DNA of 61,838 bases, the filler included, from Circinaria calcarea (lineage: Eukaryota): assembly GCA_051942165.1 (NCBI GenBank). It is 2 parts of 2 records of this genome, joined end to end, with 100 filler letters (N's around TTAATTAATTAA, not from the genome) between each part and the next. Parts side by side here need not be neighbours in the genome. Positions count along the whole stretch, not along the records: positions 1 to 31,086 come from JAVECS010000042.1; 1 more part is not named here. One strand, 5' to 3'. Below, in pieces: positions 1 to 61,838 of this stretch. The notes under the pieces are model-generated. The model was not told the origin of the DNA and did not search any database. It saw only the letters and a program-made list of their open reading frames with translations. The translations under genes were made by a program, and so were the position numbers. Within the stretch, counting starts at the first letter, position 1, and each line of letters begins with the position of its first letter.

Positions 1-128
1 GTCATACCCCTCCCCTTCTCCCTCTGCCTATGCCTCTCCCTCTATCCATACCTCACGCCAACCAGCAGCCCCCCCGCCCGTTCTCCTGCGTCTGGCACCC
101 GGGGGCACTTTGTACCCGCCGCGCACGT

Positions 129-164
129 AGGAGCAGGAGCAGCAGGAGCAGCAGCAGCAGCAGC
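129..164. repeat. (GCA/GGA) trinucleotide-type low-complexity repeat
   Basis: aggagcaggagcagcaggagcagcagcagcagcagc is visible directly. Confidence 0.8.
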
Positions 165-228
165 GCGGTCGTGTTGAAAGGGTGAACAATGACCGTGCAA
201 CGTTCAAGCCGCACTTGCAACTTGTAAA

Positions 229-275
229 CCGGAGGTAGGACCGGAGGTAGGACTGGATGTAGGACCGGGTGTAGG
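229..275. repeat. 12-bp tandem repeat (CCGGAGGTAGGA-like, about 4 copies)
   Basis: ccggaggtagga ccggaggtagga ctggatgtagga ccgggtgtagg. Confidence 0.8.
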
Positions 276-840
276 CGGTGTTGGGTAGGTTTTCTTTTCT
301 GTTTCTGTTTCTGTTTTGGGGAGGTGGGGTGTGGGGTTTGGGGTTGGGGTTTGGGGTTGGGGGAAGAAAAGGGGGATGGCCTTTTGCGGTGGCTTTTGGT
401 GAGGGATGTAGTCAGGCTGACAGTTTCTGGAGATATTCTGATTCAAGTGGGGTGGGAATAAAGGAATAGTGGTGGAAGAGCTTTTTTTCTTTCTTTCACG
501 GTGTGAACTGGGAGAAAGGAAAAGGTTGAAATGTCTTTTGGCGAGGATTTGGTGTTCAAGGAAAATGGGGTTTCTTTGACGGTGAGACAATACTCTTTCC
601 TTTTCAATGAGCAAAACAATACCGTTGTTCGTATTCTCGGAACTGGGAACAATCAATGCCTTTGTTCCCTACCTTTCCCCTTCTTCCTCCGCTTTTCTTA
701 TAAGAATCCCTTCTCCTCTCCACTGCAGACTCGATCTCTCCATCAAAACACACATTCCTATCAATATCTGACTTACCTTTGGACTGACCAATCACCGACA
801 CACATATTCACAGATCAACTACTCCCACTCACAAGCAGCG

Positions 841-1017
841 ATGTGCCATTTCAACGTCCTCAACCACGCCTGCGGCTGCTTTATCGCCAAAACCCGCGAG
901 CCCTGCGACTATGCCCGGATGGGATACACATGCTACGAGACGACGGAGCATGTCATCCAAGTCCCGCAGCTTTGCGAGAGACATAGGCGGTTTGCGAGTA
1001 CGGTAAGGGGGATGTGA
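841..1017 (+). CDS. Small Cys/His-rich protein (58 aa), below the ORF-track cutoff
   Basis: Hand translation: MCHFNVLNHACGCFIAKTREPCDYARMGYTCYETTEHVIQVPQLCERHRRFASTVRGM*. The MC-x8-CGC start and later Cys/His residues resemble fungal small MC...CGH-type proteins. A CT-rich promoter-like region lies upstream. Confidence 0.5.
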   Translation: MCHFNVLNHACGCFIAKTREPCDYARMGYTCYETTEHVIQVPQLCERHRRFASTVRGM

Positions 1018-1377
1018 GGGAATGAGATGTATGATAGCATGGAAGTGGGGGGGGAAGAGGTAATGTATAAATGAGATGTTTTCAGAGAAAATTAATCGTT
1101 TCGTCGCTATGGTGATGCACCTTCTGATTTGGAAACACTAATTCTAGAGTGGGGGATGGTGAAGAAGAAAAGTGAATAACATGGCCGAGAGTGAAGTCTC
1201 ATCCGAGATGCGGGGCTCACACACCACCGCCATTGTCTCTTATCCCTAAACGCTGTAGTGGCATACGTCGCCCTAGGGTTAGAGTAGTCAAAAGCTCTTG
1301 CACACCATAAGCGAGGCAGTAATTTTAATGTCAGGGAAATAAGCGAACAAGACAATGAAATCAAAGTGTGCATACTC

Positions 1378-1560
1378 CTTATTGCATACTGGTAGTGTCG
1401 GAGTGCTCAGAAATAGGAGGTAGTAGAGAGTTTGTGGTATAGTGATTGGTTAGCTGGAAGGATGTTGAGATTCTAGGGAGAACTCTAGCTATATAGGCGC
1501 CAGTAGGCGCGGCAGTAAGTCGGCAGGCCTGGCGGCAGACCAAAGGATTGTAAATAGTAG
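1378..1560 (-). mobile_element. Degenerate solo-LTR-like repeat, copy A
   Basis: Homologous in inverted orientation to about 4550-4739. Core 1468-1516 matches the reverse complement of 4609-4657 at 41/49 nt. A second matching block is cttattgcatactggtagtgtcggagtgctc versus cttacggtatacctatggtgtgggagtgctc. Contains a TATATAG box. Boundaries are approximate. Confidence 0.55.
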
Positions 1561-1666
1561 ACGAGGTAATCCAGCTTTCAGTATTCTTGTCGCTTTTGCT
1601 CATAAGTTTAATAAGTGAATAGATAATGACTTATCTAAGCCACAGAAGATTAGAATGCCTAAAAGA

Positions 1667-3979
1667 TCATTTCAAATCAAGACCTTTAGCGACTTGGTCC
1701 AATACCCGAGTTTTGAATGTTCGCATAAGCCTGGGCTGTGTACGGTAATCGTCCCACAGATTTTCAAACCCATCTTCGAGGCAAAGAACTACGGCATCTC
1801 GATAACCGGCCCCCATGGTGTGTCCTAGCGACTGTATGGCAATCTTGACTAATGCCTCTTGGATCAGTTCTGGCCTTGGATTCCTCACCTCTTTTACAAT
1901 TCCCTGTAAGTAGCGATGCTCTAATATATTTTGCCAGAGCCCGATTTCTAAAAGCAAAACCCCGTATGCGTATATATCATGCAACGCGTCGTGTCTCTGC
2001 AGAGGGACGCCATGGCGAGAGGGGTGCCTATATACATTCTTTTCAATATCGTCGACCTCAAGACCGTCTGAAATGTCGGTCTCCCTTCGTGAGTACTGAA
2101 AGCCTCCGAGAAAAGGCTTCGAGAAATCCCACGCCTGACTTCCGGTATTCTGGAAGATGAAAATGTTGCGACTACAGATCTCCTCATGTACCCACCCCAC
2201 AGAATGCCACTTTTGAATAGCGCGTCCGATGTCGTGGGCAATCCGAAACCGTTGTCCAAGGGTTGGTCTGACCTTTCTATAAGAAAGGCCAAGTAACTCG
2301 AAGCAGGTGGCATATGGAAGCGAAAGACCAGAGGGAACCTCAAAAACCAGTCCATAGTGGCGCGCGTAGCTGTCATGGAACCAATGTAGGCAATTCAATG
2401 AACAAAACTCTGTAGGCTTCTCGGAGTTCAAGATTTGTGCAAGTTTTTGGATCTTTATTGCGTCGCGGAGCTTTCTAGCCTGGCCGGGAGACTCCTCATA
2501 TGGCTTGTATTCAACAAGGACATCCATCTGCTTCACAGTTCCTATCACAGTCTTCTCGCCTTCAGGAGTTGATCCTTGGTGTCCATAAACGGACTGTATT
2601 TCCATCGCGTTGATTTCAAGTGAGTTGGAAGCCGATCCAGGGCCTTTGATAAGTCGTACAAGCCGCAGCGGGTTGTTGAGCCCTAGTACTTTGGCTGAAC
2701 TGCTGCAGGCTACATCCTCGAAAGTATCATCAGGCAACGTCACCAACTCGGCTTCCAGTCTGCGGATGACGGAGCTGTTTCGAAGTTCTAGCTCTTGGAC
2801 GAAATGTAGTATCTTCTCTTTTAGCTGTGACACCTTCTCGGGAGAGTTCAGTCCGCCCATTTGGATCCAGATCTGACTGACTTCAGCAAACAGACTGTCG
2901 ACTTCTTGCCAAACATCCAGAATCTCTTGTCTCTGAGCCTTGTCGAATGACTGTACTAATGGAGAAGTGCTGACTGACGAGTCGTGTCCTAGCGTAATCT
3001 GCTGTAGTTGCTCGGTTTGAAGCAACACCTCGTCAACGGCAATCTCCCGTACAAAAGTCGGTGCTTCTACTTTCAGCCACTGTACTAGATCGTGTAAAGA
3101 TCTATCCTGATTGTCTGGGTCTACAGACACGGCTACACGTAACTTTAATTGCGAGATGGCATCCGAAGACTCTGAAACAACCTTGTCTGTGCCAAGGAAA
3201 GGCTTCCAGCGGATAGAACGTCCTTGATGGCCAAGGCTCATATCATCGCGGATAGGTGTCTGCCTTAAGTTTGCTCGTTTGTGTGCTAGGCGATGAGCAA
3301 GGTGCGATGTCATGATTTGATTCATGCTGTCAAGCATCTCATTCATCTCCCTCAGCAGTGCAGTCGTGAATGAAGCGGGACCAGGAGAGGGTGTCTGAAG
3401 TTTCATTGCACATGCCGCAAGCAGCTCGCATTTCCCAGGGTCTTCCCTAACGCGACCTCTTGCAGCCTGAGCACTGTAACAGCAATCCAACAGCAGGAGG
3501 ACATCCGCTTTGCATTTATGGAGGTGAGGCTGAATCTCGTACCAGTCAACAGTTGGACCTCCTCTCAACTGTCTGTCCACATATTAGTGAATTACATCTA
3601 GCCTAAGAAGGGTTTCGGCTCGTTACGCTGCCCAGACAGCCTGCGATTCCCTGTCCATCCCTCTGTCATTGTCTGCGTCTCCATGGCCGCCATAGTGGAT
3701 CACGACCAGATAACCAGGCTTACCTTGGCTTTTGATGAGGTGAATGATTTCCGATAACAGTTCTATATGGCTATTTTCGGAAGGTATAGGATATACGGCT
3801 GTATCGAAACCCATAGAGGCAAAAAACTGAATTACTTTATCGGATTCGTCCTTGTATCCGGCGTCGTCTGCATATTGCCAGTAAAGCGACAGCAAAGATC
3901 CACCAATATAATCATTGCTATTTTCGAAATCGTGATTCAGCTCATTTATAAGTCTTGTTTTCCACAATTGAGGATCCAT
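1667..3979 (-). CDS. Caspase-like (peptidase C14 clan) protease fused to a helical linker and a C-terminal kinase-like pseudokinase, 752 aa, 2 exons (3979-3627, 3572-1667)
   Basis: A 54-nt GT-AG intron joins the ORFs in frame. His-Cys dyad motifs IHYGGHG and LLLDCC are present. The C-terminus has WVHEEICSRNI (in place of HRDLKxxN), LGGFQYSR (in place of DFG), YRHP and DIYAYGVLLLEIGLW, like the kinase-like domain found after fungal HeLo domains. Confidence 0.8.
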
Positions 3980-4549
3980 ATTAGATCTATGGCAGAGCGA
4001 TAAGAATGAGTCTCAAAAACCACGCACACGGGTGACAAAAAAACCGATGTGCTGAATAATGCTTTAGCGAAAGATCTTTACGGAGTAGGGGTCCATCCAT
4101 TGTTATGTATCGCTACTCGAAGTGGCCCCGAGTGACTCTCCTTGTAATTAAAACCAAGCATACTCATTGGCACCCACCAACTCCGCAGCACCCTCAACTT
4201 CGCAAACTTATACTAGAAATACCTCAGGGTGTATACATTATGCGCCTACGGAGTTGTGGGTGGGTGTAAATAAGTCTCCGGAAATTCCGTAGTATGTAAA
4301 TATAGGCGTTTTTACGATTGGATAATAATACCATTTACCAGATACACCTGAACGGACTTCTTAGAAGTTAAGCAGACCAAAGCATATTTTAGATCTAATC
4401 GTGTAATAAGCTGCAGACAGCGTACCCTTAACGATTATATTAAACGGCGAACTATCAAGAGCCACGGAAGGAACCTGACCTGCCCTGGAAGGTTCGTATC
4501 AAAATCTGACGTTCGATAAAAGATTACAAAGAGCAACGAACCATCATAT

Positions 4550-4739
4550 TGTAAGGAGAAAAGGTGTACCGCTTCGTAGGGCTAGTAGCCTTTCTGGCCT
4601 ACAGGCCAACTGCTACGCCTGCTGGCGCCTATATAGCACGAGCTCTCCTTAGGATCTGAATAATCATCTATACAGTCGATCAATCATTCCACTGCACCTA
4701 AGCCTCTAGAGCACTCCCACACCATAGGTATACCGTAAG
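4550..4739 (+). mobile_element. Degenerate solo-LTR-like repeat, copy B
   Basis: Starts TGTAAG, then a GC-rich ggcctacaggcc motif, a TATATAG box and an AATAA element. About 190 bp, and the inverted homolog of copy A. Confidence 0.55.
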
Positions 4740-4805
4740 TGCGCCTGGCGCCTGGCTCATGTTTGACCATTTCCCTTATAGTGTGATATCCTTGCCTGCT
4801 ACGGC

Positions 4806-5012
4806 TCAGGCGGCCATGAGCTGTTCTTCTGGCACGGCATTTCCGTCATTGACTTTGTTTTCATTACTATCGCACAGCATATACTGCTCCATATCGATGA
4901 CTTTTGCAATAGTATAAGGGCCCGTAACACCGCGGCTTCCGGGAGCAGCCCAATAGACACTGTCTCCAACACGGTATGTGCTAGCCTTCCATACGTAGTC
5001 CATGAGCGTCAC
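4806..5012 (-). CDS. Small beta-rich (SH3/Tudor-like) domain exon; 5' exons unresolved (candidate splice signals up to about 5190)
   Basis: YRVGDSVY...GPYTIAKV...YMLCD...VPEEQL resembles small SH3-like barrels. Upstream GTAGGC and GTCAGT donors and YAG acceptors exist, but I could not build a fully consistent model. Confidence 0.45.
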   Translation of the reverse strand: MTLMDYVWKASTYRVGDSVYWAAPGSRGVTGPYTIAKVIDMEQYMLCDSNENKVNDGNAVPEEQLMAA

Positions 5013-5875
5013 CTATCATATACGTCAGGTTGAATACTGACTTTCTTCTTGTTGATGCGTGGACGCCCTCCGATCTCTTGTTGGGGGCCTCCTTGATTGC
5101 TAGAAGCAACCACAAAGTCAGCCCGGTTGATAACGTTCCTTTGCGCGGCAGGCTATGAGAATGCTCCGCCTACCTTTGCCTTTCCATGGTCCGTTGTCTG
5201 AAATCCGGTTCGCCTATTTGGATGGCTCGAAAAGGTGGCGTTGTGGTTAGGCCTAGTTGCAATCGCAGGAATCTATTAAGGTAGGCGTAAGAGGCGGGGT
5301 AATAGCGGTCCGATTTGGGAAGCCTCTCGGTGTAACCATAAAGGGTTCCCATAAACAAGGGGGTGGAATTGAAAGTATTATTAAAAGTGATTAAATCTGT
5401 ATTAATATTAGTTATTGCTTTGGAAAAATATATTGAGTACGCTAGATTCCGAGAGCCTTAAGCGTTTCTACAAGTATATAATAACCTTAGATCTTGGTCC
5501 AATCGATTAGTTAGTCCAGCTTTCAAATCAAATTGTCTACGAGTGAAATATTCGGGCATCGGAGTTATTTTGCTCCGGGTCCAAATAGGTCTCGGTACTT
5601 GGCAGTCCGTGAGCTAGAACTTTCTTGTGTAGGTCCTTACTGGTAAAGAAACACCTTCTGCTAATCTTAATAGGGACCTCCTATCGCAAGTACCTTACTA
5701 TATAATTGTTTCTTCCAGTATTAGAATAAAATATCCTTCTCACTATACCAAGTCTTGATCGTGGTATTTATATATCTCTCTCTCTTTATCTATTATCTCG
5801 TATATCAGGAACTCCAAAAGATACCGGATTCCCATATCGGATTGTTATAGAAATTCCCGTTCTGAGCTTTATTCG

Positions 5876-7080
5876 ATGTCTCCAAACTGGGACGAGGTCC
5901 GTGGTAGCGTCTGCTGGTGGTGCAGGTGTCTGACTATTTCCATTCCGGGCTCTTGCTTTGTGTTTGCGGCTCGGAAAGTACGGGAATGGCTTCAACCGCC
6001 GGCTCGACCAAGCTTCACACCACAAGGTACAGTATATATTCGCCCCCCATAAGCAACAGCCTTTTCTTACAAGCAGCACTCCAGTGGAGGATTATCCGTC
6101 CGGCTACCCTCGTCTCTCTGCACTTGTCGGGGCACACCCGTCGTTCTTTGTGTGCCGTCGGTTCTCGACCCTGCGTGCTCGTCTCCTACTACAAAAGCAA
6201 GATCGAGTAGCCAAACTCGAGCATCGACTGCAGCACATCGATGAGGAAGAGCTGCATCCGCTCTTTCTTGGCAGTCTGAGAAGAGACAGGAATCAGGATA
6301 GAGATAGTGTGTTAGCCGATATAGATATAGCTTTGCAAGATTATGGTGAGGCAGTTACATAAATTTATACAGGGCTGAAAATTATAGAGTTTAGAAACGC
6401 TGATAAGATCTTTAAGATAGGTATCTGGAAAGACTTGATCATATCTTCGGTCTCAAGGCCGCAAGACCACGTGATGTCTCCAATCTGCGGAACTGGTTGG
6501 ATTACACGGGATGTGTTGCTCGTGACGAGACTGGGTTTTTAACAGTCGAAAAGGACTTGATTAGTCCCATTAGAGTAGAAGATGGTGCTTTAACGCCTTT
6601 CCAGGAGCTGATAGAGGATGTCGTGATTAGTATTCGGCCTCTTCAGCGTTTTGTGAGTCTGTATCCAAACTACTATTGCCTTTGTCTAACCAATCTACGT
6701 TCATTCAGCTCCGCTACAGCAATGTTTCTCGAGATCCCGATGTTAATATACTGCCTGTCGCCGTGGTAGGGTCCCTCGCGCATTTAATTGCTGTAGGACT
6801 CGTTATGATACTGCTCTTGGTTCCCGTTATTATTATTAATGCTCTAAACAGCATGACAGCCAAAATGGTTACTATAATTATGTCCTGCGCAATCTTTATT
6901 ATGTGTCTTCCGAGTTTCATACGAGCCAACATTAAGGAGACAGTTGTCGCTGGAACAACGTAGGTCTCCCTATATGCGGCCATAGCCCGTCTTAAAATCT
7001 GAGCTTCTTGACTTACGTTCTACAGCTATGCCACCGTCCTAGTCGTTTTCATCGCTGGCAACGGAATCGCCCCGATCTAG
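5876..7080 (+). CDS. DUF6594-family protein with C-terminal transmembrane helices (about 5 exons)
   Basis: The VEDYPSGYPRLSAL...FVCRRFSTLRARLLLQKQD motif, hydrophobic C-terminal segments and terminal TTYATVLVVFI are characteristic of fungal DUF6594. Introns lie at about 6027-6084, 6346-6415, 6653-6708 and 6960-7025. Confidence 0.75.
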
Positions 7081-7331
7081 TTCAATCATCAGAGCAATGA
7101 CTAGGACGAACTATTTCTACGTGTCCGCTATACTGTCTTTTCAACATGTTCTCTACGATCTAGTGGAGCTCTAAGTGTGTTGTCGTAGGGTGGGCGCCAA
7201 GAAGACACCCTGATAGACATGCGGAAGTACGAAAGTGGTGTTTAACTAGTATTTAACATTGAGCTTTATATCTTTCACTGGTCAAACTCATATAGAAGCT
7301 TCCACATGTCGTAATAAGGCTGCTCTTCTGA

Positions 7332-10300
7332 TTAATACAGATTTCCCCAGTCCTCGAGCTCTACGATCTCTGCGTCGAATTGGCGCGGCCTTGCTATACG
7401 GGAATCCTCTCCGGGTGGACTTTGGGACTTGCCCCCTCGTTCAATTATGAGTTCCACGATATCCATAATTGCGAAGTATTTTTCTCCTGTTCTGAATCAG
7501 TCACCTTGTAAATACAGCTATGTCCTCAACGTACTGTTGTAAATCGATGTATCACCGCCCACTAGAATGCGCCTTTGTTAGATAAGCTTACTGTGGAGCA
7601 CTTTGACTAACCAGTCTCCTTCGAAAGGATTTCCCCAGCCCAGAATAGTTCATTAAAGCTGTCCGGACTCCTATTCTTACTGTGGCCTCGATGCCTTGGC
7701 GGTTCTCCTTGCGGTGCGTGTGTGCTCCAGCGCTCTAAGCCAATGCGGCGCAACAGTTCGGCTTTATGCAGAGCGTAATCAAGGATAGAGAGACCGTTCT
7801 TAGAAAGGATTTGCAAATCAATGGTTGGTCGTAATAGGAACTTGACAGTCTCGAGATGGGCGTTCAAGATTGCCACCGTCAAGATATTAGTACCTCTATC
7901 TCTCGCCAAAATGCCGGGTTCGTCCCCATAGAGCTTTGTGATAAGATCGTCATGGCTTACGGCTTCTGTTCAGTTGAAAAGCCTTTTAATAATTCTCAAA
8001 CAAAGGCGGTCGCCGAGCGTATTGTTTCTGCAAGTGGTCCATATTAGATCACCTATATCCTCTTTGTCCAGCTTCACAGCCCCGTGGTAATTAAGCAGGA
8101 ATTCAAAACGGAGCTCAACGTCCTTCCCTTCTGTTACTCTGCGGTTTATTGTAGATTTTAAGAGACTATTACCGTGGTCATTCCTGTGAGTCACATATTT
8201 GCACAGAGGATTTCCGAGCAGGATTTCCATTGCGCGCTTGAAATAATCGAAGGAGGGGTTAGATACCGCATGGTGGAATACATTTTCACCTAGATAATCT
8301 GTCTCGTGAGTTTGGGGCGAAAGATCCATTAGCAGACCAAAGACGGGCTCCCAGGTTCCTGGATATATGAGCTTTTCTCCGGCTAAAGACGCCCAACGAT
8401 GGATTGGTAATCCCTCCAGATCATCACATAAAGATGCGTCCGCTCCAGCTTTCAATAATGCTATGGTTACTCCACCGTCTTTAGATTCGATAGCATCTAA
8501 TAAAGGCGTATTGCCGTTCTGACGTGGGCCCCTTCGGGCGTTGATGTTGCCACCAGCAGCCACTACTAGATTGACGCACTTAGAAACAAGCTCGATATGC
8601 GTAACTTGTCCGCCGTGATTACACCACCAATAAAGGCACTTGGGAAGCCTTAATTTTCGATTCAGAAAGCTTCCTGCGAGCATATGCAAAGGGTTGAGGC
8701 CATGGCCATCAACGCGATTTGGATTGGCTCCACGCTGGAGCAAGAAACTTACCACTTCCGCGTCTCCTCGATACATTGCCATACCTAGAGAAGTATGTGC
8801 TTCATCGTCTGACTCTGAGTCTAATTCATCCACATCAACACCAGCTTGAAGCAAAGCTTCCATCGCTGGGAGAGATCTCGTGAAGCAAGCCCAGTGAAAA
8901 GGTGAGCCGATAGGCCAATGGAACGGGAAATGCTCGAACAGAATGTGTTGCCAATATGTCCCTTGTCTTGCATTTCTCGTTCTAGCGCTGAGATATGCGG
9001 ATCTCGATTGTAACATTTGGACAACTGCTTCGATGGAGCCCTCATCGAACATGAATAACCAGTGAAGGCATGATATGTGAGCCACTGCCGTCGTTATGGA
9101 CGCATCTGCATTAAGCTCGACCAAAACCTTGAGGGTCTCGAAGTTGCCTGCTCTGGCAGCTTTGTAAAGGGCTGTCTGTCCTTCGCAATCCACTTCGTCT
9201 ATGCTGAATGGATTGGCAAGTCTAAGAATGTCGGCTACAGTGCCGTATATCGCCGCTTCATGAAGTTGCATTACCGCTGTACTGCCTTGGACAGTAGACG
9301 GGCGTGGCGAAATCCCAATTGGCGATATCGATCCATTAAAGCCTCCACATTTACGAAACGCTCCCCAAGCCTGCTCCTCCAAAGAGTGTGACATTTCGCG
9401 AAGTTGCCACAAAGCTGTAAATGAGCCACTAGCCGCAGCCTCAAGGAGCCAGACCCTTCCTTGATGCAGCTTTTCCGTCGAGGATAGACTTGATGCTGAG
9501 CCGCATGCTCTGGAGATCTGGTTGAGGAGGCCCTTCGCCGCCAAACACGAGGCTTGCGCAGCAGCTCGCATATATTTCAAGGTGTCTCCTTGGTAACCAT
9601 CCCTTTTCGCAGAAGCGGTGCAAATTGATAGACCGAATAGAGACGCACTTGAAAAGCTAGTACTATCCACATCATACTCCCTATGCAGCTGAGAGAGCAA
9701 TGCGCTATCCATACTTCTCCAAAACTCGAACCAGGATCTTAGCGCAGGATTTGATGGATCAGGGTCACGCTCAAGCAACTTCTTGCCATTTGCCCTGTAA
9801 GAGAATTTAGGCAAATAAACCAAAGGTAAGCCAAAGGCCAAAATGGAGCAACTTACCAATTCCTGTACGTCTCACTATCGTCGCAGAGCAACTCTGGATT
9901 TACATCTGGCCGCAAATTAGGCTTATGAGCAAGAAGCTGGGAAACTCGTAAACGTAGCACCGTTGCAAGTGGCTGAGCTATCAACGTATCGTCTTTCCAG
10001 TCTTTTGTGCTATCAGGTACAAATGGCTGCTGTCCGTTTCGTAAAAAGACAGAGAATACAAGCAAACCATAAACATAACAATCACACTTGAAGAAAAGCT
10101 GTTGAGGCATTACTTTACTCCATCTCGTCTTAGTTTCGTAGACTTCTGGGGGTTTCCAGCCTTGAGTACCAGTATACATACTATATGTCATTGATGTCGA
10201 GTTTGGCAGGCTTAGTTCAATAAAAGCACCAAAGTCCGCCAATTTTGCTATAAATGGGACACGTGGATTCGCAGATTCCGTTACAAGGATATTATCAGGT

Positions 10301-10941
10301 TTCAGGTCTCCGTGGACGATATTGCAGCTGTGAACATGGCGAAGACCTTCAGCTATATCTAAACACAGCTGATGCTTGATATCTGTCGATGGAAGCTTTT
10401 GATTTAGAAACGTCTTTAGGGATCCGATGGCTTTCTCAATCATTAATAAGGGACGAAAATCTGAGTTGTAAAACGAAGAATAATCGAAGCCCCATGATTT
10501 GATTTGTATAATGTTGATATGAGATTTTATATCGTCTCGCGCCAGAGCATAGATTTCCCGTTCGAACAACCCAAGGTCGGGTCTCCGTTGCTATATTCAA
10601 TAATATATTAGCTCTTCCGGCGACTTTGCGCACTGGCGTGCCATAAGAGCACCCACCCTTCGGTAAACCATACTGGTCACAATGTCGTGAGCGTCGTCGA
10701 ATATATCAAAGAATCCTCCTGACGCTCTGTATGAGCCCGCTGCGGACAGATTCGCTTCCCTCATGTGCCATGGCCCTGAGATACTGCGCTCCGCGAGCAG
10801 AGCAACTAGTTTTGGTAGGTGAGCCGAGCGAGAGTTTCTGGTTCCTGTTTCTCCCAACAGCGCCTTAGACGCAAGAATCTCATTTGTCGCCAGGGACTGT
10901 TGTGTTCGACGGCCTTCGTCATTTGACGCGTATGTACTCAT
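7332..10941 (-). pseudogene. Protein kinase + Sel1/TPR-like linker + ankyrin-repeat gene with in-frame premature TGA at 7970-7972 (truncated allele or pseudogene)
   Basis: Kinase motifs HGDLKPDNIL, LADFG, GTQGWKPPE and DCYVYG. Many ankyrin repeats (GQTALYKAA, HTSLGMAM, GLNPLHMLA, GNTPLLDAI, GENVFHHAV). Introns at about 10656-10591, 9856-9795, 7611-7562 and 7534-7487. ORFs 7970..9859 and 7607..7909 share a frame and are separated only by one TGA. Confidence 0.7.
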
Positions 10942-11853
10942 GGTGGGTCGCTATATTTCCGTTGCTCTTGAAAGAAATAAATTGGCTGAGTATTAGGGTA
11001 AATGGGGCAGGCACATCTACGGAGTAAGCCAACTGTTTACAGCTAGATTGTATGATGCTTAGCCTCAAATGAGTGCTCCGGATTCTAAACTTATCACGAT
11101 ATGCAGGGACTATGCCGGCGGCTGTGTTACTATGCTTATTGGCTACAGGTAGAAGCCTAGACTGCAGTGTAATTAGAATAGTATCATGCTGCTCTAAGAC
11201 TCTTGTTCAAAGCGGCAATTGCTTTTCTCTGGTGGCGATGAAAATGCCTCCATAACCTTAACCCCTGTGGCTCCGCGTGCGTGCGTTCCTTGAATACAAG
11301 GTTGGGATTGGTCAAGCTAGGCTAACACGGTCTACCAGAACAACAGCTCGAGGAATTGCTTTTGACGCCAAGTCAACAAAGCTAAAATGTCTGCAAAGTA
11401 ACCTCGACCCCGAGCGAGCAGAAGTACTGCTTTGGTATGATACGTAGACCTTTGTGTGATTGGCTATGATAATATTGGGATAAAGGGTCCGAAGATGTTG
11501 GCGGTCCCGCTAACGGATAAATTCCCCGACTTTAAGGTTGGAAAAATGTTTGACCGAAGGGTTTGATTCTCAGCCCTGTCAGCTCCTGACTTGGATTCTC
11601 AGTACGACTCCATCGTTTGACATCATTGGATGCTTACGCCCTCTCCAACTTTTTGCCACCACCACAGGAGAAAAATGTCGTGTCGAAGGGCGTCCATCTT
11701 CCTCCGTCGTCGACATGCTGTGAAGGAATCCTCCATATTGATCGCCCCACGCTATAATCGACCGAGAATTCATCCGAACCCTCTGACGCAACGAGACTCG
11801 ACGGGAAAGCTCCTGACCTGACATGAACTATATATACGCCCTTGGCGCCAAGT

Positions 11854-14211
11854 ATGATTCGCGCAGATGAGCTGCATGGCCGACAGATTTGGGTTATGCC
11901 AACCAGCACGAGCAGCTCCCTGCGTCGGCACTGCACCCCATTTACGCTTCCTTCCAACGGCATCCTCACCATCGACTCCACCTCGGTCATCACTTTGAGT
12001 CAGAATGCCGTCTTTCAACCCGAGTGTACGAAGCCTCCGTCGCCGCTACCGAATGCAACAAGCTCGGAGACAGCCATTTTCAATACTAGAGACCCCTTCT
12101 ACATTTCCATCTCGCCCCAGATTTACGCAACCGCAACCACCACGGTCGTCAGCTACATGCTCGTCATTATGCTGTTCATCACACCGCGGACCTTCTTCAT
12201 CGGAGGGGCGGGGGGAGGAAGCCGATTTCTCGGGCGCCGTGGTTTGATAAGTGGAGCGTCTGGGAGTGCATCTGTTGTCGGTGTTGGGGGGAGACCTTGG
12301 CTGCAAAAGGTTGCGACTCTCACGGTTGCCATATCCTTGACCATTGCGACGGTGGATACCTTCGAGGTCGCTAAAGCGCAGTACGACAAGGGGTATCAAG
12401 ATGCCACCGCTCTCACAGATCGCGTGGTTGGAGGACTTGAGATACGGGTGATAAGAATCATATCCGACACTTTTCTGTGGCTTGCGCAAGTCCAGACTTT
12501 GATCCGACTGTTTCCCAGACACAAAGAAAAGGTCATTATCAAGTGGATTGGATTTGCACTCATTATCCTGGATACCCTCTTTAGTATTCTCAACACGTTT
12601 GTCAGCGACCATGGTAGGGTTCGACCCCGGAGATTCGTCGAAGCGATCCCTGCGGTGAGCTATCTGTTTGAGCTTGCTTTGAGCTTGCTCTATGCCGCAT
12701 GGGTCATATATTATTCCTTTGAAAAACGCCGGTTCGCCTTCTTCCATCCCAAAATGCGAAATATATGTTTGGTGGCAATCTTGTCTCTCTCAGCCGTACT
12801 CGTACCTGTCACTTTCTTTGTACTGGAAATCTCCAAGCCTGATATAGCCAGATGGGGAGATTACGTGCGATGGGTAGGGGCTGCGGCCGCAAGTGTGGTT
12901 GTATGGGAATGGGTTGAAAGAATAGAAGCACTAGAAAGAGATGAGAGAAAGGAGGGCATACTCGGCAGGGAGATTTTCGATGGAGACGAGATGCTTGACC
13001 TAACACCATCATCTGAGGGGAACTGGCCAAGGAATCTGAGAGATCCACGCCGAGGTTCCGGAGGAGACAGGCATATCAATACAACTGGACGGTCTGGTGT
13101 GAGCAAAACTGTCGGCACAGCAGAGCAGACAGCAAGGTCACGTGTCCCGCCAAGATACGTCAAGTACGCCCGCCGTAAAAACGGGGGCATTGGACCCTTG
13201 GATCGTGGAGCTATCATAAGTGGTGCAGTAGATTCGCGGACCTTATCCCATCAGAATCACCCGACGCCACCTTTACCGGTGGCTTCGCCTATAAGTCGAT
13301 CAGACACGACAAGTGCCTCAAGCACCGTTTACGCTGTGCATTATCATACTATCAGCACTTCAACTTCTCCAGGTCCAGATCTATCTAGTATACGTTCGAG
13401 AAGATATATGAACGGTGAGTCTTTCTCGACACCAACGCCCCCGGCGGCGCCATTAATCGCCCCTGGTACCACAAACGGGACGATAGAGCAACACAGCACA
13501 TTGAATACGCCTCCAGTACCATCGAACGTTGAACCGGGACCTCGTTGGCAAAACCTTGTGCACAATCCTTTCAAAAGACAACGGACGACTCCACCTCCAG
13601 AAGTAGCACACGCAACTCAGCGCCTTGCAAATGATTCATCACCTACAGCAGCTCGCCACAAGCATTCTGTCCGAAATACCCGCATGGCTGATCGGCTACG
13701 AGTAAAGAGACGCCCGAGAGCGCCAGACGTGGCCCTACCCGTGGTCACAATCCCAGCTCAGCCACGTGGTAAAACTTACAAGCCTCCAGATCTGTCAACG
13801 GGAACCGCACAAGTTACCCAAAGCGACGAATATGCAGTTAATGGTACTCCGAGTGAACTCATTGAGGATTCTGAACAGGCTCCGTCTTCGTCCCAGCAGA
13901 GACCGTCCCCGTCTTTGGAACTACCTAACAATGAATCAATAGCGACTCAGCGCCGTGATCAGATGGTACCGAGGGTATGTCGACCTCATGATTCCGTACC
14001 CGGGACAGGTACTTTTCATCGGCCATTAGGAGGCGATGTGCCCCCGGCACCAGTGCCTGCTGATATATCTCTTGGAGCAACGGACGAGTTTACAACCAGG
14101 CTGGCTCGCGAATTATCTGACCATCCCGAGCCGGAACATACATACCCAGTCCAGCCGTTGCAGAGGGCACCGAGTACAGATACTGCGTTAGAGTCAAGAA
14201 AACCACCATGA
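11854..14211 (+). CDS. palH: pH-response 7-transmembrane sensor PalH/Rim21
   Basis: RPWLQKVA, WLAQVQTLIRLFPRHKEK and VVWEWVERIEALERDERKEGILGREIFDGDEM motifs. Multiple TM helices followed by a long disordered tail. Single exon. Confidence 0.93.
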   Translation: MIRADELHGRQIWVMPTSTSSSLRRHCTPFTLPSNGILTIDSTSVITLSQNAVFQPECTKPPSPLPNATSSETAIFNTRDPFYISISPQIYATATTTVVSYMLVIMLFITPRTFFIGGAGGGSRFLGRRGLISGASGSASVVGVGGRPWLQKVATLTVAISLTIATVDTFEVAKAQYDKGYQDATALTDRVVGGLEIRVIRIISDTFLWLAQVQTLIRLFPRHKEKVIIKWIGFALIILDTLFSILNTFVSDHGRVRPRRFVEAIPAVSYLFELALSLLYAAWVIYYSFEKRRFAFFHPKMRNICLVAILSLSAVLVPVTFFVLEISKPDIARWGDYVRWVGAAAASVVVWEWVERIEALERDERKEGILGREIFDGDEMLDLTPSSEGNWPRNLRDPRRGSGGDRHINTTGRSGVSKTVGTAEQTARSRVPPRYVKYARRKNGGIGPLDRGAIISGAVDSRTLSHQNHPTPPLPVASPISRSDTTSASSTVYAVHYHTISTSTSPGPDLSSIRSRRYMNGESFSTPTPPAAPLIAPGTTNGTIEQHSTLNTPPVPSNVEPGPRWQNLVHNPFKRQRTTPPPEVAHATQRLANDSSPTAARHKHSVRNTRMADRLRVKRRPRAPDVALPVVTIPAQPRGKTYKPPDLSTGTAQVTQSDEYAVNGTPSELIEDSEQAPSSSQQRPSPSLELPNNESIATQRRDQMVPRVCRPHDSVPGTGTFHRPLGGDVPPAPVPADISLGATDEFTTRLARELSDHPEPEHTYPVQPLQRAPSTDTALESRKPP

Positions 14212-14762
14212 CTCTCAGTACTAATCACCCTCTTTATCTTTCTACGAGTTGTCTGAATTGGGATGCGGAGTAAAGGTTATCAACGATCCTACAAAGTAGA
14301 TGACGATAGGCGGCCAAAGGGATCCGGTGTTGTGGACTATATCGTGTGAATTGATATATATTGGCAATCTAGTTATATTCCCTAGATTACATTAAGCATG
14401 GCCATCGCCTTGCCATCGACTATGTTCATTAGTGTTGGACTCTGGTAGACACGGTGTCCTGTAGAGTGACTGCTCCAGAATCCTCAGTACTACGTCGGCA
14501 TTTCTAGACAAAAGACCTCCGGTCAAACAGAATGAATGAAGTATCCTCGGAGATAAATTGAAAAAAGGTGTGATCCTCCCATGCAGAGACGGGAATTATT
14601 CATTCCCGTTCATCTTGTGTTTTCTAGTCTCACGGCCGGATCATTAAGCCTAAGAAGCGCGATTTAAAGCGTTTGTTCATACACCCTTTTCAAACCAGTG
14701 TCCTTTTTCGTCCCATTTGACTTATGTTTATACCAACTTGGGAGACCAGGTTGTGAGATAAT

Positions 14763-16668
14763 ATGGGCACCATGTTTGACCGGGGAGCTGTCGTCAATGG
14801 CAATGGTTCTGGGCCCGGTGGCCTTCCCCTGCCTTTGAACCTAATCGCAGTGATTATCTCCTATGTATGATAAGATTCAGCTTTCTGACACTGCACTGAG
14901 CTGATAGTGATTCCAGCTTGACGAACCAGGCGATCTTTCGCGCGCATGTCGAACTTGCCGTGTGCTGCACTACATGACTATACCCCAGCTCTACTCGAAT
15001 GTGTCATTGCATTCCTACGACCGTATCCGATATTCACCCTTCGACGGGAGGCCCGAAGGATGCGGTGGGCCGAGTCCTTTCATCATGGCGCTCAATGCCA
15101 TTGTGACAAGGAATGTCGCAGGCTACGTTAAGAGGTTCAGGGTGTACGGGACATGGAAGGAATATGACCTCGAAGAATGTGCAAAGGTTGGAAGACTCTC
15201 CAGCACTCTTTTTGGATAGGCGGATAACATCCGGATCAGGTTGGACGAGTACCAGACGGGAGCATGATGATCAACACGCTAATCCGAGCGGCGATTGATC
15301 GAATGCCTTCATTGGAGAGCTTCAGGTATTTGGAGATGTTACCCTGCAAGCGTTCTGGCTCTGACCTAGGGAATTTTCTAGCTGGGAACTTAACACCAAG
15401 ATGCTGCCAACGGTGTGGATGGGGCTCGCACAACGGCCAAACCTACTGGATCTCACGGTCAAATTCCCTGGGACCCGCTTTCCAAGGCCAACGGTGATTG
15501 TGCCGCCCCTGCCCAAACTTGTCTCCCTGAAACTCACAGACATTGATCCTTTATGTTACCCAGACGATATCTCTCTTCTCCTCTGCGAATCCAAGGCCCT
15601 AAGTCATCTCAAGATGCATTGGAGCCCTCGTATGCGAGAGGCCCGGGAGCCCAGTGTCACTCTATCTTCCTATTTTGGCAGAGCAATTGCGCTAAACTAC
15701 AAGTTGCCTCTGAAGACGTTGGCGTTTCACAACCTATACGCCCAGCACGACTCGGTTGTTCATGATCTTCTCGATCTTACGGTGGAAGAATTCTCAATGA
15801 TTAGCAGTGCGGCCGGTGTTGGCGATTCAGCCGACATGGCATTTATTGACTACAGCTGGAGAACGTCGCCGCCAAAAACCATGCCTCCATTCAAGATGAT
15901 TCGCGGTGATAAGGTTTCTACTACGCACTGCTCGCTCCTAGGTAGGTTGAAAGGCCTGGAGCGATATTATCAGATTACGGGACGTAAACTCAAGCCAATG
16001 GAAATGGACGGCAGTACTGAAAGCACACCTCATTATGCCGATCCACGCCCTGTGCCTGTGGAATCACCTGTTACCCCAGAGACGCCAGCGGACCCCTCCC
16101 TAATTAGTCTTGGCGCGAGTTATCTCGATAACATATGCAACTGTCATGGCTCTACCCTCCGCCATCTCCTCCTTATGCCTCAATGGCGTTTGTCATCTGA
16201 AGAGCTTGCGCGCCTTGTCCGTAGCTGCCCACTGCTGGAACAGCTGGTACGTTCCAGGTTCCCATACCGTTGATTCCATGACGAATTAGACTGTGCTAAC
16301 CCAGCCATAAGGGTTTCGGGCTCGACTTTTCGAGTTTTAATATTTTTCGGCTCTTAATACCATTTCTGCCACAGCTTCACGCCATTAGAATTCTGGACCA
16401 GCCTCACGAAAGCGGCCTGTCGGACAAGATTTTGGAGAAAGGCGTCCAGTATGAAGAGTGCATGCTCGGCAAAGAGGCGTGGAAGCGTAACTGGACGCGT
16501 TTGAAATGGGTTGGCGTAGGAGACTTTGTATTCGAGGTACACGGGAGTGAGGTCATAACGGAAACCGCCGAGGATGGATCCATACAAAGTCGAAGGAAGG
16601 TGCTGCGACGACCCCTAGACGCCGTGAAAGATGTCGAGATTTGGAGCATGGACCGTCTGGAAATCTGA
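14763..16668 (+). CDS. F-box domain protein with LRR-like C-terminus (multi-exon)
   Basis: The spliced N-terminus LPLPLNLIAVIISY|LDEPGDLSRACRTCRVLHYMTIPQLY is an F-box. Leu-rich segments follow downstream, with several short GT-AG introns. Confidence 0.8.
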
Positions 16669-17030
16669 CAGGCTCGCCGCGGATTTCGAGCGTTGGGGCA
16701 GATGTCTCAACATACAGGGCGGTAGATTATTTCATGTCACCAGGCACATCTGGGGAAGCATCTCCGACCAAGAGGAACGAAAGAACGCGGGCGCACGACA
16801 TAGGCACGAGCGACATAGCTGCAGGCGGTTTCCTAGCACGCCGTACGCGCACCGGACCTGAAGTGCGGCACCCCGCAGCTAACACCCCTTGTCGAAATTA
16901 AACATCACACGCCAATTACGATGTCGCAAGCTTCTTGTTATTTATGATTCCGTTCCGCTGCTATTCGTGCTTTTTACACTCTAGGCTCCTTGATCTAGTC
17001 TTCAAGCTAAAAAAATTAAAACTCTTTCAA

Positions 17031-19461
17031 ATGGAAATCGAAGGGGAAAAAACTCAAAACGGCTCGGGCCAGCAAGCTTCGAAAGCGAAACCATGGTCAA
17101 CGTCCGTCGAGTCCGAATGCGGTCGTGAGCCAAAACATGCCTTCGACTCTTACTATTCCGAAAAGGGATCAAGTGCTATTCCCATCTTCCGCACAGCTTC
17201 TTCCTCTTGGCGTCCAAGGCTACTATTCGGCGCGTTCTGCGTGCTGAGTTGGTATACCGTGGTGTCCCTTTACAACAACTCAGGTTTGCCAAGTTACCAC
17301 CTCCTAAGAGAGGGAGACATCCAACCTCGTGCCACTTTATCTTATCGCGCCCCGAATTCAACCTCACCTACTGAGCGTAAAGCAAAAGCCTTCGTGCCTA
17401 CCAAAAGCTTTTACTAATCTCAATGCCAGTCGCCCCTTTCCTCTTGCGACCCCTCGCCCTTGGCTCGATCAAGCCCCAAGGATGGCTTCGAGACCAAATG
17501 GTTCTTATGGCCGATGGCCTTGCTGGACATGAATTTGAGTTCTACGAAATGGTACATGACTCTCCTTGGCTTGGTGGGAAATCCGAGTACTCCCCTCTGA
17601 ATGAAGGTTTCCCCTATTGGTTCAATGGGCTTGTGCCGTTGGCCTACGGACTGGATGATCCTCGACTGAAAATGCAAGTTCGAGATGGTGTTGACTACGT
17701 CTTGGCTCACCAACAGCCTGATGGATGGCTCGGTCCTGAAACGGACTTGGCTTCCAGGGATATCTGGGGTCGATTCCCTCTCTTCCTAGGCCTAATTCAG
17801 CTCATAGAGGCAGACTCGTCCATGGGACCTAGGCTTATCCCAGCAATGTACAAGTTTGTCGATCTGATGCTATCGTTGCTCAGAAAGGGTCAAGGTACAA
17901 AGGAAATCTGGGGTCGTGCTCGCTATGCAGATATGGTCATCTCTTTGCAATGGCTATACGAGAACTATCCTGAATCCAGAGAGAATGACTTGTTGGAGAA
18001 CATGCATCTTCTAAAGGACCATGGTTTGGATTGGGCTAATTACTACGATGAAAGAAACTTCATCTTCAACGATCTCGATACTGTTGATCTTGCTATTACC
18101 GAGGCTGCTTTTGGTTTCGTGCACGCTGTGAATGCCGGGCAGGGGCTCAAGACGGGTGCGGTTGATTATAGATTTACACGAAACCAATCCTTACTTGAGA
18201 GCACTCGCAACGGTGTGAAAAATACCTTTCTCTACCATGGGGCTGCCTCGGGAACCATAATTGGTGACGAGAGAGAATCCGGTCTAGCGCCAAATCGAGG
18301 TTCGGAACTTTGCACAGCCGTGGAAGCCATGTACTCTCTGTCATATCTTTATCAGATGCTTGGCGACAATTCTTTCGCTGATCGTTCGGAATTGGCTGCG
18401 TTTAATGCACTACCGGTAATGCTTACACCTGATATTTGGGCCCGCCAATACATTGCCCAGCCAAACCAGCCTTGGAGTCGCAAAGTTGACTCAGCAGGTT
18501 TGTTTTGGAATGTCGGAGATGAGGGAATAACATACGGTCTCGGTATATATGAGTTGTATCCCCTTGTATGGTACTATAAGCTGATTGTTGCTCAGCACCA
18601 AACTACCCATGTTGCACAGTCAATTTTCCACAAGGATTACCCAAATTCATAGCTGCGTCGTTTGTTACTGTGGGGGAGGATGGTGTCGGGCATGCGCTTC
18701 TGGGACCGGCCGATATTTCAACGACCTTACCCAATGGAGCACTGATCAATGCCAGCTGTGACACCCAATACCCGTTCGGAGATGATCTACATTATACCGT
18801 TAAATCGACCGCTCCTTTCAAATTCTATACTCGGATTCCGCAGTGGAACTCGAACAACCCCGTTACAGTTCTCATTAACGGCCAACCCAGTGAAGCACAG
18901 ATACCAGATCCCCACACCGGAATGATATCTATGGCCTTACCTCAAGGCAACAACCTAATCTCATTGACACTAAACCCCAGCATCCACATCGAACCCCGTG
19001 CCAACTCCACGGTCTCCATCTATCACGGCTCCCTCCTTTACGCTCTCGACGTCGGTCAATCCATGCAAGTGGCCTCCAATAACTATCACCGCCGAGCCGA
19101 TCCTGTCCCCATCCCCCCTCAATCCCACAGCTACACCATCACCAACACCCTACCCTGGAACATCGCCATCGATCCCTCCACGCTGACCTTTCATACAAAC
19201 TCCAGCGCAACGGATCTGCCTAATCCCATTTTTGGATACCAAGCCCCGCCGGGTTGGATCACCGCCAAAGGATGTCAGATCGAGTGGCCGGTAGATCATG
19301 GCGTTCCGGCGCGTGTACCGTTGCCCGGGAATCGGCCCTGTGTGAGTGCGGTGCAGGAGGTGGTGTTGCGGCCGTATGGGAGTTTGAAGGTGCATATGGC
19401 CGAGTTGCCGACTGTGGAGTTGAATATCAGTAGGGGGGCAGGGACTGGGCGAGGGGGTTAG
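17031..19461 (+). CDS. GH127-like (DUF1680, beta-L-arabinofuranosidase-type) glycoside hydrolase with N-terminal membrane anchor, 3 exons
   Basis: LGSIKPQGWL, EGFPYWFNG, GSELCTAVE, spliced PNYPCCTVN and TQYPF motifs. Introns at about 17377-17429 and 18543-18595. A hydrophobic segment (LLFGAFCVLSWYTVVSLY) follows a roughly 60-aa polar N-terminus. Confidence 0.8.
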
Positions 19462-19838
19462 TATGGTAGGCTAGACATAATTCTGTATGAGTCATGGGCG
19501 GGTTGAAAGATTTGAGATCAGATGTAATATTCCAGTGTCATAGCATATTCGATGACCGGGGCTTTTGAGAACGAAGCAATCATACATTCCTGGAATGCAT
19601 GCAGTCCGGGGGGGGTGAAATTTCCCATTTCCTAGCGTTCCCATGATTCCATCTTTTTTGGTCTCTGTAAAGCTAACGAGAAATGGAGAATCCTCAATGG
19701 AAAAACTACCTACGTCTCCCGTCCTCCCCCCCGCAAACCGGTTGAAACGACCAATCTACCCTGTCTCCCTCACGTACCCTTATGGAACCGAGCCGGGGTT
19801 TCCCAAAGCCAGGCGGGTATGCATACACTTGTCTGTTT

Positions 19839-20176
19839 TCAATTCTCATGACGCAGGTCTCGTTGTGACTGCCCTATTTTTGGGAGAATGAAGGCGGCAT
19901 TCTCGTCCATGCAGACATCCTTGCGGGCCATGACATACTGCTGCGCCTCCTCCTCCACAGATGGCTTTGGGCCGTGGGCGATGGTGGTAGTTTCCGGCTT
20001 GGACCAGGCACCGGAACGGTGGCCGATCTTGATGTCCGAGTACGGCTGGGTCGTGGTGCCTTTGAGAGCACCCATGTCGGTCAGAGTCTGGTGGACGTGG
20101 TCATGGCAATACATTTGGAAGTCGGGGAATGCTATCAAATACGGTCAACGGCTGTCGACTTTCCCGGGGGGGACGG

Positions 20177-20228
<52 letters not shown>

Positions 20229-20936
20229 CCCCCACAGTGTGTTCCGCCCGTATGGCAGCTGTACAGCGTCCAGTAAATGTCGGTCTGGTGGTCGCCGGCA
20301 GCGCGGGCCTCGAACCTCTCCCACTCGCCCTCGAACCGGCCGGGTGCTTTTTGGAAGTCCATGGGGACTGAATCTCTTGTTAGTTTCGAGTCCTCTGGAT
20401 GCAAATGCCGAACCGACCGTTCTTCAGCTCGAACGCCCAGGTAAAGGAACCATCGTCCTCGGTGGTGTACTCGGTGATCTGACTGACGTTAGTGAGGCCT
20501 TTACAAATTGGGGCTTCTGCGGAAACGTTTGACCTCCTCGAGCCAGTCGAAGGTGCCGACGTCGAGCGGAACGGTGGTGAGGCGGAAAGAGCCAACGGTG
20601 TTGTCAGGGCCAATGGTCTGCTTGAGCTTCTGGGGCACCCAGCTCAAGTCGGAGACTGAGATTTCCGCGTCAGGAGGGGGGAAGATGCAACCCATCGCCG
20701 GCGGAGTTACAGTTGCCTGTGAGGTTGCGGACCGACCAAGCGTTCGCGCCCCATGAGAAGTACGTCTGCACGTACACGTACGAAGTACCCTTCGGACAGC
20801 TGCAGGGCTGAAGAGCCCCCACGCCACACGGGGGGATGTCGGCCTCTGAGCTGACAGCAGCAACAGCTACGGGAGGGGGTACGACCCATGCTACTGCAAT
20901 GAACAGGAAGAGAGCACTCACAGCACCGAACTTCAT
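19839..20936 (-). CDS. Secreted Cys-containing protein, probable SRPBCC/Bet v1-like fold (about 5 exons)
   Basis: Signal peptide MKFGAVSALFLFIAVAW, then CGVGALQPCSCPKG. GPDNTVGSFRLT...VGTFDWLEE|ITEY resembles polyketide-cyclase/SRPBCC proteins. Exon pieces lie in different ORF-track frames joined by short introns. Confidence 0.6.
20181..20228. repeat. (GA)n microsatellite inside an intron
   Basis: About 48 nt of nearly pure AG dinucleotide. Confidence 0.95.
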
Positions 20937-21439
20937 CTTTGCGGTCGAATGTCTGTACTGAGCGGGAGAAGACGTCGTTTTGAGGATTGAGACTATCGGA
21001 TCTGGAGAGAGACACGGGTTCAACAAGCAGCGCCTGTGGTTAACATATACCACTCCTTTGGCGACCAAAACTCCTGTGTACGCCGGCCCCGACTGCGCGG
21101 CGGAAACGGGCCCCGGCACCCATACGCAATTCCATATCGTGAGCATGCCGGTGCGGGCCCGACTCGGGATCCAGTGATGAATATGCAACCAAAAAGTGCC
21201 AAGGGATTCGGGGCATCTTTGCCCCGATATCTACTGTGGTACTGGTATTCGAGGGTCCGTGCCCTGCGCGGACCGCCACACCCGACAAATGGACTCGGTA
21301 GGATCATCCCGCAGCGGATTATCCATTATTGGTACTCCGTCCAGCGTCGAAATCGGGCCTTGCCGGACATTGATCGGACTTGTTTCACCGTACTGCCGAG
21401 ATCTTGCGTCTGCATTGCGATAAGGCCTCGTTCATCCAA

Positions 21440-24400
21440 TCATCGCATGGGGAGGCGAATTAAGATGGCGAGGAGATGTAGAAGCGTCCCCGATCCTGGA
21501 ATAATCCTCGCGATGCGGAGCTCGACGCTAGTCATTCCGTTGTCCTCCTTGACGAAACTCTGGCTGGCGGCGAACATGATACCCTCGAGTGGCTTATACA
21601 CCTCGTGGCCAGCCTCGATTTTCATGTGCTCAACTAGTGCCTATCAATGGATGCATAGGCCATAGGGCTGCGCTTCGTCTCACCTCCGAAGCCGAATGGG
21701 TAGTTCTTGGCATTAGGGTCGCCCAAGATGAATGGCATGACGGTCTCGTTCAGCGGGGTCAGACCGTTAAGGATGGGACGGATAGAGCGGCCCGCGGCGT
21801 CAGTAGTAATAATCTTAATAGTGAAACGGCGGTTAAACTTATCAACATCGATGCGGAACCAGTCGGTGCCGTTATTAATTTGGAATTATATCTTAGGCTC
21901 GAAGTCGCCAACGGACTCGGAAGTGCCGTCAAAGAAAAGCTGAAACGGTCAATAGCTGCCCTCAGTGAATTCGGAGCTAATAAAACGTACAACGGCTACA
22001 AAAATCGATCCAGTATGAATATCGCCACATGTATAATACTGGCTGAAGCTGACCTATCAAGCGTCAATCGATCGTTCCCATTCTGAATCAATCGAAGCAC
22101 CTTGATCCTCATAGCGGGCTGGGTGGTCGGAAAGCTCGCAAGAGCCGGGACGAGCTCCTTCGGGTCGGCCATGATACTGGACAAGGAGAGGTCCCGGGAG
22201 CTTGGCGACAACGGTATTTACGCGGGGCAGAATTATTACAGAACAGGGCCGCGAATGAGAATAAGAACTTTTTCGAAGAAACTCATCAATAAATCAACTA
22301 AATACGGGAGATAAGACTTTGATTAAATACTTCTTTCGTAGGCGTGCTCGAACGAAACGACGCTAAAGACGGCCGGATTCAAATACTTGGGAGGTTTAGT
22401 TTTCCTTTGTTATGCTCGGAGGATGTTAGGTAGGCCCGGAATAACAGTGCTTCCAGCCAATCAATACGTCGTCTGCAAGGCCACCCCCGCCTGGCTTTAT
22501 ATAGCTCCATTGTAACATCCACAACGGAGTTATGTTGTGCTAGTGGACCTAGTGTGGCCAATACGAATGCACAGTTTCTGCCAGCTTGCCCCCCGTGCTT
22601 TACAGCATCGGGCTTAGCCCATCGGTGCCGTGCTCCCGAGCATAACAAATTTCTAGCAAAAAAAAACTAAACCTCCCAACTACCTGCTTGCGTGATGCAA
22701 GAGCAGAGCTCGGCCTGATAACTCGGTGCCGTGAGACTCCGTCGACTGGGAGATTATTGCAAAGATCTAACCATATTGGTTTGGCGTCTTCTTTCAGTAA
22801 TTGTCCGCATCGCGACCCGCCTTTGCTAGCAGACAGCTCGGTGAGGGCGAATGATGAGCTCGCCGGGTGCATTTCGGGGAGGAGGTGGCCGATGCAAGCG
22901 AGACGTGGGACGTGGGAGATATTCGGCCGCTCCTCTTAGGAGTAATTGGGGGATCTTTCACTCGGAGAATTCGGTCTCGCTTGATTGACTCCGTTAGGGT
23001 GACTTCCATACACCGTTGCAGTTGGGAAGTAGTGAAGCAGGCTTAGGGTTTTGGGTTATGGAAGCCGCGGTCCGCGCTTGGCCATTTCTAAATTTGCGCC
23101 AGGGTTATTGCGACGGTTACTCCGCAAAATAAGTTTGGTATTTGCTGCTAGAAACTAGTCGACATAATATATAACGGAATCTATTACGAATTAAACAGAT
23201 GAAAATGGATATTTATTAAATTAAAACGTTAAACGTTAAATTAAGATGCCAGATTAAAATTTATTATTTTTTTAAATATTCCGAGACCAATTAGCAAGGA
23301 TTATTCGCGTTAATTACGGTAATTTAATAAGGGATTTACGCTGTGTGATAGGTTATTTATTACCATCCAAGATATGCCCCGTTTTCTCACATATAAAGGT
23401 GATGATGCGTCTTACCGGCTCTTGTATATTACGTTAAGATGTAGGACAACAAATGTCAAGTAAAGGAAAAAGTTAAATCACCAGGTCAACAGTGGCATAG
23501 GACAGCGGATGGAATACTTCGTGTGGAATGTGCATAGGCTATGCTATACTGTGTTCGCTGTGGTGTGTAGGTCCTATGGTTCGGGGAGTGCGAAACCAAG
23601 AGGAAAACTCTGCAATACACGCTACTACTAGTGCCAGTAGTGCTTGCGCCGAACCCCTATATGCCATGCCGAACACGGCCCCTATAATATGCTGCCTCCA
23701 ATGTTTAACAAAATAATAATAACTTATTTACAATCCACCGAGTTATTTATTTTCAGTTTATCTTCGTGCGATATATTCCTATCGCTTACTTGTGCAGAAG
23801 CCGTACTTCCAGGCAACCATGTGCGACTCGCTCATATCGACAACGCAAGGCCATCAAGGCAGCTGCAATACCCATAATGCAGAACGGCAATTACAATTGC
23901 GGATGGCTGGACTAAGATTCTCGCATCGGAACAGCCTTCCTTCGATTGACACTGCCAGCGAGCCATACCGGAGTCTGGTGCCAACAGCTGATAACCCAAA
24001 CCCTGCCGGTTGAGACCCTCCTGCTCCGATTGCCGAATCTGCTCTGCTGTGCAAACTTTCCCGGGTCAGGCTCCGTCACTGAAGGGTCACGAGGGGGGAA
24101 GCTCTCATAACAGATGGAAACATTGGACGATAAGAGGGGACCACCTTCCAAATATAACGGTGTCTGAGGAACTCATTTCCGCCCAGAAATAGGAGAGAGC
24201 CGGCATCAAAGAACGAGAATAGCAAACGAAAGCGGGACGTGATATATACAGAGCATCAAATCTAGATCCTATTCGGCCATAGAGAAGTAAAACCGACCTC
24301 CATGGGGAAAAGCGCAGCCGGAGGCGGCAAGAAGGAGTACTCACGGCCAAAACACATGGCATTCATGGCATTTTCCAGCGGAGAAATTATTCAGAGTATC

Positions 24401-24860
24401 AGCAGCATCGATCGCAAGGTAGGAGCAAAGGGAGACGGGGGATCCGAGACCGGCGATCCGAAGGCCGTCTTCGAGAGGGAGAGTGACAAGCTCCTCGATG
24501 AAAGTGCTTGCCTCGGATTTCTCCTCTCAGGGTTATTCAGGATTTAATTATTTGTTAGCAGCTTCCTGTGAGTTTACAGTTTGATTTTGGGAACCGGAAA
24601 AAAGGATTATCTTCGAAAATCCGAACCGCCGTAGACGCGGCCATCTCGGCCCCGCCTTATCCGCACCTCTCAGTTTCTATTATATTGATAAGCCGTAAAT
24701 TTAACGCAAATTTTTTTGTAACCACCCGCTTTAATAATAAAGTTATTAATAATTTAATTCCATCCCTAAGTCTTGACGCATGGAAATATGTATACGAAAT
24801 TAGTAGACCCCAGCAGATGGCGAACAAGGCTACATATCAAATCCATATATCGCTTAATCG
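21440..24860. other. Degenerate region with broken coding-like segments and AT-rich patches (possible RIP-eroded remnants)
   Basis: No long ORF. Minus-strand ORFs 21996..22211 and 21759..21992 share a frame split by one TAG. AT-rich patches at about 23150-23340 and 24680-24770. Confidence 0.35.
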
Positions 24861-25080
24861 ATAGATGCGGTTTTCTCGGTCCGCTTTATCCGTATCTGCC
24901 ACTTACTTCGGTATCCTTTATATCGAGCTCATCCCCTGCTCCGAGGCTACTGTTTACTGCTCCTGCTCTCGTCCTGTTCTAGTTTCTGCGTTCCTCCCTT
25001 CTCCCGCCGTCATCCAGCTACCCGTCTCAACGGCGCCCGGTCCAGGAACGATCGGTTGAGACTCGCAAATATACCTCAAG

Positions 25081-25447
25081 ATGACCACTGTCAACAGCTC
25101 CGTTGTCGGTCTGGCCGGCGAGGCCTACTTGGAGGAAAAGGAGCGTATTCCAGATGCTTCGAAGCTTGGAGTTGGCCACAGTAGTACTAGCTCTTCAGAC
25201 CCTGAGACCACGCAGGAAGAAGATGCTGCCCCAGTGAGGACCGTGGCCAGTATTAAGGTTCGGACTGGCAAAATGGAGACCTTCGAGAGCGATGTAGTAG
25301 GCTGATTGTTCTTCTAGTGGTTCTTCGCTTACTCCTCTGTAATTGCCTCTGTCCTTTTGTTCGCGCTTGACAACACCATCGTTAGTGAAATCTTTCCAGG
25401 AGGATTCGAGAGATTCTCACACTGTACAGGTTGCCGACATTTAGCCC
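25081..25447 (+). pseudogene. 5' fragment of a DHA14-type MFS efflux transporter
   Basis: The spliced product reads ...WFFAYSSVIASVLLFALDNTI|VADI*P. The family motif is LDNTIVADIQP, so TAG at 25442-25444 stands in place of CAG. Homology stops immediately afterwards. Confidence 0.8.
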
Positions 25448-25760
25448 TATAGGCGGCCTGTAGTCGACAGGCTAGCACAGCGGCCTTCAGGCCACTAAAC
25501 TCGTAACAGCTTCCCCTTGCGAGCACACCCTCATCTTCAGGCCGGAGTCGTAGCCTCCATCTTTTCAATCTCGGCCATTTTCTGGTCCACGTCGGACTGC
25601 TTGAGCTTGTTGAATCCCTGTGTAGGGGGTGGGAATTTTATCTGGGTTCGTTTGATGGGCGCCTTGCTCTTGAGAAATGGCTTTTTGAAGCCTACTCCAT
25701 GCGTTCCCTCCCAAAAATTGCCCAATAGGGTAGAAGACAACACTCGAAACTCCTCACCAC
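25447..25760 (-). mobile_element. LTR-retrotransposon scar: ORF end, polypurine tract and start of the 3' LTR
   Basis: The minus strand reads ORF stop ...GAAGATGAGGGTGTGCTCGC AAGGGGAAGC|TGTTACGAG... The purine tract (25518-25509) directly abuts TGTTAC (25508), followed by ggcctgaaggcc and ctacaggcc motifs similar to those in the repeat at 4550-4739. Confidence 0.5.
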
Positions 25761-26496
25761 GACACCAAGATCGTGAGGCTTGTCGCCCAATAGAGCAGAC
25801 ACGAGGAACTTGAGACCCTTGAGGTGGACAGGACGGCGAGCAAAGGCGTCGAGGTCCTCGACGCTCTTCCAGTAGCTGATCGAAAAGAGAGTGTTGTTCT
25901 GAGAGAATTCCGTTGGAATCATATCCGGAGTCCGGCCAAGGTCTGGACACAGTGGTCAGTGGTTTGTGCCGGCCAGTGGAGAGCCGTCTACGTGGACTCA
26001 CATCCGTTTGTGGCGCGGTTGCCTTCAGCATCTGCGTATATATCGTCTAGGTAGTTGTTGATCTTGCGGTAGGTTGGGTGAAATCGACCCAGAGGGCTGT
26101 TCACCACATGATCGTTAGATCCCCTTTCTGACCATGTAGGAGACAACAATCTGGCCTCTTCAGGCCATCTCGGCTACTTACTGGTTAGACCGAACACCGA
26201 TCAGGAACATGGCAATGGGTTTGTTGCCCATCTTTTCAGGACGGGATCCATCGTCTTCAGGGAAGAGGACCGAGTGCCTGTCCAGTGTGGCATCCTTGAG
26301 ATACGTGTTCTTCAAGACGCCGAGGAGCTGCGACACGAAGTTCAGGGCGAGGAGGCAGAAAGCAATGGCAGCTGGAACGATGACAAATTCTGACGGAGCA
26401 GTTAAGCTCACGAGAATTCTGTGCTGTAGCACCAATGGTCAACCAAGCTGGAAGGCTAAGTTCGTCTTTGACGAGATTGAAGTTGTATGCGGCCAT
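25761..26496 (-). pseudogene. DUF4188/Af470-like (ABM-type) monooxygenase, frameshifted and 3'-truncated
   Basis: FLIGVRSN|SPLG, ISYWKSVEDLDAFARRPVH and HDLGV motifs. A +1 A at about 26418 breaks the frame between GATAQ and ILVSL. The expected HE...WE.IY C-terminal block is absent after HDLGV. Confidence 0.75.
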
Positions 26497-27455
26497 TGTA
26501 GCTGTTAACCCTTGGCAGGAAATACGAAAGAAAAAACCACAAAGACAGCGAGACTATAGATAACCAAACCATATGGGATAGTCTACACTTGCATATGAAA
26601 CAATCTCTTCCAGGCATCATTCTGGAGCCACCTTCGCCGCCACGGTCCGAGATGGCGATGCATGCGCGAACGGGGAAACCGCGATACATCGTGTCAGCAT
26701 AGCGGAGGGCAGATGCGACCGAAGTCCGTTTAGCTATAAGGTCACTAGCCCTAACGGCCATTGAGCACCCGCAGGAATACGGAGCAAAAGGACCAGTGAT
26801 TAAACTCTCAGCAAATCATATAAACTGTTATATAAACTCGGCGGTCGCGGTCCGCAGAACATTCGTCATGGAGAATATTTAAAAGATCGGACTCGGGCGG
26901 CCCGGCCAATCATAATCGAGACACATTTCACGGAATCGAAAGCGGCGAAAAGCGGTGAATGCTGTAGTAATTGGATGGCGAGGAGAAGAAGGCGGGGAAT
27001 GTAATAATCGAACGCGCGATTTGCTTCATATCCTAGCCATCCCCCCGAGTATTCTTCCATACAAATCCAGAAATCCTATCTACCCATGTTTGCCGCCATA
27101 TTGCGCCTTTGCTTCCCTACTGTGAAGGAAAGAGGGTGCTCCGTTATGCTCCTTAGGCATGGGCAACGACGCTGTCGGAATCCTGAATAGCGAAAGATCA
27201 GAGGGTATATGGCATCAACTGACTGCTACAGTGCAATGCGCATGCATGTAGAATCACTAAATCAAATGCTGTATCTGTCCTGGACTGCCATGTCATGTGA
27301 GTTGGATTACTTCCCTAACCATCTGAAAAGCTGCCCTCCTTCCATGCTTGCGCCCACGCTCACGCCTGCCCCGAACCCATGCCTTTTTCAGTCCAACCAC
27401 TTCGAGCCTCACCACACTACAATGCTTCTTGTCCTCTAGCCCCGCTTCTGTGTCA

Positions 27456-29695
27456 TTATATACATTTTCTCTTTTTCCCTGGCCGTTCTACCTCGGCTAT
27501 TCTACAATCGACCTTTTTCAAAAGTGCTGTGGGAATGTGCTCGGCGTCAATGAGTTCTCTCATCGAGTTGGAGAGTATGCGTAGAGAGTTAACATGTGGA
27601 GAAATGTCGTTCTCCCGGTAGGACAGCATCCGAAAGCAAGCTTGAATCGCCATGGTAATAGGCCAAATGAAAAATAGACTAGACTGCCGGAAAGCCTCTA
27701 GTTGTTTGCCCATTAAGTGCTGGCCCAGTTGGATGGCTTCCACAATGTCGGTAGTCGCGTACTGGCACCTGACTATTACCTCAGCTGAGAGGGCGGTTGG
27801 AAGCTGCTCCTGCTCCACTTTGGTAATGGCTGGCTCGTGTAGGCAGACCTCCACAGCAGCCAGGTTCATTCGCAGTGTCAAGGAGAGAGGGTCATCAGCG
27901 TTCTGGCCAACCACATACCGGGTTAGCAATTTGCTTCGACAATCCCTGATCGATTTGTCGATACGATAATGTATTACCCAGAAGGGATATGATGGCCCTT
28001 GATGGAGCGAGGACTTGATGTGATCGAAGCAGCGACGATATAGGGAGATCATGATGATGGTACCGGCAAAGGATGACAGGTAAGTATTCTCGGGTAGCTC
28101 AGAGACCTGGTGTAGCGATGGCATATTACTGGCGTCAGTGATATTAGAAAGTTCGCCATGGCAGGGAAGTGGGACAGAAATCTTCACGCTGTTAGAACTC
28201 GAGACGTATCAGATAGCTGTGGTGCTTACCTGCGGTGCGTCAATGGCTGGGACTGAATTGGTCCTAATACCTGCAAAGGCGTCAAAGACGTAAAGCAACC
28301 AGAAGGTGCGATACCTCTCTTCCAGTTCCGCAGGATTCGATGCGATAGGAAGAGGCACACGCAAGCCCGAGTCTTCGGCCGTGGCGGGACTGTCATCGAT
28401 CCTATCCAAGTCCATCATCTTGCCTAATCTGATGGCTCGTCCGAGGGTCATCCAAGCCCGGGCGAAGTTTGTTCGTTTAAATTCGTAAAAGGTGAGCAAC
28501 ACACACGTTTGCAGGGTGTTGATGTTGATAAGAGTTGAGCCATCCTCTTGCCTTTCGCACACATCGAGGAGAATCCGGGCCTGGTTGTAGCAATTTTCGT
28601 GGACATAGGCAAATTCAGGCATCGCAAGGGCTCCTAAAGCTCCGAGAGCATGAGAGAGAGCCTGTACTTCGATTGTACATGACGCTTGTGCCATCTCTGC
28701 CTGGAAACGAGACTGGTTGACGATTGGCATCACAGGATAAAAGACGTCAAAGAAGCTAGCATGGCTGCTGTAGTCAGTCTTATGCTCAAGGAAACCAAAA
28801 AAAAAAAAAGTCACGTACAGCCTTGAAAACAGGCCAGCTGAGATTGTCGATACAGTCTCACTTCTGGAGTCGCTGTGTGATGAAGACGAAGGCTCGTGGG
28901 ATATAGAATTGATATCAAGAAGATTATTCTCCTCTAGCAAAGATTTTGCCACCGAGAAGTCGGTGGGCATGGTAGGTGCCATGACATCGAACTGGAGGGC
29001 AGAGGTGTCAGATAGCAGTTGGTTGAACCTAAAGACAAGTCAAACGGAGAATTATCAAGGCTACCAATCATCTGACCATTCATTATTGCTCTGCTGGATC
29101 GTTGCATCCCCAACGCTGGTATTAAGCCCCTCAACAGGCAGGTTCCAGTTCATGTGCAAATCCTGCATCTGGGTTGGGTTGAATTGCGGTGCAGAAACAG
29201 CCTCCGCTGAGGTCGTGACTGGTGTAACGCTTTGATCAGGCCATGGATGGGTGAACTGATGCATGTTGATCATTGGCGAGCTTAAAGCTAGCCGAGCTTC
29301 TGCTTGTGCTGTGTACTCGGATTAGCGAGCAATATATCGAGCTAGATGAGCTTAGAACTCACCCAGCCGACTGTGCAGGGTCATTATGAGTTGAGGCCAG
29401 TCCATCTTTGAAGCTGCTTGCTTTGAAGGACTAGAATAATTGCAACTGTGGCCCAGTCTGGCACACCTGCCGCACGTTGGATGCTGTCTATCGCAGCGTA
29501 CCTTGCGTTCCCGGCAGGCGTTACACGCAAGACGCTTGAGGGGATTGTTGGTTGAAGCTCAGCAGAACGCTCCTTGTCCCCATCGCTGCTGCCGACTTGA
29601 GTCTTTGAAGCCCTTGGGGCAGCCGCATGGGCAACAGGAGACTTGTTCTCTGGCTGCCGATGCGCCCCAGCCAGAAACTCAGAAGCCAGGTTCAT
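27456..29695 (-). pseudogene. Zn2Cys6 + fungal-specific transcription-factor domain regulator with a frameshift just before the zinc cluster
   Basis: Hand translation of about 29550-29435 gives KRLACNACRERKVRCDRQHPTCGRCARLGHSCNY, but that frame has a TGA just upstream and the ATG-containing frame (MNLASEF...) differs. Downstream exons carry RAWMTLGRAIRLG and EERYRTFWLLYVFD and look intact. Confidence 0.75.
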
Positions 29696-30923
29696 GTTGT
29701 CCCAGAAAGATGTGATGCAGTCGGGTGGATTTCTGATCGAGATCGAATCCTCTCTGCATGGGAAAGAGATGCAGAGCAAGAAAATGCGGCCATGTAGCTA
29801 CAAAAGCGATGTGAGCAGTACAACGATAAACGAGCATGCTGACCCAGTATGGGACCGTGCCGTTTTCAGCTTATGCAGGGCCGGGCCAATGGGTAGGACT
29901 GGGCAATGAGGATGGAAATGGTCGCGATGGATCAGGAAAAGCGACTACCAATCTATCAAGATGGATCAGCAACCAGTTCCTCGCAAGCTGCTCGAAAACC
30001 TGGCCGCATTCATGAAGACTTAGAATAGGATACCTCTAGAAAAGATGGCTTTGAATAAGCATAATTCCGTCAATGGGGGGTATCTCAATATAGAACATCT
30101 GCCCTACTGTGGTAGATCTTTAGCGTAATCAGACTTATCTAGGAAAATGTCGTTAGTCCCGCGCTAGTGAATCACTGCCAATCCGGCTAGCTAGCCCTAT
30201 GAGCAGTATACAATACGGCTAGCTAGCTATATTAGGTAGTGATTCACCAACACCAATTTCCCATCCGACCATAATAGATAAACATCCGTAGGACTTACAA
30301 GGGCCATCCCTAACGGTACCTCACACCTCAAACAACCGCCAAAAGTAAAATTCCTCGTTTGGTAATATTCCCCGCCCTGAAAGCTTAGTGGTTGAGGGGT
30401 AACTATCGCAATGCAACAGCTTTTACTGGTAATGGTCATTATTATAAAAGGTCACATCGTGGAAAGCCGCAGTACCATAAGCCACACGATAGTGATGTCG
30501 CGCCAATGCCCTTGCGCCAGTGACCTTATTATAGTGAACTTAGCCCACTAATCTCAGGCCAGTAAATTCATCCCAGGTTAAATACTTTAGACCAATACCC
30601 CCTCTAACAATAACATACTCGTTAGGGTACCCTCTGAAATTTGTGGGGGTGAGGTGTAAAATTGCAACTGGGGGTGTAAATTTGCATATTCCAAACTTTC
30701 GGGGTATAAAGTTTTATATTTCCGAGGTGTTTACCCCGCTTTTTTTTAAAAAAAAACCCCCAACTCTCCACATTTTTACCAACTGCGCACAATCCCCTCC
30801 CCCATCCCAAAAAGCTGCATATCAAACACCTCCATTGCAGTAAATCCTATTTGCAACCCAAAACTATACGACTCCTCCATCCCTCCTCGCACAAAACAAG
30901 CCTCTCCTCCAGTCCTCGTAAAA

Positions 30924-31255
30924 ATGGCAGACACCGACCCCAAAGAGCAGGCCCCGGAGCAGCCCTCGGAGGAGCAGTCCGAGCAAAAACCTCTACCAGA
31001 GTGGAATCTCTCGAAGCAAGAAGCCCCAGGAGGTACGTTCCCCCACCATACCTTTCTATCTCCTCTCCCTCCCCTTTCAATACCCCNNNNNNNNNNNNNN
31101 NNNNNNNNNNNNNNNNNNNNNNNNNNNNNNTTAATTAATTAANNNNNNNNNNNNNNNNNNNNNNNNNNNNNNNNNNNNNNNNNNNNCCCCCCCCCCTGGC
31201 AGGCCCTTCCGATTGGTCGAGCATCCTCCCGAAACGGAACTTGGTCCAGTTCTGA
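30924..31255 (+). CDS. Putative two-exon micro-protein (53 aa) whose intron spans the assembly gap
   Basis: An AAAATGG start context, a GTACGT donor at 31033 and a CAG acceptor at 31202 join in phase: MADTDPKEQAPEQPSEEQSEQKPLPEWNLSKQEAPGGPSDWSSILPKRNLVQF*. Confidence 0.45.
31087..31186. other. Assembly gap with artificial six-frame stop linker
   Basis: 44 N + TTAATTAATTAA + 44 N = 100 nt, flanked by C-runs on both sides. Confidence 0.95.
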
Positions 31256-32072
31256 AAGTGGCCTCTCATTGTTCATTCGTTCGTTCCATTGTCACGACTC
31301 CCCCCATTCACCAGTAGCACATTCGTCACTCAGCATCTCCCACCCCTTGGCTCTTGGCTCGTCAATTCCCGTCTTTGTTGACAGGCCTTCCACAACGACA
31401 CCATCGTTGCCGGTCCCCTTCAATCCTTCGTAAGGCTGACCCGTACGCCGTCGACAGCGCGAAGGACTCTCTCCCGTCTCGATTCTGGTCCATGACAAAT
31501 CGTCCTATCGCTTTTCCCATTCGAGAATCCACGGTGGCAGTGGTAGGAACGGCCCTTCGTGTGACGCTGCACTAGGAACGCTCTATTGACGAGACGCTGG
31601 ACGTCTCTGCATGTTGGGCCTTCGTTCAAAGGCTTACTTTCTCAAGAACCTTCGCCCACCAACCGCCCAGGCGCTATCCGACGACCTCCCACATCCTCTC
31701 CGTCAACACGAGTATATGCCCAGCGTCGTTGCAGCCAGGCCTCCTCCCCTCCGACATCCTCCATCAAACTCGACAAGTCCTGCTCTTAAGCTGAGGATCT
31801 AGTAGGAAGAAGCTGCGTGTATGAGACAGCCTGTTGTCAAGCTTGACCTTTTGTAAGTCCCTTGGGTTTCTCATATACCCTTCATAGACAACTCAGGCAT
31901 GGAAATCCCAAGAATGAAGGGTGCTGGCGGGCTACTCTGCATACTCGAAGCCCTATGTGCAGCTTTCCCAGACTGTGTCGCAGAGTCATTCAAGTTATTG
32001 AAGACTGATAACGACTGTTGGGCCCTGCTAATTAACTGGGATATCATTAGAGACCCCGGCATCTTCCCCCCC

Positions 32073-32116
32073 CTCCTCCTCCTCCTCCTCCTGCTCCTGC
32101 TGCTGCTGCTGCTGCT
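32073..32116. repeat. Compound (CTC)n(CTG)n microsatellite
   Basis: Directly visible. Confidence 0.9.
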
Positions 32117-32654
32117 CCCAGTACTATTTGAAAGTTTGTACACGGACCCTTGTATCTTGGAACTGTGGCTATAGAGATCTTTCTCCATTAGACCGTTTCA
32201 GGAGTAAGTTGGGAGAACAGGTGCCAGTACTAAGAGGCCTGTCATTCTGTATCTGCGGCCTTCAGAAAACACGGAAACTGGACCTGACATTGAGCTTGTT
32301 TCTGCCGCCGTCTTTTGGGCTGTTAGACCTCGGTTCGGACTGAAGCGACTTGATACATGGACTTTACTGCATTCGTCAGTGATATACATTTACCGATTAC
32401 TAACGGTACCGATATAAGGCTTTCTTGAGCTTCTTTTCTTAAGGCCTTGTGGAACAAAGTGTCTCAAGTCATAGGTGTCAATAGGTTGGACAAGAGCATC
32501 GATCTTCGTGGCATTCGAGGCTGCGACTGTAACGTTACGTGAAGGCTGTTGTAGGGAAGGTGGAAGAAGAGTCCATGCTTGCTTGTTGAAACGGCTAGGC
32601 TGTTATTCACGGAAGAGTCTTAACGCGTGACGATAGCACGGAGCAATTTCAGCA

Positions 32655-34866
32655 ATGGCTAAAATACGGACAGCCAGGTTATCTTTGACCATGCCCAACC
32701 CGATACCAGCCTCAAGCAGTCTTTCTCGCTCACGGTCCTCAAGTGGCAGTCTTCATTCAGGCTCACCCAACAGTCCGAGGCGTTGCGAAGACTTGTTCTA
32801 CGACGCTAAGTATTGTTTGGGGGATCAGCGGGTCGATGCGATTTTACAAACCCACGATCCGAACAACCTACAAACACCTACCAAAACAGATCACTCAAGA
32901 ATAGGGTCTACCTCACCTACCTCTCCCTCATTTACATCCCTTCCACCGTTTCCTTCTTCTCCAGAGTCCACCCCAAAGCACGTTAGAGATGCATCGAAGT
33001 CATTTTTCTCCAACCTGAAAGCATCGAAGTCTTCCACCAAGATACAATCGGTTGAATCTACCATACGACAAGTACCTCAAGAGTCATCTGAAAGCAACAT
33101 GTGGCGTAAGAAGAGTCAAGTATTTCAGTCCCAGAGCAACCTCAACTCCAAAGCATCATTTGCGCCACCAGCACCCGAACGTCATGACTCCTTGGTGTCA
33201 GCGGGTATGTCTACACGCTTACATTAATACTACTCCCCCACTTACATTCACCGTAGAGGATACAAATGCAGAGGATGCCATATCTCCTCCCGGTGGTTCC
33301 TTCGCTGCAGGTGACGAGGCATCTACAGCAGAAGCCGCCAACGAATCGGCCCCCAATAAGGGTAAACCTAAATTTTCTAGTTTCTTGAAGAGAAACGCTT
33401 CAACTCGCATTGATTTGGTTGGGCGAAAGTCGAAACCCAATAGCCCTACTCACATCATTGTTCCTGAGACCGAATTCCTTACCAATGAAACTCGTTCACC
33501 CCAAGGGCCTTTGACTGCACCTTTGCGCCCGGACAATAACCTTTCCTTCCACGATATGATGAAGCCACCAGTACCCCGAACCCGATCCGCAGATCGTCGT
33601 CCATCCCCTCATTCCGACGTCGGGGAGTACAGATCTCGTCGTCCCGACAGATCTAAAGAGGAGCACCGAGGGCTAGCCAAGCCTTCTTCACAGGTTTTTC
33701 GTACAGACGGGTCTGGCTCCCACTTCTTCTCTGGAATAAAGAATACGACTACAAGAGCAGCTGAGGGGATTGGCAAGGCCGGTAATCGTCTCATTGGTAG
33801 GAAGATCACCACCAAGCCTAGTGGCAGTTTCACAAAAGAACCCGAGGACGATCGGGACTATATGATTGGAGTTTTGAAGCTACCCCTGATACAACAGACT
33901 CGAATCACTCGCATCGCTAAGAGACTTGAAAACTCAAAGGACAAAACCGAATTCTGGATGCCGGCACTTCCGTGGAGATGTATTGAGTAAGTCAAACTGG
34001 GTCTTTTTAATGGTCACCTTCTTGATGTTTTCCCCTACTGACTGATCTTTCATAGCTATCTAAACTACAAGGGCTGTGATGAAGAAGGTTTATATCGTAT
34101 TCCAGGTAGTGGTAAGGAGATCAGAGCTTGGCAAAAGCGTTTTGATATCGGTAAACCTAGCCATCCATGAATAATTTCCGCGATACTGATCAAGCACCCC
34201 ACAGAGCACGATATCAATCTGTTTGACGAGGATGAACTTTACGATATCAACATTATCGGTTCGATGTTCAAGGCTTGGTTGCGCGATCTTCCGGATGAGA
34301 TCTTTCCTAAGGAAACCCAAGACCGTATTACCTCTGTCTGCACTGACTCGTCCGAGGCTCCACAGATACTCAAGGACGAGCTCTCCATGCTGCCACCTTG
34401 GAACTATTATCTTCTCTTTGCCATCACTTGCCACCTTAGCTTACTACATGCTTACGTCGAGAAAAACAAGATGAGTTATAACAATTTACGGATCTGTTTT
34501 GCACCTGCCCTCGGAATATATGGCGACTGCTTCAGGTGGCTTGTGTGCGATTGGCGTAACTGCTGGCAGGGTTGCTGGACTGAGAAACAGGCATTGGAAG
34601 AGGAGTATCGTGTTCTGGACCTACAGCCCCAAAATGTCTCGAGCCCCGCCGGCGCCAACATGAATGACGAAGATCGTTCTCTGTCGTCATCTGGGAGCGG
34701 AAAAAGTACGCAAAAGCCGCCGCCGTTAGCCCTTCCACATGCGAGTGAAGAAAGCTTGCCTCGAATTGCTGGAGCAGGGCATCATGGGATGAGCGCGAGC
34801 CAACTACCAGAACTTAGTCTGCCGAAGCCGATTTCCCCAATCCTCCCCACCCACAATACTAACTAG
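32655..34866 (+). CDS. RhoGAP domain protein (4 exons)
   Basis: DKTEFWMPALPWRCI|DYLNYKGCDEEGLYRIPGS (arginine finger), SMFKAWLRDLP and NKMSYNNLRICFAP. Confidence 0.9.
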
Positions 34867-35438
34867 TTTGGATTCTCCTTTGTGCTTTACTCTGTCGCGT
34901 ACACATACGGCAGAAAAATTGACGGCGCTTGATACCCCTTCCGCCCAGGTAACAACTGGCGGAAGATAACGCTCGATACCCATAGCTTTGCACTCCAGAT
35001 CATGCCCCTCTTTTTCATCTGTTCGGGACGTCCTAGTCAGACATGTTTTTGTTATGCCGAATGACATGCTCTGAATGCGGGGGAGCCATTTAATGAATTG
35101 TGTTCCAGTAGGGAACAACACATGTACGATAGGATCAATATGCCAAATGAGACCGGAGCAACGAATAAAAGTGTCTCACGCCGCTTTGGTCTGGCTGGAC
35201 TGGTCGATGGGTCTTCTATGCCGGTGGTTGAAATTACCTTGGCTTTGGAGGCTCCCCTACGATGTATTGTGCGCGCGCTTTTCATGCTGGTTGGATCAAG
35301 ATCCAGACTTTGTTTGCTTTTGTGATACCTCCTCTAGTTGACAAAGACACCTCAAATGTACAATAGCTCTACTTCTCGATAATTGCGAATACGGTAACGA
35401 AAACGACCCGCTTAATTCAAGTGACATGCAGAGCCTTC

Positions 35439-37040
35439 TTACACTCTCATTCGGATACATCCCCTCTCTAATTCCCCGATCATTCCTCCGCCACTGATGG
35501 TCCATTTCTCTCCAACTAACCCTTCGCTGACCGTCTGCCTCAGCACTCCACTCTTGGCCCAGTACTCCATCAATCCCCTCGCTTCGTCTCGACTTAGACC
35601 TTTCAAACGCTGAATCTCGATATTGTCGCCTCCATTGCTCAATACCCCAATCACCCGCTCGTCGTACTTCGTAAACGGCGCCGGCTGCGGTACCTTTGTA
35701 GCATCCTGGTCAGTCGCCCGCAGAAACGCGTCCATTGGCAACGGTAAAGGGAATGAACTGCTGGAAGCAGTCGACTGTTTGGCTTCCAATTGAGCAAGCT
35801 TGAATTTCAAACTCGGCACCAAGGGATGATTGCTCTCACTCGTCGCAGCAAGTATGATCCCTCCGTTTGGCAGACTCTTGGCTTCAGAAAGATGTTCCAT
35901 GAACCAGCTTACGAGCGCTAGATCGTGTGCATGTATCGGCGTAAAAGACGAGGACATATACGCTGACAACTTCATTGCGTGGCCTAATCCGTCAATTGCG
36001 AGAAGGATGGGAGGACGGGGGTGGGCAGAGGTAGACGGGGAGCTCAGCTCGCGCCAGAGGGCTAGAAAGACGGGCCACGCGAGGTCGGGGTCTGAAGCTC
36101 CTAGTGAGACGAGACCGGAAAGGGAGAGATTCGACTGTAGAGGCATGTTGCCGGGAAGAGCGTGCGTGTGAGAGAGTGTTAGACTTGAGAGCACAGAGTC
36201 ATTCGAGCGGCCGATGGAGGAAAGGAGAGTTGTAAGGTAGGTCTTTTGGATATATTGGGTTGGAGTGCTTCCAGGTAAAGGGGAGTAGGGTGTGTGGCCG
36301 TTTGTGAGGTCCATGGCTATCAAAGGCGATTGTTAGTTGCAAACAGCATTCGGAGGCAATGAGGAAGGGCAACTACCATCGGGTATGTTGATAACAATCC
36401 AATTTTTTAGGAAGGCCATGCTCAGCACTTGGAGGAGAAGCATGCTCTTCCCGCTCCCTTTTTCGCCGACAAGAATCCGACGGATATTTTGATCTGTTTG
36501 AGAGGAATCCATGGAATCGAAGATTTTGCCGTACTCCAATGTTTCCTTCCTGATCAACATACTCGGCCGCCGGAAAAGGCCCCATCCTTGGGATACTTTG
36601 AAAGCTTCTACTGCTCTCAGTTGATCAACAACTGGACCTGGTATTCCAAGCATTTGCCCCCGTAATCGCATGTCAATCATAGTCTTGGCACTGAGATCTT
36701 GCATCCCATGCACCTCTATTGCATTGGTATTGCTGAGCACTATTCTTTTCCGAAGTGCTTTCCGTTCTCCTGGTCCAGGCGGCCGGCCCTTGTCGTGACC
36801 TCCTTTTTTCTTTTTATGTCTAAAGGTCCGTTGTTCGCCGCGCTTTGGCGGACCAAGTGTCATACCACCACCAGGACGTTTAGCCTTAGGTGCTGGGTTC
36901 GAGAGGGCCGCCGAGGTGCTGAAGGCTGGGCTGGTTGGAGCAATCGAGGTCAGACGTTGCCAGGGTGTGAACGATGTAGGAGTGCGAGGCCCATGTCGAA
37001 ATTGCGTTAGACACCTCCAGCAAGGGGTGGTGGAGGTCAT
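35439..37040 (-). CDS. RSM23: Mitochondrial small-subunit ribosomal protein mS29 (Rsm23/DAP3), 2 exons
   Basis: Mitochondrial-type presequence, GERKALRKRIVLSNTNA, P-loop GEKGSGKS, LLAIDGL and EARGLMEYWAKSG. Confidence 0.9.
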
Positions 37041-37279
37041 TGTCGGAGAATAGCGTGTTAGGTCTCTTGCCAAAGCTGTCCACCACGCCAAATAGCTTCT
37101 GTTGAATGTTGATGCCGCTTTAGATACAGCCCTATGTGACTTTAAAGGCGGCCCTACATAAAGTTTATAAAGTTTAACGCCCCACCAACGAGAATAGGTA
37201 CTTCTCCTGCAAATCAGCAAGGCGACAATCATTTATTTCGATACGATATTCAGAGATACCCTGAGGCCGATAACTTCCA

Positions 37280-37976
37280 ATGGCAACAGTAATCAAACCA
37301 AACAGCACCAGCGCCGACTCCCTCTCAAGAGGAGCTTCAATCGGCCCAGAACGCTTGTATGTTACAGAATTTGAGAATAAGAGATCCATAGTATCAACTG
37401 ATATCTAGACCCGTTTCTGTAACGAAGCCTATTCCCTACACGTTCGACCTCGGCAACCTTTTCTGTAGCGACGCCAATCCACTTCCTACCAAGCCTACAG
37501 ACGCCCAACTTGCTTCCGTAGCTCGCGATTGCGCCCAGGCCCTGATAAACCAGCTCCTTACTACATGTCCCATCCACTCCCACCCCACCGAGGGCGTCCT
37601 CTTAACTTTGCCTCCTTGCACAACACCTTTACCCCGAGAAAAGCCTCTGCCGGCCCAGAAAAAGGAAACGAAATGGGAAAAGTTTGCAAAGAAGAAGGGC
37701 ATCAAGGACAGAAAGAGGGCCGAGGGTAAGATGGTATATGATGAGGAGAAAGGTGAATGGGCACCAAAATGGGGGTACAAAGGCCGTAACAAGGACGGAG
37801 AGGGCGATTGGATTGTGGAGGTGGATGTGAAGAAGGAGGAGAAGGTGCAGTCTAAAGGCGATGGAAGTACGTTGAGGGGAGAGGGCAGAAGGGACAGAGT
37901 CGAAAAGGTCAAAAGGAATGAAAGGAAACGAAGAGCGAATGATAGGAAAGTGAGGAAAAGTGGAGGGCTGGGCTGA
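37280..37976 (+). CDS. RRS1: Ribosome biogenesis regulatory protein Rrs1, 2 exons
   Basis: KPIPYTFDLGNL, ARDCAQALINQL, LPREKPLP, TKWEKFAKKKGI and WAPKWGYKG. Confidence 0.93.
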
Positions 37977-38419
37977 GTCCGATAAGAGCAATACCATTGG
38001 CACCCCGGCATCAACGACGTTGGTTGGGAAATGTCCGATGGGGCCTTTCTCTCGAAGTTGGGCAATTTTATGACCTATCATGCCAAACACATACCACTGG
38101 TTGCTTTATGAGCCAAGACTGAAGCCAGTCAAAGGCTCCAGGCGTTGGGGCCCTCACGAGGCGAATTTCGGGTCAATCCCCAGGCCTACGCGGGAACGTG
38201 CCCTGGTGTCTATCAAAATGACGTCGGACACTGGAGGGGTGTTCAAAGCGGGATTGAGGCAATCCGCTGTTCAGATGTGCAAATTTTCGTGTCAACCACC
38301 ATCTCCTTCAAGGCACAATAATACCTATACAGCCAGGGTATTCTTGAGATCCCAATTGAATAGCGCGATGCGCCATTTCATCCGCTCCTTTGCCCTTAAC
38401 GCCATTCCCCTTACCTTCT

Positions 38420-41079
38420 CTAAAATATATCTTCATCATCCATATCCATATCACCGGACTCGATGAACACGAGCCGCGTACCCTCGGCAGCTGTTTGCCA
38501 AACCTAAGTGATCTGTATCAGCACTCTGGTTAATGGAAATGTTTAAAGAGAAATGCAGCCTACATCTAGTAAGGCATATTCGTCCAGTGCTTGGCTGAAC
38601 TGATCTTCCGTGAAGCCCTTGGCAATAATTCTTTCTCGTACTTTCTTGATACTGAGCTCTCCCCTGCTGCCATCGCCGGCAGCAGCCGCTCCACTATCTT
38701 TCATTGCTCTGACCAGGTTATAGATCTTCGAACTAGGGCTTTGATCTCCGCCTGTACTGCTCTCGTTATACAAGCTTGCCTTGCTTACCTCCACTAGCCG
38801 CAAGGCTTCATCAACATCGTCCGTGACTACTAGCTGGGAAAACCGTAGTCGAGCGAGAGCCTGCGAAAGACGGAGTATGCCTAGTAGTGTGCGTGGCGAA
38901 GTGTGGGTGAAATGCTTCTTTCTTCCCTCATCTCGCTTTTGCTGCTGCCGCATACGAACGTAGGCACCGACCATATAATCCGAAACATCCTTCGGAACCG
39001 TAGGCCTCCACCTGCGAGCTTCTGCAATATATTGCCGAACTTCGTGCGGTGTGAAGACTACTCCCTCTGTTTCCGGATGCTTATTGTGCATGTGAACATA
39101 GGTAACATGTTGTGCTAGTTCCTCATCGGCATCTCGGGACGGCTGGTCAAGCATTAAGAAGAGAACGTCGAACCGGGAGAGGAGCGCAGCTGGTAGATTG
39201 ATATTCTCGACAGGGGAAATCCTCGGGTTGTACCGCCCGTATAACGGATTAGCAGCAGCCAGGATTGATGTGCGAGCATTCAACGATGTAGTGATGCCTG
39301 CCTTTGAGATCGAGATTGTTTGTTGTTCCATCACTTCGTGGATCGCCGTCCGATCACCATCGTCCATCTTATCAAATTCATCAATGCAGCAAATACCATT
39401 ATCAGCGAGGACCAAAGCACCACCTTCCAACACCATTTCCTCCGTCACCGGGTCTCGCATGACTGCGGCCGTAAGGCCGACGCCGCTGCTGCCTCGGCCT
39501 GTGGTGTAGACACCCCGTGGTGCAACTTTGGTGATATATTTCAAAAGTTGCGATTTGGCTACACCAGGATCTCCCATCAGGCAGATGTTAATGTCTCCGC
39601 GTATCCGCATCCCATCGCCCATCTCTTTGGTGACGCCACCAATAAGGAGCAGGAGAAGTGCTTTTTTCACATCGAGATGACCATAGATCTCAGGGGCGAT
39701 TGATCTTGAAAGATATTCGTACATGTGACCGGAGTTTTTGTATTGTTCTATCCGCCGGAGAGTCCTCGCATCTACAACCAGATCATCATATGCCTTCTTG
39801 TGCTGGTTGACGTGCTGAGCTTCCAGATATGTATCCGTCAACAGTCCCGCTCGGATTGCCTTAAATCCAGTATAAGGCGTAGGCAGAAAGATCCCAGCGA
39901 CGTCAATAACATCTCCGGGATTTATCTGTCTCGTTAGTGTTCCGTGGCAATGCACAGTCAACGTGCGCGGAATGTGGCCAACAGGTACTTGGTCAGCCAT
40001 TTCCTGGATTTTTACCTCCTGGAAAGGCAGGAACTTGGATGCCCGTGTGGACAAGAACAGTTGCCCTTTAGAGTTGTTCTTTTTACACTCCTCTGAAAGA
40101 CACTCTACCATCGGGGTGAATTGTTTTGTAGTGACGGGTTGAAAAATCTCGCAGCCACATCGATCGCAGGTATAAGCATTAACTTGTACCGCTGGCTTCA
40201 CATCCGAAACCCTGGTTGTAATGCCCCGGACTGTAATCAGATGCCCTAAATGTTCTCCACGGACGTTACGGACCGCCAAAGCTTTTTGGTTCCGCTCATT
40301 GTTTGTACCAGATGGGGTAATAGGTTTAAACGTGAGAGTGTAGCGTCTCGTCAATTCGGCCGGAAATACTGAGGCTGGTAAAGATGGATCCAGATCGTGT
40401 TCTACCGCCAGAGCCATGGTTTCGTTCCTCTTTTGTCGCTGCGACATAATAATGTCAAGGACATCATCTTTGAATCTTCCAAGTTAATTATGGTGTCAAG
40501 TTGCAGGCAGAGCATACTCACGATATTTCTCTCGTCTCCTTAGGCATCACCTTGTCTACGGCTTGAGACAGAATGTCGATATAGTGTTTGGCATTTCTCT
40601 CAATCGACTCCACGAGTCTCAAACTCTCGTGGTCTCCCAGGCTTCTTTCATACTGTAGCAGGCCTATCAGTACATGCCACATAACACAGAAGCGGTTACC
40701 CACGGCGTCTAAGTCGTCCAATTCTATACATATTTCGGAACTTTGCCGATCTGCGACGTTTTGCAAAAGCTCCATGTATTTCTTCTTAGGATCCCGGTTC
40801 CTGTGACTTCTCCGACCTGGTCTGATCTCACCGTTGGCATCTGCAGCATCTTCCATGAAGTCATACTCGTCGCTCAGCCCATCCCCATCAATATTGAGAC
40901 CTTGCAGCGCATCGGTCGCAGACGCTTCAGTTGCCGATGCCGAAGACTTGAAGCTTGTAAGAAATTCCTCGAAGGCAGCTATGGGAACTGTGAGCAGTTA
41001 CGACAGGTATAGGAGAAACTGCTCGAGAACCTTGCTGAGTGCCGTATTCCACGGGGGCTTTTGCCTGAAGTAGCGCCAT
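38420..41079 (-). CDS. MCM7: DNA replication licensing factor Mcm7 (multi-exon)
   Basis: YTCDRCG zinc finger, [32 protein letters not shown] and LLSRFD. The last exon is [15 protein letters not shown]...DIF*. Confidence 0.97.
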
Positions 41080-41218
41080 TGCACTTCGGGTAGCAAGGAG
41101 CAAGCTGGCCTCGCGATCGATATCAAGGCTTTTCAGAGAGATAGGTCTCTAGTAGATACTTATCTCTTATTTGCTGGAAATCAATGGTGAGTCTTCAGGA
41201 CTAAGCGAATGGATGCGG

Positions 41219-41290
41219 GCGCGTGAGACGCGTATGGTAAACCCGTGTTAGACACGTGTTAAAGTCGCTAATTTGGAGGGGCGCGTTTTC
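41219..41290. promoter_or_regulatory. MCB (MluI cell-cycle box) cluster upstream of MCM7
   Basis: Perfect ACGCGT at 41228-41233 plus GCGCGT at about 41219 and 41281, 140-210 bp upstream of the MCM7 ATG. MBF-type G1/S control of replication genes is established in fungi. Confidence 0.6.
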
Positions 41291-42223
41291 AGCCTAACAT
41301 GTCTGGGCAATGGCTTGTTATGGCAAATCTGAATTGGTGAAAAAGATGTGATTAGCTACAGCTATAAAGCATGTGATTCTTAGCGCTAGTAAGCAACTGC
41401 TTGCGATTCCGTAGTAAAAATAGTCAACGTCTACATCGAATAACCAGACGATAGCGAACCCTTCCCTTGCTCTGTCTACCCAACCTTCCTAGGCACCCCT
41501 CGTCCACCAGTAGCGCCGGTAGTGCGCGTGTCGTTGGCTCACTCGTAAAGGAAGCTTGTGCTGGACGGAATGTATTTGGGTAAACGCTTCACCGGGACGT
41601 TCGGTGGCACTGCCTTTGTAGGAATTGGTGGCGTCAATTTTGTCGATTTAGATATACACAATACAGATTTTAAATTAATGGCTGGACTGGCAATCTAAAA
41701 TAGCAGTCCAGTCCACCCCTTTCCGTGCCAGTAGTTGAAGTGTGTGAAATAAGCCATAAGTGGAAACGACGTTTATTCCTCAAGTAGCGCTGCATCATCA
41801 AGCCTTCTGCTTAGAGTATTGCTTCGGAGTCTCCAAAATTGGGTGGGATGAATAGTAATAGTAGAGGTATTGTTGAGAAAATAAATTTAGCACCCGGAAG
41901 CTTCTGCTACCACCGTATTGATATGGCAAGTCCTTTTATTTAATGGCAAATTGCTGAAGCCTTAATTAGTAAGGGAGAGTTTGTGTGGTTCTTTCTATAT
42001 CCGCAAAGTAGCGAGGGGATGCCAACACGCATCGAGAAGACAGCACAATAAGCTCTAAGGGTCGTGGAACTCTCAGCTCGACGACGGTAATACGATAGAC
42101 CGACCGCGGGGGTGTAATATCTTTTGCACCAGACAACACCATGCGTGCTCAGCTTTCTCTGTTACCTTACCACCATGTTCGTAAAGTAAGAGAAGATAGG
42201 ATCTGCCAGCTCCAAAATCCAAC

Positions 42224-45200
42224 ATGGCTCCCCAACCTAAGAGAACTACGACAACGGCAGAAGTCGCACTGGTGCAGCTAAGGAATTGCTTGGTCAATCT
42301 TCCCCCGTCTGTGGTTGCCATCCTGGTCAATGCGAACACTGTAAGCTCCTGACGAGACTTGGGAATGCGGCTGCCGCTGATAAGGTGAAGGCAGCCCAGA
42401 ATGTGGTCATTGAGATTCAGTCCTGCGCACCGGCTTCCCTTGCGAGAGAACATTACCCAAAGAGTAGCGATCAGTCTACGTATGTTGGGTGGACTGGTAT
42501 GCCCAGTCATCCGGGCCTGAAGGCGCCTGGCAGAAGAAATGGACCGAAAGGGAGCTCGACTAGGGAACAAGATTCCGGTGTTGTCGAGATTGATTCCACC
42601 TTCGCACGGATGATTGGCCTGGTCGAAGGGCAGAAAGTTGGTTTTACTCCAGACAGACGACCGACCAAGGCTGAATCCAAGAGCTAGGTAGGGTTGGTGC
42701 TACATCTCGACCCTCCTCAGGCGCATACTGTCAACATTGAACCTCTGACCCCCGAAGACTGGGAGAGTAGGCGGAGCTTTGCAAATATCAAGAATGAATG
42801 CTGACAGCTCCCACTAGTAATTGAACTTCATGCTACCTTTTTAGAGCTGAACTTGCTTTCGCAGATACGAGCATTACCAAACCCTTCTTATTCAGCATCG
42901 CCATCTGCACAAGCACGGCCAGCTCACCCTCTAACACTACATCTATCTCCAACTTCAACGGCAAACATTATAGTCGGTTCATTGACGCCACCTCTCCCTT
43001 CTACTTCGCCCTTCGCCAAGCTAGCCCCTGATGCGGAGGTGATTGTAGCCCCAAGGATCCGAGCACGGCTGTCCGGGAATGGTCGTACCGACAGTCGCAG
43101 TGTCGCAAGTACTGGCCGAAGGAGTGCTGGTGGTAAGAGTGGTGTTGTTATTACTGATTATACACACAGCCATAAAAGTGAGCCTCCCCTGCGTCAGCCA
43201 ATTTTCCTTCGAGGCCTGGATCGGGGTATATATATAGATTGCTTTGACAGCGAGGATCCTTCAACAGCGAATACGGGCCTCACGGTTTGGGTGGATCGAG
43301 ATGTACTGTCTAGTAAGTCTTTGAAAGATGTAGAATGCGTTTGTGTTTCCGTCGTGCAGCCAGCTGCACTGAAGGCCCCAATAGATCCGCAACAGCATCG
43401 AAAACAAAAGGACCAGGTGAACGCTGATGTTGGGGGATATGCATCCAAAATCGTTGCGAAACTTAGGGCATGGGACGACGCTCCGGATTCACGCCATGCT
43501 ACGCTCAGCTCGTTACTGTGTGCAGTACTCGGCGTGGAAGGCTTGGTAGGAGGTATCGTTCGTTTAGAAGCGGCACCGGCACCAGTATCGAAGTCTTCAA
43601 TCAAGAACCTGAAGATCTACCCTTTTGCGCCCTTGGGTACATCTCAGTCCGAAGCTCTAAAATTTGGAGGAGAAACAAAGGCAAATCGAGAAGCCGCCAC
43701 CGAAAGGATCAAGGCCATTTATGGCTACGACGACGGCGTTCATGGCGGAATGCTGAATGGTCCTTTAACGAATGGCCTAGTCCTACCCAAATTCATAGGC
43801 CCTGTCATCGAGCAGTCTTGGAATGGGGGCCTTCTCCGGTTTGATTCACTTGGCCCTTCTGAGGTAGAGGATCCAGCAGTAGTTTGGTTGACGGGTCTTG
43901 AAGCAAGCACTAGTATTCAGATCCAGCAGGATATCCCGGATCCATATGCGATCCGAAGGATGGGAGCAGTTGATACTGAGTCTTTGCCACCTAAAGCCCC
44001 TGTGCTAGTAGGTATTGACAAATTGGTCGAGAAGCTCGTCTCAAACCTATCTCATCAATCCTCGGTGTTGCTCAACGGCGGACTTGGATCAGGAAAATCT
44101 GCAATAGCTCGTTTACTGGCAATCCGTCTACGCAGCAGGAGCCTTTACCATACAACGTATTTATCTTGCCGTAAGTTGGTCACGAATGAAACACGCATCT
44201 CGGCAATCAAGGAAATATTCAATCGAATATTCATGACAGCATCTTGGGGCAGCCGTTCCGGAGGACGTGCAATCGTGATTCTCGATGATCTAGATAAACT
44301 GTGTCCGGCAGAAACAGAACTGCAGGTAGGTGGCGAGAACGGCCGTAGCCGACAGGTGAGTGAAATGTTATGCTCTATGGCACATCAGTACTGTAGCGCA
44401 GAATCAAACGTCGTGCTGCTTATAACAGCTCAGAGCAAAGACGCGCTCAATTCAATCATTATTGGAGCCCATGTGGTGAGGGATATCGTGGATATAAAGG
44501 CACCAGGCAAGCATATCAGACAGCAGGTATTACAGTCAATTGCCTATCAAAGCTTTCAAAGCTTTCTTCCACAATCCACAACCACCGAGAAGGCTGGCAT
44601 CTCCACGCTCAATGGTCCCGATGATGAAATACCTTGGCTGGACGGCCCCCCATCATATAGTCGTGGAAACCCTTCAAGTAGACGGGAAGGCTTTGCAAGG
44701 AGTCCGGACCTTGATTTCCTTGAGATAGCCGGACGAACAGACGGATATATGCCGAGCGACCTGGGGCTCTTGGTATCGCGCGCTAGGAGCGAAGCTCTGG
44801 TAAGGCGTATTCAACATTATAGTCCAGATCTAGCAGGGGAGAGTCCGATGATTGAACTCTGTCAAAAGGACTTTGAGCGAGCGCTGAAAGGATTTACGCC
44901 GGCATCATTGCGCAATGTTTCCTTGCAAACGTCTTCCACAACCTTCGACTCGATTGGTGGCCTTCAGGCTACTCGAAAGATCCTGTTAGAGACTTTACAG
45001 TACCCTACAACCTATGCTCCTATTTTTGCGCAATGCCCACTTCGTCTGAGGTCGGGCTTGCTTTTATATGGATTTCCAGGATGTGGCAAGACACTACTTG
45101 CAAGTGCAGTTGCCGGTGAATGTGGTCTTAACTTCATCAGCGTTAAAGGTCCGGAAATTTTGAACAAATACATCGGTGCTAGCGAAAAAAGCGTACGAGA

Positions 45201-46113
45201 CCTTTTCGATCGCGCAGAGGCGGCAAGGCCATGCATACTGTTCTTCGACGAGTTTGACAGTATAGCCCCGAAGCGAGGCCACGATTCGACTGGCGTGACC
45301 GATCGGGTAGTTAATCAGTTGCTTACCCAGATGGATGGAGCGGAAGGCCTTTCTGGTGTCTATGTATTAGCTGCGACATCGCGACCGGATCTCATCGATC
45401 CTGCTCTGCTTCGACCTGGACGTCTTGACAAATCCTTGATATGCGACCTTCCAGACGGGAATGATCGTCTAGAAATTCTAAAGGCATTGAGCAAGAGGCT
45501 CAAGGTATCCCCAGACGTTATAAACCTGACAAGGCCCGAAAGAAATTTTACTGAGGTTGCACGTCGGACTGAGGGTTACTCTGGTGCAGACTTGCAAGCT
45601 GTAATCTACAATGCGCATCTTGAAGCCATACACAACGTTTTAGGTGATCAGAAAGGAAGTATTTCAATGGACAGTCCAAGGCACCAGGAGGAAAAGGCCC
45701 TTACCGACCGAACAAAACCACGAGAGTTAATTCAGTTTCGTTTTGGTGAGGAAGAAGACGTTGCCGAGCGTGCCTCCTCCGGCATTAACCACTCCAAGCA
45801 GATCGCCGATCACGCTGAGTTGATTGCAAAGCTCGATTTGATCAAAGCTTCGAAGCGGAAGGAGAGACAAGCACGTCGCTATCAAGCCAGTCCCGTCCTA
45901 GGTGCAGACAATGAGGGGATGGATAGGGATGTAGAGGTTGTGATTCAGTGGAAGCATATTGAAGCCTCCTTAGCAACAACGCGGAGGTCTATTAGTACCG
46001 AGGAAAGGAGGAAGTTGCAACGTGTCTACACAGAGTTTACTATTGGGAGGAATGGTGAAATGCCGAATGGGCAGGCCTCAGTGGATGTTGGTGGGAGGAG
46101 TAGTCTGATGTGA
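42224..46113 (+). CDS. PEX1: Peroxisomal AAA-ATPase Pex1
   Basis: N-terminal LRNCLVNLP, YVGWTGMPS and IEPLTPEDWE. Two AAA modules (GGLGSGKS; GFPGCGKT, FFDEFDSIAPKRGHDSTGVTDRVVNQLLTQMDGAEGL). C-terminal GGRSSLM. Confidence 0.96.
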
Positions 46114-46420
46114 AAAATCATACGCTCACGATTCTCGAGACGTTACGTGCCTTTGCGAGAAGCTCCCATTCATTTCCAGGCAAACTCCCAAAAGCAAATG
46201 CCGCCACTGCGTAGGCCATTCCTGATCTACGATATCTGGACCTACACGCATCATCCTTGTGGACCATGGTAAACATGCGGTCTGGAATAAAGCCAGCTGG
46301 AAAATAAAGAAGCTTAGATAGCAAAGAGTGCGCCGAGTCACTAGTACCAGTCTCCTGAGAAGTAGTTATCTCTCGTCCAATCCTAGCCCATCCTAGCTCA
46401 AGGAGAGTTCGAGATTGAAC

Positions 46421-47383
46421 TTAGACCTGGTTGCTTTCGAACCCCATCTTCTTACGCAAGAAAGCAACGATGTCGTCAATCTCATCGGGTTCCTTGTACC
46501 AGTGGTAGAAGTCTTGATATGCCACCCAGGTGACGTCCATCCCAAGCTTTTCCAGCGCTGCAGCTGCATCTTTGCCGTGGTCAATACTCACCTTCTCGTC
46601 CGCAGTCCCATGCCCCAGGAAAACAGGCGTCTTTAAGGCAGCTGGGCAACATATCGCAAGGGGAGGGAGATCTATGTTGTCCCTGAGGAAGTTCAGGGCG
46701 CGAATCTCCTCTTTGCGCGGGTTGGACTCGGACCCAGCAACATTATCGGAGGCGAAAATATCTGCCTGGCCTACTGGTAAGGACAAGTTGTCGGCGACTT
46801 CGATAATAGCCTTACAGAAGGGCAGCCAACCACTCATCCCAACCATGGCTCCAAGTGAGCTCGATTCCTCCATGTTGCGAGGCGTAGGTGGCTGAAAGGT
46901 CAGAAGCGCGTACAGCGCAGTAGCACAACCTTGACTTAGACCCCCAATGATGATGTTGCCACATGGTATCAATTCCATTTCATCTTGTATAATCTTGTGG
47001 ATAAAGGTTGAGCTCTCACGGAGACCCTCTAGCTGTAACTCGTTACGGAAACATGTATCGTCCAGCGAGACAATGTCAAACCACTGATTGATGGTACAGC
47101 GATTTGAACGAGCCATCCGGCGTTTCTTTGCTGTGGGGAAAACGAACTTCATGCCAGGGAGTAGCTCCTGCAGAGGTTTGCCGCAGGAGGCCTCGGCGGC
47201 CAGAAACTCAGGTCCAAAGCTGTTTCCAGCACCCCCTCGGCCGTGAAGTAGGATAAAAGTATGCGTATGCTGCCGCTTTGGCGGAAAGATTAGAGGTTCA
47301 AGGTGACTTTTGCTGGGTCTTGAGTACCTGACATCTCCATCGTCATTAGAACCCTCCCCTTTTTGGACTGTGGCTGCAGCCAT
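46421..47383 (-). CDS. Phospholipase/carboxylesterase (acyl-protein thioesterase-like alpha/beta hydrolase)
   Basis: ILLHGRG, QWFDI, GGLSQG nucleophile elbow, GMSGWLP, FLGHGTADEKV and FYHW. Confidence 0.88.
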   Translation of the reverse strand: MAAATVQKGEGSNDDGDVRYSRPSKSHLEPLIFPPKRQHTHTFILLHGRGGAGNSFGPEFLAAEASCGKPLQELLPGMKFVFPTAKKRRMARSNRCTINQWFDIVSLDDTCFRNELQLEGLRESSTFIHKIIQDEMELIPCGNIIIGGLSQGCATALYALLTFQPPTPRNMEESSSLGAMVGMSGWLPFCKAIIEVADNLSLPVGQADIFASDNVAGSESNPRKEEIRALNFLRDNIDLPPLAICCPAALKTPVFLGHGTADEKVSIDHGKDAAAALEKLGMDVTWVAYQDFYHWYKEPDEIDDIVAFLRKKMGFESNQV

Positions 47384-48185
47384 AGCGGAGGTATGATAAC
47401 AAGTAGATCTCCGACTCGTCCCTGAGTGGCATAAGGCTGGTTTCTTAAAAGAAAAAAGTCAAGGGCACGGCTAGTAAGGCTAGGCTACGCTCGCAACTAA
47501 CTAACTGATCGGATTTGCTGCTTCAAGTACCCAAATCATGAGATTTGTATCCAGCTCCGTCAGACGACACCCGCCGTCGACTGCTTCGGCTTCTGGAAGT
47601 CCCGCACTCGAGGTTTTCACACAGAAGTCAACGACACCAAAGTCAGATCCTTGAGATTGTTCACCTCGACCCAGCCCCAGACTCTGCCGGGCCCCAGAAT
47701 CTACTACCAGCAGATATACTCAATGCCTTATTTCAGCTCCGACCTCACTGTGCTTCGACCGGTGCTCATATGAACTTCTAATTCCAACAAATTGGATGGG
47801 CTTTTCATCACGTAGGTTCTCGTGCTATGTGGGCATTTGTTCCACCATTCACCACTTCAGGACATGCATAGAAGGTGAGCGAGGTAGAGCTTAGAGCCTA
47901 TTGCTGTAGAATCCAAGCGGTTTCATTCGTCCGTGTCGCCCACACTAGCGTGATTGAAGATATACGGGTTTAATGCGACAATCTCTTGAACAATGCCACA
48001 CCATACCCCTCCCTCCACCCACACAACCGTGTTCTGGCAGAGCCACCATTAGCGGTACAATCGGCTTGATTATCTCGCTCTAGCCTTCCCTTGGTGGTCC
48101 GTTAATCAGGATCGCGGGCGCTGGGCCGATTGCCTTCTTACGTGTTCAAATTCTGGATGACTGTCCTCGGCTGGCTCTCATAAAC

Positions 48186-49421
48186 ATGTTTGGGATCCTA
48201 CACCCGGAGCGTGGAGAGTCGCTCGATCGGAGACCTACGCCCCCGGATGACTCCCCTCCACCGCCCATGAGTATGGCAGGGCCACCCCCGGGGCACTTTT
48301 CAAGCCGAGAAGACATGCTTGCCTTCATGAAAGAATGGGCCGAGGGCCAGGGTTACGCAATAGTCATCGGTCGCTCTCGTCTCAACAGGCTGTGGCTCAA
48401 ATGCGACCGAGGTGGTGTGTACACTGACAGACACGGTCTGACACCAGAGAACCGGAAGAGGCAGCGCGGGGGGTCTCGACTGACCGATTGTCCCTTCAAG
48501 GTCCTTGCCAATGTCAGAAAAGATGGTATTTGGAGGTGTCACACCGAGACGGCGGAGCACAATCATGGTCCGTCCGAGGATCTTAGCATTCACCCTTCAT
48601 TGAGGAGGATGACTGATGAGCAAATCCAGAAGGTTAATGAAATGACAGAGGCTGGGAATAGTCCAGTCGAGACGCTTGAGGAGTTGCAGCGAATTTGGCC
48701 AGGGATAAAAGTACTCCGGCGGGATATCTACAACGCGAGGAAGAAATACAAGACCGAAAGGGAGCTAGCAGAGAGAGCACAGGGTCTTCACGAGCCACAA
48801 CCATACGAAGACCCCAACGGCCGGGTGCCCGGTCCAACGCGCACGGGACGTTGGGAATGGCTAGAAGAAGGAGATGAGATCAAGAGAAAGAAAAAGACGA
48901 AGCTATCTCAGATTGCTCTACAGTCACTTGACCCCATGCTAAGAGAGTCAGGTCCTGCGCGTGTTCTACAGGTCTCGACTCGTAGACAAGCTGCAGGACT
49001 AGGTATTCTACCGCCAAAGTCCTTTCAACCCGCTCATTCCATTTCAACCCAACATCAACCAGCACATGCCGCATCACGAGCTCAGGATTCTACAGGTAAT
49101 AGCGCGATTGGAACCGATGATAGTTCACTGATGCAACGCTACAACGAAGCCCCGCTGCTCGTAGGGTCGGGACAGCGCCAAACGACGCAACCGACTACTC
49201 CGGAGGGAGGGCCGCTGGCTCAACCAATCAGGCATACGAATTCCATGGAGGGTGGAATGCTAATATCCGGCGCCAATGGAGTTGCTGGGACATCCAAGGC
49301 ACCAAGCGGACAGGTTTTGATGTCGAGGATCGAGCGGATGGAAAAGGAGCAGAGAGAGCAGAAGACCAAGCTTGACCAGATATTAGAGGCAGTCCTAGGA
49401 CGGTCTTGTGCTTCAACGTGA
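48186..49421 (+). CDS. FAR1/WRKY-GCM1-type DNA-binding protein (Mutator-transposase-derived N-terminus, no DDE domain)
   Basis: FSSREDMLAFMKEWAEGQGYAIVIGRS, LKCDRGG, SRLTDCPFKV, W...EHNH and RRDIYN. The remainder is low complexity with a terminal coiled coil. Confidence 0.75.
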   Translation: MFGILHPERGESLDRRPTPPDDSPPPPMSMAGPPPGHFSSREDMLAFMKEWAEGQGYAIVIGRSRLNRLWLKCDRGGVYTDRHGLTPENRKRQRGGSRLTDCPFKVLANVRKDGIWRCHTETAEHNHGPSEDLSIHPSLRRMTDEQIQKVNEMTEAGNSPVETLEELQRIWPGIKVLRRDIYNARKKYKTERELAERAQGLHEPQPYEDPNGRVPGPTRTGRWEWLEEGDEIKRKKKTKLSQIALQSLDPMLRESGPARVLQVSTRRQAAGLGILPPKSFQPAHSISTQHQPAHAASRAQDSTGNSAIGTDDSSLMQRYNEAPLLVGSGQRQTTQPTTPEGGPLAQPIRHTNSMEGGMLISGANGVAGTSKAPSGQVLMSRIERMEKEQREQKTKLDQILEAVLGRSCAST

Positions 49422-49991
49422 GTAGTCCGGCTTGGCTTTTGCTTCGGCGGCGGCTCCATGTCATGGTCAGGAGTTCTTCAAGTCAGCAATAGCCTATGAT
49501 ACCCCTCTAGCTTTCTATCCTCACAGTCGAGGTAGCTTGTCACACCGTAACTTGAAACTATTTCAAGATAAATTTACCATTACTTCGCCCGTGACAGCGG
49601 TGACGTCGATAGTTTTCTTGGTGGGTGTGTGACATGCTTGAGCGGCTTTGTTGTCATTCTTTATATTTACGGCTCTCAGATCATCTCGGAAATGGGGGTA
49701 GGGAGGCGAATATGGATTACCTCTAGAATGTACGTGAACTGTACCGTACCAACTTCGTACCGTGGAATCATACTGTAATTTAGAGGTGGTCTGTTCCGCA
49801 TGACCGGCCCCCTTGCACGCGCCAACCTGCGGCAGCATATGTATATCCTAACCCCCCTGGCCTACCCAACGTGCCAACATCCCAAAGCTCACAAGAAACA
49901 CCAACCAACCTAAACGGACGAAAGCCCCCAGCTTCTTCTCGTCATAGTCGTCTACCCAAACGGTTTTGCGCCTGGATCGATCAGACGAGCC

Positions 49992-51540
49992 ATGGTGTCC
50001 TTTTCATGCGAGGTACTAATGCGCTCCCCTTGCCCCTCTATCAAAGGTTGGGCACAAGTGCAGGTCGAATCATGGCTAACATGGGCATCCTCGCCCGCGC
50101 ACAGAACTGTGGTGATGTCCTGACCAAGAAAAAGCTGGATGCTCATCGGGGACACTGTCGAGGCGCCTCCTTTACCTGCCTGGATTGCATGACGCATTTT
50201 CGGGGCACCGACTACAAGGCACATACGGTACGTCTGCCTCTGCGTATCATGGACACGAACATCCCGTGTTTCCTGAACCATGCTTGACGCTGGCTGGATT
50301 CATGCGTACGACCTTTTGATCCTCGAACGACTAGTTCTGACAAGCTCATCATCCGTAGGCCTGTGCCTCGGAAGCACAAAAATACCAAGGTGCTTTATAC
50401 AAGGAGAAGCCTGCAAAGGCGAAGAAGTCGGTCACAATTTCGGAATCTACCGCAATTGTTCCCCGTAAAGCCTACGTGGAGGATGCGTCCGAGGTGGAGC
50501 CCAACAACTCCATCGCTGTTGCCGACGCCCCTCCCCACGCACCTAGTCCTCCTTCGGCGATACCAGCTGAATCCGTAAACGTTTTTGATTTCTTGGTGAA
50601 CGACGAAACTCCTAATGCCTCCAGAATATTCTTTGGAGCCTCGAAAGAGCAGACGCAGATAGCGGATCATGCCCCTTCAGCACTGGAGCCAAAGCAAGGG
50701 ACTTACGAGCTAGAAGGGAACGATAGGTGCGAAGAGTATCACGATGCGTTCGAGGGGAATGCTTATGTATATGGCGCGGATGCCGTTCCAACAACGAAAC
50801 ATTTGTCATATGAGACCCCAGCACCTAAAGGCCGGGAAAACTACAACAGAGACTCGATCTACGAACTGGATGGGCGAGAGCAGAAATCAACGGACAAGAA
50901 ACGCAAGCGACAGATTGATGAACTCGACCTCACACAAGCAAGGAGGTCAAGTCATGAGCTAGATGAGGAAATGGTCGATGCACCGCCAGTGCTACATCAT
51001 TCAGGCTTAACCGGCGGCCTCAACCGCTTACTATCAAAATCGAAATTCCCACCAAGTCCGGATTACTCCGGCGGCGATGGAAACGACCCAGGTCCGCTCA
51101 GTCCTGTAAAGAGGGCAAAGCAGATCAAAGGTAGGGGTAGAACGTCCTCCGCCCTGATAAAAGTGCGCAAGATCAGACGGACATCAGATGAAAGCCGACC
51201 CCGAAAGCACCATCGACCGCATCATCAGAGCGACCATGACGATCATCGTACAGACCGATCTAGGCGTACCGTGAAGGCCATCGAACACTCCTCACAAAGC
51301 GCTGGGGACTCGAAACAGCAGCTTATTCTTTACAGGACCCGCGCTGAGCTTTTCATGTCTTTCGTCACGAAGGGACCAGAGAGTGAGACCGGGTGTAGTA
51401 TCAACAAAGCTTTGAAGCGATACCACCGTGAGAGAGGAGAGCAGGGCCTGGGCCTAGGTAAGGTGGAGGAAGAGAAAGAATTATGGAAGTCTTTGAGGTT
51501 ACGACGTAATGAAAGAGGAGAGATTGTGCTTCTTTTCTGA
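49992..51540 (+). CDS. LYAR-type C2HC zinc-finger nucleolar protein (3 exons)
   Basis: Spliced MVSFSCE|NCGDVLTKKKLDAHRGHCRGASFTCLDCMTHF...YKAHT|ACASEAQKYQGALYK. Confidence 0.9.
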
Positions 51541-52584
51541 GTTATACCCTATGGTTTTGTTTCTGTTCGTGTTGCGCAGTTACACGCTGCGTCAGTCGAT
51601 AACGTTTGCGTATGCTCCTTGTTGGCACACCCTGTATTACTCTTACTTTCGATCTCCGTGTAGATATCAAGACTAGAGCTGCGACCAGATCATGGCATAT
51701 CTATTGCGTCGAGGCTTTATTGGGCCAGCAGATCATAGCTGAGAAGGTCGAAGTGAACTTTGGAACAATAGCGGAATGTGACCTCGTTGTCTCATGTAGC
51801 TCTATAGTCAGAGTATGCCAATACTCCGTGTTCTTGTCTTTTTCGCTCCAGATTACCTGCCCTTGTCTTTCCTGTTTCTTCAAAAAGACCCGCTGCCTAC
51901 TCGGAATATCTCTTTGCATTCCAAAATGTTTTCATCACCATTCACTCCTTTCTCTGGATGTCTTCATGAGCCCGACAGTCAAGACGAAAAAAAACCTCAA
52001 GGCATAACTCCTATGATGGTGAGCGCCTGAAGAATCTAATGAAACTAACAGACACCCAACTTGAGACAGTCTCCTTCTGGTAATGGTTTTTTTGGCATGG
52101 CCCCGCGGTTTCATGAACATTTTATTCAGGTGAAGGCTGGATGGCAAAACTCGTTCATGAAGTGAGGTTTGCCCACACAAGGGGCGGGGTGAACATATCC
52201 ATCCGACAAAGAGTCCGTCCATGAACTTCCCCCTTGAGCCCAGTATTTATCTTTACCTCAGCTCTCGCTGTCCGAAACCTCAAAATGAACCGAGTGGCGC
52301 CCAACACATGGGCGGAGCTCTACAGAAAATGTCAAGGTAGACAACGGCCAGGAAGAAAGCAGTACATTAACCGGACGGAATTCGAGCAAGGACCATACTA
52401 AGGAGCAGAAGGGATAGGTTGAGGACATTTATGTAATCTTCGCAGCATTTGGCTGAGATTCCTTCATTTCGGAGGGGCTTGAGAATTCAAACTCGAGGAA
52501 AAATAGTAAGTCGCACTGACCTGCTTCTGTAGCAGATGCGAATTGAAATAGACGATGTTGTAGTCTTCCAGGAAACCCATAGAA

Positions 52585-53837
52585 TTATTGTCCTATTTCT
52601 ACGGTATGGCCAACATCATTCGTAATCGTACCCCTGTTAGTGAATCTATCATGGTTGTACCCTTTTGCCTCCTCAACATACTCCAACCAGCCAAACGTGT
52701 CCTCTATCTTCCCCTGCTGAATTCCCTTCAGCATCGTCAATAGCTTCACGCAAGCCGGACCTGGCTCCCCACTTCCATCCTGATATAAGAACTTATCATT
52801 TCGAGATTTCGTTGTTATCGATTTAATGGGGACCAAACCCGCGGCCGTCCCCGCAGCCATTACCTCTGTGAACGTCGACAATTCTTCGTATTTGATAGAG
52901 CGCCGCTCGACTTTCCACCCCAAAGACTGGGCGATTTCGGCTGCACTGTCTGACGTAACACTCTTGATAACATTCTTACTGTCTGGAATAGCCATAGTAT
53001 ATTGTTCACCTTCTTTCTTTATGCCAATGAAACCAGACGTCGAGAACTCGTCGATCTCGGTTCGTGTCCGACTGTCAAGGTGTAAAGTGATACCGAAGCC
53101 TTCCGATCTGGCCTTCTCACTCCATCGTAGCACAGGGGCGTAATTGCCGCCGATTTTGGCGGAACCTGTACCTTCGGGAGCTGCACGGTCAAATTCTTCG
53201 AGGATGAGTGCATTGATCGGATTGACACCATGATAGACGCCAACTGGAAGGACATAGACACAAAAGGTATACTCTTCAGGCGGGTTCAGGCCCAATTGCG
53301 CGGAACTGCCGAAGAGCAAAGGGCGTATATACATTGCTGCACCGGTATGGTGTGGGGGCACGTATGCTGCATTCAGCGATACGGCCAAATGTACGCATTT
53401 GACAAAGTGAGCGTTCGGGACGCTGGGTATTGAGATAAAGGAAGCCGAATGGGCCATCCGGGAGGCGTTTTGGGAAGGGCGGAAAATAGCAATTCGGTTA
53501 TCGGGGGTACGGAAGGCTTTGATTCCTTCATACGACTGTTGACCGTAGTTGAGACCTGGCGCCATACCGTGAATCCGGAGGAAGGGGTCGGTGATGAAGG
53601 TCGGCGGACTCCATTTTGCGGTCCTGACGGAATAATGAGACTCGATGTGACCGTTGACTGAGAATTCATTAGTAGGGTGCTCGAGATAGCGTCGACGGTG
53701 AAAGAGAAGACACCCTCTCGAACTCGAAAGCCTATATCATCCCAGTCTATTCCAGCTGACTTAGCTCACAACACATTTTGTCGACAGTGCTGGGGCCGCT
53801 AACCTATAGTCTCTACAGGAGGCGGTGGAAAAGACAT
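52585..53837 (-). CDS. Branched-chain amino acid aminotransferase (class IV PLP enzyme), 3 exons
   Basis: LNYGQQSYEGIKAFR, MYIRP, AKIGGNYAP (PLP lysine), IDEFSTSGF and GTAAGLVPI. Start is MSFPPPPVETI. Confidence 0.92.
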
Positions 53838-54280
53838 ATTGCTGCAGGAGCTTTGCTTTGACCCTCTATGACCACAGCTTATCAAAAAGAGTCTTGTTTG
53901 TATATGGGAGAAGATGACCTTTTGATAGAGAACTGGAGAAAAACAATCCGCCTTTAGTGTTGGATCTAGAGTCACTGCTGACGCCGAGAAATAAGAATCC
54001 TTATAAACCACAATACCGTGTCACGTGTATGTGAGATGTCCGGAGCCAATGTCGGTCCGCCGTGCCCTATTCGAGGTATGGTACTCTGTACTGCCACTTT
54101 CGGGCGAATCTCCAGGATAATTCGCGGGACAACAGGCAGTGACCGCAGATCTCAAACATTTGGTTTCGTAGAGAGGGAATAGGTTATTTATTGGTGAAGC
54201 CTTTGCATCCTTTTTCTTAAATAAAGATGTAAAGCTCCTTGACAGTCTGCATCACTTGATCTCAGAGTCGAAAAGGGAGC

Positions 54281-55162
54281 ATGCCTTCCGGTCCACCACG
54301 GAATCGCTGCGTTCTTAACCTTCTCTTCGCGGCTTTGGCCCTACTCTTCATCACATTTCTTGCTTTTTCTCTTCATGATGGCTCAGATGCTGTGTATTCC
54401 AATGCGCCTATCCATAAAGTCTCGGTGGCAGACAGCACTCTCCACGGTGGCGCCATTATGGGAAAGCTTGGAAACGAGACTTTAAAGTATCAAGGGGATC
54501 TCCAAAAGGGTGGGGAGAAGGTACAGAGACGGCTGATACGTACCTAGAGCCGAGCTTGGACGAGCAGCCTGGAAACTGCTTCACACTACAATGGCCCGTT
54601 TCCCTAACGCGCCCAGCAAAGATGAGCAGACCGCACTCTTTTCCTACGTCCATCTCTTCGCGCGATTATATCCTTGGTATTTGCCTATCTCTAGTCCCAT
54701 CCTCCCCCGCTAAGTCAGTGGCAGGGCACGATGCTGACATTTTCTTTCACAGTGGTGAATGCGCCAGCCACTTCCGTCAAATCCTACAAAGGTTCCCTCC
54801 GCAAGTGAAAACCCGATCTTCTGCTGCTGCTTGGGCATGTCATGTGCATAATGAGGTCAACAAGAGTCTAAAGAAAACAGTCTTTGACTGCTCACATATT
54901 GGGGATTTCTATAATTGTGGATGTGCAGAGAACAAAGATGAGAAAAAGGCAGCGTCGCAGAAGGAAGTGAGATGAGAAGAAAGTTGTATGCTCGAGGAGG
55001 AATGTGGCTGATGGACTTTGAGATCCAGACTCCCGAGGAATCTATTACGGAAATCGAACTCGAAAAAGAAGGGTACTCTCCCTATTCCAACCTTCTACTA
55101 AGTCATTATCAATCCTCCCTGCTAACTGATCCATTTGTTCTAGAGAAGCCTTGGGAGGGTAA
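54281..55162 (+). CDS. ERV2: FAD-linked sulfhydryl oxidase Erv2 (multi-exon)
   Basis: N-terminal TM anchor, IMGKLGNETL|AELGRAAWKLLH, spliced LYPCGECASHF (CxxC), WACHVHNEVN and YNCGC. Confidence 0.92.
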
Positions 55163-57497
55163 ACATCTTTGCCCTAGCTGAGAAGGCCATATCTCACAAA
55201 CCAACCTTTCAATCTGACGTGCTCGCCAAAGGACTAACTAGTGGTGATGCATTTTGCACCGCGATAGTTGATAAAAGGAAGTTCCGTACTCTTACACTGT
55301 CAATCACAACCTCAAAATCTGATCGCTTCAGCGTCCTATGCCAGCTGTCCACATCCCATCTGTACAATGCCGTACCCCTGATTGACCCAATTCCTTAATC
55401 CATCGACTAGTCAGGACGATTTTTCAAACAGGTTACTCATAACTTTATAAGGAATAATCCTGCTGGAAATAATAAGTACGCAACTAAACAACCATATCGA
55501 CGCTCAAACGATAAATACAACTTTGGGCCACAAAGTACATTTCCCATTTTGAGTTGCACTTATAGGAACGTCGGAAGTGCTGCTACTGCATGGTGAAGGG
55601 AGTACTGAAGGTCAACAGTACCATTACCGTCCATTCATGCTTGTTAACGCACAGTCCAAAACTACGTCTTCCATGGCGCGCCCTCTTCTAATGACACCCC
55701 TCTTGCTAACTTATTATGGTTCCAGCGATTGCAGCATATAGATTGTTAGGAGCGCAATCTAGATGGAGAAACTTCCGTCGCTCACCAAAGATAGGCTCAT
55801 CTTCTGCGGCTAGCTACACAGTGACCATGGTCCAAATGGCTTTAATGCAAATATCAGAAGCTAGCGATTCGATAGGCGCGCGTCATGGTAAGTAGAGAAG
55901 AGAGATGAGGCTATAGTCGTTCGGAAGATTGAGCATGAAAGTAGGACCAGCGTGAAACGAGAAGTAACAGAGTTAGATTCTGAATTGATGGGAGACAAGT
56001 ACGGACTATCGTCGAGAGCTGGGGTGGCTGACTAGCACTGCCCTCTACGTCCGATTTAGGCAGCTCACGCAATGAGTTGGTTCAAGAATGTTATCTGGGA
56101 ACGTCGGTTCCAAAGCCACGCGGAAGATGAAGGCGGTGAGACCAACACCGCCTGAGCCAGTGCGTACACTCATATATTCAAGAACAGCTTGACATACACG
56201 AAAGGTCAAAGCTGAGGTCCGATTGTCTGCAGCAAAGTTTGGAGCGCCGCTGCATCAGATGCTTCGACTGACTGAGGTCAAAGTCAAAAGACTCTCGCTT
56301 GGGGATGAGATGAGGCGAGACTCCTGGATGGCGTGGAGCTAAAGGAAGCAGAATTGGATAAACTCATCAACGTGCTCCGCGTCATATTCCATCTATCAAA
56401 GTGTTTCCCGTCGTCAAGCTCTTCGTCAAAGTGTTATCGCTTGGTGCAATTCTATCCTGTCGACGGGTTCTCTGCCAACATGATGCCCGTTAGTGTACGG
56501 TCTGATTAGACGCTGGTTGCCAAGGTGCTGGCTGGAAGTTCCTATGGCGAGATTCTGGCTCATGTGCAGTCAAGCAACAATGCATGAAAGTGGGAAGTTC
56601 CTCCCAATAAAGCCTTGTTTCCAATTTCCGGAGGCTTACAGGCAATGACGAGGAGCTCAAGGGAGAAATGCAACTACATTACAAAGCCCTAGCGAGAATC
56701 ATAACTTCACGGAATCTCCAGGATGGGCCCCACCGACGACGATTAGATATCAAGGGAAGCCCTAATGACTAATTTGGGCAAAAGACTTGTATCGATGAAA
56801 CCCGACTTCACGTCTTGGAAGGGATGCATCAGATGACGAAGATACTAGGAAAATCTCGGCACCTGACTCTAAATTGGACTGAAGAACTTTCACGATAACA
56901 AAGTGATACCCATTATCATGGAGGATTTTCAATATCGTTGGCGAGGCAGTCGGAACCGGTTGACTATTCCGTTGGCAAAGTCCTGTCGAGGTTGAATTCG
57001 GGGACGCTGGATCCGACAAGTCCATAAGCGGGAAGCTCAAGAGGGGGAAGCCCGAACCGAAGAAGCTTGGGTTGGTGTCGGAAGGCTCGAGAATAGGGAT
57101 GTCGAGTGGGCCAAATTATTGCGGTAAGCACGGCGGACGTATGGCGAGAGGGTTTGGGTATAGCACGTCACATGGTTACAGCATCTCATTGATTCAGCTT
57201 GGCGCACAAAGACCTGGTACAACTGCCTAGGCCGTGAGATACAGCATCGGAGCTTCCATGCCGATGTCGTAAAGTAGAACGGCACACTGCCCCTTGACTA
57301 GTGCCTGCCTGCATGCAGTAAACCCCAATCAAGACCAACGCGGGCCAGAACAGTGACGCGACGATTCTGGAAGTGGCTCGGGACCTCTCACCGGCCATTC
57401 ATGCCCACGAAGCCCATCTGCCGTCTTTCGGGACTAGCCGAAGTCACCATTCGGAGGAACACGCCGAAATTGCATGGCGTAGACCTTACCGGCATGC

Positions 57498-60400
57498 TTA
57501 CATCGTCGGAGCGTCGAGTTGGCGAGCAACTACGCTCAACCGTATCAGTACTCTGCCTTGTGCTGCAGCAAGATATCAGACATACTCTTTAGTATACCCT
57601 GCACCCCTTTCGTGGTTTTGCCCTGCTGAGCCTGTTTGGAACGACTGCCCGATGTACCAATGCCGCCGCTTGTACCAACGTTTCCCTCATCCGAACTACT
57701 ACTCTCAGAGCTACTTTCAGAAGAACTCTCGTCACTGATCCCACTTCCGTTCGTCTGAGCACTGCTACTTAGAGGTGACTGAACTCGCTCCCTTGGCGCA
57801 ACGGAATCCGCAAGCTTGCTTGCCGAAGGCTGGTGGTGCGCCGAGATTGTAGTATTTGACTTCAACCCAGAAAAGCTTGGAAAGCGACTAGAGGCTGGAT
57901 GCACTGGTTCGAACCGAAGCTTGTTCGCATTATCTCCTACCCTTGCGGATACTCGAAAAGTGTCGGGCGTCTTTGGAATGGTGACCATCGGAGTGTGAGA
58001 GGGCTTGATCGACTGGCGTGCTTCTCGCTGAAGCTGCTGGTCGGCCTCATAGTCGCTGTTACTCGTTCCCGGTGGCGTTCTAGATTTCCGGAAGGTCGGT
58101 AAAGTTGTTTCAGGGACTTTGAGAGGCTTCTGGCCATTTGTGCTTACAGGCGAAGAAGATGTGAAAATTTTCTTTTCAAGACCCGTCACAGATGCTATTT
58201 CCGTTGTTGCTGCACATGGGCGAAGGTGATCTTTTCTCAATACCTCCAGGCCGATTCGAGACGCAGCTTCAGCCGCTTCCTCGGACGCGGATTCTGAGTC
58301 CGACCCAGATTCGAAGTCCGACCCCGAACTAGACGAAGCTGACGAGAAGACCTCTCTTGCTGGAGAGCGGGAAGGCGAATTGGATTCAGATCTCACCTTG
58401 GCAATGGCTTGAGCTGCTTTGGGAGCTTTGACTCCTGAACGGATAAGCCCATCGAGCTTGATGGTTGGTTCGTGAAAGGCCGAAGTTACCTCTGAAGAAA
58501 TGGCGTCATTCTTCACCGAGGATGAGCTGGGGGTTGACCGACACTCGGATGGTCCCGCGACCACTTCGACTGCTAACTTTTCAGAATCTGTTTCATGTGA
58601 GGGAAGCGTCTCACTGTCCAACGACCCAATGACAGTCTCGCTTTGAAAAGGCTTTCGTGGCGAAGGTGGATCGGTAGCACGGCCCTTACCCTTTTCAACT
58701 GTTTTAGTCACACGAAGCTTCGACTGCTTTTTATGACTGGTGTCGAGTCCCTTGTTAATATCGCCAAAATTCTTCACATGGTCGCCGGATGTGGCAAGCT
58801 TCTTCGAAGGAGCCACCGGGGTTGTGATCACCTCCACGTTGGACCAAGATGATGGGAGACCATATTGGCCCTTGCCTACGCCGCTCGTTTTTACCAGAGC
58901 TTTCCGAGATATGGCATTTGGCTTCTCGATGGGCTGTTCCACAAACGAAACCGACCGTCGCGAACTGGCAGGGGATATCCGGAGGGCACTTGGTAAAGGA
59001 ACTTGCAAATCTAAATTGGTATTCCCGCGAGGTATGTCCGGGGAAGACTCCGACTCTCGGTCTATCAAAGACGAAACTCTACCGCTTTTGCCACCGGAAC
59101 TACAAGGTGCTATCGACCTGTCCGAATCCTCGGATCCTGAATCGAAAATTGGACCACTCCCAGAACTCTGCGTTTTTGCCACTCGCTTCGCCGCTGCTTG
59201 TTGCTCCTCGGTCCGCTGTGCTTTCCGATCCAATTTCTTTTGTTTGGCCTCTTGTGCGCGCTGATCTGGTGTTTTGTTTTTCTGCGACTCCTTAAGAGCC
59301 TTCCTTTCGGTGGCCGCTAGGTTTTTCCGCTCCCTTGAATCTTTCCCTACCGCTCTTTGCATTTGTGTCTTTCCACCAGAACTACTTGCACCTCCCTTGC
59401 TCGCCGGCGTGGATACAATTTTCGTCGCAGCCTTAGCGAAATCCAATCCAGAAGATTGCTGAGCTTTGCTATCTATTACACATTTTGCTTGCCTTGGATG
59501 TTCTACTTTTCCAGCTTGTTCGTTAAAGTATTCCCAGTTATCAGATTCGACAAGACCTATTGAAAGGTTTGGTCTGTGCTCCATATTTTGACCGTAGTCG
59601 TGGTCTTGGTCTTTACCGAGATCGTTTCTGCCACCGGAATTTCCTGGTAGTCCTTCCCTCGCTTGCAGTCTTGACGTAGTCCCAGTCTTACCTATTTGCT
59701 GAGATTCAAGTTTCTTTTGTCCAAACGGTTCAGATGGCATCTTGACAGCTTCGAGGCATCTTTCAGGACACTCATCTAACGCCCGATTTATGCGTAGCTC
59801 TAGCCCTTCTCGATCATCCGACTGGAGCTGACATCGTACTTGTTCTGCTGAAATTGGCCTTTCCAGCTGCATAGGTCTATCGAGCGCCATTTGGTTTCGA
59901 CTGTCCCCTGACTCTATAGTAGATGTAGGCCAATCTAATAGACCCTCAGTGGCGTCCGCATTAGCATAATTCTGGCTTTGGCCGTCACTTGAGTCGGTAT
60001 GAAATTGAGAGAACGGTCGAGGCTTGAAGCTCAGCGAGTGTTGTGTCTCATATCGATTTGTACCAGGGAGTTGTGAGAGATCTTGGGAGCTCTCTAGATC
60101 TGATCCTATGGGTTCATAAATATCTCTCGGTAACTTGCGCCCTAGAGCTAGCTTCCTGTGGCTGTCCCCAGAACATCTGAGTTTGGTGGCAGAGGTTTGC
60201 CTAGTCAATCTGCTCTCTGAAGTAGCTACTGTTATCGAGCCTTGGTCAGGGGGCTCAGGCGTTCTAAGAGGTGTAGAGCTGGTATACCAAGGCGGTGCCG
60301 CCATAGACCCTGACAGATTGGTACGGTTGGTCTTAGATATAGGCACAGATGGCTTGATGAAAGGACCGAAAGCCGGCAGGTCAACTGGGTCTTGACCCGC

Positions 60401-61411
60401 AACAGGCGAACCTCTACTGGAACGAGGTACACTGTAAATTGTGCTCTGCGGATCAGGGGATTCGGACTTTGGCTGAGTGCCAATACTAGCTTGAACGTGA
60501 TCGTCGGTGTCACCTGCCAACGAGATGGCCTTCTGATGTGGTGAATTCGAGGTGACAGCAAGCTCTGTCCGAACCTGCGCGAGCGGGCCTTGGGGACTAG
60601 AAACAGAGAGAGATTGTGGTGTTCCGTACGAGTTGTGTTCTAGACAAAGTCATCAACGGCCTCAAGCGAACATTGACTTAAAGTACTAACGGTCTTTGCC
60701 TGGCGAGGGTTGCGAGTCGGCTATGATATATGGGGAGGGGCTATGTTCTGTTGGTCCAGGCTTCTCGTGAACTTGATTTAAATCCCTTTCGTTTGACAGA
60801 ATAGGGCGATCCGGATGTATTCCATCGGCGAAGTGTCCCTCTCCTAATTTCTGGCGTTTGTTGATCGCACCGCAAGCTCCGTTGCCCTGACCGTAATCTT
60901 GCCTTCCAAATGTTGCCTGCTCTAGTAACCTGTTCTGGTGGCGTTTCTGGGGCCTGGCAGTAGATTCAGGAGCAATTGATGCAAAGCGAGCAGGGTTTAA
61001 TAGCTCTTGTGGGTCAGGCGAAAACCGTGCGACCCGTACTGTGAAGTCCTTTATGTGGGCCATTCCACCGGTCCGATCTGCAAAGCACTCACTAACCGTA
61101 TCATTTCCGTCCAATATTCCACAATATCCATCTTCAAGCCATTTTATCTTGAGCTTCCTAAAGGCAGATAGCAGTTAGCGGCAGAATTTGAGGGTAACCC
61201 AAGGCGCGTTAATGACCAAACCATACCCCTTCCCTTTGTGTATATTTTCAAACCGCGTTTCAATTCTTGCAGCTAACTCTGATATTGTAAGATTCTCAGC
61301 GCAGGGCTCGGTCCAAGGCAAGACCACCTCCTTGCGCTCCGACGAACCCCCAGTAACAGCCGCTGTGTCTTGCCACGGTAGAACCTGAACCTGAAGACGT
61401 AACAGCTTCAT
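57498..61411 (-). CDS. Net1/Dnt1-like nucleolar protein (Cdc14-binding-type N-terminal domain plus long S/K-rich disordered region), multi-exon
   Basis: The N-terminus MKLLRLQVQVLP...NLTISELAARIETRFENIH|...LKIKWLED...LDGNDTVSECF matches my recollection of the Net1/Tof2/Dnt1 N-domain. The inferred last exon IARQLDAPTM* ends at 57498. Confidence 0.65.
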
Positions 61412-61565
61412 TTCTGGGAGCTATGATTGAGCCTTGTGAAAAAGGCGCTGGTATGCCCTGAAATAACGAGAAAAGAGGAGAGATGGAAATTATCGGCGCA
61501 AAGCATTCCGATCCGACAGCAGCGTACCAGAGATCCCTAAACGATGCCGTATATTCCCCGCATTC

Positions 61566-61838
61566 CAATTACTATTTTAAAAATTTATTACTCCACCAAT
61601 AATCTTAATAAATTTAATTTTTATAAATATAAATATTTTATTATACCCGAATACATAAATTATTATGAAAAAATATAATTTAATAAAAAATATATTTATA
61701 ATATTTATATCAAAATATTTAATTGCGGTTTTAACCCGGCTCGTTTCACGGGCTATATTATATTAAATTATAATATTTATAAATATTATTTTGGAATTAA
61801 TATCGGATTTAAAAAAATATTTATAAATTTATTATAAT
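61566..61838. repeat. Start of an extremely AT-rich block (likely heavily RIP-mutated repeat)
   Basis: Abrupt shift to almost pure A/T, with surviving CCG/CGG/CG islands and few CA/TG dinucleotides. Confidence 0.65.

Follow-up and report, generated by a model that had tools for sequence, protein, structure and literature searches.

Four neighbouring genes in a lichen fungus, Circinaria calcarea, raise the question of whether they work together and, if so, in what kind of process. They lie in the window, by which we mean the whole stretch of DNA analysed (61,838 nucleotides), and encode a putative C14 (caspase-like) protease joined to a pseudokinase, a small barrel protein, a membrane protein of the DUF6594 family and a kinase bearing ankyrin repeats (kinase-ANK). 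The initial annotation, which read them as a candidate immune or cell-death module, placed them at 1667-10941, and these are the true bounds of the cluster. In the excerpts of the literature retrieved, the clustered fungal cell-death systems are NLR/amyloid-HeLo pairs and protease-gasdermin pairs, and our literature searches found no description of this four-gene cluster.

Gene content of the cluster

The domain calls made at the outset for the four genes (caspase-like protease plus pseudokinase, tiny barrel, DUF6594, kinase-ANK) were upheld by Pfam, motifs, HMM and an AlphaFold2 model. The features are:

1667..3979, minus strand: putative C14 (caspase-like) protease plus MLKL-like pseudokinase, 752 aa; exons 3979-3627 and 3572-1667, stop codon 1669-1667
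4806..5003, minus strand: small protein with a predicted Tudor/SH3-like barrel, 65 aa; ATG at 5003, stop codon 4808-4806
5986..7080, plus strand: DUF6594 membrane protein, 284 aa; exons 5986-6026, 6074-6345, 6417-6652, 6709-6959 and 7026-7080
7607..10941, minus strand: kinase-ANK gene; exons 10941-10657, 10590-9857 and 9794-7973, in-frame TGA at 7972-7970, conserved ANK tail 7969-7607
1636..10954, no strand: block shared colinearly with L001, the orthologous locus from a metagenome, at 73-83% nucleotide identity by blastn

The C14-pseudokinase coding sequence, with its single intron (GTAACG..ACAG), corresponds to the NCBI protein P0001 (100% identity, 752 aa). Residues 47-224 match the Pfam family Peptidase_C14 (PF00656) at E 3.1e-5, scoring 24.2 bits where the cut-off is 21.4; among the 10 proteins scanned, three are above the cut-off for this family (P0001, P0026 and P0028) and five more match below it. 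The protease motifs of P0001 are HYGGH99GD and D147-C148-C149. The HYGGHGD motif is kept in all rows of the pseudokinase family (A1) having an N-terminus, except P0053 (YYGGHGG) and P0034 (no motif); in the family alignment D147 never varies, and the conservation of C148 and C149 is at least 90%. Searched with a profile built on three sequences of the C14 domain, the PDB gave no chain at E<=10. A feature search of the ESM Atlas, to be taken as a lead only, gave Peptidase_C14 for 28 of the 30 nearest named clusters, with a top score of 0.96. What speaks for the assignment to C14 is a weak Pfam match, together with the conservation of the motifs and this language-model look-alike search.

The C-terminus of the same protein gives weak PK_Tyr_Ser-Thr and Pkinase matches. 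It carries H580-E-E at the HRD position and GGF at the DFG position; indeed, both aspartates are missing across 25 relatives, in a family where the HRD position reads HQG, HEE or HKS and the DFG position xGF throughout. In the activation-loop region, after the GFE/GFQ motif, a serine (S619 in P0001) is nearly invariant in the family. The family PF24476 (DUF7580, cut-off 27 bits) has no match in P0001 at E<=1; among relatives it scores 29.7 bits in P0028, 26.9 in P0026 and 31.7 in P0055, and many loci match it too. The Pfam scan found no HeLo match in P0001, whose N-terminus is the Peptidase_C14 region. As it does not have a HeLo head, the window protein is not an MLKL orthologue, though it may work like MLKL.

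The tiny barrel ORF, on the minus strand at 5003-4806 and coding for 65 aa, is real: an HMM based on relatives matches the window at 4809-5012 (E 9.3e-17), and a further upstream exon is possible. Its AlphaFold2 model (pLDDT 84.3) contains, according to DSSP, four beta-strands plus one short helix. The best Foldseek matches of the model are PWWP/Tudor domains (TMq 0.54-0.66, E 0.02-0.1, none at 1e-3), and no Pfam family attains its own cut-off against the protein. Across the module family the barrel protein measures about 65-90 aa, and its profile matches 403 representative clusters at E<=1e-3. In one protein, P0322, the barrel is joined with a TPR region and with a C-terminal part showing H..D..GDSG (a motif recognised by eye), a fusion that would represent an independent link between barrel and protease.

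The DUF6594 gene has five exons, its introns are all GT..AG, and the joined frame is open to TAG. PF20237 matches three ORF pieces (E 1.2e-19, 1.7e-7 and 8.9e-6), with 71.7 bits against a cut-off of 30 for the first exon piece alone. Hydropathy peaks at about residues 194-258, Kyte-Doolittle windows above 1.6 starting at 194-240, and the protein is predicted to have a helical cytosolic part of about 190 aa followed by C-terminal membrane helices. The model of the N-terminal part is only moderate (pLDDT 70, pTM 0.40) and matched no solved fold. No function is on record for DUF6594, and the literature search returned no paper using the term.

The kinase-ANK gene and the state of the window copy

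The gene at 10941-7607 corresponds to the NCBI model P0176. It had been described as encoding a kinase-Sel1-like-ankyrin protein: the kinase and ankyrin parts stand (Pkinase 1.3e-20 and ANK 1e-20 in the Pfam scan of the ORFs), and the Sel1 part was not confirmed, P0176 having no Sel1 match at E<=0.5. One relative only, at locus L019, shows a Sel1 match, and a weak one. Of the solved relatives listed for the kinase profile, LRRK2 ranks best (E 4.4e-37), and the other top ones are Roco4, SOBIR1, DAPK1, ULK1 and IRAK4; RIPK3 is not among the 60 solved kinase relatives listed. The kinase-ANK proteins have no LRR, ROC or COR matches in Pfam.

The partner kinase family retains GxGAxF, VAVK, HGDxKxxN and DFG. 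In the window kinase HGDLKPDN and DFG are unbroken, and the VAIK lysine is replaced by Arg, as it is in L001 and Lepraria. Furthermore, the ANK region contains an in-frame TGA (7972-7970), by which some 120 aa are lost from the end of the protein; at this position L001 and the Lepraria protein encode Cys and both read through, while the NCBI model bypasses the TGA via a weak GTGATC intron. For this allele, the Arg and the TGA weaken the proposed phosphorylation by the ANK kinase.

One reading, which we consider less likely than not, is that the module family is real and that the copy in the window is damaged or in decay, with a truncated sensor kinase of impaired catalysis, so that no switching occurs here. 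Besides the substituted lysine and the stop codon, this would fit the recorded proteins of Lepraria neglecta and L. finkii, which are gapped or truncated. Against it, the dN/dS values between the window and L001 are low in this very gene (0.21 in the exon of the kinase, 0.26 in the ANK stretch ahead of the stop codon and 0.17 in the tail beyond it), the catalytic motifs HGDLKPDN and DFG are whole, and the remaining three genes are intact. The low value of the tail suggests that it was constrained until recently, or that the TGA is an assembly error in the MAG. Overall, purifying selection acts on all four genes, with dN/dS of 0.13-0.30 in each exon tested in the same comparison.

Co-occurrence of the four genes in related loci

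If the genes belong together, they should be found together elsewhere, as the initial annotation had predicted. Starting from the best 80 of 305 confirmed matches, we obtained 78 loci, which fall into 65 groups at >=90% identity. These loci are metagenome contigs encoding pseudokinase relatives, the distant ones at about 30-35% identity.

The prediction was strongly borne out. In the dereplicated set of 65, among loci with at least 379 nt of downstream flank, the barrel gene lies beside the C14-type gene in 17/17 cases versus 0/31 beside non-C14 relatives. DUF6594, searched by tblastn and phmmer with 47 queries, is present in 14 of 15 C14-type loci versus none of the 18 non-C14 loci with at least 2 kb of downstream flank (0/34 with any flank); the Fisher p value of this association, 1.8e-8, is inflated by the relatedness of the loci. 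Eight loci are cut inside the gene, and here the barrel is found in 7/8 and DUF6594 in 4/4. The kinase, detected by tblastn, accompanies both types (15/23 C14-type loci, and 16/19 non-C14 loci with at least 3 kb of upstream flank), and the neighbours of both contain Pkinase and ANK by Pfam.

The partners always adjoin directly, at distances of 0.02-6 kb, and their order varies: the kinase takes one of three positions about a C>s<D> core, the arrangement being D<K<C>s< in L006 and K>D<s>C> in the window and L001. In Lepraria neglecta, the C14-pseudokinase and kinase-ANK orthologues lie at a distance of two locus tags on a single contig of 4.73 Mb. Exceptions are the C14 locus pair L004/L005, without DUF6594 in 10-kb flanks, and L011, with no kinase within 7-10 kb. 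A relic of RNase H was also observed about 4 kb from L004. The named relatives among the matches listed span four ascomycete classes, which reflects a search listing and is not a survey.

DUF6594, kinases and ANK proteins are common in ascomycete genomes, so that four unrelated neighbours could have arrived independently in a variable region, the null case set out by the initial annotation itself. The presence of DUF6594 in 14/15 C14 versus 0/34 non-C14 loci and of the barrel in 17/17 versus 0/31, together with the constant adjacency of the partners, makes such a coincidence extremely improbable. We consider it very likely that the four genes form a functionally linked module.

A sister module with a HeLo head and the relationship with MLKL

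The non-C14 relatives indicate what kind of module this could be. In 21 of the 34 non-C14 loci, a HeLo domain (PF14479) is found with DUF7580; the majority of these relatives have a HeLo-plus-pseudokinase, MLKL-like architecture. With the same kind of kinase-ANK gene beside them, they make up a simpler module of two genes. HeLo kills cells. According to the available part of a review (PMC12881547), HeLo is a membrane-targeting domain related to the MLKL four-helix bundle, and fungal "MLKL-like" HeLo/HELL-pseudokinase proteins are noted there as an architecture.

The best PDB matches of the A1 family profile are MLKL pseudokinases (4btf 3.1e-8, 6vbz 2.8e-7, 4m68/4m69 4e-7 and 6lk5 1.4e-6), with LIMK1 and IRAK4 ranking after them. 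The analogy with animal necroptosis drawn by the initial annotation is thereby strengthened, MLKL being the best solved relative of the pseudokinase and the HeLo-pseudokinase sister loci lying beside kinase-ANK genes.

In a quick, midpoint-rooted tree, one 28-row group (SH-aLRT 88) brings together the C14 rows, 21 in all, and 7 cut rows. This group is nested in a 30-row set that adds two non-C14 loci, L020 (HeLo) and L036 (N-terminal part without a Pfam match), and the 30-row set sits amid HeLo rows. The single group fits a single origin of the C14 type, and the association may date to one event; in that case, part of the persistence of the cluster could be inherited synteny. The best reading of these sequence relationships is that the four-gene form arose by the swap of a HeLo head for a protease, with two extra genes travelling along.

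Genomic context and signs of mobility

As originally reported, the cluster lies next to palH (11827-14211; PF08733, 1.3e-118), and ordinary housekeeping genes adjoin it in the window. By tblastn, palH is absent from every related locus. Between the window and L001, only the 9.3-kb block is in common by blastn: the L001 flanks (3.2 kb and 10 kb) have no blastn match anywhere in the 61.8-kb window, and by tblastx a single match is listed, of 23 codons at 39% identity.

A shared block between about 13 kb of unmatched flanks would fit a selfish or mobile unit (a toxin-antidote pair, a killer system or the cargo of a giant transposon), with the linkage maintained by co-transfer and the barrel as antidote or inhibitor of the protease. 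The RNase H relic near L004 points the same way, and the tight linkage of a gene for a potentially harmful enzyme to a tiny partner would resemble toxin-antidote pairs. Still, the part of the window holding the cluster yielded neither a transposase or tyrosine recombinase nor terminal repeats, the gene order varies, which would be unexpected in a unit moving intact, and the dN/dS of the four genes is low. We regard this explanation as improbable. The LTR-like relics reported earlier between the genes were not confirmed: positions 1-16000 contain no direct repeats, and the only match of the intergenic pieces to the rest of the window is one 65-nt inverted repeat.

Proposed working of the module

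The reading that we favour, with a little more than even confidence, is that of a protease module gated by a kinase and descended from a necroptosis-like pair of kinase and HeLo-pseudokinase in fungi, with DUF6594 and/or the barrel as targets. The ankyrin repeats of the TKL-like kinase would sense a cue, the kinase being the presumed sensor or activator. It would then act, by phosphorylation or binding, on the activation-loop region of the pseudokinase (S619 in P0001), which would switch or oligomerise; the C14 domain, joined to the pseudokinase via a helical linker, would gain activity by proximity and cut the DUF6594 membrane protein encoded nearby, the barrel protein or both. The result would be damage to the membrane, most probably in the service of regulated cell death or defence. 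As for the single parts, a role of the module in cell death or defence is slightly more likely than not, the action of the kinase on the pseudokinase has an even chance of being correct, and DUF6594 as substrate of the protease or executioner is a more tentative proposal.

The cluster could also be a real functional unit of another nature, namely a regulatory one (membrane or cell-wall stress, hyphal fusion, development) in which the protease processes the membrane protein, as in regulated intramembrane or juxtamembrane proteolysis. Conserved clustering fits this equally well, as do the housekeeping genes that flank the cluster in the window and a DUF6594 protein that has no known function and whose model resembles no known fold. 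We nevertheless find it unlikely. The sister module carries HeLo, a membrane-targeting domain related to the MLKL bundle in the portion of the review at hand (PMC12881547), and the pseudokinase is nearest to MLKL. Moreover, the block stands in another genomic context in L001, an 83%-identical relative, and the named relatives in the search listing span four ascomycete classes; surroundings that change in this way are commoner for accessory or defence genes than for core signalling.

Returning to the kinase-gated protease module, its interest lies first in the specific partner now at hand: in most loci, whichever the type, an active-looking ANK kinase is encoded beside the pseudokinase. This adjacency opens to direct test a long-standing question, whether necroptosis-like signalling driven by a kinase exists outside animals. 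The protease variant brings in two uncharacterised families, DUF6594 and the barrel, either of which may be substrate, executioner or regulator of the caspase-like protease. In the widest and rather speculative form of the proposal, which is less likely than not, fungi would own a kinase-driven necroptosis-like pathway where the ANK kinase switches an MLKL-like pseudokinase, the interchangeable outputs are a direct HeLo membrane killer or a protease-activated DUF6594, and the barrel is an inhibitor, adaptor or bait. If this form is true, DUF6594 would be a new class of proteolytically triggered membrane executioner, necroptosis-type and pyroptosis-type logic would be joined in one gene cluster, and the partnership of kinase and MLKL pseudokinase would predate the split of fungi and animals. 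The four genes are short and clustered, and can readily be moved to Podospora, Neurospora or yeast.

Comparison with known systems

MLKL has GFE instead of DFG, and its phospho-sites lie just past GFE; the fungal family has its nearly invariant Ser after GFE/GFQ. [quoted passage not shown] Differently from MLKL, the head of the window protein is a C14 protease and not a four-helix bundle; differently from RIPK3, which is not listed among the 60 solved relatives, the partner kinase bears ankyrin repeats. Moreover, the fungal genes are clustered, with barrel and DUF6594 belonging to the unit.

RIPK4/ANKK1 and LRRK2 are other kinase and ankyrin-repeat architectures, and the fungal proteins likewise have an N-terminal TKL-like kinase domain and then ankyrin repeats; unlike LRRK2, they show no LRR, ROC or COR matches in Pfam.

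With the gasdermin and protease pairs (HET-Q1/HET-Q2; CHAT or S8), the cluster shares a protease gene beside the gene of a putative membrane-acting protein, and a protease within a multidomain sensor-type protein. Here, however, no gasdermin family is matched by Pfam in the window ORFs of the first 14 kb or in the scanned neighbour ORFs, the partner DUF6594 is predicted to be integral to the membrane and not a soluble pore-former, the protease is assigned by Pfam to C14 and not to CHAT or S8, and the unit includes kinase-ANK and barrel genes.

Finally, the HeLo/HELL executioners (HET-S/NWD2 and HELLP/PNT1) resemble the system in their clustered genes and in the HeLo domain, found in our case in the sister module. 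These are controlled by NLRs through amyloid templating, whereas Pfam scans of the four genes and the scanned neighbours returned no NACHT or NB-ARC, and control would be exerted by the kinase/pseudokinase pair. The only NACHT match of the whole window, a weak one, falls within a PEX1-like AAA protein at 42805-46110.

Gene content of the cluster

The initial annotation had listed a C14-pseudokinase fusion, a tiny barrel ORF, a DUF6594 gene and a kinase-ankyrin (kinase-ANK) gene, and all of them are present in the window. The four genes occupy positions 1667-10941, exactly as first annotated, gene 1 ending with its stop codon at 1667 and gene 4 starting with its ATG at 10941. The window is fungal, and its genes contain short GT..AG introns.

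Genes of the cluster and the adjoining gene
3979-3627 + 3572-1667, minus strand: gene 1, C14-pseudokinase, 752 aa, stop at 1667
5003-4806, minus strand: gene 2, small barrel ORF, 65 aa
5986-6026, 6074-6345, 6417-6652, 6709-6959, 7026-7080, plus strand: gene 3, DUF6594, 284 aa (PF20237, E 1.2e-19)
10941-7607, minus strand: gene 4, protein kinase followed by ankyrin repeats (NCBI Q9187_000556, here P0176)
11827-14211: palH, adjoining the cluster

The product of 1667-3979 is 100% identical to P0001 (NCBI Q9187_000555, a hypothetical protein of the Circinaria calcarea MAG). On this protein, Pfam placed Peptidase_C14 at residues 47-224 (24.2 bits vs a cut-off of 21.4) and weak protein-kinase matches at residues 544-697. 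The DUF6594 protein carries hydrophobic stretches at residues ~194-258.

Two other features first ascribed to the region were not recovered. A Sel1-like part of the kinase-ANK protein found no counterpart in P0176 at E<=0.5, and a weak Sel1 match was present in one relative only (locus L019). As for LTR-like relics, positions 1-16000 contain no direct repeats, and no sign of LTR pairs or repeated relics was seen. When the intergenic pieces of the cluster were compared to the rest of the window, the sole match was one 65-nt inverted repeat (1465-1529 and 4596-4660, 78% complementary). It flanks the C14-pseudokinase gene, with one arm inside the block shared with metagenome locus L001 (see below) and the other outside it.

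The NCBI tags of the flanking genes run on from Q9187_000555 to Q9187_000556. Since they are consecutive, the barrel gene (4806-5003) and the DUF6594 gene (5986-7080) are apparently unannotated in the public record, judging from the tags alone. An upstream barrel exon is possible, because the 242 nt preceding the barrel ATG (5004-5245) are conserved in L001 (79% identity) and a ~30-aa N-terminal tail is present in many family members; no clean splice model for such an exon was found in the window.

The genes elsewhere in the window are housekeeping ones (GH127, a Zn-cluster factor, RhoGAP, DAP3, RRS1, MCM7, PEX1 and others). The match to DAP3 (mitochondrial ribosomal death-associated protein 3) at 35442-37232 extends over two neighbouring ORFs on the same strand, 35442-36332 and 36336-37232. 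DAP3 is an ordinary housekeeping gene, without relation to the cluster.

Co-occurrence of the genes in metagenome loci

The alignment of the C14-pseudokinase family (A1) included 25 members, and the metagenome search gave 305 confirmed relatives. The best 80 of the 305 yielded 78 loci with flanks of up to 10 kb at either end, which formed 65 groups at >=90% identity. The all-against-all comparison of these 65 loci returned the query (65/65), kinase-ANK (42/65) and DUF6594 (17/65) as recurrent ORF families. A small-ORF family also lies between gene 1 and DUF6594, and its HMM has matches in 29 loci and, in the window, at 4809-5012 (E 9.3e-17).

Loci were classified solely on the sequence N-terminal of the pseudokinase, giving 23 C14-type and 34 non-C14 loci, the other 8 being truncated at a contig end.

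Neighbouring genes by locus class
Small ORF: C14-type, 17/17 with at least 379 nt of downstream flank; non-C14, 0/31
DUF6594: C14-type, 14/15; non-C14, 0/18 with at least 2 kb of downstream flank (0/34 with any flank)
Kinase, by tblastn: C14-type, 15/23; non-C14, 16/19 with at least 3 kb of upstream flank

Co-occurrence of these genes in other genomes, on which the first proposal depended, is strongly borne out in these loci. The remaining six C14-type loci have less than 200 nt of downstream flank and lie outside the small-ORF count. DUF6594 was sought by tblastn and phmmer with 47 queries, the non-C14 representatives totalling 374 kb. Its association gave a Fisher value of 1.8e-8, which overstates the independence of the loci. 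The loci cut by a contig end carry the small ORF in 7/8 cases and DUF6594 in 4/4. With these counts, it is barely conceivable that the genes are chance neighbours, and they very probably represent a linked functional module.

Among C14-type loci, only the pair L004/L005 is without DUF6594. At a distance of ~4 kb from this cluster, L004:16497-17198 is an RNase H ORF that is probably the relic of a retroelement.

Pfam confirmed Pkinase plus ANK in the kinase neighbours, including that of L078, which tblastn had missed. L041 has no kinase neighbour, and that of L075 is a kinase without ANK. Among the C14 loci, L024 and L032 contain ORFs belonging to the kinase-ANK blastp family, and no kinase was found within 7-10 kb in L011.

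The core order among C14 loci is C14-pseudokinase forward, small ORF reverse and DUF6594 forward. The placement of the kinase gene varies (upstream divergent, downstream tandem or downstream convergent). L006 reads DUF6594 reverse, kinase-ANK reverse, C14-pseudokinase forward, small ORF reverse; the window and L001 read kinase-ANK forward, DUF6594 reverse, small ORF forward, C14-pseudokinase forward. Lepraria neglecta has orthologues of both gene 1 (OEA41_004835) and gene 4 (OEA41_004837) on a single 4.73-Mb contig. Named relatives among the matches listed, which are not a survey, belong to Lecanoromycetes, Pezizomycetes, Sordariomycetes and Leotiomycetes.

Conservation of the cluster as a block

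Locus L001 is colinear with window positions 1636-10954 and nothing else, with ~82-83% nucleotide identity over the genes. Neither of its flanks (3.2 kb and 10 kb) matches any part of the 61.8-kb window, and L001 has no palH. The genomic context of the block therefore differs between the two genomes. That the cluster is a selfish or mobile unit, in which the barrel protein would act as antidote, is quite improbable.

Comparing the window copy to the L001 copy, dN/dS was 0.13 and 0.17 for exons 1 and 2 of gene 1, 0.30 for the barrel protein, 0.26 and 0.25 for the two DUF6594 exons, and 0.21 for the kinase exon. The cluster is a tightly linked, selected four-gene unit.

A HeLo form of the module

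In 21/34 non-C14 loci, the pseudokinase (Pfam DUF7580) is preceded by HeLo (PF14479), an MLKL-like architecture (L020, L030, L035, L037-L041, L043, L045, L047, L050, L053, L057, L061, L063, L067-L069, L075 and L076). The Daldinia protein P0055 has the same HeLo plus DUF7580 architecture. HeLo loci have a kinase-ANK neighbour, usually head to head, and neither DUF6594 nor the small ORF.

We placed the two forms on a quick maximum likelihood tree of the pseudokinase domain, with a midpoint root only. All the C14 rows (21/21), plus seven cut rows with the small ORF, formed one 28-row group (SH-aLRT 88). This group lies inside a starred 30-row set together with two non-C14 rows, L020 (HeLo) and L036 (N-terminal part without Pfam match), and the 30-row set itself is nested within a wider array of HeLo rows. 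The most economical interpretation is a single derivation of the protease form from the HeLo form, through an N-terminal domain swap with the gain of two genes. With a single origin, the counts therefore record one old association, not many independent origins. The C14 association has been retained across relatives only 30-35% identical to the window protein, through several rearrangements.

Predicted activities of the protease, the pseudokinase and the kinase

The HYGGHGD motif and D147-C148-C149 are conserved across A1. The D-x-C arrangement is that found in metacaspases and paracaspases, whose cleavage sites follow Arg or Lys, and a similar specificity of the C14 domain may be considered a lead. 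A three-sequence profile of the domain matched 0 PDB chains; in the ESM Atlas feature search, the nearest clusters were Peptidase_C14 in 28/30 cases.

The pseudokinase family is without the HRD Asp (the position reads HQG, HKS or HEE) and the DFG Asp (xGF, mostly GFE), keeping the Asn. A nearly invariant Ser, S619, lies a few residues past GFE. Among solved structures, the best matches of the A1 profile were MLKL pseudokinases (4btf, E 3.1e-8, then 6vbz, 4m68/4m69 and 6lk5), with LIMK1 and IRAK4 ranking behind. On its motifs, the C14 head appears to be an intact cysteine protease, and it is joined to a pseudokinase of the MLKL-like type.

The neighbouring kinase family, joined to a repeat domain, looks active: its alignment (A3) retains the glycine loop, VAVK, HGDxKxxN, DFG and APE. 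The nearest solved relatives of the kinase profile were LRRK2 (4.4e-37), Roco4, SOBIR1, DAPK1, ULK1 and IRAK4. A search for homologues of the ANK exon gave generic ankyrin proteins only.

The barrel and DUF6594 proteins

The AlphaFold2 model of the putative barrel protein (pLDDT 84.3) has four beta-strands and a short helix. Its top Foldseek chains were PWWP/Tudor domains (TMq 0.54-0.66), none at E<=1e-3. The barrel profile matched 403 representative clusters at E<=1e-3, of which 132 reached E<=1e-10; the majority of matches are 60-130 aa long with the barrel C-terminal. The ESM Atlas returned only unnamed clusters, mostly viral-labelled (0.90-0.92), and was uninformative.

One match, P0322 (858 aa), carries its barrel at residues 11-67, joined to a TPR-like region and to a C-terminus in which His, Asp and GDSG motifs occur; TPR_10 alone was matched by Pfam. 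Its C-terminus may be a trypsin-like serine protease, the motifs having been read by eye, and P0322 would then be a second, independent barrel-protease link, a single case among the 150 matches listed.

Intron positions of DUF6594 are conserved, as are the motifs GYPRF, RRF, KQD, FLGxxRRDxN and SRDPNV. The 188 N-terminal residues of the L013 protein, which was the first sequence of the input and carries a probable read-through intron, gave a model of moderate quality (pLDDT 70.4, pTM 0.40) that shows long helices. Foldseek against the PDB matched it to no solved fold, and we assign no fold to this part because the best E was only 0.6.

Possible mode of action and relation to known systems

The ANK kinase would sense some cue and act on the pseudokinase, as RIPK3 does on MLKL, and the N-terminal head would thereby be freed or clustered. 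In the HeLo form, the head would attack membranes directly; in the C14 form, it would cut a target. The obvious candidate targets are the two proteins that accompany only the protease form: DUF6594, which would provide the membrane output, and the barrel protein, which would serve as inhibitor, adaptor or bait. The chances that the kinase acts on the pseudokinase, proposed by analogy, are evenly balanced, and the assignment of DUF6594 as protease substrate or executioner is tentative and somewhat less likely than not. We lean slightly towards a death or defence role of the module; a non-lethal signalling module is unlikely.

The module resembles necroptosis in its logic of a kinase and an MLKL-type pseudokinase, but it is not a member, the window protein being without a HeLo or 4HB head. 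Similarly, it shares the protease plus membrane-protein logic of fungal gasdermin clusters without belonging to them: the gasdermin family is absent from the Pfam scans of the window cluster. It also differs from NLR systems, with NACHT and NB-ARC absent from all Pfam scans of the cluster.

According to the available part of a 2025 review (PMC12881547), HeLo is related to the membrane-targeting four-helix bundle of MLKL, some HELL domains belong to proteins with a kinase or pseudokinase domain, gasdermin-controlling proteases are sometimes fused to kinase-like domains, and gasdermin/HELL-type pathways are often two- or three-gene clusters. That part names no kinase-ANK partner, DUF6594 or barrel protein, and the available parts of PMC10197012, PMC8851545 and PMC9815663 hold nothing further on such a cluster. 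In the literature searched (subscription journals, supplements and other names being outside its scope), DUF6594 and DUF7580 were found in no paper, and no description was found of a kinase-ANK gene acting as partner to either the HeLo-pseudokinase or the C14-pseudokinase genes. The recurrent two-gene unit of HeLo-DUF7580 and Pkinase-ANK is likewise without a described kinase partner in the sources available in that search. The cluster would fall among the clustered fungal cell-death and defence modules, its four-gene combination having no description in the literature searched.

State of the window copy

Three stops and a frameshift would have made gene 4 a pseudogene, a reading that was rejected because two of the stops (10599-10591) are intronic and the frame is intact; one TGA is left. 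The first intron (10656-10591, 66 nt, GTGGGT...CTAAT...TAG) is well formed, and the second (9856-9795) is in frame.

The sole in-frame stop left is the TGA at 7972-7970, where L001 and Lepraria read Cys and continue. The NCBI model P0176 skips it through a weak GTGATC-donor intron, dropping 28 codons that L001 retains as coding sequence; of these, the Lepraria neglecta protein includes just the final portion. As the skipped stretch is conserved as coding, the TGA is best read as either a recent nonsense mutation or an error of the assembly. The dN/dS of the ANK part is 0.26 before the TGA and 0.17 after it.

The VAIK lysine is replaced by Arg in the window, L001 and Lepraria kinases, a loss that usually cripples a kinase. 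This Arg, the TGA and the gapped or truncated Lepraria records point to a crippled window copy, which could overlap all other readings and which we consider rather doubtful.

Among the records of Lepraria finkii and L. neglecta, P0025 is without the His/Cys region and P0177 without the ANK block, and P0022 has a frame change within the pseudokinase. These defects could reflect cluster decay or gene-model problems. P0001, from the MAG labelled Circinaria calcarea, is ~84% identical to the Lepraria proteins P0022 and P0025. Circinaria and Lepraria are lichen genera of different orders, and this closeness could be due to the label, unusually slow evolution or gene transfer.

Follow-up and report, generated by a model that had tools for sequence, protein, structure and literature searches.

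The window, the whole 61,838-nucleotide stretch of Circinaria calcarea DNA that we analysed, consists of contigs joined by a spacer. Its first part, contig C42 (window 1-31086), carries four clustered genes: a fusion gene whose predicted product joins a caspase-like protease to an MLKL-like pseudokinase, a small gene, a gene for a DUF6594 membrane protein, and a gene combining a kinase with ankyrin repeats (Table 1). A PalH/RIM21 gene (11827-14211) is an ordinary neighbour beyond the cluster. Runs of N with a short spacer at 31087-31186 mark the contig join, and the DNA beyond it has no linkage to the cluster.

Table 1. Features of the four-gene cluster, in window positions
Feature	Position	Strand	Remarks
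Gene for caspase-like protease, putative HeLo remnant with brace, and pseudokinase	1667..3979	-	752 aa, two exons; AlphaFold mean pLDDT 87.3
Caspase-haemoglobinase (metacaspase-like) domain	3197..3907	-	residues 25-243
His99 (catalytic dyad)	3683-3685	-	
Cys149 (catalytic dyad)	3479-3481	-	
Intron	3573..3626	-	54 nt, phase 2, between catalytic His and Cys
Trp283/Pro289 segment	3038..3160	-	residues 256-296; conserved, in the place of HeLo helix 1; pLDDT about 60
Three helices	2741..3037	-	residues 297-395; match HeLo helices 2 (second half), 3 and 4
Brace-like helices	2645..2731	-	residues 399-427; common to HeLo-pseudokinases; homologous to HeLo-kinase linker
Pseudokinase	1670..2638	-	residues 430-752; VLVE472YK, H580EE, G608FQ, YRHP; Ser619 at 2069-2071
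Small gene	4806..5003	-	~60-65 aa; homologs in 13/14 informative loci; 5' end unsure
DUF6594 membrane-protein gene	5986..7080	+	five exons, 283 aa, intact
Kinase / helical / ankyrin gene	7604..10941	-	three exons; HGDLKPDN and DFG intact; Arg at beta3 Lys

The fusion gene has two exons on the minus strand (3979-3627 and 3572-1667), whose spliced product of 752 amino acids contains one stop and matches NCBI protein P0003, a hypothetical protein from a Circinaria calcarea MAG, in every residue. The intron between them shows the signals GTAACG...CTAAT...CAG, with the branch-like motif 16 nt before the acceptor; the GTAACG donor is not the commonest form. A GT donor at this codon position recurs in 33 of the 39 related metagenome loci, five others have no intron between His and Cys and read straight through, and one (L063) is a broken copy. 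Alternative in-frame splice pairs exist on paper and were rejected because the homologs fix the position of the donor. The splice by which the earlier note had united His99 and Cys149 is borne out by the reading frame, the identity with P0003 and the shared donor position. The same note had claimed that automated reading misses the protease. This is true of intron-blind gene callers, the only ones to lose exon 1 (P0004-P0013, 622-637 aa), but not of the NCBI model, which has the spliced protein and in which Pfam calls C14.

The N-terminal part of the protein has the caspase or metacaspase fold that had been expected of it. Residues 25-243 of the AlphaFold model match Arabidopsis metacaspase 4 (6w8r) with Z 19.7 and an rmsd of 2.7 over 206 aligned residues, and Pfam assigns P0003 to C14 with a score of 24.2 bits against a cut-off of 21.4. 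The His-Cys dyad is intact: H99 is invariant in the 62 full-length rows of a 113-row alignment, and C149 is present in 60 of them. We take Cys149, not Cys148, to be the catalytic residue, by the Asp-x-Cys pattern of metacaspases; P0078 and P0137 carry a Tyr at its position. The full-length rows also keep two candidate S1 acids without exception, Asp147 and a Glu or Asp at the position of Glu45 (62/62 each), and an Arg or Lys at position 156, just past the catalytic Cys, in 56 of 62. Glu45 and Asp147 appear to correspond to Asp95 and Asp211 of the S1 pocket proposed for TbMCA2 (PMC4357240), and acids at these positions suggest a basic P1 residue, so that the protease would cleave after Arg or Lys.

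The domain shares its fold and His-Cys dyad with the metacaspases (clan CD, C14B; Arabidopsis MC4, Trypanosoma MCA2), and apparently also the Asp two residues ahead of the Cys and the acid at the start of helix 1. Unlike metacaspases, it has no long prodomain and carries a 500-residue regulatory tail, and its sequence similarity to them is low, with Pfam barely above the cut-off. It departs from the type I metacaspases in that the first strand runs from residue 26 and a long C-terminal fusion stands in place of a stand-alone enzyme. A PDB sequence search aimed at the protease part returned a match list filled by kinases, and neither P0003 nor any of 12 relatives had a Pfam CHAT match at E up to 0.1.

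At the C-terminus, residues 430-752 of the model adopt the kinase fold that had been foreseen, of the tyrosine-kinase-like type (Z about 22 to BRAF, Fes and IRAK1). When the family profile is searched against PDB sequences, MLKL ranks first (E 2e-8), in line with the proposed MLKL-like pseudokinase. The catalytic HRD Asp and the DFG motif, reported as missing in the earlier note, are missing across the family: Asp occurs at the HRD Asp position in 3 and at the DFG Asp position in 1 of 113 rows, and in no row at both. The beta3 Lys is replaced by Glu472, with Glu in 106 of 112 rows. P0003 itself has no match to DUF7580, many relatives pass or come near its cut-off, and the profiles align at a probability of 100.

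Position 619, in the activation loop, carries Ser or Thr in all 113 rows; the other columns of the loop have at most 27% Ser/Thr, except that of Ser612 (62%). Profile alignment places Ser or Thr at this position in nearly all caspase fusions (65 of 66) and HeLo forms (31 of 33), and in half of the tandem-kinase forms (3 of 6). Ser619 aligns with the MLKL Ser that lies eleven residues past the Gly of GFE and counts as mouse Ser347, once a 5-residue tag is allowed for. RIPK3 phosphorylates mouse MLKL at S345, S347 and T349 (PMC11893596). Ser619 is a candidate phospho-switch, and its conservation supports the idea of a protease that may be gated by the pseudokinase.

The region between the two domains bears on the suggestion that the protease replaces the HeLo domain. 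For the first helix the suggestion stands. The hydrophobic N-terminal helix is gone, the median 19-residue hydropathy peak being 0.56 against 1.40, and residues 256-296, in its place, weakly resemble the stretch that opens the C-terminal domain in stand-alone caspase-like proteins (E 6e-4 to L004). For the remainder it is not supported, in that helices 2-4 and the brace still align. The family profile aligns with the HeLo-pseudokinase profile from residue 367 through to the C-terminus (HHalign probability 100). With the kinase excluded, the alignment of residues 293-429 to the 17 nearest HeLo-pseudokinases runs collinearly through HeLo helices 2-4 and the brace (HHalign probability 90.8, E 1e-6), and a reversed control reaches 0.5. 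The HeLo signal is carried by residues 360-430 (94.6, or 91.6 against all 73), residues 296-365 alone being weak (12.2), and against the 56 more distant proteins the HHalign probability is 6.6. The AlphaFold model has helices across the middle region. A fold search with residues 250-435 gave generic helical bundles (best Z 9.2) and no HeLo or MLKL chain among the matches listed; Pfam gave no HeLo match in the fusion protein, and an ESM Atlas search with the middle region gave no usable match. The profile alignments indicate that the last HeLo helix and the brace are retained, and helices 2-3 are probably retained as well. Two caspase-pseudokinase relatives, P0119 and P0161, are without part of the middle region or of the kinase N-lobe.

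Among the neighbouring genes, the DUF6594 protein has two strong hydrophobic segments near its C-terminus; a PDB sequence search with DUF6594 returned nothing credible, and an ESM Atlas search with a DUF6594 protein no usable match. The product of the small gene, presumably an SH3/Tudor-like barrel as labelled by eye, has no informative Pfam match. Its homolog in L025 has no Met at the corresponding start position, and no homologs were found in L116-L148. The helical part of the kinase-ankyrin protein is SEL1-like by eye. An in-frame stop at 7970-7972 shortens this protein to 947 aa, against about 1068, with loss of the last ankyrin repeats; the ortholog in L025 reads through this position, and the stop may be an allele, decay or an assembly error. 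An Arg occupies the beta3 Lys position both in the window (10657-10668) and in L025 (about 1490-1500), and the catalytic Asp, Lys and Asn and the DFG Asp are kept in 17 of 17 rows of partner kinases. The Arg and the in-frame stop together suggest that the kinase copy in this genome may be impaired. Against the ortholog L025, dN/dS is 0.08-0.33 over the parts of the fusion gene, the partner gene and the DUF6594 exon tested, with 0.24 for the partner kinase and 0.14 for the HeLo helices and brace. The fusion gene, its partner and DUF6594 are thus under purifying selection.

The association of the four genes was assessed in 39 loci and the window, scanned with neighbour profiles that were seeded from these same loci. 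Dereplication at 90% identity gave 28 groups, of which 14 had at least 4 kb of flank and were kept; the 14 with less were left out. In the 14 dereplicated loci, the window included, the kinase-ankyrin gene, DUF6594 and the small gene are each present in 13, and all four genes in 11; when grouping is done at 60% identity, both larger partners are found in 10 of 12 groups. Missing within the available flank are DUF6594 at L026, the kinase at L040 and the small gene at L050/51. Gene order and orientation differ among loci and most relatives are 25-35% identical, and the linkage is therefore not leftover synteny. The groups with less than 4 kb of flank show a partner in L036/37, L039 and L053, DUF6594 in L052, and the small gene in L030, L044 and L052. 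None of the three neighbour genes was found in 18 control stretches of 10 kb, picked by round contig numbers, which held one weak pseudokinase-like match, and a DUF6594 locus would be expected to fall within 8 kb by chance in about 1.4% of cases. Pfam alone recovers kinase and ankyrin in 11 loci, with ankyrin at a contig edge in 2, and DUF6594 in 4 loci, those with an ORF long enough for the scan. In a mirror-tree comparison of 9-14 loci the distances of the four genes correlate (rho 0.30-0.82). Shared kinship also explains this result, which has no housekeeping control, and we therefore give it little weight. Linkage in itself gives no order of events.

Other genes adjoin some of the clusters, among them a HET-domain gene (L045:2467-4554), a Goodbye-NACHT-TPR gene (L051:3058-7756) and an AbiEii-type gene (L025:11925-12800). 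In P0060 the ankyrin part of the partner and the caspase-pseudokinase lie in one ORF. P0294 combines the kinase-ankyrin protein with DUF6594, and P0334 combines DUF6594 with TPR and CHAT; both are maybe merged gene models. Pfam named no gasdermin among 62 neighbouring ORFs.

Elsewhere in the genome of C. calcarea the parts of the cluster are found separately. Eight of 12 caspase-like loci adjoin DUF6594, four of the eight having first been found from the DUF6594 side, and the remaining four of the 12 lie on short contigs (1.7-4.6 kb). DUF6594 occupies 28 loci by our own grouping of 53 matches. Twelve of them have a protease neighbour, which belongs to the caspase-like family in 8, is another C14 protein in 2 (one with CHAT) and a retropepsin in 2, and 16 have no clear protease neighbour. 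Eleven other pseudokinase loci divide into six that adjoin a kinase-ankyrin or kinase-TPR gene, three that adjoin a TPR or NACHT-TPR gene and two with no kinase or repeat neighbour; neither DUF6594 nor the small gene was found beside any of the 11. A pseudokinase gene lies next to three of the four paralogs closest to the partner kinase. The kinase follows the pseudokinase and DUF6594 follows the protease, and the fusion gene therefore bridges two modules.

Canonical-looking C14 genes at L110:1-3900 and L113:500-3800 adjoin the small barrel gene and DUF6594, and one of them is head-to-tail with a CHAT gene. Retropepsin-type genes adjoin DUF6594 at L091:1-1074, L094:3040-3891 and L102:4542-5951 (the last a weak match, E 0.011), and at L097 a TPR gene stands in place of the retropepsin gene.

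A word-based search recovered 55 relatives of the fusion protein among 7,999 candidates, and a full scan with a limit of E 1e-30 found 230 cluster representatives, the 150 best of which are listed. The architecture recurs in at least 73 proteins with both protease halves and a kinase-like domain. Named relatives include Lepraria, Teloschistes, Trichophaea, Xylaria, Paramyrothecium, Lachnellula and Hymenoscyphus, which we take to span four classes of filamentous ascomycetes; this range suggests that the protease-pseudokinase architecture is old and widespread, not a one-off. The genome of C. calcarea also has HeLo-only and kinase-HeLo-pseudokinase forms, and N-terminal parts have therefore been exchanged on one scaffold. 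In a quick, unrooted tree of 105 pseudokinase domains, the caspase fusions fall into two groups among the HeLo forms, and well-supported branches force 2 changes. The tree and the forms in the genome agree with the module swapping on a HeLo-kinase scaffold that the architecture had first suggested. The counts leave out 25 weak partial matches (L064-L088).

Seven genes of this genome (L010-L013, L015, L016, L022) encode a kinase, a HeLo-like part and a pseudokinase, and most of them adjoin a kinase-TPR, kinase-ankyrin or TPR gene. At L020:448-3684, HeLo and pseudokinase are joined to a C-terminal region of ~500 aa with no Pfam match.

The cluster resembles several known systems in part. Animal MLKL/RIPK3 likewise has a helical bundle, a brace and a pseudokinase, the putative bundle of the fusion protein being only partial. 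A GFE-type motif in place of DFG, an activation-loop Ser at the mouse Ser347 position and a linked kinase with an intact catalytic loop are also alike. In contrast to MLKL, the fusion protein has a protease in front, no membrane helix and Glu for the beta3 Lys, and it appears to act through proteolysis instead of forming pores directly; in contrast to RIPK3, the partner kinase carries ankyrin repeats. Fungal proteins that join HeLo/HELL to a kinase-like domain (Pfam HeLo + DUF7580) are homologous to the fusion protein from residue 367 to the end, and they share its dead-kinase motifs and its pairing with kinase-repeat genes. They differ from it in that the fusion protein has the caspase-like domain and the Trp/Pro segment in the place of HeLo helix 1, and the fusion gene, unlike HeLo-only loci, is additionally linked to DUF6594 and the small gene. 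Fungal gasdermin or HET-Q2-like clusters (Clave et al. 2022, PMC8851545) also set a multidomain protease beside a candidate membrane effector, with repeat-bearing sensors and many copies per genome. The protease here is of the C14 type, not S8 or CHAT, its neighbour is an alpha-helical DUF6594 membrane protein and not a gasdermin, and the four-gene cluster further includes a separate kinase gene and a microprotein. The cluster is MLKL/RIPK3-like on the input side and gasdermin-cluster-like on the output side, and it belongs to neither system, since the fusion protein lacks the membrane helix and the gene beside it encodes no gasdermin.

The literature searched, exclusive of supplements (Dataset S2 of PMC8851545 may list architectures), yielded no description of the protease-pseudokinase fusion or of the cluster in the accessible parts of the papers, and neither is covered in those of PMC9815663, PMC12258605 and PMC11138114. 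The accessible sections 18 and 21 of PMC12881547 mention HELL-kinase proteins and also S8/CHAT proteases, linked to gasdermins, that carry fused predicted kinase-like domains. This mention is the nearest printed hint, and section 18 of this 2025 review asks for a wider study of HeLo/4HB proteins. A search for "DUF6594" and "PF20237", with subscription journals largely outside its scope, found no paper, and the accessible parts of reviews show no kinase-triggered MLKL-type pathway in fungi. The fusion and the four-gene cluster are real, conserved and undescribed in the searchable literature.

From the folds, motifs, linkage and selection observed, we infer the following series of steps and its outcome. 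The kinase-ankyrin protein would sense a signal through its repeats and would phosphorylate the pseudokinase at Ser619, as RIPK3 does MLKL. The brace and the HeLo remnant would then relay the change or drive oligomerisation, without membrane entry; the remnant is proposed to stay out of the membrane because its first helix is gone. The protease, probably Arg/Lys-specific, would be switched on and would cut or otherwise activate DUF6594, with the small barrel protein as an adaptor or inhibitor. In this way the fusion would wire an MLKL-type input module to an output module of protease and membrane protein. That a kinase phosphorylates the pseudokinase and so turns on a protease with DUF6594 as its target, probably to serve defence or cell death, is our best model, and we judge its chances to be evenly balanced. 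A cell-death role of the cluster is suggested by analogy with the systems above. In its most specific form, the proposal is a hybrid ascomycete death pathway that leads from a RIPK-like kinase-ankyrin protein through an MLKL-type switch, which would turn on a fused metacaspase-fold protease where MLKL sets free a pore-forming bundle, to DUF6594 as a new alpha-helical, non-gasdermin executioner; we put this form forward tentatively, at somewhat less than an even chance.

The same four genes could instead form a circuit that does not kill, in which DUF6594 is an anchor, channel or signal precursor and the protease frees a signal or cuts another protein. DUF6594 resembles no known pore former and also pairs with retropepsin-type proteases (L091, L094), and the lack of a named gasdermin in the 62 neighbouring ORFs fits as well. 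However, a protease beside an effector, clustered with TPR or ankyrin sensors, is the layout of fungal gasdermin loci (PMC8851545 section 10), CHAT occurs with DUF6594 (L110, P0334), and relatives adjoin HET and NACHT-TPR genes (L045, L051), so that we consider a non-lethal circuit unlikely.

The fusion protein might also be an executioner in its own right, with self-cleavage freeing the HeLo-like bundle to attack membranes and with DUF6594 and the small protein as inhibitors or accessories. The selection that keeps the HeLo helices and brace (dN/dS 0.14) and the retention of Arg/Lys156 in 56 of 62 rows speak for this. It is rendered quite improbable by the absence of the hydrophobic first helix, which is key for membrane targeting in HET-S (PMC12881547 section 18), and by the observation that DUF6594 follows caspase-like genes with no HeLo part.

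Phosphorylation, too, may not be the switch, if the pseudokinase serves as a decoy or scaffold over which the kinase-ankyrin protein stands guard, or if the latter is the substrate. The beta3 Arg shared by the partners in the window and L025, both nevertheless under purifying selection, points in this direction, as does the presence of Ser/Thr at position 619 in only 3 of 6 tandem kinase-HeLo-pseudokinases. Set against these are the Ser or Thr in all 113 rows of an otherwise variable loop and the invariant catalytic-loop residues of the 17 partner kinases, which leave such a role with a low probability. A stand-alone pseudokinase-gated protease, with HeLo wholly exchanged and incidental neighbours, would agree with the lack of a Pfam HeLo match and of HeLo or MLKL chains among the top fold-search rows for the middle part, but it is very improbable, as the middle part matches HeLo-kinases by profile and four-gene linkage in shuffled orders among relatives about 25-35% identical largely contradicts it.

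For the preferred model, in which a kinase acts through the pseudokinase and its fused protease on DUF6594, gene linkage names a candidate kinase, a phospho-site, a protease and a candidate substrate, and each arrow is therefore testable with four small constructs. The cluster provides a first lead on DUF6594, a large orphan membrane family that occupies 28 loci of this genome, and on a family of caspase-like proteins that lies apart from the classical metacaspases of fungi. A pseudokinase gating a protease to which it is fused would put the MLKL switch to a new use. If the hybrid death pathway exists, a necroptosis-type input and a pyroptosis-type output would be combined in one gene cluster, and the two modules would be interchangeable parts.
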